A model generated the notes under the pieces. The model ran no database searches, was not told where the DNA came from, and was given only the letters and a program-made list of their open reading frames with translations. Below are positions 1 through 38,361 of a stretch of 38,361 bases of DNA, piece after piece (positions within the stretch are counted from its first letter, which is position 1; each line of letters begins with the position of its first letter). A program made the position numbers and the translations under genes. The stretch comes from a virus. The stretch is taken from IMG/VR virus record IMGVR_UViG_3300024343_000039; one strand, written 5' to 3'.

Positions 1-127
1 CATGCCATAAAACTCCTTGTCTATAGCCAGCCTGCTTCGCGACCTCATCCACCATCATCTGCTGTGCCTCCACATCACCAGACTCGACAGCTTTCATGTA
101 GTCGGAGTCTAGTTTCTCTGGCATGAA
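1..127. repeat. Terminal direct repeat, left copy (exact duplicate of 38235..38361)
   Basis: The string catgccataaaactcc...ctctggcatgaa is read identically at both ends of the window. The repeat falls in the middle of a coding frame. Confidence 0.95.
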
Positions 128-3100
128 CCTCTTCTGAGCCTCATACATTCCAGCGTGAGTGGTTTCCAATCCTTTTGCCTTGTCCCACAACCAGTGGTGC
201 GTGACATGCGCCCACACATCCCGTGGCACTTTCTGCCCACCTTCTGCAACACCTTGCAATAGACTAATGCTATTGTCGATTCGATTGAACATCTCCTCTC
301 GGACACGCTTGTCGCTAAATGTATCTTTTACCTTTCTCGCTAGATCTGCTTCCTTTGTCTTTAATGTTCCAACATCCGCTTTGCCAGTGAGCCAGAAATT
401 GATTTCAACTGCATCAATTGTCGGGGTGTTTCCAAGACCAAGAAGATGACTAATAAATCCCTTTTTCCCGGTGCTTACTCCATTCAGCAACTGTACAGCA
501 TCCAGCACCTGTTTGCTTTTCCCTTTGCTTTGGTTTAATTGATCAACTACCACGGGAATTTTTGACAGGTTTTTGTCTGAAAACACATTGAATGTTTTAA
601 ACCTATCATCGCCATATGCTTTTCTTACTTGTACCAGACCATCCCAGTCGGAAGCTGATGTAGTTCCAGCTTCTGCATTATCAAGTGCTACTTTACCCTC
701 TGGTGTTCCCAACCAATAAGCCGCAGCCTCCTCTGGTCTAATAGTCTTTTGTCCTGACTTGCCAGTATCAGTGAACAGGTCAGGAGGATTGAAATCAATT
801 CCTACCTTTGCTAGTTTGTCTCGCAATAGATCAACGCTAACAGCACCAGTTCCCTGTGATGCAACGGTCATTGCATACGCCTTCCACACATCTCTTGGGG
901 TCAATGATCCAGAGACCAATTTCTCTCGTTGTTTAGCAATGAAGTCTGCTACTGGAGTTAAATATTCTGGAAATGGGCCTAGTATTTTTGCCGCCATTTT
1001 CCTCGGAATAAAGTTCGTAGAATCCAATTCTTGCAATACCTCTGTTGGTGTTGCTTTTGAACCCTCAGGCATGAACCTCATCTGCGATGATACAGTGACT
1101 TGCTCTGGCTCCATCCACCCGATAGCATCCGCAGGATACGACTCCAGCATCGCCTTGGATGTGATGGGAATCAGCTTCTCATCCATCTCGTTGATCGCAA
1201 ACATCTGCTTGCCGTCTGCCCATCGTCCTTGAGCCTCCTGGGCGTTGGCTACGGGGTTGAGGTCTTCTGGGGAGATGCCCTCTGGCATGAAGCGGGTGGG
1301 GGTCTGCTCACCCTCTGGCATCGCTCGCTGGGCTTCTGGCATGCGGACTTGGCTTACTGCCTCGTAGCTGAACGGCATTGCTGCGTATTCGTCTGGTGAC
1401 ATTGGAATAGCCTTGCTGACGCGATCTGCACGGTAGGTGCGGTAGACATTGTCAGAGCTTTTCACACCATCCTCCAGAAGCATTGGGTTGAGGACAGCTT
1501 GCTCCTTCCTGTTGAGTAGACCAAACATCGTATTGATGAACTTCTTGCGCTCAGTTCCCTCGACCACACCATACTTTTGATTGAAATGCAGAATGCTGTC
1601 CTCTGTAGGACGGTTAAGATGGAAGTCCATCATCGCCTGTACATCTTGCAAAATAGCGTCAATATTTCCGCTGTACAGCTTCTTGCCACGCTTGCTCTGT
1701 GCGCGTTTCTTGATGTTCTCCTGAAGCTTGGTCACGGACATGAGTCCGTACAGGATGTTGCCGTCCTTGGAGATCGTCATCGCTACTGGCACAGCGTCAC
1801 GAATAGCTGCCTTCTGCGGAGCGTAGACCACCTTGCCAGACTTTAGGCGGGTGGTTGCAGGGAAGTTAATCATCACCATGCGCTGACCATCGCCCTGCTT
1901 GATAAGCTTGTTGGTCTGGCGAATCATCCGCTTCTGCTCGTTGTTGAACTTGTGCTTGGCTAACATCTCCGTCAGCACAGCATCTGACAACCAACCGGGT
2001 TGCAGCTCGCCCTCGTCGTCCACATACGCCTCACCCTTCTCTGGGACATAGTTGGACTCTCGACGCTTACGCATTGCCTCCACAGCGGTCAGACCAGCCA
2101 TTGCCCGGTCGATGTCCACCGATTTGTCAATGAAGACTGGTCGCCCGTCCTTGAGGATTGGCTTGTCGTTCTCATCCACTTGGATGAACGGGTGCATCAA
2201 CTCCATGTCGATTGCGTTAGCGGGATCGAACATGAGCGGTGCGCCAGAACCTTCCTTGTCGCTGATAAGCGGTTCAAACTGCCCCGGCATCACGCCAGAA
2301 CTGCGCCTGTTCATCTCACGGAACATCTTGTTGGCAATTGGGTTCTGCCTGATACCCTCCGCTCCCAAGATTCCATTGCCAGTAACCCACGCACCATCCT
2401 TGTCGATCATGCCACCGCTCTTGATGTGGAGGTCACGCAGGACGGGAATCTTAGGCAGTACAGTCTCCAGCACCGATCCAAGCTTTTTGCGAACTTCACC
2501 ACGGGCGGCAAGCGCACCAAGCTCACCAGTCTCTGCCATTGTCGCGTACTGGTCTGCGTGCTGGTCGATGAAGTATTCGACAGCAATCTTGTCGAGTGGG
2601 TACTCAACTCCAATTTCAGCATCGGTCATACCAGAGTCGCGGAGCCGCTTGTAGTAACCCTCCTTAAACTGGTTGAATTCTGGGTCAAGGTTTCCATCCT
2701 TTGACCTAAATAAACCGCCAACCGAGTTAGTCTTGGTATCACCCAAGAAAAGGGCTGCGATACCACCCTCCATGTTGTTCTTGATTAGCGTGTGGTGAAG
2801 CGTTTCGTGTGCCACCAATGCCTTTAGAGGGTTGTTGGAGTTGATGTTGATATTGGCGGTATTTGTGTTGATGTCGTAACCGCTGGTTCCAGAGTCAATA
2901 AAATTGTAGTTTAGAGTCGGGTTGGCAATGGAGTAAGTTGCCATCGACCTGCGAACCCCCGGAGGCAATGCCTCGTACAATGCCTTCTGTTTGGTGTCAG
3001 TTAGGTTGCGCCTGAAGTTAATCTCATCACCGATAGCAAGCTCGCGCATGCGCTTCTTGGTTCCCATGAACGCTCCACCACCTGCTGCAAATGATCCACC

Positions 3101-5167
3101 AATAACCAGTGATTCAGCCGCCGCACGGGTCATGGTTTCAGGGCGCATGTCAGCACCATCCGAAAGCCACTCAAACATGAGGTCTACGGGATACGCTGCG
3201 GCTATACCACGACCAGTTCTGCGGATGATGTCAGATGTCGCACCACCAAGCTCAAAGATATTAAATGTGTGGGCAATACCACGACCAAGAGATCCCGGTG
3301 CTGTATGTCTGTTAACACGCTTCCAGAATGGCATCTGTCCACGCGCATTTTCCATCTCCTTGCCAACATAGCGTAAAATCTTGCCGTACTCGGAGAGAAA
3401 CTTGCCAGTCTTGAGTGCAGCACCAGTGATGCCAATAGCACCAACCACTGGATTGCCTGCAAGTCCCACAATACCAGAGGCTCCAAGTGCTGCGTTGTAA
3501 GCCTGATCAAGACCACGATCCTTTAGATAATTAGTCACAGCATCATCAACCTTGGTGAGGGTATCACCAGTGCGTTCTAGAATGGAGCTAAAAGCCCTTG
3601 CTGGGGCGGATTGAATCCTGCGCCCAAGTTCTGTGGTCTGCATGACCTTCTGGGCATATCCCTCTGGGATGCGAGTAGCCAAGCTGTTGCGCTTTGCGGT
3701 CAACTCCTCCAGCGTACTCATTGCGGTTGGCATGGCGGCACGAACCTCGTCGGCACTAGCCGTGATTTTCCTTGCCTTATCCAGCACCTCGTTGGCTTGC
3801 ACCATAAGCTCTGGGTTTGCAGCAGACCTCGCCGAAATGTTCTGGAAGAGTTGCTGGTATCGTGGAACAAACAATGCCTCCTTCTTTAGAACTGCATTTC
3901 CAGCCTGCACAACAGCTTGAACATCTGCCAATGCAGATTCTGTTTTTGCCACACTCCCAAGTATTTTTTGTGCTCCAAGCTCCAAGCGTGATGCCAATGG
4001 AACAGACCCTGCTACCTTGAATGCAACACTTGCTGGGATAAGATTGATTGGATCAAATGCAAGTTCAGAAAAGGCTCCTACACCAGCATATCTCTTGTTA
4101 AATGCCTCTTCTCCAAGTGTGTTCTTAGCCTCTTGTGCCATGTTAACCGCGCCATCAAGACCAAGCACTGTCTCAGCAATCTGACCAACCTCAAAACTTT
4201 GAATGTCTCGATTCTGTTTCCATTGCCTTTGACGAGCGGCATACAAATCTCGTTCAGCCTCTGCGTCTTGTTGTTTCAGTGCCTCAACACCTTGGGTGTA
4301 CATTGGGACACCACCCGGCCCAACCATAGCAACATCTCCCTGTTGAAGTGTATCTGCAAGCGCAGCATATCCGACATCAGCTAGTCTTCCAATGTTAGCG
4401 AAATTCGTTGTGATTTTCTCAATGGCAGCAAGTTGATTTGCTTGAACTTCAGCTTGTAGCTTTTTACCTTCAGGTGTTCCAGTAAGCACATCAATTGCAC
4501 CCTTGACGCTCATGGCTTTTCCAGCTGTCTTGAAGTAGTCTCTAAATCCTCCAATTGCATCTGCCATAAAACCACCAGCAGCCTCAAGTTGCTCATCCCA
4601 AGTGGCACTTGGACGAATTACACCATCCTTCCACAAGACCTCAAACGCATCAAGGTTGGTTTCGTTCTCAAGGTCACGCTCGGACATTGAATACGCCTGA
4701 CCCTTTTTGGTCATCGTCCCGTCTTCGTTAAAAAGCCCGGACTCCTTTAGGTTGAAGAAAAGCTCTCCGCGAGGTGTGGCGTTGCCCTCGGCATCCACAA
4801 ACCCAATTGCCTTAAACTTGTTTCTGTCCAGAGGTTGAGAGAACAACTCGTTAGCGTTGCGATAGATCGTTCCGTCCTGCATCCGAAGTGCATCAACCTC
4901 AACGCGCCTAGCCTCGGCTTGAGGGTCAATAGATACCATGTCGGCAGGCTCCTGTTGCCTTAACTGTTCATATGCCCCTACAATGTCTGGAGCTTGTGCC
5001 TCCTCACCAACGGCAATTGGTTGGTTATACTCTTCCTGAAGAGTGTCGCTTACCTCAAGCTCGGTCTGACCAAGTGTTCTTGTAACATCAGAAAATAAAA
5101 GATCAATTCCGCTTTTTGCGTTTTTGTAAAATTCTGGCTTGTCTTCTTCTCGTACATTGATGGACAT
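1..5167 (-). CDS. Giant polyvalent virion/ejection protein, 5' part (codons 1-1722 of about 2401; open at the window edge, continues at 38234)
   Basis: Hand translation of the minus strand from ATG 5167 (MSINVREEDKPEFYKNAKSG...) has no stop down to base 1. It is missing from the ORF track only because it has no stop inside the window. All plus-strand ORFs here look like antisense shadows. Confidence 0.85.
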   Translation of the reverse strand, partial: MSINVREEDKPEFYKNAKSGIDLLFSDVTRTLGQTELEVSDTLQEEYNQPIAVGEEAQAPDIVGAYEQLRQQEPADMVSIDPQAEARRVEVDALRMQDGTIYRNANELFSQPLDRNKFKAIGFVDAEGNATPRGELFFNLKESGLFNEDGTMTKKGQAYSMSERDLENETNLDAFEVLWKDGVIRPSATWDEQLEAAGGFMADAIGGFRDYFKTAGKAMSVKGAIDVLTGTPEGKKLQAEVQANQLAAIEKITTNFANIGRLADVGYAALADTLQQGDVAMVGPGGVPMYTQGVEALKQQDAEAERDLYAARQRQWKQNRDIQSFEVGQIAETVLGLDGAVNMAQEAKNTLGEEAFNKRYAGVGAFSELAFDPINLIPASVAFKVAGSVPLASRLELGAQKILGSVAKTESALADVQAVVQAGNAVLKKEALFVPRYQQLFQNISARSAANPELMVQANEVLDKARKITASADEVRAAMPTAMSTLEELTAKRNSLATRIPEGYAQKVMQTTELGRRIQSAPARAFSSILERTGDTLTKVDDAVTNYLKDRGLDQAYNAALGASGIVGLAGNPVVGAIGITGAALKTGKFLSEYGKILRYVGKEMENARGQMPFWKRVNRHTAPGSLGRGIAHTFNIFELGGATSDIIRRTGRGIAAAYPVDLMFEWLSDGADMRPETMTRAAAESLVIGGSFAAGGGAFMGTKKRMRELAIGDEINFRRNLTDTKQKALYEALPPGVRRSMATYSIANPTLNYNFIDSGTSGYDINTNTANININSNNPLKALVAHETLHHTLIKNNMEGGIAALFLGDTKTNSVGGLFRSKDGNLDPEFNQFKEGYYKRLRDSGMTDAEIGVEYPLDKIAVEYFIDQHADQYATMAETGELGALAARGEVRKKLGSVLETVLPKIPVLRDLHIKSGGMIDKDGAWVTGNGILGAEGIRQNPIANKMFREMNRRSSGVMPGQFEPLISDKEGSGAPLMFDPANAIDMELMHPFIQVDENDKPILKDGRPVFIDKSVDIDRAMAGLTAVEAMRKRRESNYVPEKGEAYVDDEGELQPGWLSDAVLTEMLAKHKFNNEQKRMIRQTNKLIKQGDGQRMVMINFPATTRLKSGKVVYAPQKAAIRDAVPVAMTISKDGNILYGLMSVTKLQENIKKRAQSKRGKKLYSGNIDAILQDVQAMMDFHLNRPTEDSILHFNQKYGVVEGTERKKFINTMFGLLNRKEQAVLNPMLLEDGVKSSDNVYRTYRADRVSKAIPMSPDEYAAMPFSYEAVSQVRMPEAQRAMPEGEQTPTRFMPEGISPEDLNPVANAQEAQGRWADGKQMFAINEMDEKLIPITSKAMLESYPADAIGWMEPEQVTVSSQMRFMPEGSKATPTEVLQELDSTNFIPRKMAAKILGPFPEYLTPVADFIAKQREKLVSGSLTPRDVWKAYAMTVASQGTGAVSVDLLRDKLAKVGIDFNPPDLFTDTGKSGQKTIRPEEAAAYWLGTPEGKVALDNAEAGTTSASDWDGLVQVRKAYGDDRFKTFNVFSDKNLSKIPVVVDQLNQSKGKSKQVLDAVQLLNGVSTGKKGFISHLLGLGNTPTIDAVEINFWLTGKADVGTLKTKEADLARKVKDTFSDKRVREEMFNRIDNSISLLQGVAEGGQKVPRDVWAHVTHHWLWDKAKGLETTHAGMYEAQKRFMPEKLDSDYMKAVESGDVEAQQMMVDEVAKQAGYRQGVLWH
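2795..2809 (-). other. HExxH zinc-metallopeptidase motif (ALVAHETLHHTLI) inside the giant ORF
   Basis: The minus-strand codons CAC GAA ACG CTT CAC lie in the giant ORF frame. Only the short motif is seen. Confidence 0.4.
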
Positions 5168-5185
5168 TTTAAGAAATGTTATTGA

Positions 5186-6103
5186 TTATCTGCTGCGGTA
5201 ATAACTATTGATTTGATCTATTTGCTTATCTGGTTTTTTGTCTTCTTCTTTAGTTTTACCAGCATCAAAATCAATACTAAAATCAGCACCAGTGCTTTGC
5301 TTGTAAACATTTACCTTTTCCTTGATGTCTTCTTGGAAATTTTTAACAGCGGCCTTGGCCTTGTCTTCACTAGCAAAGAATCCAGTTGGAACCATGTACT
5401 TCTGCACCATTTCCACTTCTGACTCACGAACAACAGATGCCGGGTCAACAACCTTTGCGTATGATATGGCTAATTGATATGGAAGCTGACCCAACTTCGC
5501 CGCACTCTCCGGGTTTCCTAGTCTCGCGGATTCCCAAGTTCCATCCTTCTCAATAACATCTGAAAGTTGGTTTGCATACCGAATTGCAGAAGCCGCATTC
5601 TGCTCAAATGTCAAATCGGCGGCAGATTTTTTGTACTCTTCTTTGTCCGCTTGTGGTTGTGCCGCAAGAATGTTGTCTGCAACTTTTCGCGCCTCGTCCA
5701 CTTGACCAGTTCCAAGTAGATTTGAAATTGATTGGGTTACTTTCGGGTCAATGTTTATTCCTCTGTCTTGAGCCTGTTTGAATTTGGCTCCAAACTCGTT
5801 TGCTGTGGCTTGAATGAGTGCCGCTTTCTTTTGATCTTCCTGCTGCCTGTTCCTAAAAGATGCAACTTGGTTTTGCATCTCAATTGACTTGCCAAATAAT
5901 GATTTGAAATTACGCTCGGCTTCTGCTCTTACTTTTTTGTCGTTTGTGTTTTGAACGACATTAATTAATTGCTTGGCAGACATTTCCAATGCCATTGCCT
6001 CATTTTCCATTCCAGCTTCTTTTGCAAGCTGTATGGCTTTATCCATCTTCAGCCCATCAACATAAGCTGGAGAGTCCTTTCTGAGCAATTCTGATATTGG
6101 CAT
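5186..6103 (-). CDS. Hypothetical virion protein (possible internal/ejection protein), 305 aa
   Basis: ATG-initiated ORF, helical and charged, located between Gly/Gln-rich virion proteins and the giant ORF. No recognisable motif. Confidence 0.6.
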   Translation of the reverse strand: MPISELLRKDSPAYVDGLKMDKAIQLAKEAGMENEAMALEMSAKQLINVVQNTNDKKVRAEAERNFKSLFGKSIEMQNQVASFRNRQQEDQKKAALIQATANEFGAKFKQAQDRGINIDPKVTQSISNLLGTGQVDEARKVADNILAAQPQADKEEYKKSAADLTFEQNAASAIRYANQLSDVIEKDGTWESARLGNPESAAKLGQLPYQLAISYAKVVDPASVVRESEVEMVQKYMVPTGFFASEDKAKAAVKNFQEDIKEKVNVYKQSTGADFSIDFDAGKTKEEDKKPDKQIDQINSYYRSR

Positions 6104-6125
6104 ATTTTATGGTTATTAAATTAAA

Positions 6126-6563
6126 TCAAAAGTAGCCTCCAATTTGACTCCCATTACCACCGCCGCCGCCACCTTGAGATGCCGCGAACTTCTGTTGGCG
6201 AAGATTCATCATCTGCTGGCTCATAAGTCCGCTCATGCTGTTCTTGATAAGATCGGGGACAACTGATGCCTCCGCGAATCTATCGCTTAACGAGATGTCT
6301 TCATTTTTTAGATTATTACCGACATCTCCAAGAATTGGGGAAAGTTCTGGCATGAGTTTAAGAGCAGCCTCAATTTGAGTAGATGCTATCTTAACCTGCT
6401 TCTTCTTCTCCCCCTGCTCCTTGAAGTAGTCGCCTACTTGGTATACCATTCCAGCCATCCCCTGCGCTCCAGTCATGGCTAGTTCCCTAGCAGCAGCTAC
6501 GGAAGGCCCATAGTCTGGAGCTTGGTATGGTGTAGTTTGTACTTGTCCTGCGAATAGTGCCAT
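6126..6563 (-). CDS. Hypothetical virion protein with a poly-Gly C-terminus, 145 aa
   Basis: ATG start, tight packing with neighbours, ends in the GGGGGGNGSQIGGYF tail. Confidence 0.6.
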   Translation of the reverse strand: MALFAGQVQTTPYQAPDYGPSVAAARELAMTGAQGMAGMVYQVGDYFKEQGEKKKQVKIASTQIEAALKLMPELSPILGDVGNNLKNEDISLSDRFAEASVVPDLIKNSMSGLMSQQMMNLRQQKFAASQGGGGGGNGSQIGGYF

Positions 6564-6567
6564 AATT

Positions 6568-7605
6568 TTAGATGTAGCTATAATTTACATTTCCCCAAGG
6601 GCTTTGTGCGGTTTGCATTCCAGCTCCTCCGCCAGCACCGCCAAAGTTAAATCCACCACCACCCATATTCATTCCAGCACCCATCATGGAGCTTCCAATG
6701 CTACTCCACATTTGTGCCTTTGCTTGTTGGTTGGCGAGGTTGGTCTGGTAGTTCGCTTGGTTTTGTTGGTTCTGCGCTCCAGCAAATTGCTGGGCGAAGT
6801 TAAGCGGCATGTTGTAGTCAAAGTCTCCAGATGACGCAGGGCCAAGTGTGAGTGCCGTCCTGAGATCCTGCTGACCAGCACCATATGACAATGGAGCGTT
6901 ACGCAACGCTTGAAGGCCGGGGTTGGTGTAAAACTCGCCAGCAAGGGCATATGATTGCTTTTCCGCCTGTGCTGCCTCTGCACGCTTCCGTGCCATGATG
7001 TCTTCTCGACCCATTATCTCTGCGGCCATTGCAGAGTTGCCACCAAGGCGACCAGACGCTTGTGCGGATTCTCTAGCGGTCTGCTGGTACATGCGTTGTT
7101 CCTCTGGAGTCACGCCTTGAGCAGATGCCCTTGCCCTAGCTGCCTCCTGCGCTGAACCCTGTACCGCAGCAGCTTGTTCTGGCGAAAGTGCGGCCATGAA
7201 ATCACGGGTCATTCCTGTTTGACCAGTCATTTGAGCCAATTCCTCTGCACGAAGTTGCGCTATAGTTTTTCCAGCTTCACTACCAGTTGTTCTCTGGAGT
7301 GCTTGGAAGCCCGGTTGTCCATTTACCCCGCCAAGGAACTGACCAGTCTGGTCAAACATTTGACCCATTATCTGCGGCCCATACTCAGCACTCGTCTGAA
7401 GTGCCAATGGAATAGCCATAGGATAATAGTTTTGGAAAAGACCAGTAGCTTGCCTTTCAGCAACACTTGGGCCACCTTTTTTACCTCTTTTAAATATATC
7501 AATTGGTGCAGGTGGGCCTCCACCCTTTCCTGCTTGAGATGCACCATATACTGATGCGGCGGCTCCAGCAACTGCTGCCCCACCTCCAATTATCGCCATG
7601 CTCAT
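6568..7605 (-). CDS. Gly/Ala/Gln-rich internal virion protein, 345 aa
   Basis: N-terminal hydrophobic IIGGGAAVAGAAASVYG, low-complexity Q/N/G C-terminus, ATGA overlap with the upstream gene. Confidence 0.6.
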   Translation of the reverse strand: MSMAIIGGGAAVAGAAASVYGASQAGKGGGPPAPIDIFKRGKKGGPSVAERQATGLFQNYYPMAIPLALQTSAEYGPQIMGQMFDQTGQFLGGVNGQPGFQALQRTTGSEAGKTIAQLRAEELAQMTGQTGMTRDFMAALSPEQAAAVQGSAQEAARARASAQGVTPEEQRMYQQTARESAQASGRLGGNSAMAAEIMGREDIMARKRAEAAQAEKQSYALAGEFYTNPGLQALRNAPLSYGAGQQDLRTALTLGPASSGDFDYNMPLNFAQQFAGAQNQQNQANYQTNLANQQAKAQMWSSIGSSMMGAGMNMGGGGFNFGGAGGGAGMQTAQSPWGNVNYSYI

Positions 7606-8180
7606 GGTGTTTCCTCGCTTTCCAAATTTAATGCATGTTTTTCAATTTTAATCATATCGTCAATTGCGTTAATTGTTACAGAACTAGACACATTCTTACT
7701 CCATGCTGGAGCGATATCCTCATTATCCAACAATGGGTTGTGTAGCTTATCTGAAACTGTTTTTACGATCTCGTCTGGATCTGTTATGTTTTCTGGGTTT
7801 GGGTGGAATGTAGTCCATGTGGTATCCCGCTTTACGTGCAGAAACCTTTTGGTTCCGGGTGTGGTAATCCCCATGTAAGGAGCAATGTGTGTTATTGGCC
7901 CATCCGGGGTAATCACATCAACCTCGCCTGTGCTTATTACAAACGGATGCTTTGTGTTGTGAGTAACAGACATCACCAAAGAGCCTGCTGGCATGAATAT
8001 GGTTCTGACGTATAACCCCGGAGTGAAAACATGAGTTAAAGGCAAGTCAATCTTATCATCAGATTTGCACATTACATACTCAATCTTATCCACCTCGCTA
8101 CAGGTAGCGAGTACATCTGGGTCGATGTGTGAAAGGTCAAGGTTCATAAGAGTAATTTCTTTTGCTAGGTGATGGTTCAC
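7602..8180 (-). CDS. Hypothetical protein, possibly beta-barrel (cupin-like), 192 aa (GTG 8180; alternative ATG 8147)
   Basis: The ORF-track start is GTG, overlapping the upstream stop as GTGA. An in-frame ATG lies at 8147. The fold guess rests only on His/Gly-rich beta-strand patterning. Confidence 0.5.
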   Translation of the reverse strand: MNHHLAKEITLMNLDLSHIDPDVLATCSEVDKIEYVMCKSDDKIDLPLTHVFTPGLYVRTIFMPAGSLVMSVTHNTKHPFVISTGEVDVITPDGPITHIAPYMGITTPGTKRFLHVKRDTTWTTFHPNPENITDPDEIVKTVSDKLHNPLLDNEDIAPAWSKNVSSSVTINAIDDMIKIEKHALNLESEETP

Positions 8181-9043
8181 ACAATAAACATTACATTAAC
8201 TTCTTGGAAGTCTAATTCAGCAGCATCGCTTGATCTTACGCACTCCAAAGCAATTTGGGTGGTGGTTTTTGTTGTAGAGTTTGATGATTGACCAACAACT
8301 ACAGCTGCATATGAACTAATATTGTTTCTACCAGACCCAGAGTAAGCGTAATTTGTGTTAGGCATTGCAACTGTAAATGTAATAAGAAACTCTCCTATTG
8401 CTGTTTTTTGAACACTGGATATGTTTCCAGATCCGTAAATAAACCTATTTGTATTTGCCGTGGTGACAGTTCCAGATGTGTCACGGGTCATGTCAAAACT
8501 GACCCAAGCTCTACACCCATAAATTGGCGCGCTTCCAACTGGGTTTGGAATATTGGCACTAGCAAGGAAAACTCCATTTGGAGATGTTATAGAGATTCCA
8601 CCAGATCCAGTTTGCTCGATTGCCATTCCACCATTAGCTCCAGAATACCTAATAATTCTAGCATCGTAGTCTGTCAAGGGATGGACGGAATGAAAGTCAA
8701 TAAGAGAAGCAGTGCTTGTTGTTATTCCAGTTCCAACCTCAACTTGCGGCTGTGAAATGTTAATAGTTCCAGTTACACTATTCCAGCTTGGTCCACCAGC
8801 GAAAAACTTTGCTGGAGTTACTGCGCCATTTGCAATTGCGTCAGTTGTAACCGCGTTAGCTGCAAGTCTGCTTGGAGTAATGGCATTTTGGGAAATTGTT
8901 AATTGCCCAGACGCTACTTCAAGTCCACCACCAGCCAAGCACGCTTGAGATGTCATCACTGTCTCGTCGATGATGTTATTCATCTTCGTGCTAGTGATCG
9001 TATCAGTAGGCGTAAACGTGTAGGTTGTATTAACTGCACCCAT
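8177..9043 (-). CDS. Tail fibre / receptor-binding protein, 288 aa
   Basis: N-terminus TFTPTDTITSTKMNNIID and repeated AITPSRLAANAVTTDAIANGAVTPAKF are typical of phage fibre shafts. Ser/Thr/Gly/Asn-rich C-terminal domain; follows the large tail protein. Confidence 0.55.
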   Translation of the reverse strand: MGAVNTTYTFTPTDTITSTKMNNIIDETVMTSQACLAGGGLEVASGQLTISQNAITPSRLAANAVTTDAIANGAVTPAKFFAGGPSWNSVTGTINISQPQVEVGTGITTSTASLIDFHSVHPLTDYDARIIRYSGANGGMAIEQTGSGGISITSPNGVFLASANIPNPVGSAPIYGCRAWVSFDMTRDTSGTVTTANTNRFIYGSGNISSVQKTAIGEFLITFTVAMPNTNYAYSGSGRNNISSYAAVVVGQSSNSTTKTTTQIALECVRSSDAAELDFQEVNVMFIV

Positions 9044-9047
9044 AAAA

Positions 9048-11534
9048 TTATTTCTGTGAGATGATTTGTCTATTTGTCACTGATCCAGCGACTTTGATTG
9101 AGTTTATCTTGGCCGAACCCTGCGTTCTTGTCAAGATCATGGTTCCTGTATAGCCTCTAATGCCACCAAGTCTGCACCTAATACTAGCCGTTTCGGATTC
9201 TGAAGCGTTTGGTGATGATAATATCTCTCCATTTAGGAATGTAGTGGTGGTTCCAATTGACTCAGCGTTGTCTGGGTCTTCAGAAGCAAACTCAATTAAG
9301 TATTCAGAGCTTTGATTTGGAAGACCCTGCATTGTGATTTGTGCATCAGTGTACCTTTTGCGCTCCATAGTCTGCAAATCATAGCCACGTGTGGTTAGTT
9401 TTGCTAAAACAGGAGAAGATGTCTTTTCGTCATTGATATTCGACACGCTAATACTGTCGTTTTCACTATCAAAAGCCTCCAGTTGGTGCAATCCACCGTT
9501 AGCGGTGACTGCATACAGGTTGTTTCTCACACCTGCGCTTCCAACAATAAGGTCTTCGATCAAGAATCTTGAATCTCCAAAGGTATCTAGCGATTCCCAT
9601 CCACCATTTAAAAAGTTGTACACCAAAATTGAGTTATTTCCGCGAGCGTCATTGATTCCGGGTGCGGAATCCAACGGAACTGCAAGGTAATACCTGTTGT
9701 CGAATAGCATTCCAACTGACTTATTGGACAAGTCCTTGTTGAGCCTGTCAATATATGGCTGGATGTCTTTGGAAATTGGCTCCTCGGCCCCACGAAGGTT
9801 GTAATCGTTTAGGAATTCAACACTGTAAACACCATCGTCGGATAGGAACATCATGGTGTTAGCCCTCATCACTACAGACTTACGAGCCAAACACCCAACC
9901 TCGGAGGTTAGCTCTGTAACGCTGGTGTCCAACAGACTTCCTTGTGTTCCTTTAATCTGATGCAGGCTATTTCTGTTGAGAACGATCAATCGGTCCTCGT
10001 AGAACCCATGCATTCCAACCACATAGTCGGCAGTACCACCGCTAATTCGGAACTGATTTTCAATCTGGTCGAATGTAGTTGTGTCTAAAATGTCGGAAAC
10101 AGCAATCTCGTCGGTGATCTTGCGGTCAGTATAGGTGGCTGCGTTATATGCTCCTGACTGGTCGTAGTAATACGGAACCCACAGGCGGCGTTGGAAGTGA
10201 ATTCCCCAAGGAGCACCCGGCTGGTGCATAAATCCACCACCCACGCTGAACTGACCACCAAACTCAATTTGTTGTGATCCTGTTGCGGTGAAATTGGCTA
10301 CTGGAGCAATAAATTTAATGTTGCTGGTTGAAGCAAATGATACCTGAAAGTCTTTTCCAACAATCGCTGAAAATTCAGGAACGGTGCTTTCATAAACATG
10401 AATTACGTCTCCAGCAAAAACAGTGCTGTTAGAAGTAGTTAGGCTTATAGATACTTCGCCATTTAACGCCGTAATGTTTGGACCAACCCCAGTAAATACC
10501 TGCGGCTGCGTATATGCTCCTCCGGGAGAGAACGTAAAACCATCTGTAATAGTCGCAACATCGACATTGAATGTGACATTCTGAGGTGCGCCAGTAACTG
10601 TTATTTGGAACGTGTCTTGTCCAGTAACTGTTCCAACGGTCTGCGTTCCGTTAGGTGGTGTGCCACCAGTTAGACCAGCAACCGTAATGCTTGTTCCAGT
10701 TACCAACCCATGCTCTCGCATGCGAATGGTGACAATGTTGCCAGCAACGCCAACGGTCCCGTTGTTCTGCACCGCTGAAATGATCGGCCTGCCATTGGGA
10801 TACCATTCCAGTGCCTGTTTGCCATCGCGGAACAGCATCACCTTGTCGAACACCTGAATCATGTCTGTGTCCTCACCTAAGGCAGTTCCAGCAGGATACG
10901 GAATGTTCTCTGGGACGTAAGCAATGTTTGCCTCAACCTGAGCCAAATCAATCTTCTTTGCCACCGTATCCAACGCGACAATCACATACTCCTTGTTGTT
11001 GGTATTTGGGTCGCTGAACAAGCAGGACGCACGAACATTAGCGTTAGCGTTGTCGTTGATCGGCATCTGGGATAATGTGCCAGTGCCAGAGACAGCAGTA
11101 ACTCCAGTAACTGGGAAGCTTAACTGGTTGGCTGAGACATACGTCAGAATCTTGGCTCCGTTATTGTTAGTGCCAGTAAAGGTCAAACCAGCAACTACGG
11201 CATGCCCACTAGAACCAATCTCAAATCCATGATTTGCAGACATGGTGATGGTCACCACGTTAGATGCATATGATGCAGACGAAATAGTCTTTGCAACGTC
11301 AATCAGGTAGAACGGCAACTGCAATGGATCACCACCAACTGTGAGCGCACCAGTCCTAGACACTACCACCTTGCGGGGCTTCCAGTATCCTTCCATGCGT
11401 CCGTTCAGGGACTCGCGCACTTCTCCGGGCTTTAGCTGGTTGAGTTGTAACCGCTGGTTAACGCCAGCAAATCCACGATCTCCATCCTCGGAAATCGAGT
11501 CGTCCATCCCGCCCGTGGACCGAAATTGCGACAT
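9048..11534 (-). CDS. Large tail structural protein, 828 aa (possibly nozzle / tail-tubular-B-like)
   Basis: Size and position. The N-terminus GVNQRLQLNQLKPGEVRESLNGRMEGYWKPRK resembles the conserved N-terminus of podovirus tubular protein B. Contains 2-3 internal repeats of a small beta domain. Confidence 0.4.
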   Translation of the reverse strand: MSQFRSTGGMDDSISEDGDRGFAGVNQRLQLNQLKPGEVRESLNGRMEGYWKPRKVVVSRTGALTVGGDPLQLPFYLIDVAKTISSASYASNVVTITMSANHGFEIGSSGHAVVAGLTFTGTNNNGAKILTYVSANQLSFPVTGVTAVSGTGTLSQMPINDNANANVRASCLFSDPNTNNKEYVIVALDTVAKKIDLAQVEANIAYVPENIPYPAGTALGEDTDMIQVFDKVMLFRDGKQALEWYPNGRPIISAVQNNGTVGVAGNIVTIRMREHGLVTGTSITVAGLTGGTPPNGTQTVGTVTGQDTFQITVTGAPQNVTFNVDVATITDGFTFSPGGAYTQPQVFTGVGPNITALNGEVSISLTTSNSTVFAGDVIHVYESTVPEFSAIVGKDFQVSFASTSNIKFIAPVANFTATGSQQIEFGGQFSVGGGFMHQPGAPWGIHFQRRLWVPYYYDQSGAYNAATYTDRKITDEIAVSDILDTTTFDQIENQFRISGGTADYVVGMHGFYEDRLIVLNRNSLHQIKGTQGSLLDTSVTELTSEVGCLARKSVVMRANTMMFLSDDGVYSVEFLNDYNLRGAEEPISKDIQPYIDRLNKDLSNKSVGMLFDNRYYLAVPLDSAPGINDARGNNSILVYNFLNGGWESLDTFGDSRFLIEDLIVGSAGVRNNLYAVTANGGLHQLEAFDSENDSISVSNINDEKTSSPVLAKLTTRGYDLQTMERKRYTDAQITMQGLPNQSSEYLIEFASEDPDNAESIGTTTTFLNGEILSSPNASESETASIRCRLGGIRGYTGTMILTRTQGSAKINSIKVAGSVTNRQIISQK

Positions 11535-11794
11535 TACGCAAAGTAAACGATCACAACGCCAGAGGTGAGGACAACCTGCGAGAAGTTGCCGCCGATACCC
11601 AACCCAGCAGGGAGCGTGATTGACTGCAACCTAGACGCACCAGAGACATTGCCAGAGGCACTCGCCACGGTCGCTAGCACAGCGTCATTCACAACCTGAA
11701 TCCAGCGGATGTTGCCAGTGTAGGTGGTGGCAGCGGTCGAAAGCACAATGCTTCCACCTTGGCCTTGGAGGTCGTATGCGACAGGAGAGGACAT
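11534..11794 (-). CDS. Hypothetical small structural protein, 86 aa
   Basis: First ORF after the 0.83-kb non-coding region. TAATG overlap with the 828-aa gene. Confidence 0.55.
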   Translation of the reverse strand: MSSPVAYDLQGQGGSIVLSTAATTYTGNIRWIQVVNDAVLATVASASGNVSGASRLQSITLPAGLGIGGNFSQVVLTSGVVIVYFA

Positions 11795-11836
11795 GAATTA
11801 TATAAGGTTAAAACCCGCGCCTTGCAGGCATATCTC

Positions 11837-11865
11837 CAAATGCGGAGGGAATTACCATGCGTCAA
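11837..11865 (-). promoter_or_regulatory. Promoter-like element TTGACG-N17-CATTTG containing TAATTCCCTCC (copy A of a shared element)
   Basis: About 21 of 27 positions are identical to 28142-28170. Both copies lie 40-70 nt upstream of the first gene of a structural block and are preceded by a G5/C5 run. Confidence 0.45.
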
Positions 11866-12284
11866 GGGGGAACTTGTGGGGTTGACAGGGTGCTAGTCAA
11901 CCAACAGCATCCAACCAACAACACCTCCCACGCCTCTCTACGATGCGCACCAAGGGAGGTTGCTTTTTATCCTGTGTAGCTCAGCGGCACCATCAGTCCA
12001 GCGTAAGTAAAGTGCCACCCACGGGTTCGCGTGCCGAGTACCAAACGCTCTTGCAGAGGCGCGGGGTGGTAGTGTCAAGTTGCAGGGGGAACGCTAACTT
12101 GGCAAGTTCCCAGTCGGGAACATTGGGTGGGAATGGATGGGATTGGATGAAGATGTGCGTGATCGGGAATAGGCCCTTTGTACAATTTTTGAAGGGGGGG
12201 TTAATCGTCCCCGCTTTTTTCGTCGTCGGAAATTTCGACCCCCTCCCCCCTACTACTTGTTACAATGTGTATAATGCGGAGTTC

Positions 12285-12329
12285 TGTTCCACGGGATTGC
12301 CCAGCATCTATCGGTGTTCCACGGGATTG
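12285..12329. repeat. Two perfect 15-bp direct repeats TGTTCCACGGGATTG (12285-12299, 12315-12329)
   Basis: Read directly; 30-bp periodicity, within the long non-coding region. Confidence 0.9.
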
Positions 12330-12371
12330 GGTGGTCTCCAATCTGTAATCAACCCGTTAGTTGGTGGTCTC
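12330..12371. repeat. Two copies of GGTGGTCTC (12330-12338, 12363-12371)
   Basis: Read directly; 33-bp spacing. Shares the GGTCTC core with the iteron-like repeats at 14159-14240. Confidence 0.85.
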
Positions 12372-12540
12372 AACACTAGATATGGTGGTGGTGCTCGACC
12401 CTCGCGTGCGTGTTGACGATTCTTTCGCGGAAAGTGCGAACGATTCCCAGCCCTCTGTCCCTTGATTCCTGTCCCAAATCCCTACTTCGCACCAGAATGC
12501 CCTGTATGCTCTTTGCCCTATCATATGGAGTCAGCACCCA

Positions 12541-12577
12541 CAAGAAAGCCCCAGACGCTGTGTGAGCGATTCTGGGG
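12541..12577 (-). terminator. Rho-independent terminator downstream of the DnaB-like gene
   Basis: On the minus strand: CCCCAGA-AT-CGCT-CACAC-AGCG-TCTGGGG followed by CTTTCTTG. Confidence 0.6.
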
Positions 12578-12628
12578 CAATCTAGAGGGTATCTGGCGCG
12601 GTTTGGTGGAGGATGTTGGCTGTAGAGG

Positions 12629-13864
12629 TCAAACAAACTCCTGATATTGGCCATTGAGGCGCAGTGGCAGGACTACATCGCGCCTGCCGTTGCGTAGCTT
12701 GCCCACCTTGAGTCCGTCCTCGGCGATGAACAGGAGAGCGTCAGCGTCCTGCTCGATGGCTCTGGATTCGCGCACCTGATTGTTGTCGTTCAACTGGCTT
12801 GCGCTGATGACCGGGCATTGCAGGTGCTTGGCTAATTGCTTCAATCCTCCAGAGACTCTGGCGACTTCCTCTTCCCGTGACTCTCGGCTTGAGCGTGATC
12901 CTCGGATCAGTTGCAGGTAGTCCACGACCACAAGATCGAGGGAGCCGTGCAGGTCACGGATGCGCTCCGCCTCTGCTGCGATGCTGTCTATGCTCTGGTT
13001 GGAGCTAGAGTCTATCCACAGGGGAGCTGATGAGATCTGCTCAACTCCGCGCTGGATTTTCTGTAGTTCATGCTTGGCTGCGCTGCGGGGCTGAGTGATT
13101 GACCCGTAGTTCGTGTGGGTCATGGTCGAGATTAGCCTTCCGATCACCTCATGCGTCATCATCTCAAGCGAGTGGATTGCGACTGGTCGCTGGTCTGCGA
13201 TAAACTTGCTGGCGATCTGGAGCATGAGCACGCTCTTGCCTCGGCTTGGTTTTCCGGCAATGACCCAAAACTCACCCGGTCGCATGCCACCGCAGATCTC
13301 ATCCAACTCTGCGATGCCCGTGCTCATTCCCGGCAGTCCGCCCGAATTGTAATCCCTCAGCATATTCTCAATGAACTGCTTGCTAGCCTTGTCAGCGTCG
13401 ATGCTGCGCTGCTTCCCGCTCACCACCTGCTGTAGGCTTTGGAGGGTTGTACGGAACGAGGCAATGGCTCCTGCTGCATCATCTGCTGTGGCTATCTCAC
13501 GGGCGGCAGATTGTGCCATCCTGCGTGCTTGGTACTCCTTGAGGGTGGAGACCCACTGCGTCCATCCTGCTGGAGTTGGAGCGTAGCTGTAGCACTCGAC
13601 CACCTGTGATGCTCCACCGATCCTTTCGAGCTTATCTTGGTCGGTTAGATGTTGCACGACAGCGATCAAGTCAAACTGGTTAGCATCGGATGCTGGAAGC
13701 TCTCGGCACACCTGCCACAAGGTCTTGGTGTCGGGGTGGTGGAACGAGTCTGCGCTGAGTCCATCAGCGGCAGCGCGCTTGAGCAAGGATGCGTCCTTGA
13801 GGATGGATGAGATGACTGCCTTCTCGGAAGTGTGAGCGGATGGTATGGTTAGTTCTGTGTTCAT
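12629..13864 (-). CDS. dnaB: DnaB-family replicative helicase, 411 aa from ATG 13864
   Basis: N-terminal EKAVISSILKD DnaB-N pattern, Walker A GKPSRGKS, Walker B VVVDYLQLI. The start was moved to the ATG preceded by the CCAACAGAAC leader. Confidence 0.85.
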   Translation of the reverse strand: MNTELTIPSAHTSEKAVISSILKDASLLKRAAADGLSADSFHHPDTKTLWQVCRELPASDANQFDLIAVVQHLTDQDKLERIGGASQVVECYSYAPTPAGWTQWVSTLKEYQARRMAQSAAREIATADDAAGAIASFRTTLQSLQQVVSGKQRSIDADKASKQFIENMLRDYNSGGLPGMSTGIAELDEICGGMRPGEFWVIAGKPSRGKSVLMLQIASKFIADQRPVAIHSLEMMTHEVIGRLISTMTHTNYGSITQPRSAAKHELQKIQRGVEQISSAPLWIDSSSNQSIDSIAAEAERIRDLHGSLDLVVVDYLQLIRGSRSSRESREEEVARVSGGLKQLAKHLQCPVISASQLNDNNQVRESRAIEQDADALLFIAEDGLKVGKLRNGRRDVVLPLRLNGQYQEFV

Positions 13865-13875
13865 TGTTCTGTTGG

Positions 13876-14478
13876 TTAAATTCCGAATTGGTCGGAGGTC
13901 TGTGGTTTTCCTACTGGCTTGTCCTTGGCCTGCCAAGTCCTTACTGCTGCCTTCCACGATTTCATTGGCGACTTCCCGATCACCCAGCCTTTAGACTCGT
14001 AGTAGTTGATGAACTGCTCGGCCTTGAGGAAGCGTGGAGTGAGGGTCATTCCGTAGGCGTGAACTTCATGGATGGTGGGCTTCTGGAATCTCTTGGGTTG
14101 CTCCCCTTCTTCCCCTGTATGTTCTCTTGACGGTTCTTTAGTAAGGGTAAGTCCTATGGTGGGACCTGTAGAGGTCTCATGGTGGGACTTCTGGGGTCTC
14201 ACTGTGGGACTTGTAGAGGTCTCACTGTGGGACTTCTGGATTTGGTAGATCACCTCGTTTCTACCACGGTGACGCTCGACAAGACCGCTCTTCTCCAGCT
14301 CGTCCAATGCTCGGAATACACTGCTCCTCGCCAACCCCGTCTCGGCGGCGATGGTGTCAATATGTGGCCAAGCTTTACCCTCATCGCTTGCGTTGTCAGC
14401 AAGCTTCAGCAGGACCAGTTTGGCGGCGAGTGACGACACCTGCGTCTTCCAAGCCTGTGATATCATGTGGATGCTCAT
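13876..14478 (-). CDS. Replication initiator / helicase-loader-like protein (N-terminal winged HTH, C-terminal phage replication domain), 200 aa
   Basis: AKLVLLKLADNASDEGKAWPHIDTIAAETGLARSSVFRALDELEKSGLV is HTH_36-like. The C-terminus has FINYYESKGW...KSWKAAVRTWQ. Lies immediately upstream of the DnaB-like gene. Confidence 0.65.
   Translation of the reverse strand: MSIHMISQAWKTQVSSLAAKLVLLKLADNASDEGKAWPHIDTIAAETGLARSSVFRALDELEKSGLVERHRGRNEVIYQIQKSHSETSTSPTVRPQKSHHETSTGPTIGLTLTKEPSREHTGEEGEQPKRFQKPTIHEVHAYGMTLTPRFLKAEQFINYYESKGWVIGKSPMKSWKAAVRTWQAKDKPVGKPQTSDQFGI
14159..14240. repeat. Iteron-like tandem repeats, about 3.5 units of 22-23 bp (GTGGGACYTSTRGRGGTCTCAY) inside the initiator gene
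   Basis: GTGGGAC starts at 14159, 14182, 14204 and 14227. Each full unit contains a small inverted repeat GACCT-N4-AGGTC. Confidence 0.8.
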
Positions 14479-14675
14479 TCCTGCTCGAAATTGTCCTGAA
14501 TGAATTTGATGAAATGCTCTATGGCTCGGCTGCGTGACTTCTCACCTCGGAAGTGTTGTCTTTGCAAGTGTCCTAGTATCTCCCATGCCTCTGGCGACAT
14601 GGTGATACTACGAGCGATGCGGTGCTGTCCTGTTGGTAGTGGTTTGCGACCACGCTTATTCTGGCTCTGGTTCAT
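14475..14675 (-). CDS. Small DNA-binding protein, ribbon-helix-helix-like, 66 aa
   Basis: Basic N-terminus (KRGRKPLP), then the RSITMSPEAWEILGHL strand-helix pattern and a second helix. Confidence 0.45.
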   Translation of the reverse strand: MNQSQNKRGRKPLPTGQHRIARSITMSPEAWEILGHLQRQHFRGEKSRSRAIEHFIKFIQDNFEQE

Positions 14676-14835
14676 TTTTTATATGTTCTGTTAGGTCGCG
14701 GATTGCGAGTTCAAGCAGGTCTATCTCCTGTGTGAGGCGAGGTGTCTTCCCGTGCTTCTCGGCCTTGAGCCTGCGGAAGTACGCTTCCTTGAGTGTGGTG
14801 AGGATCAACCCTCTTGCGGTTAGTTCGTGTGGCAT
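14656..14835 (-). CDS. Unlisted 59-aa ORF (MPHELTARGLILTTLKEAYFRRLKAEKHGKTPRLTQEIDLLELAIRDLTEHIKNEPEPE)
   Basis: Hand translation of a different minus-strand frame from the listed 14711-14932 ORF. Clean amphipathic-helix composition; one residue below the ORF-track cutoff. Confidence 0.4.
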   Translation of the reverse strand: MPHELTARGLILTTLKEAYFRRLKAEKHGKTPRLTQEIDLLELAIRDLTEHIKNEPEPE

Positions 14836-14932
14836 TTGTGTGGCATTTCGGGCAGCTAGGTGACGAACGGAATTCTGAGATTGCTTTCGGAATTCCGCAG
14901 GTCGCGCAGATGCGCCAGTGTATTTGTGTCAT
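14711..14932 (-). CDS. Zinc-ribbon-like small protein, 73 aa (C-terminal half doubtful)
   Basis: N-terminus CATCG...CPKC. The C-terminal half (RKRVDPHHTQGSVLPQAQGREAREDTSPHTGDRPA) is low-complexity and overlaps the better-looking 59-aa frame. Confidence 0.4.
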   Translation of the reverse strand: MTQIHWRICATCGIPKAISEFRSSPSCPKCHTNATRTNRKRVDPHHTQGSVLPQAQGREAREDTSPHTGDRPA

Positions 14933-15363
14933 GGATAATTTCTAGAGTCGTTGTCGTGATCGGGTGAGGTGAATGGGTCTGGATCGTGCGGCCAAGTGGC
15001 GATTCGTTTTAGTCGTTCGTTCTCTGACCTTAGCTCTCGGCACACGCTCGAAAGACGATATTGCTCGCGTGCTTTGTGAAGCGCGTCTTGCAAAAACGAA
15101 TTGCTGTTCAAAAGCCCATCGATTTCAATGTATAGTTCCTTGACATGTTTCTGTGCCTCATCCCGTTCAGTAGCGAGTTGCCTTTGCAGTTTATCACGCT
15201 CGACGATCAACGCATTCTCACGCTGTTGCGTCTCACGCAGGATGCGGCACAGGCTTGTTACACGAATATGTTCTGACGCTGGTCGTCCGCAGCAGCCACA
15301 CTCGTAGTCGGTGTTGGCTACCCAGTCCTGCAAGCAGGTTGGGCATTCGTTGTGGTCGCTCAT
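14929..15363 (-). CDS. Cys-rich N-terminus plus coiled-coil protein, 144 aa
   Basis: CPTC...CGCCG followed by a heptad-like charged region; ATGA-type overlaps on both sides. Confidence 0.55.
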   Translation of the reverse strand: MSDHNECPTCLQDWVANTDYECGCCGRPASEHIRVTSLCRILRETQQRENALIVERDKLQRQLATERDEAQKHVKELYIEIDGLLNSNSFLQDALHKAREQYRLSSVCRELRSENERLKRIATWPHDPDPFTSPDHDNDSRNYP

Positions 15364-15542
15364 TCTTCCACCTCCTCGTCGAAAGAGAAGATTAAATCAA
15401 GCTCTAGCCAGATGCCGTGATTGATGCGCTCGGCAAGCAGGTCTTCGTCGGGTGTATCTGTATACTTGTGGGCGCGATGGTAGCCATACGAGATGCCATC
15501 GTCGATAGCACGCTCAAGCAGTCTTCTTATGTTCGGTTTCAT
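15360..15542 (-). CDS. Hypothetical protein, 60 aa
   Basis: ATG preceded by the CCAACAGAACAAAACA leader. Confidence 0.55.
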   Translation of the reverse strand: MKPNIRRLLERAIDDGISYGYHRAHKYTDTPDEDLLAERINHGIWLELDLIFSFDEEVEE

Positions 15543-15651
15543 TGTTTTGTTCTGTTGGTTGTGGTTGTGGTTTGCGGAATATGTCGTCGTAGTTCTGACC
15601 GTACACGGTCGGGTCCACGGGCCTTGGTGTGTCTCCTTTTCCTGCGCTCAT
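15514..15651 (-). CDS. Possible small ORF, 45 aa (MSAGKGDTPRPVDPTVYGQNYDDIF...)
   Basis: Internal ATG of a listed ORF, positioned right after the stop of the upstream gene (TAACATG). Confidence 0.3.
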   Translation of the reverse strand: MSAGKGDTPRPVDPTVYGQNYDDIFRKPQPQPTEQNNETEHKKTA

Positions 15652-15652
15652 G

Positions 15653-15934
15653 TTAGTGGGTGAGTTCGTAGAGTACGATGATTGCCGCGACGAAGATGCC
15701 GCCAAGCAGTGCCGCGAGTGCCATCGCAAGCCATAGTGGTGGTTCTGGGAGTGGCAGGGGAGCGGGGAGCAGGTGGATGACACCAGCACCGTCCCTTGGG
15801 TCTGATGCATCTGGTGGTAGCACCCAGCCGTTGCCGTCAGGGGTGATAAATGTGCCACCCTTCCAGACTCCTTTGGAGGAGTCTAAGCCAAGAGCAGTAT
15901 GACCGCAGTAGTAGGCGAATGTGTTTGGTTTCAT
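15653..15934 (-). CDS. C-terminally membrane-anchored protein, 93 aa
   Basis: C-terminal hydrophobic stretch LWLAMALAALLGGIFVAAIIVLY. Confidence 0.55.
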   Translation of the reverse strand: MKPNTFAYYCGHTALGLDSSKGVWKGGTFITPDGNGWVLPPDASDPRDGAGVIHLLPAPLPLPEPPLWLAMALAALLGGIFVAAIIVLYELTH

Positions 15935-16149
15935 TAGTAAGAGATTTCAACTCCTTTCCATTCAAGCTTGTCGATGACCTGAGAGACCACAAGGTCACGG
16001 TCGATATTCTCGTCGTAGTGCAACTCCATGACTGCATCGCTGATGCGAGCGATGACGTTGTACGCTGTGTAGTCTGCGCTGTGGTTGATGCCTTTATAGG
16101 CAGCAATGCACAGGTCGATGATTTTCTGTTCTGTTTTGTTTGGTTTCAT
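15934..16149 (-). CDS. Hypothetical protein, 71 aa from ATG 16149
   Basis: Start moved to MKPNKTEQK, which follows an AC-rich leader; the upstream extension overlaps the previous gene. Confidence 0.5.
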   Translation of the reverse strand: MKPNKTEQKIIDLCIAAYKGINHSADYTAYNVIARISDAVMELHYDENIDRDLVVSQVIDKLEWKGVEISY

Positions 16150-16168
16150 GTGTGTGGTTGGTTGATAG

Positions 16169-16879
16169 TTATGCTTTGATTGCTGGCTGGGTAAGTTCAA
16201 AAAGACTCTCGTATGCTTTAGCATAAGCCTTGCTGTTGCGGCGACCACTCAGCTTGGCTACTTTATCAATGACAATGTCCGCTGCCGATTCGGAAATCTT
16301 GCAACCATTACGAATCTGAGAAACGATGCTGTCTACAAACTCATTGCGGCCATCTCCAATGTATTCCCACTGGTGGCTACCAGTCTGAACATGCTGTGGG
16401 TACTCACGATCAAAGATGGCGGCAATGTGAGCGAATGACGCAGCACGCTCCAGTCGTTCTGACTCTTCCGCATCACGGTCGGATTGACGTTCTGCGAGTT
16501 CCCTTGCGACCAATGCCTTGGCAAGCTCAACGGTCTTGGCATACTTGCTGGAGTTCGCTGAGTTCTCGCAAAGCCATACGAGATAGCCAGCATCATGCTC
16601 ACGAACTTCGTGAATAGACTGTCCTGCGTATTTGCCACCTTGCAGAATGCTCCAGTCGATGTCACGACGAGTTCCTATAGGCAGCACTTCAAAGTCTGCG
16701 ACGAGCGGACCAAATGCGCGTGCCTTGGCGATTGCCTCGTCCTTGTCAATGCTCAGGTTGCGGATGTGGTAGTCACGGGTGATTGTCTCTCCTTCAGTAC
16801 CCCATGACTCGTCGAACGAGTGGCGCAGAGTGTAGTAGTTGGACTTGGACCCGGTAGAGATGTAGTAGCGTGAGTTCAT
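16169..16879 (-). CDS. Hypothetical protein with a DUF3820 / ExoX-C-like motif, 236 aa from ATG 16879
   Basis: GGKYAGQSIHEVREHDAGYLVWLCEN resembles the GKYKG...YLxWL motif. The ATG is preceded by CCAACAGAACCA. Confidence 0.45.
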   Translation of the reverse strand: MNSRYYISTGSKSNYYTLRHSFDESWGTEGETITRDYHIRNLSIDKDEAIAKARAFGPLVADFEVLPIGTRRDIDWSILQGGKYAGQSIHEVREHDAGYLVWLCENSANSSKYAKTVELAKALVARELAERQSDRDAEESERLERAASFAHIAAIFDREYPQHVQTGSHQWEYIGDGRNEFVDSIVSQIRNGCKISESAADIVIDKVAKLSGRRNSKAYAKAYESLFELTQPAIKA

Positions 16880-17007
16880 TGGTTCTGTTGGTTGGTGTTG
16901 CCTGCTGGCAACGAGAAGACAATCCACCATGTGTTGAATTTAATCAACAGAAAAATGCAGAATGGATGAAGAATCCTCTGCAACCCGCTTAAACACTAGG
17001 AATTATT

Positions 17008-17394
17008 TTACTCCAATTCGTCGTCGAGACCGGGGTAGGACCACATTGGGGCTGGTTCTGGGACATCTTCAGGCGAAATTCCACGCTCGTCGATGATCAG
17101 TGCTTTGGCAAGGATAGCGTAGTTGACGAGGTCGAGGCAGGCATCCTCCGCAGACTCATTCGGTACAGCTAGCTTGCCATCATTTGCGAACGAGCGCAGG
17201 CGTTGCAACTTGTCCTGCATGCGTAGCAGCAGACCAGTGATAGGATGCAACCCTAGTGACTCACTCGCTTTGAAGTTTGCTAATGCATCGTGTGCATGCT
17301 CACCTCCAGAGTAGTCGTTATTTTTTACATCCATGATTGCCAACGCTTGTCGGCAAGTTTCCGTATGTACTTTCAGTAGTGCTTGTTTGTTCAT
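17008..17394 (-). CDS. DUF1599-like protein (nucleotide-modification-associated domain 1), 128 aa
   Basis: KNNDYSGG...ITGLLLRMQDKLQRLRSF...ESAEDACLDLVNYAILA matches my recollection of the DUF1599 pattern (DYG...R..DKl.Rl...E...D...NYa). Confidence 0.5.
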   Translation of the reverse strand: MNKQALLKVHTETCRQALAIMDVKNNDYSGGEHAHDALANFKASESLGLHPITGLLLRMQDKLQRLRSFANDGKLAVPNESAEDACLDLVNYAILAKALIIDERGISPEDVPEPAPMWSYPGLDDELE

Positions 17395-17548
17395 TTGGTT
17401 TTGTTTTCCATGTTTTATAGTTACTCTCGTCGGCAAAGAAAGGGTCATTCTTCAGCAACCACCGCTCGCACGCTCGGCGCACGTCTAGGAACATCTCCTG
17501 CGGGAGACCATCTTCAGCTAGTGTTGGGTTGCGTACAAACCTAGGCAT
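17318..17548 (-). CDS. Hypothetical protein, 76 aa from ATG 17548
   Basis: ATG preceded by an AC-rich leader. Its 3' end overlaps the DUF1599-like gene start by 77 nt. Confidence 0.4.
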   Translation of the reverse strand: MPRFVRNPTLAEDGLPQEMFLDVRRACERWLLKNDPFFADESNYKTWKTKPNEQTSTTESTYGNLPTSVGNHGCKK

Positions 17549-17619
17549 AGTCGTTGTCGTTTGGGTAGAACATAACAAGACAGACAACTGCCATGATCAC
17601 CAGAAAAGATGTAATGTCC

Positions 17620-17853
17620 TCATGCATTGAGTAGTCGGTATTTGACCTTTGATAAGTCCTCACAAGCTTTCACCAACTCAGACGCATCGTGTGCGTTAGT
17701 GAGTTCAGCTAGCTCTTCCTGCAAACACTCCAAGCAGACTCGTCCACCTCTGGCTGCACGCTCGCAGTCGTCACGCTCGCACGTGCTGTACGTGCTAGGC
17801 CACAGTGGGAATTGATACTGAATGTCGTAGATGATTTGTTCTATTGATCTCAT
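17620..17853 (-). CDS. Hypothetical Cys-containing protein, 77 aa
   Basis: CERDDCERAARGGRVCLEC; ATGA overlap with the upstream gene. Confidence 0.5.
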   Translation of the reverse strand: MRSIEQIIYDIQYQFPLWPSTYSTCERDDCERAARGGRVCLECLQEELAELTNAHDASELVKACEDLSKVKYRLLNA

Positions 17854-18170
17854 GATAGGTCTAGCACTTTGAGTTCGTATCTGTTGGTCTTATCGTTCTT
17901 CTTCCACCCGTGGATCAGAATCTTCCACCCAGCCCTGCGTAAGCAGTCTAGGTATGGTGACTCGGACATCTTCTTGGCTCGCGCAGACACATTGTTCCAA
18001 GATGTAGTCTGGACCGCAATGGTCTCGCTCCCAGCGCATGCCAGCACGTCCACGAATCCAAACAGGTCTTTGCGGCGGCGTGAGAACTGACACCAATGCT
18101 CGACCACCTGAACGCAGTCTGTGGCCTTGCGTAGTTCCTTTAGTGTAAGCTGTGTGGGTGAGGTTTTCAT
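17850..18170 (-). CDS. Possible PD-(D/E)XK-fold nuclease / resolvase-like protein, 106 aa
   Basis: DLFGFVDVLA...ETIAVQTTS resembles the D...(D/E)xK core strands, but the Lys is not evident. Confidence 0.3.
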   Translation of the reverse strand: MKTSPTQLTLKELRKATDCVQVVEHWCQFSRRRKDLFGFVDVLACAGSETIAVQTTSWNNVSARAKKMSESPYLDCLRRAGWKILIHGWKKNDKTNRYELKVLDLS

Positions 18171-18514
18171 TTGAGCTTCTTGATCACGAATGTAGCCTTC
18201 TCGCGGAATACCTCGTCGTTACGGGTAAGGAAGTCTGCACGCTCCTTGGCTGCGATGACGGTGGTATGGTTCTTCCTCTGGAAGATGCGAGCGGTATCGG
18301 CAAGCGTGTGGTCCTCGCTAACCAGTGCCATTGCTAGCGTCCTAGCCTGCGATGGTACAGGCTGCTTGTCGTAGGCGAATATCTGAGCTGGATGCACTCC
18401 AAATGTATCAGCAACTGCGCTGATGATTCGCATGGCTTTATTCTTGGACATGCGGTGACCCAACTCCGCGCATAGCTCGTCGGTGGTAAGGTCGGAAACG
18501 TGTGTGACTTTCAT
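18167..18514 (-). CDS. Orphan DnaA domain-IV-like DNA-binding protein, 115 aa
   Basis: SQARTLAMALVSEDHTLADTARIFQRKNHTTVIAAKER parallels E. coli DnaA [39 protein letters not shown]. There is no AAA+ domain. Confidence 0.65.
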   Translation of the reverse strand: MKVTHVSDLTTDELCAELGHRMSKNKAMRIISAVADTFGVHPAQIFAYDKQPVPSQARTLAMALVSEDHTLADTARIFQRKNHTTVIAAKERADFLTRNDEVFREKATFVIKKLK

Positions 18515-18523
18515 TAGAAAATG

Positions 18524-18554
18524 TTTGCCCTGCGCGCAACCCTCGGAGCCAAGG
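18524..18554 (-). promoter_or_regulatory. Conserved 31-nt leader element, copy A, 9 nt upstream of ATG 18514
   Basis: On the minus strand: CCTTGGCTCCGAGGGTT-N6-AGGGCAAA. The same element with the same spacing occurs at 18869-18899. Confidence 0.5.
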
Positions 18555-18586
18555 GACAGAACCCACCTGCACGCTGGTGGTGATTG

Positions 18587-18859
18587 TTATGCGTTATTAG
18601 CTACTAGGTCAATAGCAGAGCAGCGGACGATGATGCCGTTGCCCTTAGCTGGAGCGAACTTGTCTACCCGATGTTCTAGGTTGCGGATGTATGCTACTTC
18701 GTTTGCATTACTAGGTATGACCCTATAGAAGTCACCCTTGATTTGCCTTGAATTGAAGACTGGTGTTCCGTAGCGCATATCCTTCTCCTCACGAATGATA
18801 TCGGGATTTTTGACTTTGGTTTTCGCGCCAAATTTAAGTGTACGTGTGATGTAGTTCAT
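18587..18859 (-). CDS. Hypothetical protein, 90 aa, flanked by the 31-nt element
   Basis: ATG-initiated ORF with no recognisable motif. Confidence 0.55.
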   Translation of the reverse strand: MNYITRTLKFGAKTKVKNPDIIREEKDMRYGTPVFNSRQIKGDFYRVIPSNANEVAYIRNLEHRVDKFAPAKGNGIIVRCSAIDLVANNA

Positions 18860-18868
18860 GGAAAGTGA

Positions 18869-18899
18869 TTTGCCCTATGGTGAACCCTCGGAGCCAAGG
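18869..18899 (-). promoter_or_regulatory. Conserved 31-nt leader element, copy B, 9 nt upstream of ATG 18859
   Basis: 25 of 31 positions are identical to copy A (blocks of 8 and 17 are perfect; the central hexamer differs). Confidence 0.5.
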
Positions 18900-18934
18900 A
18901 ATGCGATGATCATGTCACCAATCATGAATGGGAA

Positions 18935-19162
18935 TTAGAAAGGAATCTCGTCGGTCTCTTCCTTAGCCGCAGGTTTAGCCGCAGCCTTGTCGTCGATCTT
19001 CAAGCTAATGAACTTGCCAGACTTGCCCTCGCGGAGCCATCCAGCTAGTTGATACTCCTTGCCGTCAACGTCGATCTTGCCCTTGTATGCAGGACGCTTT
19101 GGGTTGTCGCCCACATCGTTCTTAAACAGAATGCCCGTATTTGTGTTGTCGTAGTTACTCAT
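18935..19162 (-). CDS. Mini ssDNA-binding-like protein with an SSB-type acidic C-terminal tip, 75 aa
   Basis: C-terminus EETDEIPF compared with bacterial SSB DDDIPF. The core PAYKGKIDVDGKEYQLAGWLREGKSGKFISLKID is a DUF736-like beta pattern. Sits in the recombination module. Confidence 0.45.
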   Translation of the reverse strand: MSNYDNTNTGILFKNDVGDNPKRPAYKGKIDVDGKEYQLAGWLREGKSGKFISLKIDDKAAAKPAAKEETDEIPF

Positions 19163-19165
19163 GGT

Positions 19166-19969
19166 TTACTTTTGTTTTGTTGCCCATTTGGGGGGGGAGA
19201 TTGTTTGGATGCCATCAATTGCAGGTGGGAATGTTTTCGTCTGCACGCACTGGTTCCACTTGGCTAGTGCCTGCATGTAACCTTGCCTTCCAAGCTTAAT
19301 GAATTCCTCGTCGAGCAGGACGGTTGCCATCTCGAAAGGACGATCAACTGCCATGAAGACGATGATGAACTCATTGCGTTCTTCGCCAGATGCCATGTTC
19401 CACAGGTCGAGGTAAAGTGCAGCCTGCCAGTGGTAGCCTCTGTTGATGATGAGCGAGGTCAGTTGCTCCAAGCTCTCAATGCTCTGGGTGGTTTTTAGGT
19501 CAATCAGCGACAAGCCCTCGGACGGCACAAGGTCGATCATGCACTTGCAGGATGTGCCGAAAACCTCGGCAAACACAGCAACCTCAGTGCGGTAGTCTGG
19601 AAGATGCTCGATTGCAGGATTTTTGCGAAACGCATAACCCGCTGACTCTGCGCGGATGTACTCGTCTGCTGTAATCACCTTGAGGTTAGTCATGCTGTCG
19701 CGCCACTCACGTGCTTCCTTGGTGCGAAAGTCGTTATATGGTGACACGATGTATTCCACTTCCAGCTTGTGCGGCTCAAGGCAGGCAGTGTGGTACAGAG
19801 TGCCAGTACGCATGGCTGGGGTGCTTTCCCTGTCCTTGCTTTTGTTGTACCATCTGTACGGACTCTGGTTAAAGTCCCAGAGCAGGGATTTGCTCACGGG
19901 ACCAGAAAGGTCTCTGGGTGTTGCGGTCTTGGTGTAGTATTCCTCGCCAAGGTTTTGAATGATTTTCAT
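19166..19969 (-). CDS. PD-(D/E)XK exonuclease (DUF3799 / exonuclease-VIII-like), 267 aa
   Basis: GTLYHTACLEP...MIDLVP...LIDLKTTQS...YHWQAALY matches the PDDEXK exonuclease pattern. Close to the ERF gene, separated from it by one 63-aa ORF. Confidence 0.65.
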   Translation of the reverse strand: MKIIQNLGEEYYTKTATPRDLSGPVSKSLLWDFNQSPYRWYNKSKDRESTPAMRTGTLYHTACLEPHKLEVEYIVSPYNDFRTKEAREWRDSMTNLKVITADEYIRAESAGYAFRKNPAIEHLPDYRTEVAVFAEVFGTSCKCMIDLVPSEGLSLIDLKTTQSIESLEQLTSLIINRGYHWQAALYLDLWNMASGEERNEFIIVFMAVDRPFEMATVLLDEEFIKLGRQGYMQALAKWNQCVQTKTFPPAIDGIQTISPPKWATKQK

Positions 19970-19970
19970 A

Positions 19971-20162
19971 TTAGCGTCCTGAGTGTGTTCTGAATATTTG
20001 TCCGTTGCGTTTTACCTGTCCGTAGCCGTTGTAGCCAATGACTCGGCGGCGGGAGGTGTCTACTGGTTTGGGTTGCACTTGAGCCTCGACCAACTCCTTG
20101 CGTCTTTGCTCGGCGGCAGCAGCCTCGGCGGTAAGTTGTGCGTAGTAAGCATTTGCGTTCAT
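19971..20162 (-). CDS. Hypothetical protein, 63 aa
   Basis: ORF tightly packed between the ERF and exonuclease genes. Confidence 0.5.
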   Translation of the reverse strand: MNANAYYAQLTAEAAAAEQRRKELVEAQVQPKPVDTSRRRVIGYNGYGQVKRNGQIFRTHSGR

Positions 20163-20740
20163 GCAGCACCCCCTAGCTTCTTGGCCTTGGCATCTAGGCT
20201 TGCGTTAGCTTTGGTCACAGCAGGCTTGGTGAGTTCGCTGAGGGACTTGACTGCGAGGTACTTCAGAAACGCCTCCTCGTCCACTCCAAGCCCCTCCATA
20301 CGGGTCTTGAGCGATGCGATGTCATCCTTGCTCGCTGGAGCCGCAGTACGGGCGTGTGCAGCAGATTGACCATCGTCGTCCTCTTGGGCGATGCCAGTCA
20401 TCGCAGCGAGAGCATAGCGACGAAGATAGGTGGTTGACGCTCCCACACCCTGCGCGTCAGACTTGGCTGGGACGCATGATGCAGTGCTGCTGATATATCC
20501 ACCCTCGGCGTGGAGGATGGTTGTGGTGACACTCACTAGACTGCCGTCATAGGAGGTGGACTGGACGATAGACAGACCATGCGAGGCGAACACAGGTCGG
20601 ACTGTGTTGAGTACCTCAGCGAGGTCGGCATAGCGATTCTTAAAATGTGGGTTGATGCTACCCTTGGTAGCGTTCTCCACTTCTGACTGTGCTTGTGCTA
20701 GAGCTTTGTTCAGCCCTGCGGTTGTGTGTTCTAGGTTCAT
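20159..20740 (-). CDS. erf: ERF-family single-strand annealing protein, 193 aa
   Basis: NPHFKNRYADLAEVLNTVRPVFASHGLSIVQ is the ERF core motif. The ATG is preceded by CCAATAGAACAAACCA. Confidence 0.75.
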   Translation of the reverse strand: MNLEHTTAGLNKALAQAQSEVENATKGSINPHFKNRYADLAEVLNTVRPVFASHGLSIVQSTSYDGSLVSVTTTILHAEGGYISSTASCVPAKSDAQGVGASTTYLRRYALAAMTGIAQEDDDGQSAAHARTAAPASKDDIASLKTRMEGLGVDEEAFLKYLAVKSLSELTKPAVTKANASLDAKAKKLGGAA

Positions 20741-20808
20741 TGGTTTGTTCTATTGGTTGCTGGTATTGTGACCAGTTGTTGATAGCAAACAGCAATTTAG
20801 ACTTGCGG

Positions 20809-21030
20809 TCAATATTTTTTTTGCAGGGAGATGTAACCAGTTGCATTCCAATGTCTTACGACTTGCTTTGGATGCCAGTCTGCCATGAATGATCGTGGGC
20901 TTTTTGTATCACACACGCAAGTAATGTAGGTTACACCCGGCTCGTAACGCAACTCGTTATAGGGCTTCTTGCAGCTACACTTACGCATGAGGCGGCGTGC
21001 CTCGTCGAACTCCCAGTCCTCGTCGGTCAT
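20809..21030 (-). CDS. Cys-rich small protein, 73 aa from ATG 21030 (possibly Lar-like)
   Basis: CSCKK...CVCD...HWNA pattern. The start was reset to the ATG that overlaps the upstream stop as ATGA. Confidence 0.35.
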   Translation of the reverse strand: MTDEDWEFDEARRLMRKCSCKKPYNELRYEPGVTYITCVCDTKSPRSFMADWHPKQVVRHWNATGYISLQKKY

Positions 21031-21182
21031 CGGTTGCTCTCTGCCCATATCAACCCTGCATTGGCGGCGGCGTACGATAGGTACACCAACGCCCACGGTG
21101 CGTCACCTTTCAGTGCGTAGCTTGCCCCGGCTGCCGTGTAGAGTAACATAGCAGCTAGGACAATTATTTGCTCAAATGCCAT
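21027..21182 (-). CDS. Unlisted small membrane protein, 51 aa (MAFEQIIVLAAMLLYTAAGASYALKGDAPWALVYLSYAAANAGLIWAESNR)
   Basis: Hand translation gives two hydrophobic helices; ATGA overlap with the next gene. Confidence 0.45.
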   Translation of the reverse strand: MAFEQIIVLAAMLLYTAAGASYALKGDAPWALVYLSYAAANAGLIWAESNR

Positions 21183-21187
21183 ACATT

Positions 21188-21409
21188 CTAGGCAATGGAG
21201 TAGAAGAAGTTTCTCGTCGTTTTACGGACGTTAATCTTCCCTGCCTTGACTGCGTCATTCAGCATGCGCCTTGAGGCATGGATGCCCATCTCAATCTTGT
21301 CAGCGTACTCTTGCACGGTGAACTCGTCGTCTCGTTGCTTCTCTGCTGCTCCAGTAAGGAGTATGGCTTGTTCTAATGCGCTTAACGCTACTTCTGCTTT
21401 TGTTTTCAT
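21188..21409 (-). CDS. Small HTH-like DNA-binding protein, 73 aa from ATG 21409
   Basis: FTVQEYADKIEMGIHASRRMLNDAVKAGKI is a helix-turn-helix-like pattern. The ATG is preceded by AACCAAACCAAACAAACCA. Confidence 0.4.
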   Translation of the reverse strand: MKTKAEVALSALEQAILLTGAAEKQRDDEFTVQEYADKIEMGIHASRRMLNDAVKAGKINVRKTTRNFFYSIA

Positions 21410-21434
21410 TGGTTTGTTTGGTTTGGTTTTGTTA

Positions 21435-22166
21435 TCAGAGAATTCCATGAGGGCTGACCCATACGCCATCCTCGTTGGTCGCGTGCCATGCCTGCCACGA
21501 ACCCGTCTTGGTGTTGATGAGTCCAAACAGGAATCCCTGCCTCCATCCATGCTTGGCTTGGTATCGGTCCGCATAGGTCATCTGGTCGATGTCAGCAAGA
21601 CATCCAACTGAGAATGCCATGCCGCCATCCAAATGGCGAGCGTGATAGGTGGCTGGGGCGTGTACGTGACCGTGGATTACACTACCCCACCCGTCGAAAT
21701 GTGCCTTGGCTGCGTGAATGGAGGACTTGAACCCGTGAATCAACTTTGGTCCACCCTCTGGAAGCCGCAGGTAGCGTGATACGTGATAGGGGCAGGTCTT
21801 TATTTTTAGCGTCTTGAACTCGTCCTCAAGCATGCGCCAGTATTCGGTGCAACGCTCGCGCAGCATGCCGTCAGCGCAGTGGGTAGAGTGCAGGGCTAGC
21901 CTATCATCGTGATTCCCGATTGTGAGGTAATGGGGCTTGTACTCCTGAAGGAACTCCATGCCCATACGGACATCGTCGGCAATGCCGTCTGCCCGCTCCT
22001 CAATAGAGGCTCCGCGCCTAAGGGGGCTGAGGTCGATGAAATCCCCCAAATGCACCCTGTAGTCGGGCTTCCACGTCTTCATGAAGGCTAGTGCCTTCTT
22101 CTTTGCCTTTTCACAGATTAGGTTGCCGTGATTATCCGCGACTACCATGAACTTTTTGTAGGTCAT
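21435..22166 (-). CDS. Calcineurin-like metallophosphoesterase, 243 aa from ATG 22166
   Basis: The motifs VVADNHG, GDFIDL, GNHDD and GHVH occur in the canonical order. Confidence 0.8.
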   Translation of the reverse strand: MTYKKFMVVADNHGNLICEKAKKKALAFMKTWKPDYRVHLGDFIDLSPLRRGASIEERADGIADDVRMGMEFLQEYKPHYLTIGNHDDRLALHSTHCADGMLRERCTEYWRMLEDEFKTLKIKTCPYHVSRYLRLPEGGPKLIHGFKSSIHAAKAHFDGWGSVIHGHVHAPATYHARHLDGGMAFSVGCLADIDQMTYADRYQAKHGWRQGFLFGLINTKTGSWQAWHATNEDGVWVSPHGIL

Positions 22167-22459
22167 TGTTTTGTTGGTTTGGTTTGCAGTTTGTCCCAAG
22201 CAGGGAAAAACAAGTGGTCCAAGCACCTGACAACACCCTCTTCAACTTCCTCGAAAGGTTTGCAGTGACCGATGCCTCCGATAGCGAAAGCAGCGTGCAT
22301 CATTTCGTGTCTGAGTGTGTCAACCATGTCCTTGGTATTCCCCTTCCTAAGTGCTATCGTGAGATCGTCAAGCGAAAAACTACCGAAATCCTCAAGATTC
22401 TCGACAACGGTGATCTTCACGCGCAGCCCGCCGATTGGGATATGCTTTGGAAAGTTCAT
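22163..22459 (-). CDS. Minimal HExxH (zincin-like) protein, 98 aa from ATG 22459
   Basis: TLRHEMMHAAFAIGG. ATGA overlaps on both sides tie it to the endolysin and the phosphoesterase. Confidence 0.4.
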   Translation of the reverse strand: MNFPKHIPIGGLRVKITVVENLEDFGSFSLDDLTIALRKGNTKDMVDTLRHEMMHAAFAIGGIGHCKPFEEVEEGVVRCLDHLFFPAWDKLQTKPTKQ

Positions 22460-23028
22460 TTTGGTTTGGTGAATTCCATGTGCATCGCGTCTCTCCCCCA
22501 GAAAGCTCCAGCGGGAGTTGCTCCTTCCTTTGCAAACTCCTCCATCACCTCTATAGGCATGTTGGCACTGCTGGGCCAAGCCTCGCGGTTGCCATTCGTG
22601 CTGGGGGCAAGGTCCACGGCGGCACCCCTAGCGTGCAGGGAGGGCAGTGAGCCTCCGCGCATGGGTCGGTTGTTGTAGCATCCTGCGTACTCCTTCAGCA
22701 CCCACGCATGAGGTGTTTTGGATAGCTTCTCAAGCACCCTGTGGAGGCTGGGAGCTACCTTGTGGTGGCAGCGGATCGTTCTCACGTCCTTGCCGTCATA
22801 ACGCACGCCTAGGTCGCTGACAACTAGGCTAACTAGCTGTGACTCGTCACCTGCCTTTCCGTAGTAGGCAGTTAGGGAGGCTTGGTCAGAGTTTGGCCAA
22901 GGATTGCGTTCTAGGGGCATAAATGCCCTTAGGTGGGCCTTGCATGCCTTTATGGATGCTGGACCCCAGAACCCGTCTGGAGTCGCTCCTACGCGCTGCT
23001 GGAGCGCAATAATTTGATTGTGGTTCAT
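22456..23028 (-). CDS. Endolysin: peptidoglycan-binding domain plus M15-type peptidase, 190 aa
   Basis: N-terminus LQQRVGATPDGFWGPASIKA is PG_binding_1-like. The C-terminus has SLHARGAAVDL...DAMHMEF, the H-x-D...H metal ligands of VanY/M15 peptidases. Confidence 0.8.
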   Translation of the reverse strand: MNHNQIIALQQRVGATPDGFWGPASIKACKAHLRAFMPLERNPWPNSDQASLTAYYGKAGDESQLVSLVVSDLGVRYDGKDVRTIRCHHKVAPSLHRVLEKLSKTPHAWVLKEYAGCYNNRPMRGGSLPSLHARGAAVDLAPSTNGNREAWPSSANMPIEVMEEFAKEGATPAGAFWGRDAMHMEFTKPK

Positions 23029-23073
23029 GGCTGCTTGAATTGCGGTTAACAGGTCAAGCTAGCGTTGACCTAC

Positions 23074-23250
23074 TCACCAATTTCTAATCAGCTTCCAGAG
23101 GGAAAGCAACCCTACTATGATACCAATCCCAAGCGAAGTCATGCGGGTTCCCCACTCCAGTTGCTCTTGGAACGAGGTCACAAACCCCAGTGCCGGGGCT
23201 GCTGTTCCTACAAAACCGTGCAGGAGGTCTCTGCCTTGATCAGCGGTCAT
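23074..23250 (-). CDS. Unlisted membrane protein of the lysis cassette, 58 aa
   Basis: Hand translation MTADQGRDLLHGFVGTAAPALGFVTSF...MTSLGIGIIVGLLSLWKLIRNW; ATGA overlap with the holin-like ORF. Confidence 0.45.
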   Translation of the reverse strand: MTADQGRDLLHGFVGTAAPALGFVTSFQEQLEWGTRMTSLGIGIIVGLLSLWKLIRNW

Positions 23251-23399
23251 TTGTTGTCCCTAGCTTTGATTAAGCCGAATCCTGCGGTGACTGCGGCAAA
23301 TGCGCCAACAAAGTCGGGTGCGCCACCATTAAGGAGTTGAATGCCAACGTTGGAAAGTGTGGCGACGATAGTGAGAATCCCAAGTGCGGTAGTTTTCAT
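23247..23399 (-). CDS. Unlisted holin-like membrane protein, 50 aa
   Basis: Hand translation MKTTALGILTIVATLSNVGIQLLNGGAPDFVGAFAAVTAGFGLIKARDNK: two hydrophobic segments and a charged C-terminus, two ORFs upstream of the endolysin (separated by the 58-aa membrane ORF). Confidence 0.5.
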   Translation of the reverse strand: MKTTALGILTIVATLSNVGIQLLNGGAPDFVGAFAAVTAGFGLIKARDNK

Positions 23400-23417
23400 A
23401 GTGTATTTATTTAATTG

Positions 23418-24320
23418 TTATGCGACTTTACGTGCAATGATATAAGACCTTTTCCTTGTGCTGTTAGCTACAGCACTAGCTGAACTTTGGCAAAACTCAA
23501 GTGAAACTTCAGTATTGTTAGTGAGAACCTCAAGAAGACCCATAAGTTGTCTTTTGTTGGTCAAAAGCGAAGTGCTTGTTATGTCCCTTGTGGACAGTGT
23601 TGTTGCATCACTAGCTGCAATAGAGTTTGTGGTGTTTCCAGTATCAGATCCATATTGCTCAAATAGAGTGATTCTAATGTTTGAGCTTGCTCTAAGTCCA
23701 AACAGGTAACCACCGTTCCCGATTGCAGTTGAACTAGCGGCAATGCATGAGTCAATCTGATACATACCAACAGGAAGGGTGACAGATGTCAGCTTAATTG
23801 GGGTAGTGTTTGTGGATGACACACTTTCAGTTTTGATTCCAATATATGCAGTTCCATATCTGGTATCACCAAGTCCAACGGTAAGTGCACTTGAGCTGTT
23901 GGTAATGGACTGACCAGTGAGCTGTAGTTGACCAGCAAGAGTCAACGCTACGGATTCGACCTTCGCCTTGATGTAGTTCCAAACGGTGCTGAACTTCGAC
24001 TTGCGGGTTTGATTTGGTGTGGCTACTGCCGAAACGCCAATGAAGTCATCGTCAGCAACGGTTGCATTTTCCGTGGAAAGGTTGATCGACTGACCTACAG
24101 CAAGCGTTCCGTTGGCTTGGAACTTGGCAAGTTTGTCGGCATCCAGCGCGCCACCGCCACCAGCACTTGCATCAAGCGCAACATAAGTTGCTGCCGTATC
24201 AAGAGCAATGGCAGCGTTAACTGCGGCATTGGTGTTCTCTAGTGCGTTGATCGCGTTGCGAGCATCTAGGGCAATAGTACTCAGCTCGACGCTAGGGATT
24301 GGGAATGCTGTAAAGGACAT
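23418..24320 (-). CDS. Fibre- or spike-like structural protein, 300 aa
   Basis: Ala/Asn/Thr-rich N-terminal helix (NAINALENTNAAVNAAIALD) and a Ser/Thr-rich beta C-terminus. Confidence 0.4.
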   Translation of the reverse strand: MSFTAFPIPSVELSTIALDARNAINALENTNAAVNAAIALDTAATYVALDASAGGGGALDADKLAKFQANGTLAVGQSINLSTENATVADDDFIGVSAVATPNQTRKSKFSTVWNYIKAKVESVALTLAGQLQLTGQSITNSSSALTVGLGDTRYGTAYIGIKTESVSSTNTTPIKLTSVTLPVGMYQIDSCIAASSTAIGNGGYLFGLRASSNIRITLFEQYGSDTGNTTNSIAASDATTLSTRDITSTSLLTNKRQLMGLLEVLTNNTEVSLEFCQSSASAVANSTRKRSYIIARKVA

Positions 24321-24328
24321 GGTGTTGT

Positions 24329-24451
24329 TTAGTAATTTAGTGTGATTGTGTCTCCATTAACGGTAATTGCATCACCAAGGTAGGTGATCATAACTGGTTC
24401 CCTGTCGAGGACTGAGCTTACCATTGAGATTGCTAGTGCTAGTGCGTTCAT
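24329..24451 (-). CDS. Unlisted small ORF, 40 aa
   Basis: ATG 24451 follows the upstream stop by 2 nt; it fills the gap between two structural genes. Confidence 0.35.
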   Translation of the reverse strand: MNALALAISMVSSVLDREPVMITYLGDAITVNGDTITLNY

Positions 24452-24453
24452 GA

Positions 24454-25230
24454 TTAGTATCTATTCTGCATGTTAGCGTTTGTAAACACGCGATTCGCAA
24501 CAATCTGAAGGGTGTGCTGCTCGTCAATACGGATCATCTCGTCCTGCAAAAGACTATCAGCCTCTTGGTCGGCAAGTGCCGCCTTCTCCTGCTGACCTTC
24601 TGCGCGGAGGTAGTCGGCGTATGTGCCGTGAGCCAAGTACTGATACCACTCAGCGGGGATAGCAGATGTCTCTCCAGCACTGTCTCCGTAGGTGTCGTTG
24701 AGCTGTGCCTTATAGGTCACAAAAGCCGTAGCTGGGTTAAGGTTACCAGTGATGATAGTAGCACCAGTAGCTGTGATCATCATGTCGTACTCCTGTACGG
24801 ATGCTACAACATATGGTTGCTGACGATGAACTCGCAGGAACGTGTCGATTGTATCCTTGCCAGTTTCGGCAAATGGAATGTAACCAAGTGCTGGTCGAGC
24901 AGTTCCAGTTCCAGTACCAGCGGCGGTTGCCACAAAGTACACACCAACGTCATTGCTGTCAGCACCAATGGACACAAAGTTTGTATTACCAACGGTGTCT
25001 ATAAAGTAAGAAACACCAGCGACAATTGCGGTTGCGGCGACAGGATCGGATGAGAAATAACGGGGTTCTCCAATCTTCAGGAAGCGAGGCCAATAGTTAG
25101 TAGCACGAAACGCACGCAATGCCCTGCGATTGATAAGTGCCTTGATGCGGGGAGTTTCAATTGATGCGAACACCACGCCGCACAGGGCTTGAATAAGCGC
25201 AAATAGTTCAGCGTAGGTCTTGGTCTGCAT
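24454..25230 (-). CDS. Structural protein, possible head-tail adaptor, 258 aa
   Basis: Position in the block downstream of the capsid genes (after two small ORFs and a terminator) and a helical C-terminus (EKAALADQEADSLLQDEM). The call is weak. Confidence 0.3.
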   Translation of the reverse strand: MQTKTYAELFALIQALCGVVFASIETPRIKALINRRALRAFRATNYWPRFLKIGEPRYFSSDPVAATAIVAGVSYFIDTVGNTNFVSIGADSNDVGVYFVATAAGTGTGTARPALGYIPFAETGKDTIDTFLRVHRQQPYVVASVQEYDMMITATGATIITGNLNPATAFVTYKAQLNDTYGDSAGETSAIPAEWYQYLAHGTYADYLRAEGQQEKAALADQEADSLLQDEMIRIDEQHTLQIVANRVFTNANMQNRY

Positions 25231-25508
25231 CAGATGTGTCCTGCTCTAAGGTGTGATTGTGACTTGAAGAAGTCTCGGACAAACTCTCGGTCGTCCCAGC
25301 ACTCGGTCCCGTACTTGTTAGCTAAAAGAAAGTATTCATGCTGTGGAATTGCCCCAATGGGTTTCCCTAGCGGTGATTTTGCATCCTTCATCATACGTGC
25401 TTCAGCGGATGCGGCTATTTCACGTTTGTTTTGCATTGCCTCCTTGAGCGCACGTCCAGAGCATAGCTCCTTTACGAGTGCGTCAGTGAGTGCGGTGTCG
25501 CAGATCAT
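25230..25508 (-). CDS. Hypothetical protein, 92 aa
   Basis: ORF with ATG start, first gene after the capsid-block terminator. Confidence 0.5.
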   Translation of the reverse strand: MICDTALTDALVKELCSGRALKEAMQNKREIAASAEARMMKDAKSPLGKPIGAIPQHEYFLLANKYGTECWDDREFVRDFFKSQSHLRAGHI

Positions 25509-25516
25509 TGGTAAGT

Positions 25517-25555
25517 AAAAAAGGGGCAGGAGGGTGTTTTAAGTCCTCCCACCCC
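25517..25555 (-). terminator. Strong rho-independent terminator after the capsid block
   Basis: On the minus strand: GGGGTGGGAGG-loop-CCTCCTGCCCC followed by TTTTTT. Confidence 0.75.
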
Positions 25556-25564
25556 GATTATGGT

Positions 25565-26002
25565 TTAGACATTCGAGGCAATCGCACCGGGATCAAGGAT
25601 CGTCAAGCAGACGAGCCATTCACCAGCGGTCACGCTACCAACCGAACCACCGAACTTAGCAAAGATCGGAAGTGCGGAAGTGGTCGCGTTTACAAGACCG
25701 GGTTCGGTGTCCAATGCATCACCCGTGTTGAACTTGACCTTGTCGGTGTTAGCGTCGAGGTCGAACGAGGCGATGAGGTTCGTTGCGGTTCCAGAGATCG
25801 TTCCAACAGAAACCGTCAAGTCAGACGGTCCAGCGGAAGCGGTCGTTTGGAACAACGCAGCTTGCGTCACAATACCACCAGCAGGCAGTAGGGCAACGGT
25901 CTTTTGCGACGAGGTGAGATAACCCGACGAAGCGAGTTCAGCACCAGTGATACGGAACGAGTGGGTGAAACCACGCGATTCTTGGTTAGCAAGTTGAGGC
26001 AT
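25565..26002 (-). CDS. Capsid-associated protein (possible decoration or minor capsid protein), 145 aa
   Basis: Directly downstream of the major capsid gene and upstream of the strong terminator. Beta-rich, Ser/Thr/Ala/Gly composition. Confidence 0.4.
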   Translation of the reverse strand: MPQLANQESRGFTHSFRITGAELASSGYLTSSQKTVALLPAGGIVTQAALFQTTASAGPSDLTVSVGTISGTATNLIASFDLDANTDKVKFNTGDALDTEPGLVNATTSALPIFAKFGGSVGSVTAGEWLVCLTILDPGAIASNV

Positions 26003-26039
26003 ATTCTTATGTCTTTCTAGTTAGTTGTTATGATTAAGA

Positions 26040-27038
26040 TTAGGAATAAGCGATCTTGCCGTGTGCTTGTGGGTGTTTGACAACCAGCGTGCCAGCAACG
26101 TCGATATAACCACGCTCGCCACCACCTTGGTTCTCAAGGCGGGTAGCACCCATCGGGATGAGGGTGTTAAAGCCAAGATACTTAGGATTGATGACATAGC
26201 CAACACCACCAGTGGTGACGGGCATACAAGCTGGATTTGAGTTCACTATTTTCACGATACCAAAATCAGAATCATACACGTTGACAGCGAGCGTGATTTG
26301 CTTGCTGACGGCGTTTTGATTGACATGGTATGTAACACCAGCCGACGAAGGCGTGGCGCGGGTGAAGTTGCTGATCACCCGGCGAAGGGCAACATCGGCA
26401 ACAAGCGTGAGCGAGTTCATCTCACCATTCTTGCTGAAGATCGAACCAATCATACCGTTGAAGGCAGTTTCGGTAGGAGCGGCAGTAAGGATGGAACCAG
26501 TCGGGGTGCGATAGGCAGCAGGAACAGCATTCGTGGCTTGTGCAGAGTCTTGAATCCATTTGCCAAGTCCGCGCATGCCGTAGGGAGTACCAGCACCATT
26601 CTCAACGGTCATTTCGTTGCTGGAGGCGATGGTGGCTTCCACGTCACGCTTGATGCTACGCATAGCCTTAGCTTCAGCTTGGGCAATGTTAGCAGGGCCA
26701 ACGCTCGTCACTGCTTGTTGCAGGTTCGAGACGAGGTAGTCGCGGCGCATGAGTTGGATGTAGTTACCAAGACGGGCACGGTCGGCGAACTGATCGCTGA
26801 ACGAGGTCACGTCAGAACCTTCCGAAACACCAACGGTCACGGGAGCGGCCAAGCTGTCAACAGTCCACTCGGAGTAGGTGCTGGAAGCTTTGCCCTTCGA
26901 CGCGAGCGAAAGGATCGGGGTTTCTTCTGGGGCAAGGATAGCAAGTTCGTTGCTGAGATCCTCGCGGTTGGAGATAGCGGAACCTTGACCCGAACGGGCT
27001 TGGGGCGCATTTGGTTGATATGATGTACTAATAGGCAT
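26040..27038 (-). CDS. Major capsid protein (HK97 fold), 332 aa
   Basis: The N-terminal region REDLSNELAILAPEETPILSLASKGKASSTYSEWTVDSL resembles the conserved N-arm region of HK97-type capsid proteins. Size and scaffold-capsid gene order fit. Confidence 0.75.
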   Translation of the reverse strand: MPISTSYQPNAPQARSGQGSAISNREDLSNELAILAPEETPILSLASKGKASSTYSEWTVDSLAAPVTVGVSEGSDVTSFSDQFADRARLGNYIQLMRRDYLVSNLQQAVTSVGPANIAQAEAKAMRSIKRDVEATIASSNEMTVENGAGTPYGMRGLGKWIQDSAQATNAVPAAYRTPTGSILTAAPTETAFNGMIGSIFSKNGEMNSLTLVADVALRRVISNFTRATPSSAGVTYHVNQNAVSKQITLAVNVYDSDFGIVKIVNSNPACMPVTTGGVGYVINPKYLGFNTLIPMGATRLENQGGGERGYIDVAGTLVVKHPQAHGKIAYS

Positions 27039-27056
27039 AATATTAAACAGTTAAAG

Positions 27057-28100
27057 TTATTGCATTTTTGCAACTCTGGCGGCAATCCAGTCATCAACGG
27101 ATGTTGACGATTGAAACTTTTGATAGGCTTGATCGGCACTCTTCTTCGCTGTTTTAGGCCCAGACTTAGCGGCTCCAGCACCATACGGGGTTCCCGGCAC
27201 TTTGGCCTTGGAGATTGTTCCCGCTGCTTTTACTGCTACTTTGGACTTCTGACTGCGATGAATGGATCGGACTGCGTGGGCTAGAATGTATGGGAGTTGC
27301 GGCCCAAGGTCTGGAACATGCAGGTTAACCAGCTCAACGAGTGGGTCAGCTAGGAGTGCCTTGTATTGTTTACCAATATCAGATTCCTCGTCGGCAACCT
27401 CTGGGACTTCCTGCGGGATCAATCCCGTGAAGTGTTCCCGCGCCTGCTCGCGTTGTCCTCGTTTGGCGAGTTCCGCGTGTTGGGCTGGGAGGTATTTTGC
27501 CATTGCCTCCCGCGCATTGCGGTTAGCTCGACGGATCTCCTTTTTGGTAAACTCCTTGTCTCCCACGACGATGATGTCTTCGGCACCGTAGTCTTCGTGT
27601 TCCTCAAGGATATTGTCGGTTTCCTGCGCGACCTTCTCCAGCTCCGCAAACTTGGACTGAAGACCCTCCACAGACTCAATGTCTCTGAATGGGTTTTCTT
27701 CCTGCGGTATGACTGGTAGTGGTTTCGTTTGGGCCTGAGAACTCAGCTTTTCCTCAAGAGCTTTTTTCTGCGCGGTCAACTCACCCACGCGATGGAGCAA
27801 CCTGCTGCGACTCTTTTTGGCTAAAGCTTGAAGTTGCTCTGGGTTTAGCGACAACAAGTCTACTTCCTGTTCCTCTTCGCCTTCTTCCTCTTCTACTTCC
27901 TCGTCGGACTCATCTAGTTCGTCGGAAACTGCCTCTGGCTCCAGAGACTCTTCCGTTTCCTCCCAAGATTCATCCTCTGGTTCAGCAGCCTCGGCTTCTG
28001 GTTCAGAGATTTCCTGACTCCTTCGATTGATATAATCATCAAAAGATATGTTAGACGAGGGATTTTGGGCTTCCTCGGTAGCCTCGGATTGCACATTCAT
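27057..28100 (-). CDS. Scaffolding protein, 347 aa from ATG 28100
   Basis: Highly acidic N-terminal third (EPEAEAAEPEDESWEETEESLEPE...), helical, immediately upstream of the capsid gene. The listed start at 28145 is TTG. Confidence 0.6.
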   Translation of the reverse strand: MNVQSEATEEAQNPSSNISFDDYINRRSQEISEPEAEAAEPEDESWEETEESLEPEAVSDELDESDEEVEEEEGEEEQEVDLLSLNPEQLQALAKKSRSRLLHRVGELTAQKKALEEKLSSQAQTKPLPVIPQEENPFRDIESVEGLQSKFAELEKVAQETDNILEEHEDYGAEDIIVVGDKEFTKKEIRRANRNAREAMAKYLPAQHAELAKRGQREQAREHFTGLIPQEVPEVADEESDIGKQYKALLADPLVELVNLHVPDLGPQLPYILAHAVRSIHRSQKSKVAVKAAGTISKAKVPGTPYGAGAAKSGPKTAKKSADQAYQKFQSSTSVDDWIAARVAKMQ

Positions 28101-28141
28101 GTTTTTGACACCAGTTAACGCCCGGCGGCGGCGATGACCTA

Positions 28142-28170
28142 GCAATGTGGAGGGAGTTAATATAAGTCAA
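28142..28170 (-). promoter_or_regulatory. Promoter-like element TTGACT-N17-CATTGC containing TAACTCCCTCC (copy B of the shared element)
   Basis: Shares TTGAC-NN-AT-NN-TAA-N-TCCCTCC-N-CATT with 11837-11865. Lies 42-70 nt upstream of scaffold ATG 28100. Confidence 0.45.
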
Positions 28171-28180
28171 CAATGGGGGC

Positions 28181-28206
28181 GTATAGGTGTGGATAGGTGT
28201 GGACAG
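28181..28206 (-). promoter_or_regulatory. Tandem DnaA-box-like 10-bp repeats (minus strand CTGTCCACAC CTATCCACAC CTATAC)
   Basis: CTATCCACA matches the DnaA box TTATCCACA at 8 of 9 positions and CTGTCCACA at 7 of 9. The repeats are head-to-tail with 10-bp phasing. Confidence 0.5.
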
Positions 28207-28276
28207 CTATATGTAAGAAACAATGTGTAGTTTTTCTGACGAAAATCGTGTGGTGTTTTTGCGTTTGCTTTGGATG

Positions 28277-28305
28277 TTGACTTGCGGGGAAACCCCAACT
28301 AGGAT
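28277..28305 (+). promoter_or_regulatory. Plus-strand sigma70-like promoter TTGACT-N17-TAGGAT
   Basis: Hexamers at 28277-28282 and 28300-28305 with a 17-nt spacer that contains GGGGAAACCCC. Confidence 0.35.
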
Positions 28306-28311
28306 TCGCCT

Positions 28312-28416
28312 CGACGGGAGTTGGAATCATCGTCATAAATCACCCCTCCAGCTTAAAACACTGGCTCTTCTGGGACTGGTCGAGTATCCAACTCCTCGAC
28401 CAGTCCCGTTGTTTTT
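28312..28416 (+). ncRNA. Candidate plus-strand small RNA of about 105 nt (predicted TSS to terminator)
   Basis: Bounded by the promoter above and the 13-bp-stem terminator. Nothing convincingly protein-coding lies on the plus strand here. Confidence 0.3.
28372..28416 (+). terminator. Plus-strand rho-independent terminator
   Basis: GGGACTGGTCGAG-10 nt loop-CTCGACCAGTCCC followed by GTTGTTTTT. There is no U-tract in the minus-strand orientation. Confidence 0.65.
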
Positions 28417-28794
28417 ACCCAAGGTGCTGGTGACATATTCAAGGAATCGAGGAACGCTCAAACGACCGAACGAAACCTAGGTAAAAGTCTCACGGGTACT
28501 GCGCTTGATGAATTTGCGGCGCAGTTAAACAGAGTGTGACGACCAAGGAGCTTGACGCAGACCTACAGCCTCAGCCCTCTGCTATCCTTGGTTCCAGCCT
28601 TGCTGGTATGTAAATCGACCTTTCCGACGATATACGGGAGTTAGAAGCATAGTACTCGCCGCATAAGGCGAACTATGCCTACGAGCCTTCCTCCTCAGCC
28701 GGGAGTTGGGGTATGTGCTAATGTATCAAAAAAGGTACAAAAACCGTCCTAATTGTCCTATATTCCCGCAGTTATGAAGTAACGCTTAATAGCT

Positions 28795-28836
28795 GAAAGA
28801 AAACACCCTTGATAGGGATTGAACCTACCAAGGGTG
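28795..28836 (-). terminator. Minus-strand rho-independent terminator
   Basis: On the minus strand: CACCCTTGGTAGG-TTCAATC-CCTATCAAGGGTG (13 bp including one G-T pair) followed by TTTTCTTTC. Confidence 0.7.
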
Positions 28837-28879
28837 AACCAATGAAACAATGAAACAAGAAGCACAAAACAAGCTTCCT
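28795..28879 (-). ncRNA. Candidate minus-strand small RNA of about 85 nt
   Basis: Near-consensus promoter upstream, a 5' hairpin (28857-28879), a single-stranded tandem GUUUCAUUG repeat, then the terminator. Confidence 0.3.
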
Positions 28880-28884
28880 GCTGA

Positions 28885-28913
28885 AATGTAGTTTGGGAGT
28901 TAACCCGTGTCAA
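28885..28913 (-). promoter_or_regulatory. Minus-strand sigma70-like promoter TTGACA-N17-TACATT
   Basis: Perfect -35 at 28908-28913, a 17-nt spacer and a 4-of-6 -10 at 28885-28890. Lies directly after the stop of the 68-aa ORF. Confidence 0.4.
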
Positions 28914-28917
28914 GCTA

Positions 28918-29124
28918 TCAGAACATCATCGCGGCGGCCACACCGGGAGGCAACTGACGATATGTGCTTGACGATTGTGTACCGCGAGCCTTGTTGGCGA
29001 TTACGGGTGGGCGAGTTGCCATCCCACTAGGTGGACGAGGGGCGCTATATGCTGACTGACCACCCATTGGTTTTTTTCCTGACTTTTTAGGCATCGTTGC
29101 CATTGCTGCTGCTAATTCCATCAT
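28918..29124 (-). CDS. Small basic Pro/Ala/Gly-rich protein, 68 aa
   Basis: ORF in line with the upstream genes; low-complexity basic composition. Confidence 0.4.
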   Translation of the reverse strand: MMELAAAMATMPKKSGKKPMGGQSAYSAPRPPSGMATRPPVIANKARGTQSSSTYRQLPPGVAAAMMF

Positions 29125-29148
29125 AATATTATTTTGTGTTGTGTTGTG

Positions 29149-29364
29149 TTATTCGGGTTGTGGGGAGATTAGTGTCAGTAGTTCATCCAGCGTAGCAACG
29201 CTACCTACGACCTTCATGACATCGTTGGTGGACTCGCACTGGCGGAGGTCTGAGAAGAACCGCTCACGCTCGTCCCGGACAAACTGGACGATCGCCTTAA
29301 ACTCATCGCGTTCTGCAAGTGCTTCTACGGATTGCTGGATAGTTGGTTTTGGTAGTGGTGTCAT
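29149..29364 (-). CDS. Hypothetical protein, 71 aa
   Basis: ATG-initiated ORF with helical composition; ATGA-type overlap with the upstream gene. Confidence 0.55.
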   Translation of the reverse strand: MTPLPKPTIQQSVEALAERDEFKAIVQFVRDERERFFSDLRQCESTNDVMKVVGSVATLDELLTLISPQPE

Positions 29365-29705
29365 TTGAATGGGCTTAGTTTCTTGGTAAGTCTCATCTTG
29401 GCGTGCTCAATAGCCTTCTGCATAATTGTTTCTGGAATTGGCTTTTTGTTTGGGATAATGTCATTTTGCATTAGGGCTACCTCATTCTTGCTCAAAGTTG
29501 GAACAAGTGTGGGAAAGTCAATTTGCTTACCATCAACCTTTACGGCCCCACTCTGAGTGGAATACTCAGTAGCAACGCTTCCGTTTGGCAGTTTCAGCTC
29601 GCCAAGGTAACCCTGCCCCTTTTGGGTCTTGTCTGGTCTTTTTCCGTATTTAACCAATGGGAGATTAAACCCCATTTTTTGCTGTGGTGGATTTAAGGAT
29701 GGCAT
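29361..29705 (-). CDS. Hypothetical protein, 114 aa
   Basis: The GYLGELKLPNGSVATEYS...DFPTLVPTLSKNEV pattern looks like a conserved phage family, but I cannot name it. Confidence 0.55.
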   Translation of the reverse strand: MPSLNPPQQKMGFNLPLVKYGKRPDKTQKGQGYLGELKLPNGSVATEYSTQSGAVKVDGKQIDFPTLVPTLSKNEVALMQNDIIPNKKPIPETIMQKAIEHAKMRLTKKLSPFK

Positions 29706-29734
29706 TGGTTGTGTTTTGGTAGTGGTGTCATTGG

Positions 29735-29917
29735 TTACTTCTTCTTCATGCCCATAGCGGACATGGCGATGGCGATTGCTTGCTTGCGACTCTGCGCCAG
29801 TGGGGCTTTCTTTGAGCCTTTGGGATTGCGGCCCGCATGGAGTGTTCCAGACTTGTATTCACCCATCACTTTTGCTACTTTCGCTTGCTTGGCGGATTTG
29901 GTCTTTGGTGTCTTCAT
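29735..29917 (-). CDS. Small basic protein, DUF6496-like, 60 aa
   Basis: VMGEYKSGTLHAGRNPKGSKKAPLAQSRKQAIAIAMSAMG resembles the VMxEFKxGxLxSG...QAIAIALSEA pattern. Confidence 0.4.
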   Translation of the reverse strand: MKTPKTKSAKQAKVAKVMGEYKSGTLHAGRNPKGSKKAPLAQSRKQAIAIAMSAMGMKKK

Positions 29918-29924
29918 GGTAACA

Positions 29925-30167
29925 TCATTTCATGCTTTTATCACCTTTGCAACGCCACTTCTTACGTGATAATGCGTTGGGTGAGTTAGGGTCTGACTTC
30001 CAGTCACCCTTAATTTTTGCTGAACGAGCGCAGTAGGCATCACCCTTCTTAGTGCCGGGTCGGATGCGATCCTTACCGTCAGCGGACTTACCCGCCTGCC
30101 CAAAGCGCACGGTCTTCTTGCGACCAGTATCGGGGTTGGTGACGATTTTTTTGAAACGCTTTTCCAT
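29925..30167 (-). CDS. Small basic protein, 80 aa from ATG 30167
   Basis: The listed start is TTG; an ATG lies 2 codons downstream. Lys/Arg-rich with two Cys. Confidence 0.5.
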   Translation of the reverse strand: MEKRFKKIVTNPDTGRKKTVRFGQAGKSADGKDRIRPGTKKGDAYCARSAKIKGDWKSDPNSPNALSRKKWRCKGDKSMK

Positions 30168-30169
30168 TT

Positions 30170-30271
30170 TCAATTTATCAATTTAATTATGGTTCCAAAA
30201 ACAGCAATAGGGAAAACAATCAACGAATAAATCATCCAAATTTTTTCCCCAAGTTTTGTTTGTATTTTCAT
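30170..30271 (-). CDS. Unlisted 33-aa membrane peptide (MKIQTKLGEKIWMIYSLIVFPIAVFGTIIKLIN)
   Basis: ATGA overlap with the upstream gene; a single hydrophobic helix. Confidence 0.4.
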   Translation of the reverse strand: MKIQTKLGEKIWMIYSLIVFPIAVFGTIIKLIN

Positions 30272-30933
30272 CTTGTTGGTTTGTAGCTGAACATTCGGCT
30301 CGCCGCATCAATTGCTTGTTCTTTTTTAATTGTGCTTGGAGTCACAAATGGAACTTCACGGGATGATTGGGGTCTGTCAACAGAATTCTTTCCAGCCTCA
30401 ATTTCTTTAAGCATTTTGCGTGTTCCCTGCCAATATCTCATTAAGGCTCCACCAGTTGCAATGGGATGCTCAAACGCAAGAAGACCCGTTGCGACCCCCT
30501 GAGCTACAGATGGACTAACCCAATTAGGCATTTTCTTTCCATATATTTTGGGGTCATTTTCAAGTTGTTCAATTGCCCTTAAATGTTTTTTCCTGTATTC
30601 ATCGTCAACTAATGCCCTGCCAGCATCAATTCCCCATAATGCCGCTTGTAACGGCTCAAACTTAGAAGCTATCAAAGTTGTGGTAGCCAAAGGTTTTAAG
30701 ATCGCAGCAGGAGCATTTAATGCGCTTAATCCTTTTGATGCCCCGTATGCACCAGATCCAATGTTTGCAATTCTTTGATCTATATCAGCAATTCCTCCGA
30801 CAATTTTATCTACTAATCCTGTTCTTTGGATTGATGTATCATCGCCGGGATCTGGCGTTACTCTCGCTACATTATCGGGATTGATGCTTTCAAGCCAATT
30901 TTTGGTTTTTGCTAATGATGTTTTAACATTCAT
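30268..30933 (-). CDS. Hypothetical protein downstream of the portal gene, 221 aa
   Basis: ATG-initiated ORF with no recognisable motif. Confidence 0.55.
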   Translation of the reverse strand: MNVKTSLAKTKNWLESINPDNVARVTPDPGDDTSIQRTGLVDKIVGGIADIDQRIANIGSGAYGASKGLSALNAPAAILKPLATTTLIASKFEPLQAALWGIDAGRALVDDEYRKKHLRAIEQLENDPKIYGKKMPNWVSPSVAQGVATGLLAFEHPIATGGALMRYWQGTRKMLKEIEAGKNSVDRPQSSREVPFVTPSTIKKEQAIDAASRMFSYKPTR

Positions 30934-30938
30934 ATAGA

Positions 30939-33014
30939 TTACTGCTGCATTCCTTGCGTTTGCATACCACCCATCTCCGCAGGAGCCGTGCCGATACGAC
31001 CGATTTCTGCGTTCTGGGCCTGCTGGAGTTGGAACTGGTACTGCTCGGCGTATTTCTGGAGTCGCGTTGCGAATGCCTCGTCCGATTGTGCGCGTTGTGC
31101 GACATCTGGTTGCTGGACATACGCTTGCACAAGCTGCATTGCGATCTGTGCGCCATTGGGCTGGGCTGGAACTTCGATGCCTGCAAAGATCTTGGCGAGG
31201 TCGTCCGTGACGTTCTTCATGACCTTCTGCTGGGCTTCCTCGGCAGGTTGCAGGACATAGTCGGCAAAGATTGGGTTGATGCTAGATGCCGTGAACTCAA
31301 GGAGCTTATTCACATCCATAATTCCGTTGCGGTCGAGCTGGACGAGTGACACCATGTTCTTGAGCTGTGTTTCAGCTGTATCTGGGTCATTCGACTGGGA
31401 GTCAAAGTTGACCGTTATGTAGAAGTTTTCGTCGGGAGAACCTTTGCTCATCACCTGCGGGTTTGGGTTGCCCGTCACTTGGAAGAACACCTCGTCCGGC
31501 CCCATTCGTTGGTACAGCTTCCATGCGGTGTTCAACACCTCACGGACATGGTCTAGGAACTTACTTACGAAGTACTGCTGACGCATGCTTGCAAGCGGGT
31601 TGTTCATGTCCAGTCCCACGCTGCGGTCTGCCTGACCGATCATCGAAACTTCTACCTCGACGGAACCAGAGTCCATTGGAGGGGTTGGGCCGAACTGCAG
31701 TTCCCCAAGACGACGATACGGAATCCTGCGACCCGGCCCCCAGTCTGATGGCGGCTTTCCAGCGGGGTGCATGAGGGGAGGGAGAGTAGCAAGTGAAGCA
31801 CGATCAATACGAGAATCACGCTCGGTCTTGATCTGCATCTGCGGCCCTCGGAGTATGTCGCTAAAGGTCTGAACCTCATACATTCTTTTCTGGTTGTTAG
31901 ACAAACGAGTTACGACAAACGGATAGTCATCGTAACCATTAAGCAATTCATGCTTTGCATATCCATCGGTTGCGGGGTGGAAGACCGTGCAGTAGATACC
32001 CTCGGAACCATCCTCCTCGTCAATAAGTCTCTGGTATGCGTAGACAACCATAACAAGGTCGTTGTCGTCCGTGATGGGCAGGCGTGTGACCGTCTTGAGC
32101 TTCTCTCCATCCAAGTACATGCTGTCCTTGCCTCGGAGGCGATCAATAGCGTTATCAACCCACTCCTCGTCCCATCCCTCGTTGGTGACCTTTTTCTCCA
32201 GCTCTTGAGCTGTGAGGAACGTGCGCCAGAAAATGTAGGGGCTACGCTGCGGGTCGGAGACGTAGGGTGGGAACAAAACCTCGCCATCGGGGGCGCAGGA
32301 GTGGACGACCGGGCGATCAACGGTTACCCTAGGAATGGGTATTTGGGCCTCACCTTTGATTCTGAGGTCTTTGAGTGCCTTTCTGGCTCTCTTCCCCGAA
32401 AGCGCAGGGTAAGCCTGAGAAATCAATCCTAGGGCCATTTCTGATGCATTGGGGTCTAGGAGCATGTCCACCATCTCAGGGGCGGCCTGCGCCACCTCGT
32501 CGAGGGTAAGCGTCTGGAGGTAGGTGCGGGACTCCCGCTGCCAACCCACGTAGGAGATCATCAGCCCCTTTTCGAGCAGGTAGTTGGCCCCCAGTTCCAT
32601 GTGTTCCCGGAAGTTGGGGATGTATGTCGAGCGCATCCACTTAAGGAAGCCAGAGACCATTGCAGCCCTCGGCATGGATGCCATGCTGGTCGGGAATGCC
32701 TTGATGTGCGACCGCTGGAGGGCTTGGTCAAACAGTGCCACATAGGTGTCAATCCGCTCGCCAATGACATTCACCTCTTGGTCGCTGGCTCCCTGCCACG
32801 GGAATGCGTTCGCGCCGTTTTTACGAAGGTCGTCGCTTTTTCCGTCCCAAATGTTCCTGCGGTCGTCATAGGAGCGCAGGCATGCGTCGAAGTAGTAGTT
32901 GAGGTCAATCAGGCACGTATCGTAAGCCTCGGACAAAGCACCCACATCGGGTTCCTTATCCACATAGATAAGGGCTTCTCCTTCTTGATATTCGGTGAGG
33001 TCTTCAGTTTCCAT
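30939..33014 (-). CDS. Portal protein, 691 aa
   Basis: Size and position: the first large ORF downstream of the large terminase, after two small ORFs. Gln-rich C-terminus. No motif-level evidence. Confidence 0.6.
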   Translation of the reverse strand: METEDLTEYQEGEALIYVDKEPDVGALSEAYDTCLIDLNYYFDACLRSYDDRRNIWDGKSDDLRKNGANAFPWQGASDQEVNVIGERIDTYVALFDQALQRSHIKAFPTSMASMPRAAMVSGFLKWMRSTYIPNFREHMELGANYLLEKGLMISYVGWQRESRTYLQTLTLDEVAQAAPEMVDMLLDPNASEMALGLISQAYPALSGKRARKALKDLRIKGEAQIPIPRVTVDRPVVHSCAPDGEVLFPPYVSDPQRSPYIFWRTFLTAQELEKKVTNEGWDEEWVDNAIDRLRGKDSMYLDGEKLKTVTRLPITDDNDLVMVVYAYQRLIDEEDGSEGIYCTVFHPATDGYAKHELLNGYDDYPFVVTRLSNNQKRMYEVQTFSDILRGPQMQIKTERDSRIDRASLATLPPLMHPAGKPPSDWGPGRRIPYRRLGELQFGPTPPMDSGSVEVEVSMIGQADRSVGLDMNNPLASMRQQYFVSKFLDHVREVLNTAWKLYQRMGPDEVFFQVTGNPNPQVMSKGSPDENFYITVNFDSQSNDPDTAETQLKNMVSLVQLDRNGIMDVNKLLEFTASSINPIFADYVLQPAEEAQQKVMKNVTDDLAKIFAGIEVPAQPNGAQIAMQLVQAYVQQPDVAQRAQSDEAFATRLQKYAEQYQFQLQQAQNAEIGRIGTAPAEMGGMQTQGMQQ

Positions 33015-33291
33015 CTTTGAAAATTTCGTAGTGTTCGGAATCGGGGGTCTTTACGATTGTGAGCGGCTTGCGGAGGAGGTTGGGTGCCATCCACGCAGGA
33101 ACGGACACGGTGACTTTCTCCCCATCTAATGAGGCATATACATATCTGGGGTTGTTGGCGAGGCTAATCACTAGGGCTTCTTGGGGGGATGCCTTTACCA
33201 GCACTGCTGGGACTTCCTCAGTTGTTTCCACGGTTGCCTTTGGTGCCACTTTCTTTGCTGACTTGGCTGCCTTTTTAGTCGTATTTTTCAT
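33004..33291 (-). CDS. Hypothetical protein, 95 aa
   Basis: ATG-initiated ORF with a Lys/Ala-rich N-terminus. Confidence 0.5.
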   Translation of the reverse strand: MKNTTKKAAKSAKKVAPKATVETTEEVPAVLVKASPQEALVISLANNPRYVYASLDGEKVTVSVPAWMAPNLLRKPLTIVKTPDSEHYEIFKDGN

Positions 33292-33439
33292 GTGTTCCTG
33301 ATTGTAGGGTTAATTCTATGATTTTCATGGATAACACGCCAATAACGGACGCATAGGTTAGGTCAAATTCCTGTGTGAATCGGTCGATGGCGGCATCCAG
33401 TGCATCGTTAAAAGCCTCGGTTTGGTCTTCGTTGGTCAT
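33275..33439 (-). CDS. Unlisted small acidic ORF, 54 aa (MTNEDQTEAFNDALDAAIDRF...)
   Basis: The ATG shares a base with the terminase stop (TAATG); fills the gap after the large terminase gene. Confidence 0.4.
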   Translation of the reverse strand: MTNEDQTEAFNDALDAAIDRFTQEFDLTYASVIGVLSMKIIELTLQSGTHEKYD

Positions 33440-35037
33440 TAGTATCCTCCTGCTCCTTGTATGGTTACAGATATATGCGACCCATCCACATGGTCAATAC
33501 CAGACACGGCTGCGTAGCGTAGCACGTCAATGGGGTCTTTCCATGCCTCCTTTAGCCCCCCATCACCCGTGTACTCGGACAGGGCTTGTATGATGTTCTC
33601 ACACTCACTGCTGACGTAGAAGTGCGGTCGGTTGACGGAATCTCGCGGGATAGTTGTATCCCACGCCATTTTCCCGATTAAAGCCTGCAAACCATCGTCG
33701 ATCTCCAAGCCGGGGGCTGGAATGCACACGATATCTTGGTCGTTAAGGTCTTCGATGATACTGGATGCCCCGTCTGCGGCTTGGTACTTGGCTGCGCCTA
33801 GTCGGGGGTCGATCAGTCTCTCTGCGATCTCCTCGTCACCCTCAAGGTCACGGATTAGTTCCACATAGTCACGAATGCCAAAACCTTGGCCTTTCGCCCC
33901 CTGCCCCGGAACCCACTTGCCACCGCGCCACTCAGCCCAGTCACCCACGTCCACGCCGGGATATTCGCGGTAGACCCAGAACGTCCCGCTCTCGTCCACG
34001 GAGATCCAGCACATGAACCAGTTCTTGGCTCCTGCTGGGTCAATGATGTGGTATCTGGTGACGTTCTTGGTAGGTATGCTTTCAGGCTCAACAATGTTAA
34101 CTTCCTTGTTGAACTTGGGAAACTTGGTGGCATGGGACTTTACAGGAACCCCGTACGCACGAATTAGGATCTCCTCCCTAGGACGACCAACCAGTGTCTC
34201 CCGAATGCGTGCGTAGCCACCGAAAGGGTTATCTTGTGAGTGGAAGTAGTGGACGGATGCGTTGCGCTTCTTACTGCGCTGCACATATGGCACTAGCTCT
34301 CCGTTGAGCAGTTCAGCTTCCCTGCTCTCGACGCTGGTAGCACCATCTAGGTACTCCTTGATGACCTCCGTATACCCGTCAATCGGAGTGAAGGTCAGCA
34401 GTAGCTTTGCGTTGCGTGTAGCTAGTCGGAATCGCAGGGTATTTATCAACTCAGGGCCAAGCAAATACTCGTCCAACCAACACCCCACATTATGCCACAC
34501 AGGAGACCTAGAACCCAGCTCCGCTCCCTCCAATATGGTCGGGTTGTTCTGGTACTGACTATAGGTCTTGAAGATGATCTGGGAGCCATTGGGAAGGATT
34601 AGCGAGGAGTCTGTGAATCCGTTCTTCTTGGTGTAACTGATATAAGTCCCAGAAGATGTCTGCTTGGTACGCAACTCCGCAGGAAGCCAGTCCCAGACGG
34701 CACTCTGCTGCTGGCGAATGCTCACCTCTGAGGTCTGCGCGAAGCACATGATCTCGGCGTTGGGGTTCTCTATAGCCGCACGCACCACGGAGAATGCACC
34801 CCACTGCGTCTTGCCGCTGCGGTTGCCACCTAGTGCCACAATCTCGTTTACCTCCTGTAGCTGATCCTCTGCCTTCGCCCAGTGGGGGAGTCGGAAGCCA
34901 AAGCGGTACGGGTCGCGTTCAGCGTTGTCTACGGCTTCGTGATATACCCTGTGCAGAGCAATAAGCTCCTCTGGCTCCATGAGGGCAATCTCCTCATCGG
35001 TCGGCGGGGAAAGGATCTGGTGGGTGCGCCACTTCAT
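33439..35037 (-). CDS. terL: Terminase large subunit, 532 aa
   Basis: Walker A GGNRSGKT, Walker B-like GCWLDEY, C-terminal nuclease-sized domain; gene order small terminase, large terminase, then portal. Confidence 0.85.
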   Translation of the reverse strand: MKWRTHQILSPPTDEEIALMEPEELIALHRVYHEAVDNAERDPYRFGFRLPHWAKAEDQLQEVNEIVALGGNRSGKTQWGAFSVVRAAIENPNAEIMCFAQTSEVSIRQQQSAVWDWLPAELRTKQTSSGTYISYTKKNGFTDSSLILPNGSQIIFKTYSQYQNNPTILEGAELGSRSPVWHNVGCWLDEYLLGPELINTLRFRLATRNAKLLLTFTPIDGYTEVIKEYLDGATSVESREAELLNGELVPYVQRSKKRNASVHYFHSQDNPFGGYARIRETLVGRPREEILIRAYGVPVKSHATKFPKFNKEVNIVEPESIPTKNVTRYHIIDPAGAKNWFMCWISVDESGTFWVYREYPGVDVGDWAEWRGGKWVPGQGAKGQGFGIRDYVELIRDLEGDEEIAERLIDPRLGAAKYQAADGASSIIEDLNDQDIVCIPAPGLEIDDGLQALIGKMAWDTTIPRDSVNRPHFYVSSECENIIQALSEYTGDGGLKEAWKDPIDVLRYAAVSGIDHVDGSHISVTIQGAGGY

Positions 35038-35396
35038 GTTGTCTTGTACGATCCAGTTTCCATGAGAATGTCCTTGATGTGATATACGCTGTCACAATCA
35101 TCACACGCAAAAGTGTCGTCCTCTGGTGGGAATGACCCACGGTTTCCACCCACAAGGTGAATCTCGCGGTGTTTCTTGCGGTTCTGGCAGTATTGGCAAA
35201 TTCCGATAAATGGCTTCATGTGCTTCTCCAGCACCACATTCCAAATCTTAGCGTTGAACTTCTCGGCTAAGTATGAGGCGTAGCACAGCGTGTGGCACTT
35301 GTGTTTGACTCCATCATGCTCAATAACATAGTGGCGAAAAAGCTTATCACAGTCTGACAGACAATCTGCAAACTTGGATTGTGGTTCTGGTATCAT
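35034..35396 (-). CDS. Cys/His-rich (zinc-binding?) protein between the terminase subunits, 120 aa
   Basis: CHTLC...CQYCQNRKKHREIH...CDDCDSVYH; ATGA overlaps on both sides. Confidence 0.5.
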   Translation of the reverse strand: MIPEPQSKFADCLSDCDKLFRHYVIEHDGVKHKCHTLCYASYLAEKFNAKIWNVVLEKHMKPFIGICQYCQNRKKHREIHLVGGNRGSFPPEDDTFACDDCDSVYHIKDILMETGSYKTT

Positions 35397-35932
35397 GCGA
35401 CAATTTCAGCCTCGACTGCCTGCGCCTTCACCTTGCTGGCGATGCGAGATTTAGCCTCTGCGATCATCTTTGCGGCATCGTCGATACTCGCACCTTGCCT
35501 GTGTTCCACGACCGCAGTAGCCATGCCAGAGAGCTGCATGGACTTGTCCGTGAGGACACCCACGGTGATCGCCAGTCGGTCGGGGGAAATGTTCTTGAGT
35601 TGTTCGGGATCGTCGGACAACTGGTCTGCCTTTGCGAACAGCAGGTCGGTGTAGGTCTCCGCCGCCATCGCATATTTCTGCGAGAACTCCTTACGCTTTG
35701 TCTCCAGAGTGTCGCTGTGCCGCCACATGAGCGACCGCACGGTGTCACGGGCAAGCCCGGTGATCTCGGAGGTGGATTTGATAGACTTCCCCTGTGCGAG
35801 TAGCCAGAGGCACTTCGCAGCCGCCTGTGGGTTCCAGAACTCCACACGCTGCCTGTTGCCGTGTTCCTCGGCTCGACGCATCACCTCTGCGAACCATTCC
35901 TGATCTGGTTCTGCGGTTAGTTTCTCGCTCAT
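35393..35932 (-). CDS. terS: Terminase small subunit (HTH), 179 aa from ATG 35932
   Basis: LLAQGKSIKSTSEITGLARDTVRSLMWRH is HTH-like. It lies upstream of the large terminase with one small ORF between. The listed start is TTG. Confidence 0.5.
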   Translation of the reverse strand: MSEKLTAEPDQEWFAEVMRRAEEHGNRQRVEFWNPQAAAKCLWLLAQGKSIKSTSEITGLARDTVRSLMWRHSDTLETKRKEFSQKYAMAAETYTDLLFAKADQLSDDPEQLKNISPDRLAITVGVLTDKSMQLSGMATAVVEHRQGASIDDAAKMIAEAKSRIASKVKAQAVEAEIVA

Positions 35933-35945
35933 GGTGGTTGTCTGG

Positions 35946-36179
35946 TTATTCTTCGTCAGATTCCTCAAAGTACCCGGTAGCGTACATCAATGAGTTGTAA
36001 TTGCCATCTTGAGCCTCTTTGGCTGCAATTTTGATGTCCTCTGTGGCATTTTTTGGAACCGCTAAAACAATACCATCAGGCAAGTCGAGCATGTCGTACT
36101 TCATGATGTTCTTCCAGACATCAATTTCGTCTGGTTTATTTTTTGCGTCTTCAATTGTTACTGCGTATAGCTTGGCCAT
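35946..36179 (-). CDS. Small acidic protein, 77 aa
   Basis: ATG-initiated ORF following the giant ORF; acidic C-terminus EESDEE. Confidence 0.5.
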   Translation of the reverse strand: MAKLYAVTIEDAKNKPDEIDVWKNIMKYDMLDLPDGIVLAVPKNATEDIKIAAKEAQDGNYNSLMYATGYFEESDEE

Positions 36180-36195
36180 GTTTCAATGATTTGGT

Positions 36196-38361
36196 TCACT
36201 TCAGATTCTTTAGCTTTTCGATCTCGTTTGCAAGAGCATTTTCTTCGCTTTTTACCTCTTCGATCTGACTTTTGATCGTTTTTTCTGCGCTTTTATTTTC
36301 AGCCGTGGCAATTGACGCAGTCAAACTCTGGATTTTTTTCTGTCTCGCTGACAATTTCGACTTGAGCTTTTGAATTTCCTTTTGACGCAACTCTTTGGCT
36401 TTCTGCTTCTTGAGCCTCAATTCTCTATTTTCAGCAATTTTGCTAAGTTTGGCCTTCGTGTATTTTTCCACCTTCAATGGAATTTCTGCGTACTTTTTCA
36501 TGGCTCCAAGAACAGTTTCTTCGGAACCTTCTTTGACGCTCGCTTTGGGGTGTTTTGACCTATAGTCCGGGAATAACTCTTCTGGCTTTAATGTAGAAGA
36601 TGCAAGGAAGTTGTCTGCATTATCTGGGCCAAGCATCATCCAGTCAAACGCTTCATGTTCAACAAAATCAGGATTAGCTCTCAATGCATCTCTAACTTGT
36701 TTTTCTTGTGGAGACATTGCTGCTTCCTCTTTAGGATCATTGCCAAAGTATACAGCGAAAATATCTTTGTTTTTAGATAATTGAACCGCTCCAACAATAT
36801 CCATATTCTCACCTCCCTTGAAATCTTCTGTTTTACGAAGAATATCGGATGGGTTAAATGATCCAGCGGTAATTCCAATAAGCCCCTTGATTGCAGCACC
36901 TCTGGACTGGAATGTATTTCCAATGTTGTCCATGATTGCTAAAGAAGATGATTTCTCACTTAATTTTTTGAACGCGTACTCATGTTCTGTATTTTTATTC
37001 AAATAATCGCGCAACCTTTGTTTGGAATTATCAAGTGCTTTTTGAGTGCCGTTATTGTTATCAAGTCTTGTTTGTGCTGTTTTGATTTTTGAAATCAATT
37101 GAGCTATTTCAGCGTCAATTCCAGTCCAAGACAATGCATCTCTATCGGCAAACAAGCTTTGAATGTTAGCTTTGATTTTTTGAGATTCGATATCAGAAAG
37201 ACTTTCATCTTTTAATTTGTTTTGTTGCTGTTGAATCTTAACTGAAATTGAGCTTTTCTGTTGCGCTGTAATTGCGGCCTGCATAGCAACTGACACTACT
37301 CTCTGATCGTACTCTGATAGTTTTGCCTTATCCCAAGCTGCTTGCATTGTTCTGGCAATTCGTTTATTAGATGCGTGAGCAATTGGATCCATGATGTGGA
37401 TCAAGGCATATTCCGCATTGTCATTAAACCATCTATTTTTTGTTCCAGTAACAAATGTTGATGTCATGTTTGCCCAAATAGCTTTGTATTTCTTTCCGTC
37501 TGGGCCTACAACTGATACTTGATTTGACCGCAAGAATGGGTGCATTGGCCCACCCATATCCCCACCAGTTGCTCTCATCCTGTCAGCTTCTAGGATAATA
37601 ACATTTTTTCCAGCAAGCGTTTTGCGTAAATCTTTAAACTCCGGCCTCACGAGATATGCTGGGTCATAGTTAAAATACATTCTTTCCCCATTTGGGTGCT
37701 GGATATAAACCTTGGCTGGTTTACTATAATCAAATTCTCCTTCATTTGCTTCAAAGTTAATTACAGTTGAGTCAATGTCTGGAATGGTGTCAGTTCGTGA
37801 TAGTGGTTTTTTTGTTGGCACATCACCCTCAGGCATATACCGAATATCCTTACTCCCCACATCAAACCGCTTGCTCAACGGGATGACTTTGCCAGAGTCG
37901 TCGCGGGTGATTGGGTCTGCGGATTTGATTTGGTTGGAATCAAATACAATAAATTCTTGTTTCCCCGCATTAGTTTGCGGGGTTCCAATTACTGAATCAT
38001 ACCCTTGTTTTTGAATCTCTTTTTTGCGTGCTGGTGTAATTGCAGAATAAGAATAATCACCAGCATCAAGAATCAATGGATTATCCATTTTAAGATAAGC
38101 ACCTAAAACATTACTACCCATTGCACTAGCAATGTTTTTATCTGGTGAGAAATAATGACCTACACTACCTTCCATCCAAGGTAGTCTATCTCCTTTAGTT
38201 TCATCAAAAACCGTAAATTTTTTACCTCTTGATCCATGCCATAAAACTCCTTGTCTATAGCCAGCCTGCTTCGCGACCTCATCCACCATCATCTGCTGTG
38301 CCTCCACATCACCAGACTCGACAGCTTTCATGTAGTCGGAGTCTAGTTTCTCTGGCATGAA
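36196..38361 (-). CDS. Giant polyvalent virion/ejection protein, 3' part (listed as a 720-aa ORF; in frame with 1..5167 across the terminal overlap)
   Basis: ATG 38358 is the same base as ATG 124, which is an internal Met of the 5167 frame (5167-124 = 3 x 1681). The frame is still open at 38361. TGA stop at 36196-36198. Lys/Glu-rich coiled-coil-like C-terminus. Confidence 0.85.
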   Translation of the reverse strand, partial: FMPEKLDSDYMKAVESGDVEAQQMMVDEVAKQAGYRQGVLWHGSRGKKFTVFDETKGDRLPWMEGSVGHYFSPDKNIASAMGSNVLGAYLKMDNPLILDAGDYSYSAITPARKKEIQKQGYDSVIGTPQTNAGKQEFIVFDSNQIKSADPITRDDSGKVIPLSKRFDVGSKDIRYMPEGDVPTKKPLSRTDTIPDIDSTVINFEANEGEFDYSKPAKVYIQHPNGERMYFNYDPAYLVRPEFKDLRKTLAGKNVIILEADRMRATGGDMGGPMHPFLRSNQVSVVGPDGKKYKAIWANMTSTFVTGTKNRWFNDNAEYALIHIMDPIAHASNKRIARTMQAAWDKAKLSEYDQRVVSVAMQAAITAQQKSSISVKIQQQQNKLKDESLSDIESQKIKANIQSLFADRDALSWTGIDAEIAQLISKIKTAQTRLDNNNGTQKALDNSKQRLRDYLNKNTEHEYAFKKLSEKSSSLAIMDNIGNTFQSRGAAIKGLIGITAGSFNPSDILRKTEDFKGGENMDIVGAVQLSKNKDIFAVYFGNDPKEEAAMSPQEKQVRDALRANPDFVEHEAFDWMMLGPDNADNFLASSTLKPEELFPDYRSKHPKASVKEGSEETVLGAMKKYAEIPLKVEKYTKAKLSKIAENRELRLKKQKAKELRQKEIQKLKSKLSARQKKIQSLTASIATAENKSAEKTIKSQIEEVKSEENALANEIEKLKNLK
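37909..38331 (-). other. ADP-ribosyltransferase-like module inside the giant ORF
   Basis: Helical lead-in KAVESGDVEAQQMMVDEVAKQAGY, then VLWHGS...FTVFD...GHYFSPD...AYLKMDNP...GYDSVIG...QEFIVFDSNQIKSA. This gives H / Y / E spacing and the QIKSA ending I recall from ART domains of phage and plasmid polyvalent proteins. Confidence 0.5.
38235..38361. repeat. Terminal direct repeat, right copy (exact duplicate of 1..127)
   Basis: Same 127-nt string as bases 1-127. Consistent with the overlap left when a circular or terminally redundant assembly is linearised. Confidence 0.95.

What the first reader, a model, noticed from the sequence alone, without database searches (positions are those of the whole stretch)
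1..5167. A 2,401-codon ORF is split by the contig ends and missing from the ORF track
No credible ORF is listed for 128-5167, although every other gene is on the minus strand. Reading the minus strand by hand from ATG 5167 (first codon bases at coordinates equal to 1 mod 3) gives an uninterrupted, protein-like translation (MSINVREEDKPEFYKNAKSGIDLLFSDV...) that is still open at base 1. An ORF caller that needs a stop inside the window cannot report it. Bases 1-127 equal 38235-38361. The listed 720-aa ORF starts at ATG 38358, which is the same base as ATG 124, and 5167-124 = 5043 = 3 x 1681. On the circular molecule this is therefore one ORF of 1681 + 720 = 2401 codons (about 7.2 kb, roughly 19% of the genome) ending at 36196. 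It follows the putative internal-virion genes. It has Gly/Ala-rich hydrophobic stretches (for example GIVGLAGNPVVGAIGITGAAL, about 3405-3487) followed by enzyme-like modules. That is the layout expected of an ejected polyvalent effector fused to an ejection protein.
Basis: partly seen in the sequence, partly recalled or inferred. Interest (0 to 1): 0.9.

Follow-up and report, generated by a model that had tools for sequence, protein, structure and literature searches.

The report
Giant cassette-built phage effector protein
The two ends of this circular phage contig join into one real 2,401-codon gene: a conserved 1,285-residue core followed by four swappable cassettes (one is an ADP-ribosyltransferase) separated by a short repeated peptide, most likely a protein carried in the virion and sent into the host with the DNA.

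Summary
Bases 1-127 equal 38235-38361. The minus-strand frame from ATG 5167 has no stop. On the 38,234-bp circle it gives one ORF of 2,401 codons ending at 36196. Relatives in freshwater metagenomes carry the same gene intact in mid-contig, between the tail-fibre genes and terS. The protein is a polyvalent protein. Its core (aa 1-1285) has an invariant HExxH...E signature and Gly/Ala hydrophobic segments. Four C-terminal cassettes follow: M2, M19, M1 (Pfam ART-PolyVal) and M4. Every cassette boundary carries the peptide R-x-M-P-E: 151 copies in the family's variable regions against 1.3 expected, and none in the cores. Cassettes are 93-98% identical in DNA between phages whose cores are only about 72% identical, and the homology breaks at the motif. 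The close family has no cysteine in 111,427 residues. Delivery through the virion and proteolytic processing at the motif are inferred, not shown. No known family matches the core, M19 or M4. Verdict: a real gene and a new variant of the polyvalent or polymorphic effector theme. The junction motif, the absence of cysteine and a conserved C-terminal peptide did not turn up in my literature searches.

The parts
1..5167 (-). 5' part of the giant ORF (aa 1-1722; ATG at 5167-5165)
   Evidence: No stop in 1,722 codons. The translation is homologous to P0001-P0054.
36196..38361 (-). 3' part of the giant ORF (aa 1681-2401 plus stop at 36196-36198). 38235-38361 duplicates 1-127.
   Evidence: The 720-aa ORF 36196-38358 is listed.
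1..127 (.). Terminal overlap, copy 1. It is identical to 38235-38361 and marks circular closure.
   Evidence: Exact 127-nt overlap. I read the length as the assembler's k-mer (my inference). It starts on the FMPE codons of the M19/M1 junction.
38235..38361 (.). Terminal overlap, copy 2
1313..5167 (-). Conserved core, aa 1-1285, shared by all family members
   Evidence: BLAST maps q1 to about q1285-1300 in 54 homologues. A phmmer search of 1.84e9 representatives gave 205 hits, many of them core-only proteins of about 1,150-1,200 aa.
3413..3493 (-). Gly/Ala-rich hydrophobic segment, aa 559-585 (AALGASGIVGLAGNPVVGAIGITGAAL)
   Evidence: Kyte-Doolittle 19-residue window, peak 1.54. The glycines are invariant in the family.
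3992..4051 (-). Second hydrophobic segment, aa 373-392
   Evidence: peak 1.4.
2468..3070 (-). Putative zincin-like metallopeptidase region, aa 700-900. HExxH is at aa 787-791 (2795-2809) and the distal Glu is E864 (2576-2578).
   Evidence: H787, E788, H791 and E864 are invariant in 16 sequences of 29-50% identity and HExxH is kept in most distant relatives. The AF2 topology is helix, 3-strand sheet, HExxH helix, Glu helix, with pLDDT about 60-88. No profile or fold match is significant.
1280..1327 (-). Junction motifs at the end of the core: RAMPE (aa 1281-1285) and RFMPE (aa 1292-1296)
   Evidence: DNA homology to P0001's gene ends at nt 3891, which is aa 1297.
1064..1279 (-). Cassette M2, aa 1297-1368 (72 aa), ending in RFMPE (1064-1078)
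   Evidence: Cluster M2 occurs in 19 proteins. It is 87-98% identical in DNA in many loci whose cores are about 73% identical.
116..1063 (-). Cassette M19, aa 1369-1684 (316 aa), all-alpha, function unknown, ending in RFMPE (116-130)
   Evidence: AF2 pLDDT is 70-92. Homologues include P0055, P0067-P0086 and MW202675, where it is fused to InPase. L025 is 93.6% identical over aa 1294-1683.
37828..38349 (-). Cassette M1, aa 1685-1858: N-terminal helix, ART-PolyVal domain (aa 1719-1829 = 37915-38247), C-terminal tail ...IPLSKRFDVGSKDIRYMPE (motif at 37828-37842)
   Evidence: Pfam PF18760, 48.6 bits against a gathering score of 31.2. Flank conservation is shown. L020 is 97.8% identical in DNA.
36196..37827 (-). 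Terminal cassette M4, aa 1859-2401 (543 aa) plus stop: beta-rich subdomain, long helices, C-terminal coiled coil (about 36199-36456). Function unknown.
   Evidence: Cluster M4 occurs in 11 proteins and is always the last cassette. AF2 pLDDT is 60-93. L036 is 94.9% identical in DNA. No characterised fold match.
5186..7605 (-). Three cysteine-free ORFs just upstream (345, 145 and 305 aa). They are candidate co-ejected or internal proteins.
   Evidence: No family hits. They have 0 Cys, as do their counterparts in L001 and L005.

Best explanation
This is one late gene of a roughly 38-kb freshwater phage, probably podovirus-like with an SU10-type capsid protein. It encodes a polyvalent protein. SHOWN: a conserved core of about 1,285 residues carries Gly/Ala hydrophobic segments and an invariant HExxH...E signature. 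Four autonomous cassettes follow (M2, M19, an ART-PolyVal ADP-ribosyltransferase cassette, and M4). Each cassette boundary carries R-x-M-P-E, and cassettes are exchanged between diverged phages exactly at that motif. INFERRED: the core is the structural or ejection part, which is built into the virion and inserts into the envelope. The cassettes are cargo, threaded unfolded through the tail into the cell at infection, which would explain the total absence of cysteine. The junction peptide has two roles. It is the microhomology 'handle' for cassette swapping. It is also a flexible processing or linker site where the string of effectors is cut, by the core's own zincin-like domain or by another protease, so that the ART and the unknown effectors act separately on host targets early in infection.
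For: Real single gene. Polyvalent class: ART-PolyVal is above Pfam's gathering score. M19 relatives are fused to InPase, GNAT and ART. The ART cassette shares its N-terminal helix and its ...GNVIPLSxRF...DIR[YF] tail with classical polyvalent proteins of 2.8-4.0 kaa. Late or virion context: the gene lies after the 828-aa tail protein and the fibre genes and before terS-terL-portal-scaffold-MCP, and this synteny holds in L001-L006. MW202675 has an M19-InPase protein just downstream of its portal gene. Core as carrier: 205 representative clusters match the core, many are core-only at about 1,150-1,200 aa and others carry extensions of 200-1,460 aa. Junction motif: 151 copies in 44,968 aa of variable regions against 1.34 expected (maximum 4 in 200 shuffles), and 0 in 68,860 aa of cores. 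Splitting at the motif gives coherent clusters: 48 clusters and 85 architectures in 130 proteins. The Arg is encoded by five main codons across both codon families (CGC 34, AGG 27, CGG 26, CGA 12, AGA 9), so selection acts on the peptide. The motifs fall where pLDDT is low or dropping, at the edges of or between confident domains. Exchange: cassettes are 93.6-97.8% identical in DNA while cores are 72-74% identical, and HSP ends fall at aa 1294, 1355-1374, 1678-1683 and 1853-1864. Cysteine: 0 in 2,401 aa against 0.82% in the other ORFs examined (P = 3e-9), 0 in 111,427 aa of close homologues, and 15 in 196,902 aa of distant ones. The upstream ORFs and the scaffold-position ORF are also Cys-free. 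Zincin: H787, E788, H791 and E864 are invariant and the predicted topology fits the MPTase description in PMC5512222. That paper proposes MPTase-mediated processing of polyvalent proteins.
Against: There is no direct evidence of virion incorporation, ejection or cleavage. No PHROG, Pfam, NCBIfam or PDB match links the core or the upstream ORFs to known internal-virion proteins. The zincin assignment has no significant profile or fold support: the best Foldseek hit is ArdC 6i89 at E = 0.66, and the model's mean pLDDT is 50. Core-only relatives keep HExxH although they have no cassettes to release, so the peptidase, if it is active, has some other primary role. P0055 uses the same junction motif seven-fold but has no core and no HExxH, which argues against obligatory cleavage in cis by the core. 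The F, P and E codons of the motif are biased (TTC, CCA, GAG), so a DNA-level role alone could explain part of the conservation. M19 and M4 have no predicted function. The catalytic acid of the ART is not securely aligned.
Confidence: 0.6

Rival explanations
1. Beads on a string with no proteolysis. R-x-M-P-E is only a flexible linker and a recombination handle. The protein works as one intact multi-enzyme polypeptide, whether or not it is virion-borne.
For: Homology breakpoints lie exactly at the motif, and the FMPE codons are biased towards TTC-ATG-CCA-GAG, a 12-nt microhomology. P0055 has the motif but no peptidase signature. N4 vRNAP and ArdC are reported to be delivered unprocessed (PMC5512222).
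Against: The Arg is kept through five main codons in two unrelated codon families, and M, P and E are nearly invariant. That is peptide-level selection beyond what a passive linker or a DNA handle needs. A related element, hydrophobic residue-P-[E/N/D]-G, already ends the core in core-only relatives that have nothing to recombine.
Confidence: 0.3
2. The protein is processed, but by a protease other than the core's HExxH domain: either a host protease after entry, or a capsid-maturation-type protease that cuts after Glu. The M-P-E sequence resembles the hydrophobic-x-Glu sites I recall for T4 gp21 and its relatives.
For: P0055 lacks HExxH yet carries seven motifs. The motif ends in an invariant acidic residue (E 218, D 13 of 231).
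Against: No prohead protease was recognisable in the ORFs between portal and MCP. The MCP is 332 aa and has a separate scaffold-position ORF, so it shows no obvious propeptide. Outside the giant, the motif occurs once in the other ORFs, KLMPE in the 145-aa ORF.
Confidence: 0.15
3. The protein is not an injected effector carrier. It is an external or tail-associated structural protein whose variable C-terminal cassettes determine host range, or a protein that acts in the cytoplasm of the producing cell.
For: The gene follows the tail-fibre genes. Modular exchange is also typical of receptor-binding proteins. M4 has a long coiled coil.
Against: ART-PolyVal, InPase-linked and GNAT-linked cassettes are intracellular enzyme types. 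No beta-helix, lectin or fibre families were detected. The fibre ORFs beside it contain cysteines while this protein and all its cassettes have none. Classical polyvalent proteins share the ART cassette flanks.
Confidence: 0.1
4. The closure is an assembly artefact. The 127-nt overlap joins two strain variants, or collapses a repeated cassette start, so the true gene has a different or an extra cassette between M19 and M1.
For: The contig break lies exactly on a junction where variants co-occur: P0085 and P0068 have a 99%-identical M19 followed by other cassettes. Some family members carry two copies of the M1-type N-terminal helix (P0029).
Against: The frame is preserved with no stop. The overlap extends into ART-variant-specific sequence. 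The M19 to M1 join is seen on separate metagenome contigs in P0070. The genome length of 38.2 kb matches related contigs of 38.7-40 kb.
Confidence: 0.06

Closest known systems
Polyvalent proteins of phages and conjugative elements (Iyer, Burroughs, Anand, de Souza, Aravind 2017; PMC5512222)
   Same: It is a very large multidomain protein encoded among virion or late genes. It contains ART-PolyVal (PF18760). The ART cassette has the same N-terminal helix and the same ...GNVIPLSxRF...DIR[YF] tail as classical polyvalent proteins. An HExxH domain is proposed there as the processing peptidase.
   Different: The 1,285-aa core matches no Pfam, PHROG or NCBIfam model. The cassettes are bounded by a family-wide R-x-M-P-E peptide, which the paper does not mention, whereas the classical proteins end the ART tail in DIR[YF]S. 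Most cassettes (M2, M19, M4, M3 and others) belong to no described LPD family.
MuF-type phage polymorphic toxins (Jamet et al. 2017; PMC5576092)
   Same: A conserved N-terminal phage morphogenesis or virion domain carries a variable C-terminal toxin or effector.
   Different: No MuF domain was detected. There are several cassettes in series, not one toxin. No immunity-like gene follows, since terS is next.
Bacterial polymorphic toxins: CdiA with the VENN motif and Rhs with PxxxxDPxGL (Zhang et al. 2012; PMC3482391). The motif roles are from my own knowledge.
   Same: A short conserved peptide marks the boundary between constant and variable parts. It coincides with recombination breakpoints, and in Rhs it is also a self-cleavage site. 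The variable parts are more similar between strains than the carriers are.
   Different: Here the motif is repeated between two to six cassettes in one polypeptide. The carrier is a phage protein. No immunity genes or orphan cassettes are seen in the window.
T4 Alt and internal proteins IPI-III (from my own knowledge; T4 ARTs are reviewed in PMC10468400)
   Same: T4 Alt is an ADP-ribosyltransferase packaged in the head and injected with the DNA to act on host proteins at once. The T4 proteins are trimmed at short x-x-Glu sites.
   Different: The T4 proteins are separate small proteins, each with an N-terminal capsid-targeting peptide cut by the prohead protease gp21. Here there is one giant fusion and no recognisable prohead protease.
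Podovirus ejection or internal core proteins: T7 gp14-16 and P22 gp7, gp16, gp20 (PMC8402733 for P22)
   Same: The gene lies next to tail genes. The core-only form is 1,150-1,300 aa, close to the roughly 1,300 aa I recall for T7 gp16. There are hydrophobic segments, and a run of small Cys-free ORFs lies upstream.
   Different: No sequence or fold similarity was detectable. No transglycosylase domain was found. There is a C-terminal effector string.

Membership tests
Polyvalent proteins (Iyer et al. 2017) | Large single polypeptide that combines several unrelated globular domains and is encoded by a phage or mobile element | tested here: met
   The protein is 2,401 aa with a core and four cassettes. 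AF2 gives confident models of M19 and M4, while M2 and M1 were modelled at low confidence. The phage context is shown.
Polyvalent proteins (Iyer et al. 2017) | Contains domains of the polyvalent-protein domain network (for example ART-PolyVal, InPase, LPDs) | tested here: met
   PF18760 ART-PolyVal, E 1.8e-12, 48.6 bits against a gathering score of 31.2. M19 relatives are fused to PF18823 InPase and to GNAT.
Polyvalent proteins (Iyer et al. 2017) | Zincin-like MPTase domain (HExxH helix plus a downstream Glu helix on a 3-strand sheet) | tested here: inconclusive
   H787, E788, H791 and E864 are invariant and the predicted topology is compatible. There is no Pfam hit, the PDB profile search was empty and the best Foldseek hit is ArdC at E = 0.66.
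Polyvalent proteins (Iyer et al. 2017) | Delivered into the recipient cell together with the DNA | not testable with these tools
   This needs virion proteomics or infection assays. Only indirect support exists: late-gene position and the absence of cysteine.
ART-PolyVal (PF18760) ADP-ribosyltransferases | Profile match above the curated threshold | tested here: met
   aa 1719-1829 match model positions 8-134 of 140.
ART-PolyVal (PF18760) ADP-ribosyltransferases | Intact catalytic residues (His in an H-G-S/T motif, an aromatic-x-S/T motif, and a catalytic acid) | tested here: inconclusive
   LWHGS (H1723) and HYFS are present and shared by 14 of 21 M1 cassettes. The acidic residue (E1816 in QEFIVFD) is not consistently aligned across variants.
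Known podovirus internal-virion or ejection protein families (T7 gp14-16, P22 gp7/16/20 types) | Sequence or profile homology to a described internal-virion protein family | tested here: not met
   There were 0 PHROG families for the giant and none for the three upstream ORFs. NCBIfam and PDB searches were empty.
Known podovirus internal-virion or ejection protein families (T7 gp14-16, P22 gp7/16/20 types) | Gene lies in the tail/ejection module, and the protein is large with membrane-active segments | tested here: met
   The gene follows the tail and fibre genes. Hydrophobic Gly-rich segments are at aa 373-392 and 559-585. In the related phage Venkman, large unannotated ORFs of 290-606 aa occupy this post-fibre position; I read them as possible ejection proteins. 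C75C1 has an unrelated 2,769-aa ORF there.
MuF polymorphic toxins | N-terminal MuF (SPP1 gp7-like) domain | tested here: not met
   There is no MuF-family Pfam hit in the query or in 22 homologues.
Polymorphic toxin systems (CdiA/Rhs type) | Cognate immunity gene immediately downstream of the variable toxin | tested here: not met
   Downstream there are 227 nt and then terS. Relatives have only a Cys-free 80-aa ORF there, or none.

The most novel reading that the evidence does not exclude
The giant gene encodes a bacteriophage 'polyprotein'. It would be loaded into the capsid as one chain by means of its conserved core and a conserved C-terminal peptide. It would then be threaded cysteine-free through the tail and cut at each R-x-M-P-E site, releasing a strain-specific mix of effectors. 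The same peptide-coding sequence would serve as the universal splice point that lets phages trade effector cassettes. That would make it a self-contained, plug-and-play delivery system for anti-host effectors, not yet described for tailed phages.
Probability: 0.3. Interest if true: 0.8.

Novelty: new variant of a known kind. Interest (0 to 1): 0.6.

Why it matters
Polyvalent proteins are predicted to be the first proteins a phage deploys against its host. How they are packaged, processed and diversified is largely conjecture. This family offers concrete handles that can be tested. The first is a defined junction peptide, which is a candidate cleavage site and a proven recombination boundary. 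The second is a defined carrier with an invariant metallopeptidase-like signature. The third is a conserved C-terminal peptide. The fourth is the absence of cysteine, which points to translocation in an unfolded state. The family also exposes about 48 cassette families, almost all with no known function, that are being exchanged at high rate among freshwater phages. They are a ready catalogue of candidate anti-defence or host-takeover effectors. There is a practical lesson too. Assemblers break exactly at these junctions and ORF callers miss origin-spanning genes, so such genes are systematically under-annotated in viromes.

Tried and rejected
- PHROGs, NCBIfam and PDB sequence searches with single sequences and with profiles A2, A3 and A4 gave nothing usable for the core, M2, M19 or M4.
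- The Foldseek search of the core model against the PDB was not significant. ArdC, jannalysin and PprI appear only at E of 0.66 or worse.
- The Foldseek searches of the variable-region model against the PDB and BFVD returned only two uncharacterised uncultured-phage proteins.
- The search for homologous proteins with the zincin-region alignment A4 returned nothing, not even family members, so I treat that as a tool null.
- GenBank phages hold no near relative. Megablast gave no match. tblastn found only MW202675, for M19.
- I looked for a prohead protease among the ORFs between portal and MCP and found none.
- I considered that the invariant ATG in the motif is an internal translation start. 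I rejected this because the conserved Arg is often CGC or CGA, which is not Shine-Dalgarno-like, the spacing would be about 3 nt, and P and E are conserved as amino acids.
- I considered a purely DNA-level recombination site. I rejected it as the sole explanation because of the synonymous Arg codon diversity.
- I considered an N4-like virion RNA polymerase or a tape-measure-like protein. No family or fold support was found.
- I checked whether the giant ORF of the nearest named phage, C75C1, is homologous. It is not.
- A literature search for the motif strings found nothing relevant.


Full report
**1. Observation**

The window is 38,361 nt. Its first 127 nt are identical to its last 127 nt, and no longer overlap exists. 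The minus-strand frame that starts at ATG 5167 stays open for 1,722 codons to the left edge. After one repeat copy is removed, the 38,234-bp circle holds a single stop-to-stop frame of 2,407 codons. The ORF from ATG 5167 is 7,206 nt (2,401 aa plus stop) and ends at 36196.

The ORF lister shows only short plus-strand ORFs and one 104-aa minus-strand ORF in 128-5167, plus the 720-aa tail fragment 36196-38358. That follows from its rule against ORFs that run off an end.

**2. The gene is real and not a product of circularisation**

A search of 5.8 billion proteins returned 54 proteins of 1,571-2,628 aa. They match the first roughly 1,285-1,385 residues at 54-87% identity and parts of the C-terminal half in varying combinations.

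Their contigs are freshwater metagenomes, some of 38.7-40 kb. They carry the gene intact in mid-contig in the same neighbourhood. The order is an 86-aa ORF, a tail protein of 821-899 aa, fibre genes, two or three small ORFs, the giant gene, terS, terL, a 691-aa portal-position ORF, a scaffold-position ORF, and an SU10-type MCP. The window has the same order.

M1 and N4 of the protein are invariant in 23 aligned sequences, which supports the start codon.

The contig ends sit exactly on the F-M-P-E codons of the junction between cassettes M19 and M1. The same join occurs on separate metagenome contigs in P0070 (82% identity, contiguous over aa 1352-1860) and in P0068. P0085 has a 99%-identical M19 followed by a different cassette. 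The assembler therefore probably stopped at a real population-level branch point. The closure is very likely right, but it should be checked with reads.

**3. Anatomy**

*Core, aa 1-1285.*
- It has two moderately hydrophobic, Gly/Ala-rich segments (aa 373-392 and 559-585).
- The block aa 490-1270 is very highly conserved.
- In 16 sequences of only 29-50% identity, the invariant residues include H787, E788, H791 and E864. This is an HExxH motif plus a Glu 73 residues downstream.
- HExxH is retained in most distant relatives.
- An AlphaFold model of aa 701-1285 is poor overall (mean pLDDT 50). In its better part (pLDDT about 60-88) it shows helices, a three-stranded sheet, the HExxH helix and a later helix bearing E864. 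This is the topology described for polyvalent-protein MPTases (PMC5512222).
- No profile or fold search confirms the assignment, so I call it a putative zincin.
- A phmmer scan of 1.84 billion representatives with aa 490-1285 found 205 clusters. Many are core-only proteins of about 1,150-1,200 aa. Others carry C-terminal extensions of up to about 1,460 aa. The core is therefore the ancestral unit and the extensions are add-ons.

*Variable part, aa 1286-2401.* The peptide [RK]-x-M-P-[ED] occurs at aa 1281, 1292, 1364, 1680 and 1854, and nowhere else in the protein. The only other copy in the genome is one KLMPE in the 145-aa upstream ORF.

- In 55 family proteins there are 151 copies in 44,968 aa of C-terminal regions, against 1.34 expected from shuffles (maximum 4). 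There are none in 68,860 aa of cores.
- Cutting at the motif yields coherent cassettes that recur in different orders and combinations. The first set gave 37 clusters. A larger set of 130 proteins gave 341 cassettes, 48 clusters and 85 architectures.
- The query reads core, M2 (72 aa), M19 (316 aa), M1 (174 aa), M4 (543 aa).
- The consensus is [Q/D]-x-R-[F>Q,Y,L,A]-M-P-E-[G/K/P].
- The model of aa 1298-2401 has confident domains for M19 (all-alpha, pLDDT 70-92) and M4 (60-93). The motifs fall where pLDDT is low or dropping, at the edges of or between these domains.

**4. Cassette exchange**

Compared with P0001's gene, DNA homology (85%) runs from nt 8 to 3891 and from nt 5031 to 7011. It breaks at aa 1297 and resumes at aa 1678, the two motif positions that flank the differing middle cassettes.

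Against 55 IMG/VR loci, single cassettes of the query are far more similar than the cores of the same genes:

| Locus | Cassette | Cassette DNA identity | Core DNA identity |
|---|---|---|---|
| L020 | M1 | 97.8% | 72.7% |
| L036 | M4 | 94.9% | 72.3% |
| L025 | M2+M19 | 93.6% | 73.5% |
| L055 | M1 | 95.2% | 72.4% |
| L029 | M2 | 97.3% | 73.6% |

The alignments end at aa 1294, 1355-1374, 1678-1683 and 1853-1864, which are the motif positions. Cassettes are therefore moving horizontally between diverged phages, with the junction as the breakpoint.

At the motif, Arg is encoded by CGC (34), AGG (27), CGG (26), CGA (12), AGA (9) and CGT (1). F, P and E favour TTC, CCA and GAG. The peptide itself is under selection, and a microhomology of about 12 nt is also kept.

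**5. What the cassettes are**

- **M1.** It matches Pfam ART-PolyVal above threshold. M1-type cassettes share an N-terminal helix (KLDxDYMKAVExGD..QQ.VDE.AK.AGY) and a C-terminal tail (IKSADPITRDDSGNVIPLSKRFD..S.DIR[YF]MPE) around a variable middle. That middle is an ART with a [WYF]H[GS][ST] motif in 14 of 21 cases. Classical polyvalent proteins of 2.8-4.0 kaa (P0056-P0064) have the same helix and tail, but their tail ends in DIR[YF]S. This ties the family firmly to the polyvalent-protein world and suggests that the R-aromatic part of the junction is older than the M-P-E part.
- **M19.** Its relatives are fused to InPase (in MW202675, just downstream of the portal gene), to GNAT and to ART domains.
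- **M2, M19 and M4.** They have no Pfam, NCBIfam, PDB or characterised Foldseek match.
- **Homologues.** Across 22 of them Pfam recognised only ART-PolyVal, DUF7178 and Phage_L5_gp82, apart from two marginal single-protein hits that I discount.

**6. Absence of cysteine**

- The giant protein has no cysteine in 2,401 residues. The other 31 ORFs examined average 0.82%, which gives P = 3e-9.
- The 54 close homologues have none in 111,427 residues. The 141 more distant relatives have 15 in 196,902 residues. P0055 also has none.
- The three ORFs just upstream and the scaffold-position ORF are also Cys-free, here and in L001 and L005. The tail, fibre, portal and terminase ORFs do contain cysteine.

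From general knowledge, avoidance of cysteine is typical of proteins that are exported unfolded through narrow conduits or across an oxidising periplasm. I take it as indirect support for passage through the tail and envelope.

**7. Ends of the protein**

Of 55 family proteins, 42 end in Lys. The 14-residue peptide KGN[AS]SAIANAAKLK closes proteins whose last cassette belongs to at least seven different clusters. The query ends in ...KLKNLK.

Core-only relatives end their core with a sequence of the type N-x-(hydrophobic residue)-P-[E/N/D]-G, at the position where the cassette-bearing subfamily has SQVRMPEAQR[AQ]MPEG. The junction peptide therefore looks derived from the original C-terminal end of the carrier.

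**8. Mechanism**

*Shown:* a real origin-spanning gene; a polyvalent architecture; an ART domain; a junction motif selected at the peptide level; recent cassette exchange at that motif; no cysteine.

*Inferred:*
- (i) The core is the virion or ejection component. This rests on gene position, the size of the core-only forms, the hydrophobic glycine-rich segments and the absence of cysteine.
- (ii) The cassettes are cargo delivered at infection.
- (iii) The junction is both a recombination handle and a processing or linker site.

Against cis-processing by the core's zincin there are two facts. Core-only relatives keep HExxH. P0055 carries seven junction motifs but has no HExxH, and no core homologue lies in the 18.8 kb of its contig that I could see. 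I put cleavage at the motif at about 0.4, virion delivery at about 0.65 and the overall account at 0.6.

**9. Comparison and novelty**

The class was described by Iyer et al. in 2017. The carrier-plus-variable-effector logic is that of MuF toxins, and the boundary motif is reminiscent of VENN in CdiA and DPxGL in Rhs.

Several things are new as far as I could search (the library is limited):
- this carrier family;
- a repeated, family-wide junction peptide between several cassettes in one chain;
- quantitative evidence of recent cassette exchange;
- the complete absence of cysteine;
- the shared C-terminal peptide.

I rate it a new variant of a known kind, with interest 0.6.

Noticed in passing
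window 11924-11960 (+), inside the gene-free gap 11795-12628: Rfam abiF RNA motif (RF03085) at 47.5 bits against a gathering score of 37. It lies on the strand opposite to all genes, in a stretch of about 830 bp between dnaB and the 86-aa ORF. The 157-aa plus-strand 'ORF' 11943-12416 there translates to Cys/Gly/Ser-rich sequence that does not look like protein. It is 47% identical over 72 aa to the equivalent region of L005. It is therefore probably conserved non-coding DNA or RNA, possibly a phage-borne decoy related to an abortive-infection system.
   Followed up: partly
L008 (phage C75C1, OQ984151.1) 38751..39484 + 1..7576: The nearest named phage (MCP 56% identical) also has a giant ORF (2,769 aa) that crosses its record origin, just after a tail-fibre gene. 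It is unrelated in sequence to the window's giant. It contains about ten repeats, each marked by Y-x-(L/A/M)-P-(D/E)-F-x-V. The locus after the fibre genes seems to host different giant proteins in this phage group.
   Followed up: partly
window 5186-7605 and 27057-28145; L001 5166-6917; L005 8601-9985: The small ORFs just upstream of the giant gene and the scaffold-position ORF are entirely free of cysteine, here and in relatives. The tail, fibre, portal and terminase ORFs are not.
   Followed up: partly
C-termini of P0005-P0054 and window 36199-36225: A shared extreme C-terminal peptide (KGN[AS]SAIANAAKLK, or variants ending in LK or MK) closes family proteins whatever cassette comes last. 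It may be a packaging or docking signal.
   Followed up: partly
P0066, P0084, P0086, P0087 (short metagenome contigs): On short metagenome contigs the predicted gene often starts at the Met of the R-x-M-P-E motif. I read this as contigs breaking at cassette junctions, which would fragment these genes and leave them under-called in public assemblies. I did not check the contig ends.
   Followed up: partly
L005/L006 16936-19479: The large terminase of a related phage is 847 aa, against 532 aa here, and carries an intein (PF14890). An HNH endonuclease gene and a 268-aa ORF with 12 Cys and a faint PAPS_reduct hit are also inserted in that relative and absent from the window.
   Followed up: no
window 30268-30933 (-): A 221-aa ORF directly after the portal-position gene has no counterpart of that size in L001 or L005, which have several ORFs of 60-80 aa there. 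It has no family hit. It may be window-specific, or an over-long call.
   Followed up: no
L065 1163-8833 (P0055): A 2,556-aa protein in an unrelated phage-like contig is built from seven cassettes, including M3-, ART- and M19-type ones, separated by the same R-F-M-P-E motif. It has no core, no HExxH and no cysteine. The cassette system is therefore not confined to this carrier family.
   Followed up: partly

Follow-up and report, generated by a model that had tools for sequence, protein, structure and literature searches.

A recurrent R-F/Y-M-P-E motif marks the module junctions of a giant phage protein and may be a processing site

The short peptide R-F/Y-M-P-E recurs at the joints between the modules of a giant phage protein, encoded by the virus of IMG/VR record IMGVR_UViG_3300024343_000039. 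We give about an even chance to its being a site that punctuates a polyvalent virion protein or serves to process it, doubling as the seam at which cassettes are exchanged. A proteolytic processing site is a plausible reading of the motif, and the one we prefer. The motif adds a new detail to an already known type of protein. Polyvalent proteins are regarded as the weapons that a phage injects first, and the way in which one chain of 2,000-4,000 aa becomes many enzymes is only guessed at. The conserved junction motif provides the idea of polyvalent protein processing with a concrete, testable target.

The giant gene and its six motif copies

The window, i.e. the whole stretch of 38,361 nucleotides analysed, represents a circular viral genome of ~38,234 bp (~38.2 kb) with a 127-bp terminal duplication (1-127 = 38235-38361). 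The giant ORF, of 2,401 aa, is a minus-strand gene that wraps around this circle: it runs from an ATG at 5167 down to 1, then from 38234 to 36199, and its stop is at 36196-36198. It is visible in two parts, the first (aa 1 to ~1722) at 1..5167 (-) crossing the circular junction, and the second (aa ~1723-2401 and the stop) at 36196..38234 (-). Among 30 ORFs of the genome scanned with PHROGs and Pfam, genes for terminase, major head protein, tail fibres and replication were identified. No prohead protease (assemblin-like, S77/S80) was recognised by these scans, and R-x-M-P-E is absent from the other ORFs of the genome. The giant gene is flanked by tail genes and terminase genes, with identical synteny in one cargo-less relative, and its product is probably a virion component that travels with the DNA.

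The ORF contains exactly six M-P-E tripeptides, all located after aa 1274 (M at aa 1276, 1283, 1294, 1366, 1682 and 1856), in the successive contexts VRMPEA, RAMPEG, TRFMPEG, MRFMPEG, KRFMPEK and IRYMPEG. This matches in count, contexts and coordinates the six-fold recurrence described in the initial annotation; the duplicate of KRFMPEK that it placed at 38341-38361 is the same copy as in the 107-133 region, repeated by the assembly duplication. Its estimate that chance would give well under one M-P-E is borne out by calculation: 0.24 are expected from the composition (Poisson P = 2e-7), and none of 20,000 shuffles reached six. MPE is the most over-represented tripeptide within the giant protein and PEG the second. 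A chance or compositional recurrence of the six copies, which has the shortness of the motif in its favour and nothing else, is hardly credible in view of this P value, of conserved junctions in more than 100 proteins and of the breakpoint data given below.

Modular organization of the giant protein

The giant protein is made of at least five separable units (body, m0, m21, ART and m3), each recurring independently in homologues, and a motif copy ends the body and every cargo cassette but the last. All units and motif copies given here are on the minus strand. The conserved N-terminal body (aa 1-1278, 1334..5167) is common to 54 close homologues and 210 representative relatives, its best-conserved stretch being aa ~450-1270; it has no Pfam or PHROGs family over its ~1,280 aa. 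It ends on motif copy 1, VRMPE (aa 1274-1278, 1334..1348), located at the same position as the K-x-N-h-[MLF]-P-x that ends the body of cargo-less relatives. Copies 2 (RAMPE, aa 1281-1285, 1313..1327) and 3 (RFMPE, aa 1292-1296, 1280..1294) follow at short distance. Module m0 (aa 1297-1368, 1064..1279) is a small domain modelled with pLDDT 73-93, found in 21 homologues and ended by copy 4 (RFMPE, 1064..1078). Module m21 (aa 1369-1684, 116..1063), a helical domain ended by copy 5 (RFMPE, 116..130), shares 40% identity with a module of the homologous protein P0055 and 29% with the N-terminus of a protein of phage MW202675.

The ART module m1 (aa 1685-1858) occupies 37828..38349 in duplicated-end numbering, that is 37828-38234 plus 1-115, and ends with copy 6 (RYMPE, 37828..37842). 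It contains an ART-PolyVal domain (Pfam PF18760, aa 1719-1829, E = 3.9e-13, 50.8 bits against a cut-off of 31.2), and Foldseek matched it to PARP/tankyrase, ParT and RES folds. One copy had been noticed directly before this ART-like module; the domain is in fact bracketed by two copies, ending at aa 1684 and 1858. No other Pfam polyvalent domain (MPTase-PolyVal, LPD families) was detected in the giant protein. The last module, m3 (aa 1859-2401, 543 aa, 36199..37827), has a K/E/Q-rich heptad-like tail ending in ...EIEKLKNLK and carries no motif at its end. In AlphaFold2 models all six copies are found in coil of pLDDT<50 separating confident domains, in agreement with their initial description as lying between better-structured regions. 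Their flanks are enriched in polar residues.

Conservation and shuffling among close homologues

A search of the homologues for the motif at domain junctions found it in 54 out of 54, at the borders of shuffled modules. Its distribution is strictly one-sided, with no occurrence in the first ~1,100 aa (60,500 residues over the 54 homologues) against 201 in the variable C-terminal parts, and it recurs up to 11 times per protein. The logo built from 180 unique contexts shows R at position -2 in 74% of cases, F, Y or Q at -1, then M-P-E. Splitting the homologues at the motif yields about 37-46 module families, which vary in order and in neighbours. The residues directly before R follow the upstream module, and those directly after E the downstream one. 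The final module of cargo-bearing proteins is never ended by the motif and has other tails instead, for example ...AIANAAKLK. The proposal that the copies are conserved linkers at module boundaries is thus strongly supported by the presence of the motif in every homologue, the predicted disordered linkers, the shuffled cassettes and the position of the breakpoints on the motif.

These breakpoints were located from the 379 internal ends of alignments of at least 85% identity: they lie at a median of 13 nt from the motif, compared to 399 nt expected at random. Between related genes, 72% of the nucleotide-identity breakpoints are within 20 nt of the motif, for a random expectation of 4.4%. The 15 nt encoding the motif are also the site of cassette exchange between related phages. 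Such breakpoints, together with the combinatorial shuffling of the modules, could suggest that the motif is an evolutionary seam only, kept for in-frame cassette recombination while the peptide itself is biochemically inert, as for VENN in CdiA. We consider this unlikely. Homologous recombination needs conserved DNA, whereas the codons of the motif vary freely and its amino acids are fixed, with Arg drawn from both codon families. The 92 unique DNA contexts use CGC, CGG, AGG, CGA and AGA for Arg, CCA, CCT and CCG for Pro, and GAG and GAA for Glu. With five Arg codons across its copies, selection therefore acts on the peptide. The motif is also kept at the end of bodies that have no cargo, and in remote lineages (23-45% identity) that have lost all DNA homology; breakpoints at the motif would be equally expected if the only survivors were recombinants with intact modules and an intact site. 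A DNA repeat or recombination alone was rejected as insufficient, since the copies keep their amino acids but not their codons.

The near invariance of Met (ATG) in the lineage could also indicate an internal translation start, or the relic of fused genes, the modules being made separately as M-P-E proteins as well. The absence of a Shine-Dalgarno sequence before the motif is not decisive here, because the real starts of the phage mostly lack one (it is present in only 4 of 25), a scarcity that hints at a host such as Bacteroidota. This interpretation nevertheless appears very improbable: Met is replaced by Leu (CTT, CTG, CTC, TTA) in 8 of the 92 contexts, and the upstream R and F/Y are conserved at the amino-acid level. 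Genuine starts have A/T-rich leaders, whereas the codons ahead of the motif are G/C-rich, and a Shine-Dalgarno-like sequence precedes 1 of 79 motif ATGs compared to 9% of the other internal ATGs.

The cargo itself was also considered. Pfam gave only one match, DUF7178, for ten representative cargo modules; the cargo module families may be anti-defence or takeover effectors. The protein P0055 is genuinely cargo-only, with ten RFMPE junctions and neither HExxH nor N-terminal body, and no body gene was found beside it in the readable 18.8 kb of its contig. P0125 and similar sequences, first taken as cargo-only proteins, were dismissed since they end at contig edges. A tblastn search of 50,697 phage records with both body types found no cultured relative.

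Remote and cargo-less relatives

R-[FY]-M-P-E is the form taken in one lineage by a broader junction motif, [FYL]-[ML]-P. Among 118 other giant polyvalent proteins, 16 have FMP as their most over-represented tripeptide, with the lineage-specific forms FMPG, FMPS, FMPD and QFMPER. The N-terminal parts of these FMP-rich proteins are remote homologues of the body (hhalign 98%, E = 2e-13, with HExxH aligned), and their first motif is found ~500-550 aa after HExxH, as in the giant protein. Met of the motif is replaced by Leu or Phe in remote relatives, which adds to the points against an internal start. In all, more than 100 proteins have the motif conserved at their junctions, both orthologous and paralogous. 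Within one protein, the forms of the motif at the body end and at the cargo junctions agree only loosely (M/L table 40:9 vs 12:13), which counts against a processing site; the comparison is confounded by relatedness.

In relatives without cargo, the conserved HExxH-bearing body of ~1,200 aa also has the wider motif at its end, K-x-N-h-[MLF]-P-x being strongly conserved there only 4-44 aa from the C-terminus. The motif may have another, older role, because cleavage in these relatives would free almost nothing. This observation favours a peptide for docking or sorting, which would have begun as a C-terminal tag on the body and would bind a partner (portal, capsid interior, chaperone or the body) and organise, package or thread a beads-on-a-string protein. 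The use of the motif by P0055 without HExxH in cis, and its location in accessible linkers under peptide-level selection, point in the same direction. Against these arguments, the last cargo module has no motif, so that n-1 junction sites suit the data better than a per-module tag; three tandem copies at the joint between body and cargo are more typical of redundant cut sites; and no candidate partner was identified. We consider docking possible but rather doubtful.

The closest isolate, Phage C75C1, was examined as a parallel. Its 2,769-aa positional analogue contains ten Y-x-L-P-[DE]-F-x-V in a ~65-aa tandem helical repeat. It gives no support, because the copies belong to a tandem repeat and there is no detectable homology.

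A putative processing site and its protease

If the preferred reading is correct and the motif is a processing site, a site-specific endopeptidase would recognise it and detach the cargo modules from the body as well as from one another, either inside the capsid or following ejection into the host, and the ART and remaining modules would then be active as separate proteins. The best candidate for this protease would be the zincin-like HExxH domain conserved in the body, which could act in cis or on another copy of the protein. The HExxH sequence (HETLH, aa 787-791, 2795..2809, minus strand) follows predicted beta-strands; close homologues have it without variation, and remote ones retain it down to 23% identity. 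Against this reading, five representatives have HExxE in place of HExxH, with motif and cargo both still present, and P0055 has the motif with no HExxH at all. No peptidase match was obtained for the HExxH region with Pfam (E up to 10), PHROGs, phmmer against PDB or a profile search; the AlphaFold2 model of the domain is poor (mean pLDDT 44), and Foldseek gave no match with it.

Since bodies without cargo already have the motif at their end, cargo could have been gained simply by inserting module-plus-motif cassettes behind an existing site. More tentatively, the HExxH body and the [FY]-M-P motif could constitute a self-contained load-and-release system of a very large group of uncultured phages: a domain placed between two motifs would be packaged with the virion protein, enter the host on ejection and there be freed by the peptidase of the body. 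Polyvalent proteins would then have a defined cleavage code and a portable protease-and-site pair, and their cargo arrays would evolve as cassettes are inserted at a site already present. Such a pair, if real, would be a possible tool for the programmed release of fused proteins.

Comparison with known systems

The MARTX toxins, which are secreted by bacteria and act on eukaryotic cells, combine a delivery region with an effector array that varies between strains by recombination. After delivery, an internal protease cuts the unstructured linkers; it is a cysteine protease activated by inositol hexakisphosphate, and cuts after Leu. The giant protein resembles them by its conserved region followed by a recombining array of modules with linker sites. 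It differs by its zincin-like HExxH candidate, its R-F-M-P-E motif and its putative delivery by phage ejection, and its cleavage is putative as well. The polyproteins of picornaviruses (3C, Q/G sites) and potyviruses (NIa) belong to eukaryotic RNA viruses and have unrelated proteases and fixed modules. They share with the giant protein a short peptide at each joint between unrelated domains of one translation product, whereas the phage modules are shuffled cassettes. The motifs VENN (CdiA) and DPxGL (Rhs) demarcate one border per polymorphic toxin; there too, a short peptide lies at the limit between constant and exchangeable parts and recombination breakpoints coincide with it. In contrast, the phage motif occurs up to 11 times per protein and its DNA is not conserved. 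Sortase (LPxTG) and type IV prepilin (G/FTLIE) motifs were discarded, as their residues differ and the sorting context is absent.

Prohead-protease sites have a comparable hydrophobic-x-Glu form. The T4 gp21 site, L/I-x-E, serves to process the ART protein Alt and internal proteins, and a [SAG]-x-E site is described for the prohead protease of phiKZ/SPN3US (PMC10052503). As in T4, the protein concerned here contains an ADP-ribosyltransferase and probably travels with the DNA. The phage motif differs by its central Pro and its upstream R-F, and the major capsid protein of the phage has only 332 aa. A prohead-protease site was set aside, such a protease not having been found in the genome.

Polyvalent proteins, known from phages and conjugative elements, are themselves the closest term of comparison. 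Iyer, Burroughs, Anand, de Souza and Aravind (2017, PMC5512222) predicted that they are co-delivered with DNA and processed by embedded zincin-like peptidases, and likened them to viral polyproteins; their article describes no junction or cleavage-site motif for these proteins. An embedded zincin-like metallopeptidase (MPTase) is frequent in the class without being compulsory. A full-text literature search for 'FMPE' returned irrelevant matches only. The giant protein corresponds to this description as a giant multidomain phage protein with ART-PolyVal, an HExxH region and a gene located among virion genes, but ART is its sole Pfam polyvalent domain and its body lies outside Pfam and PHROGs. 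For the dissection of polyvalent proteins the motif offers a practical guide, as cuts placed at it recovered ~40 cargo families, and module shuffling is resolved to a 15-nt seam.

Recurrence of the junction motif in the giant protein and its homologues

The giant protein is encoded by a 2,401-aa ORF of the minus strand, which crosses the circular junction (ATG at 5167 to 1, then 38234 to the stop at 36196-36198). It contains six M-P-E tripeptides, with M at aa 1276, 1283, 1294, 1366, 1682 and 1856. The composition of the protein predicts 0.24 (Poisson P = 2e-7), none of 20,000 shuffles reached six, and MPE is its most over-represented tripeptide. The recurrence is therefore real and not due to chance, and the six copies reported by the initial annotation are all found in their similar contexts. 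R-x-M-P-E was absent from every other ORF of the window genome. Cut at these copies, the protein reads as a conserved body (aa 1-1278), two segments of 7 and 11 aa, and the cargo modules m0, m21, ART and m3.

A search of 5.8 billion proteins yielded 54 homologues, which have in common the N-terminal part (about 54%) of the giant protein and diverge beyond it. R-[FYLQ]-M-P-E is present in all 54. Over the 55 proteins, M-P-E occurs 201 times past aa 1,100 (53,328 residues) and never in the first 1,100 aa (60,500 residues). All proteins were cut after each motif and the segments clustered at 70% reciprocal coverage or more, giving about 37-46 module families that reappear in varied orders and with varied neighbours (e.g. 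m0/m1/m2/m17, m0/m2/m1/m3, m1/m5/m8, m5/m1/m17). The suggested comparison of homologues thus bears out conservation of the motif at module junctions. Residues directly before the Arg track the upstream module and those directly after the Glu the downstream one, hence the seam consists of the motif's five residues themselves.

Breakpoints and codon usage at the seam

For 40 related genes taken from IMG/VR loci, the variable halves were compared at the DNA level (alignments of at least 85% identity). The 379 internal alignment ends lie at a median distance of 13 nt from the motif, versus 399 nt at random, and 72% of them fall within 20 nt, versus 4.4% for random placement. The motif marks cassette boundaries and exchange seams. 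Codons differ among the six copies of the window; in a set of 92 unique DNA contexts, the Arg codons are CGC (26), CGG (22), AGG (16), CGA (10) and AGA (7), with CCA, CCT or CCG for Pro and GAG or GAA for Glu. Since codons vary while residues are fixed, selection acts at the amino-acid level, and the motif is a junction element selected as a peptide. A conserved DNA seam with a purely recombinational role is insufficient to explain such a pattern, and we consider it quite unlikely that the motif is a purely evolutionary seam. Internal initiation at the motif Met is highly improbable, given the Leu and Phe substitutions found at this position.

The body and its HExxH

Among 1.84 billion representatives, a full HMMER scan identified 210 relatives of the body. 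The close family is invariant for AHETLHH (aa 785-791), and HExxH is retained down to about 23% identity. Many of these relatives are just ~1,150-1,200 aa long and end 4-44 aa past a conserved K-x-N-[LFY]-[MLF]-P-x, at the position of the first M-P-E of the window protein; the body thus ended ancestrally in the motif, and each cargo cassette has a copy of its own. HExxE replaces HExxH in five representatives (P0228, P0231-P0234; AHELLES, AHEVLEA), a subclade in which the body still ends with K-A-N-Y-M-P-[ED] and cargo modules are retained. Neither Pfam (even at E = 10) nor PHROGs, nor sequence or profile searches of the PDB, matched the HExxH region to a peptidase. For aa 540-1275, AlphaFold2 gave a poor model (mean pLDDT 44), in which the HExxH helix comes after three strands and for which Foldseek returned no match.

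A wider junction motif

P0055, a 2,556-aa protein of another phage contig (L002 1163-8833), has only m21 and ART in common with the window protein. It is made of cargo modules alone, with ten R-F-M-P-E junctions and neither body nor HExxH; the 5' end of its gene is complete, and a gene of opposite orientation lies upstream. As a query it retrieved 2,467 giant proteins. FMP is the top over-represented tripeptide in 16 of the 118 new proteins listed, and 37 of 127 proteins examined have at least three [FY]-M-P. In FMP-bearing giants, HExxH typically lies at aa ~740-800 and the first motif at ~1,280-1,390. Profile-profile comparison (98% probability, E = 2e-13, 613 columns) aligns the N-terminal regions of these giants with the body, HExxH residues included. 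Together with junction forms specific to lineages (FMPG, FMPS, FMPD, QFMPER), this alignment makes R-F-M-P-E one lineage's version of an [FYL]-[ML]-P junction found throughout the superfamily.

Phage C75C1 (OQ984151.1), the nearest isolate by capsid protein (56% identity), encodes at the genomic position of the giant gene a 2,769-aa protein (38751..7576 across the origin) that lacks HExxH and shows no homology to the window protein at a detectable level. It has ten Y-x-[LAM]-P-[DE]-F-[NST]-V, the last six forming ~65-aa tandem helical repeats.

Structure of the cargo modules and possible role of the motif

AlphaFold2 was applied to aa 1250-1900, with an alignment assembled from module fragments. 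The folds of m0 (pLDDT 73-93) and ART (80-94) are confident and that of m21 moderate. All six motif copies are in coil, at pLDDT < 50 (model residues 10-50, 107-154, 414-434 and 597-641). The earlier placement of the copies between better-structured regions agrees with this model, in which the motif is predicted to occupy disordered linkers; polar residues are enriched in its flanks. By Foldseek, ART matches tankyrase/PARP catalytic domains, ParT and RES toxins. ART-PolyVal (aa 1719-1829) is the sole Pfam domain of the giant protein and makes it a new representative of a known class, the polyvalent proteins described by Iyer et al. 2017 (PMC5512222). In the searchable literature, the junction motif, its location where a conserved and hitherto undescribed ~1,200-aa body ends, and its overlap with recombination seams appear not to have been described. 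The sole related experimental report found concerns phi24B, which packages the polyvalent protein gp47 (2,811 aa), proposed to be ejected (bioRxiv 10.64898/2026.04.10.717836).

The motif would be a cleavage site with about even chances. The number of sites suits junctions, as the motif never closes the last module; the main body-cargo joint has a tandem array of three copies; polyproteins and MARTX toxins offer an analogy; and embedded zincins have been predicted to process polyvalent proteins (PMC5512222). Counting against cleavage are the P0055 junctions without a cis HExxH, the HExxE subclade, a candidate protease that is unconfirmed, and the retention of the motif in cargo-less proteins, where a cut would free few residues. 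The main rival, a docking or sorting role, is possible but rather unlikely.

In L048 (MW202675.1, 11872-14568), an 898-aa protein begins with a homologue of m21 (29% identity). This protein lacks the junction motif and directly follows the portal and two further large proteins of the head region; its annotation as 'type I restriction enzyme' looks doubtful. Many homologues (P0007, P0016, P0018, P0011, P0028, P0029 and others) have a common basic C-terminal tail, ...KGNASAIANAAKLK, independent of which module comes last, with variants ...SISSVAKMK and ...AGQIRKMKE. This tail may be a C-terminal signal or anchor. The window protein ends in ...ALANEIEKLKNLK (36199-36243).

Genome context

The window, a circular phage genome as assembled, has an exact 127-bp terminal direct repeat (1-127 = 38235-38361) and is circularly assembled or terminally redundant, at ~38,234 bp. 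The minus strand encodes nearly every gene, and the giant gene is flanked by tail and terminase genes. PHROGs and Pfam identified the large terminase (33439-35037), a probable small terminase (35393-35968), the major head protein (26040-27038), tail-fibre and tail-appendage proteins (7602-11534) and a replication/recombination block (DnaB-like helicase, replication initiator, Erf, exonuclease), and recognised no prohead protease in this genome. The putative portal and scaffold lie at 30939-33014 and 27057-28145. The gene layout is the same around P0191, a cargo-less relative, where the capsid protein matches Pfam SU10_MCP.

Between portal and scaffold, 28150-30933 holds one 221-aa ORF and several small ORFs, all without any family match; it may be an accessory insertion, because Phage C75C1 has just one gene, of 76 aa, at the equivalent position. 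A Shine-Dalgarno-like sequence precedes just 4 of 25 minus-strand start codons (e.g. 6103, 27038, 33014) and leaders are A/T-rich, which suggests a host with little reliance on such sequences, such as Bacteroidota.

Follow-up and report, generated by a model that had tools for sequence, protein, structure and literature searches.

Does the viral contig IMGVR_UViG_3300024343_000039 encode, within a giant polypeptide, an ADP-ribosyltransferase (ART) which could enter the host cell together with the phage DNA? The initial annotation of the window, by which we mean the whole stretch of 38,361 nt analysed here, had proposed an ART-like module at positions 37909–38331, close to one end of the window. 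The window begins and ends with the same 127 nt, and this exact overlap led us to conclude that the contig is circular, its unique sequence amounting to 38,234 bases. The giant protein is encoded by a single ORF that wraps around the ends (Table 1), and bases 38235–38361 are duplicated as window positions 1–127. The peptides quoted in support of the module (MPEKLDSDYMKAVESGDVEAQQMMVDEVAKQAGY, GVLWHGS, FTVFD, GHYFSPD, AYLKMDNPLI, QGYDSVIG, and QEFIVFDSNQIKSADP) were all found on the minus strand, and the numbering of the module as residues 1682–1835 of the giant protein was correct. Of the two nucleotide bounds, the lower one is correct to one codon, since P1830 ends at 37912 on the minus strand. 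The upper one falls 27 nt short: position 38331 corresponds to a second methionine, M1691, while the methionine actually quoted is M1682, located at 38358–38356.

Table 1. Positions of the ART cassette, its residues of interest, and the other parts of the giant protein in the window.
Feature	Window position	Strand	Residues	Remarks
Giant ORF	ATG at 5167, through position 1, wrapping to stop at 36196	minus	2401 aa	Single ORF
N-terminal chassis	1358..5167	minus	Shown as 1–1270	Start codon ATG at 5167–5165
HExxH..E motif	2768..2809	minus	H787, E788, H791, E800	Possible zincin metallopeptidase site
RFMPE junction	1280..1294	minus	1292–1296	Just past the chassis end; RMPE and AMPE precede it
RFMPE junction	1064..1078	minus	1364–1368	Directly before the ART in L004, L007, and L008
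Module B	131..1063	minus	1369–1679	Separates module A from the ART in this genome alone
RFMPE junction	116..130	minus	1680–1684	Upstream edge of the ART cassette; similarity of relatives starts at 1676–1678
Complete ART cassette	37837..38358	minus	1682–1855 (segment to 1857)	Lead-in helices, predicted ART core, conserved tail
Lead-in helical hairpin	38266..38352	minus	1684–1712	Family pattern DxxYxxAVExGDxxxAQxMVDEAAKxAGY
Pfam PF18760 ART-PolyVal match	37915..38247	minus	1719–1829	Profile positions 8–134 of 140
His1722 (LWHGS)	38236..38238, also 2–4	minus	1722	Predicted triad residue, strand 1
Tyr1750 (GHYFS)	38152..38154	minus	1750	Predicted triad residue, strand 2
Met1761	38119..38121	minus	1761	Corresponds to tankyrase-2 Y1071, the second aromatic stacking on nicotinamide
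Glu1816 (QEFIVFD)	37954..37956	minus	1816	Putative catalytic acid, start of strand 5
Conserved tail	37837..37932	minus	1824–1855	QIKSADPITRDDSGKVIPLSKRFDVGSKDIRY
RYMPE junction	37828..37842	minus	1854–1858	Downstream edge of the ART cassette; similarity of relatives ends at 1860–1865
Module D	36196..37827	minus	1859–2401 and stop codon	Basic coiled-coil C-terminus

A search against the ART families identified the module as ART-PolyVal (PF18760): the isolated segment scored 60.7 bits and the full-length protein 48.6 bits, where the gathering cut-off is 31.2 bits. The Pfam E-value was 3.4e-16, and a search of 1.84 billion representative proteins yielded 4111 homologues of the segment at E ≤ 1e-3, indicating that the match is well beyond chance. 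The homologues reside mostly within proteins of 2000–6000 residues. One could suspect a chance resemblance, or an ORF created artificially by joining the window ends, its crossing of those ends being the only point in favour. The Pfam E-value, the exact terminal overlap, and independent contigs (P0006, P0007, and L005–L008) in which the sequence runs uninterrupted across the junction refute this suspicion, and we regard its probability as negligible. The PARP catalytic domain (PF00644) reached only 12.5 bits against a cut-off of 26.7, through the HGS motif alone, and no Alt/VIP2-type Pfam match was found at E ≤ 1. Neither the ART segment nor a 30-sequence profile matched any sequence in the PDB.

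The helical lead-in and the QIKSA ending, which had been named as signs of an ART domain, both proved to be hallmarks of the ART-PolyVal family. In an alignment of 67 copies of the domain, each of the lead-in residues D6, Y9, A12, G16, D17, V25, A29, A32, and G33 recurs in no fewer than 60 copies, and each of the residues Q, I, K, S, A, P, T, D, G, I, P, L, S, R, and F of the tail in 57–67. The AlphaFold2 model of the segment (pLDDT 88, pTM 0.83) places the lead-in helices at segment positions 3–15 and 18–31, with pLDDT values of 89–97. A Foldseek search with the model returned a probability of 1.00 for the first 31 PDB matches; the best were tankyrase, PARP4, PARP1, exotoxin A, and diphtheria toxin, all ARTs of the H-Y-E type, with TM-scores of only 0.35–0.43. 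In a library of predicted viral structures, the model matched ART-PolyVal proteins of uncultured phages with TM-scores up to 0.78 (0.67–0.78 for four of the five best-matching proteins). The anti-CRISPR protein AcrIF11 (6KYF) ranked 13th among the structural matches (E = 4e-4, target TM-score 0.49). A match to the cyanophage A4 pre-ejectosome (9k3a_B) had an rmsd of 17 Å, and the corresponding paper describes no ART; we discarded it as meaningless. The profile match and the predicted fold led us to conclude that residues 1682–1855 are a genuine ART-PolyVal domain with a predicted PARP/diphtheria-toxin-like ART core. The ART-like module in the giant protein is thus confirmed as an observation, and its interpretation was largely right; the check by which the initial annotation proposed to refute it was carried out and turned out in its favour.

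The comparison with T4 Alt that accompanied the proposal did not hold in the same way. Alt belongs to a different clade, the R-S-E type of the Alt/VIP2 group (PMC5512222), as opposed to the H-Y-E type here, and it can therefore serve as a functional analogy only. The proposed logic is alike, namely a capsid-carried ART that is injected with the DNA and modifies host proteins. However, Alt appeared neither as a sequence match nor as a top structural match, and it is not part of a giant multi-module protein.

The three residues put forward as catalytic were found at the corresponding positions of tankyrase-2 (PDB-checked sequence) in one collinear alignment. H1722 aligns with H1031, and this position is His in 62 of the 67 family copies. 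Y1750 aligns with Y1060 and is Tyr, Phe, and Trp in 33, 23, and 8 copies, respectively. E1816 aligns with E1138 in the tankyrase-2 sequence AEYVIY and is Glu in 33 copies. The distance from H1722 to E1816 is 94 residues, in agreement with the spacing of about 95 that had been estimated, and the three residues lie on model strands 38–43, 68–71, and 135–138, respectively. The alignment is not significant on sequence alone (hhalign probability 3–5%): in the local mode only the GxYF strand aligns (5%), and it is the extended alignment that is collinear at H, Y, and E. Judging from the alignment and the model, H1722, Y1750, and E1816 match the positions of the H-Y-E triad. The canonical set of diphtheria-like ARTs is H-Y-Y-E (PMC12421852), and this set is incomplete here: H, Y, and E are present, while the second Tyr is replaced by Met1761. 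This position is Tyr in 37, Phe in 12, and Met in 4 of the 67 family copies, and the six close relatives all carry Met.

The domain can be compared with its known counterparts on this basis. It shares with ART-PolyVal the profile match, the lead-in helix, the QIKSADP..IPLSxRF tail, the location in a giant multi-module phage protein, and the neighbouring virion genes; the family was described as H-Y-D (PMC5512222), whereas this copy has Glu, together with Met in place of the second stacking aromatic. With the group of PARP, tankyrase, diphtheria toxin, and exotoxin A, which provided the best structural matches, it shares the collinear motifs HGS, G-x-YF-[AS], and E-[YF]-[IV]-[VI]-[YF]. Unlike that group, it shows no significant sequence similarity to its members, lacks the helical and regulatory domains of PARPs, and has Met for the second Tyr. 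AcrIF11, an anti-CRISPR ART of phages and plasmids, is likewise small, diphtheria-like, and encoded by a mobile element; by ADP-ribosylating a defence protein, it renders that protein inactive. AcrIF11 differs in being free-standing, in being expressed after entry, and in its H-F-H-D site, and no sequence similarity to the present ART was detected.

Some features of the family raise the possibility that the module is a catalytically dead ART-like unit retained for a structural, packaging, or binding role. The flanks are better conserved than the catalytic core in the alignment of the 67 copies, which suggests that some ART-PolyVal copies may have a non-catalytic role, and 27 of the copies do not possess the full H/aromatic/acid set. 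Modules other than ARTs also precede the same conserved tail (for example, in P0004), and no ART core was detectable just upstream of 124 of 304 conserved tails. The Met at the second stacking position points in the same direction. Against this reading, the present copy has the full triad, each residue within its canonical motif (HG[ST], G-x-Y-F-[ST], and E-[FY]-[IV]-V-[FY]), the predicted fold is confident, and the triad is unchanged in relatives at dS values up to 1.2 with a dN/dS of about 0.1. H1722, Y1750, and E1816 are conserved in all six close relatives, even at a dS of approximately 1.2, with dN/dS values of 0.11–0.46; the ART domain is under purifying selection. We therefore judge a dead module to be improbable, and we infer from the motifs and the model that the domain probably catalyses NAD+-dependent ADP-ribosyl transfer.

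A rival that we take somewhat more seriously, while still considering it unlikely, is that the fold is genuine and the substrate is not a protein, so that the enzyme would ADP-ribosylate DNA or RNA or merely hydrolyse NAD+. Relatives among the diphtheria/PARP-like ARTs include enzymes with non-protein substrates, Tpt1/KptA acting on RNA and Arr on rifamycin, and NADase versions also exist. DarT, as cited in PMC9503650, acts on DNA. The fold and the alignment leave the target unspecified, and the Met at the second aromatic site could alter the handling of NAD+. On the other side, those who defined the ART-PolyVal family predict protein modification (PMC5512222), AcrIF11, the structurally nearest characterised phage example, modifies the protein Cas8f/Csy1, and depletion of NAD+ at entry would hurt the phage's own replication. 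In the reading we prefer, the ART core would bind NAD+ and most likely move a single ADP-ribose onto a host macromolecule.

The surroundings of the ART indicated that it is an exchangeable part of a modular protein. The N-terminal half, here termed the chassis, is 54–87% identical across about 50 orthologous giant proteins and 25–31% identical in three distant ones, and its similarity to the orthologues stops at about residues 1285–1298. The modules that follow vary. Roughly 17 of 55 orthologues (about a third) have the ART, at varying positions, and ART copies are 94–98% identical while the chassis of the same proteins are only 64–87% identical and the adjoining modules differ. Module B is missing at the same place in L004, L007, and L008, where the ART directly follows the junction, indicating an insertion in the present genome. 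Module D accompanies the ART in L005 (83% identity) and L007 (48%) and is replaced in L004, L006, and L008. No family match was found for modules A, B, and D, nor a PDB match for modules B and D, leaving the ART as the only recognisable one among the modules of the giant protein. GC content is low in the half of the gene that encodes the cargo (0.39 in module D), as it is in parts of the chassis; the low GC content is only suggestive of transfer. We conclude that related phages exchange the ART as a cassette and that the C-terminal modules vary on a constant chassis.

The breakpoints between relatives coincide with R[FY]MPE motifs (the CGSTTCATGCCAGAG junction). A second motif of possible relevance lies in the chassis. 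Its HExxH..E residues do not vary among 35 aligned orthologues, which reach down to 26% identity, and were placed by a low-confidence model on a helix after three strands; to judge from the sequence, they may form a zincin metallopeptidase site. It is conceivable, though rather doubtful, that R[FY]MPE is both the site of cargo exchange and the site cut by the HExxH..E peptidase, so that the ART and its neighbours would be released separately after ejection. If this were true, the motif would do in a phage what the VENN and Rhs demarcation motifs do in polymorphic toxins. In these toxins, a constant delivery part is combined with variable C-terminal cargo, and a short motif (VENN in CdiA, PxxxxDPxGL in Rhs) marks the exchange point. 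The giant protein differs from them in its motif and in the proposed virion route, and its cargo modules stand in tandem, as opposed to a single module.

The chassis itself revealed little about the route of delivery. Compared with Pfam, PHROGs, and NCBIfam, it showed no match beyond a 15.8-bit one to a tape-measure protein. None of the recognised polyvalent-protein domains looked for in Pfam (MPTase, MuF, LPD, and N4 RNAP) was matched, so that this protein differs from described ART-PolyVal proteins in a chassis of about 1290 residues without a recognised domain of this kind. No known virion or ejection protein was found by profile or fold. The AlphaFold2 model of residues 600–1270 (pLDDT 59) had no fold match in Foldseek, the best E-value being 0.29. 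In the absence of a profile or fold match, neither a zincin peptidase nor an ejection protein can be assigned. The two most hydrophobic stretches are only moderately so (hydropathy 1.40 and 1.54), which is weak evidence for membrane segments.

The genome encodes TerS, TerL, an SU10-type capsid protein, and tail fibres, and the giant gene has the tail-fibre genes on one side and TerS/TerL on the other, co-oriented with these adjoining genes; relatives are arranged alike. The gene occupies 19% of the genome and is conserved across the lineage, which consists of uncultured phages of about 38–42 kb with an SU10-type capsid protein. Neither tblastn searches with the ART segment and the chassis nor a megablast search with the head module found a match among GenBank phages, and the lineage is, by these searches, known only from metagenomes. 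As clues to the host, no relatives of the chassis were found in 185,579 species-representative genomes, and no tRNA genes were found in the phage genome.

The initial annotation had added that the ART, if active, would be delivered with the DNA. Gene position and precedent make this plausible. For polyvalent proteins, virion packaging followed by injection has been predicted (PMC5512222, PMC9503650), a 2811-residue polyvalent protein, gp47, was detected by proteomics in virions of the podophage phi24B (bioRxiv 10.64898/2026.04.10.717836), and enzymatic domains occur in podophage ejection proteins (PMC12002296). By analogy, the giant protein would be produced late, packed into the capsid among its internal or ejection proteins, and carried into the cell together with the DNA. 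Alternatively, an active ART might not travel with the DNA, either because the giant protein acts late in the producing cell or because the ART is cut off before packaging. The chassis indeed resembles no known ejection protein, and DdrB of phage P1 is processed prior to packaging (PMC5512222). However, the co-orientation of the gene with the tail and terminase genes directly beside it, the share of the genome devoted to it and its conservation, which fit a structural role, and the presence of gp47 in phi24B virions all argue against non-delivery, to which we give little weight. Assuming delivery, we presume that in early infection the ART would modify some component of the host, proteins of defence, transcription, or translation being the most plausible, and that the R[FY]MPE junctions may be where the cargo modules are separated, possibly through the HExxH site of the chassis. 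Packaging and ejection of the giant protein, its processing, and the target of the ART are all inferred. As a whole, the explanation that an active ART-PolyVal cassette, carried in a packaged and ejected giant protein, acts on a host target seems to us reasonably probable.

Among the protein-modifying enzymes predicted in polyvalent proteins of phages and plasmids, ART domains are the most common. Among the papers that use the family name, judged mainly by title and abstract, we found no experimentally characterised ART-PolyVal domain and no report of a biochemical test of the family. The present ART is suited to such a test, with its full H-Y-E triad, a confident model, clear boundaries (residues 1682–1857), and close natural variants. 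The family has already been described, and the locus reveals no new kind of system; what is newly described is its context, namely the chassis lineage, the invariant HExxH..E motif, and the cassette breakpoints at R[FY]MPE. The lineage represents a natural experiment in which one chassis carries varied cargo, with the ART in about a third of the orthologues. Because the chassis is constant while the cargo differs, cargo content could be related to the defence repertoires of the hosts.

The window opens with 127 nt (1–127) that recur as an exact direct repeat at 38235–38361. The identical ends indicate that the contig assembled as a circle; it has 38,234 unique bases and is a complete 38,234-bp phage genome. 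The giant ORF begins on the minus strand with an ATG at 5167, runs down to the first base of the window, resumes at 38234 and ends with a stop at 36196, encoding 2401 aa. Because the contig is circular, this gene is missed when ORFs are listed from the window as a linear sequence. Independent contigs cross the junction without a break, so the 2401-aa ORF is not an artefact. All of the peptides quoted in the initial annotation were found on the minus strand, and its residue numbering was correct, with MPEKLDSDY starting at residue 1682 (window 38358). The peptides are real, but the upper bound that it gave, 38331, corresponds to a second methionine, M1691, and lies 27 nt short of the Met quoted.

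The initial annotation read this segment as an ADP-ribosyltransferase (ART) domain and proposed a profile search and structure prediction as checks; both came out in its favor. The Pfam family ART-PolyVal (PF18760) covers residues 1719–1829 with 48.6 bits for the whole protein and 60.7 bits for the isolated segment (gathering score, 31.2), and is the sole family found in the 2401 residues by a Pfam profile search. Searching 1.84 billion representative proteins exhaustively with HMMER gave 4111 homologs of the ART at E ≤ 1e-3; among the best 150, the majority are 2000–6000 aa long, and many contain several separate matching stretches. The AlphaFold2 model of the ART, built from a 30-sequence alignment, was confident (pLDDT 88.1, pTM 0.83). 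Its PDB structure matches were ART folds of the PARP/toxin type (tankyrase-1/2, PARP4, PARP1, exotoxin A, and diphtheria toxin), with a best E-value of 1.7e-5, a probability of 1.00 across the first 31 matches, and modest TM-scores of 0.35–0.43. Rank 13 was 6KYF, which is AcrIF11, an anti-CRISPR ADP-ribosyltransferase (PMC12421852, 2025). The best matches among predicted viral structures were "ART-PolyVal-like domain-containing proteins" of uncultured tailed phages (E-values to 1.8e-15; query TM-scores of 0.67–0.78 for four of the five best). Sequence-only PDB searches with the ART gave no match. The agreement of the profile, homologs, and structure led us to conclude that the segment is an ART, and it almost certainly belongs to the ART-PolyVal family.

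Each triad residue is present at its aligned position in the domain (see the table). In the model, strands were assigned to domain positions 38–43 (LWHGS), 68–71 (HYFS), and 135–138 (EFIV), and E1816 is predicted to be the first residue of the last of these. An extended profile alignment with tankyrase-2, whose reference sequence was confirmed to be identical to the PDB chains, paired LWHGS with LFHGS (H1031), GHYFS with GIYFA (Y1060), and QEFIVFD with AEYVIYR (E1138) in collinear order. Taken alone, this alignment falls short of significance (probability 3%), and the residue pairing appears credible only together with the fold match. Met1761 aligns with tankyrase-2 Y1071, the second nicotinamide-stacking tyrosine of diphtheria/PARP-like ARTs; the six close relatives all have Met there as well, compared with Tyr or Phe in 49 of 67 copies across the family. 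ART-PolyVal has been described as H-Y-D and grouped with the Tox-ART-HYD2 clade (Iyer et al., PMC5512222), whereas the present copy is a Glu variant, which is common among the 67 sampled copies. The domain is probably catalytically competent. The parallel with T4 Alt drawn in the initial annotation holds as a functional analogy only, since T4 Alt was put in a separate R-S-E clade (PMC5512222). With these corrections concerning H-Y-D, T4 Alt, and Met1761, its overall interpretation was supported.

The ART cassette was found at 82–98% amino-acid identity in six IMG/VR contigs, in all of which the H, Y, M, and E positions are identical. The dN/dS values of 0.11–0.46 (0.11 for the most diverged copy, with dS of ~1.2) indicate that the module is under purifying selection. 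The ART core is less conserved than its flanks, a lead-in and a tail. Among 150 representative giant proteins, 232 of 283 lead-ins were followed by an ART core, and 124 of 304 tails had no detectable core just upstream. The tail also follows non-ART sequence, for example in the homologous protein P0004, and seems to be an element that generally lies between modules in polyvalent proteins.

The ART is exchanged as a cassette in the variable C-terminal part of a giant protein conserved within its lineage. The N-terminal part, or chassis (residues 1 to ~1290), is common to ~50 orthologous giant proteins of 1571–2252 aa at 54–87% identity and to three distant ones at 25–31%. Past about residue 1290 the orthologs diverge: only ~17 of 55 carry the ART, at positions ranging from 1273 to 1922, and others carry DUF7178 or PF25735. 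ART copies 94–98% identical to the present one occur in giant proteins whose chassis are just 64–87% identical. In the related contig L009, BLASTP gave 73% identity for the ART across its whole matching length, with 82% in the best segment by tblastn, against just 25% for the chassis, showing that the cassette moves between quite distant chassis lineages. The modules adjoining the ART also differ among relatives. In contigs L004, L007, and L008 the ART starts directly after residue 1368, and module B (1369–1679) is thus an insertion in the present genome; module D (1859–2401) is retained by L005 and L007, and other sequence takes its place in L004, L006, and L008.

The similarity breakpoints (~1368, 1676–1678, and 1860–1865) coincide with the motif R[FY]MPE, which is present at each boundary between modules of the giant protein and recurs in orthologs in the variable region only. 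Of the 150 representative giant proteins, 13 contain the motif, 34 times in all, where composition would predict 0.12 occurrences; the DNA encoding it hardly varies (CGSTTCATGCCAGAG). DIR[YF]S occupies the same place in the wider family. R[FY]MPE may serve for exchange, for cleavage, or for both. The GC content is 0.45 in module B, 0.42 in the ART, and 0.39 in module D, compared with 0.50 in both the chassis and the genome. The GC-poor cargo fits acquisition from elsewhere, a signal that is no more than suggestive given that parts of the chassis are also low in GC3.

The chassis matched no Pfam, PHROG, or NCBIfam model. It contains an HExxH..E motif whose H787, E788, H791, and E800 are invariant in 35 aligned orthologs, down to 26% identity, which suggests a zincin peptidase. 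Profile and fold searches gave no support for a zincin; the model of residues 600–1270 was poor (pLDDT 59) and the fold search with it found no match.

The genome encodes TerS, TerL, an SU10-type major capsid protein, tail-fiber proteins, and an M15 peptidase, along with a DnaB-like helicase, a replication initiator, ERF, and an exonuclease, with nearly all genes on one strand. The ORFs scanned gave no integrase match, and the genome has no tRNA genes. Queries with the ART segment, head module, and chassis found no similar phage among 50,697 GenBank phage records, and chassis relatives were absent from species-representative bacterial genomes. The giant gene is situated among virion genes, in the order tail and tail-fiber genes, three unassigned genes, giant gene, small ORF, and TerS/TerL, which is the same in relatives of 38.6–39.7 kb. 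The three unassigned genes had no family match; judged by position, their products could be further internal or ejection proteins. One 157-aa ORF, without a Pfam match, is the sole sizeable plus-strand ATG ORF free of overlap with a larger minus-strand ORF. In relatives, one or two genes lie on the opposite strand at other places in the genome.

Features of the giant protein and the phage genome (family counts are from an alignment of 67 full-length ART domain copies)
Feature	Residues	Window position	Strand	Remarks
H1722	1722			strand 1; His in 62/67
Y1750	1750			strand 2; Tyr 33, Phe 23, Trp 8 of 67
M1761	1761	38119–38121	-	second aromatic position; Tyr 37, Phe 12, Met 4 of 67
E1816	1816			start of strand 5; Glu 33/67; acid here or at the previous position in 10 more
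Lead-in				DxxYxxAVExGDxxxAQxMVDEAAKxAGY; two helices in model, pLDDT 89–97
Tail		37837–37932	-	QIKSADP[VI]TxDDxGNVIPLSxRFxxxxxDIR[YF]
R[FY]MPE	1292, 1364, 1680, 1854	1280–1294, 1064–1078, 116–130, 37828–37842	-	
Cargo part		36196–38361 and 131–1063	-	GC 0.39–0.45, GC3 ~0.35
HExxH..E	787–800	2768–2809	-	AHETLHH...E; H787-E788-x-x-H791, E800
Three co-oriented genes		5186–7605	-	345, 145, and 305 aa; between tail-fiber genes and giant gene
157-aa ORF		11943–12416	+	ATG-initiated; gap between replication and tail modules
Replication/recombination block		12629–22226	-	DnaB-like helicase, lambda-O-like initiator, ERF, exonuclease VIII-like nuclease; also metallophosphoesterase, DUF1599 "nucleotide modification associated" protein
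L009 giant protein		6506–10651 of L009		ART cassette at C-terminus

In the mechanism that we propose, the giant protein would be packaged in the capsid and enter the cell with the DNA, cleavage by the HExxH site at R[FY]MPE may separate its modules, and the ART would bind NAD+ and mono-ADP-ribosylate a host macromolecule. Polyvalent proteins have been predicted to be packaged and injected (PMC5512222, PMC9503650), the 2811-aa polyvalent protein gp47 was detected in podophage phi24B virions by proteomics (bioRxiv 10.64898/2026.04.10.717836), and podophage ejection proteins carry enzymatic domains (PMC12002296). By analogy with these systems, we lean towards delivery of the giant protein in the virion. 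AcrIF11 is an example of a small diphtheria-like ART, encoded by a mobile element, that is able to disable a single specific defense protein (PMC12421852). The full explanation, combining an active ART, virion delivery, and a host target, is one that we favor by a similarly modest degree.

The ART-PolyVal family is already in Pfam, and the architecture was described in 2017. Specific to the present finding are an active-site variant with Glu and Met, a chassis that had no earlier annotation and carries an invariant HExxH..E, and the R[FY]MPE junction marking cassette exchange. Within the literature using the family name, as represented mainly by titles and abstracts, we found no experimental studies of ART-PolyVal domains. 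The main value of the present copy is as a clean candidate for the first biochemical test of ART-PolyVal.
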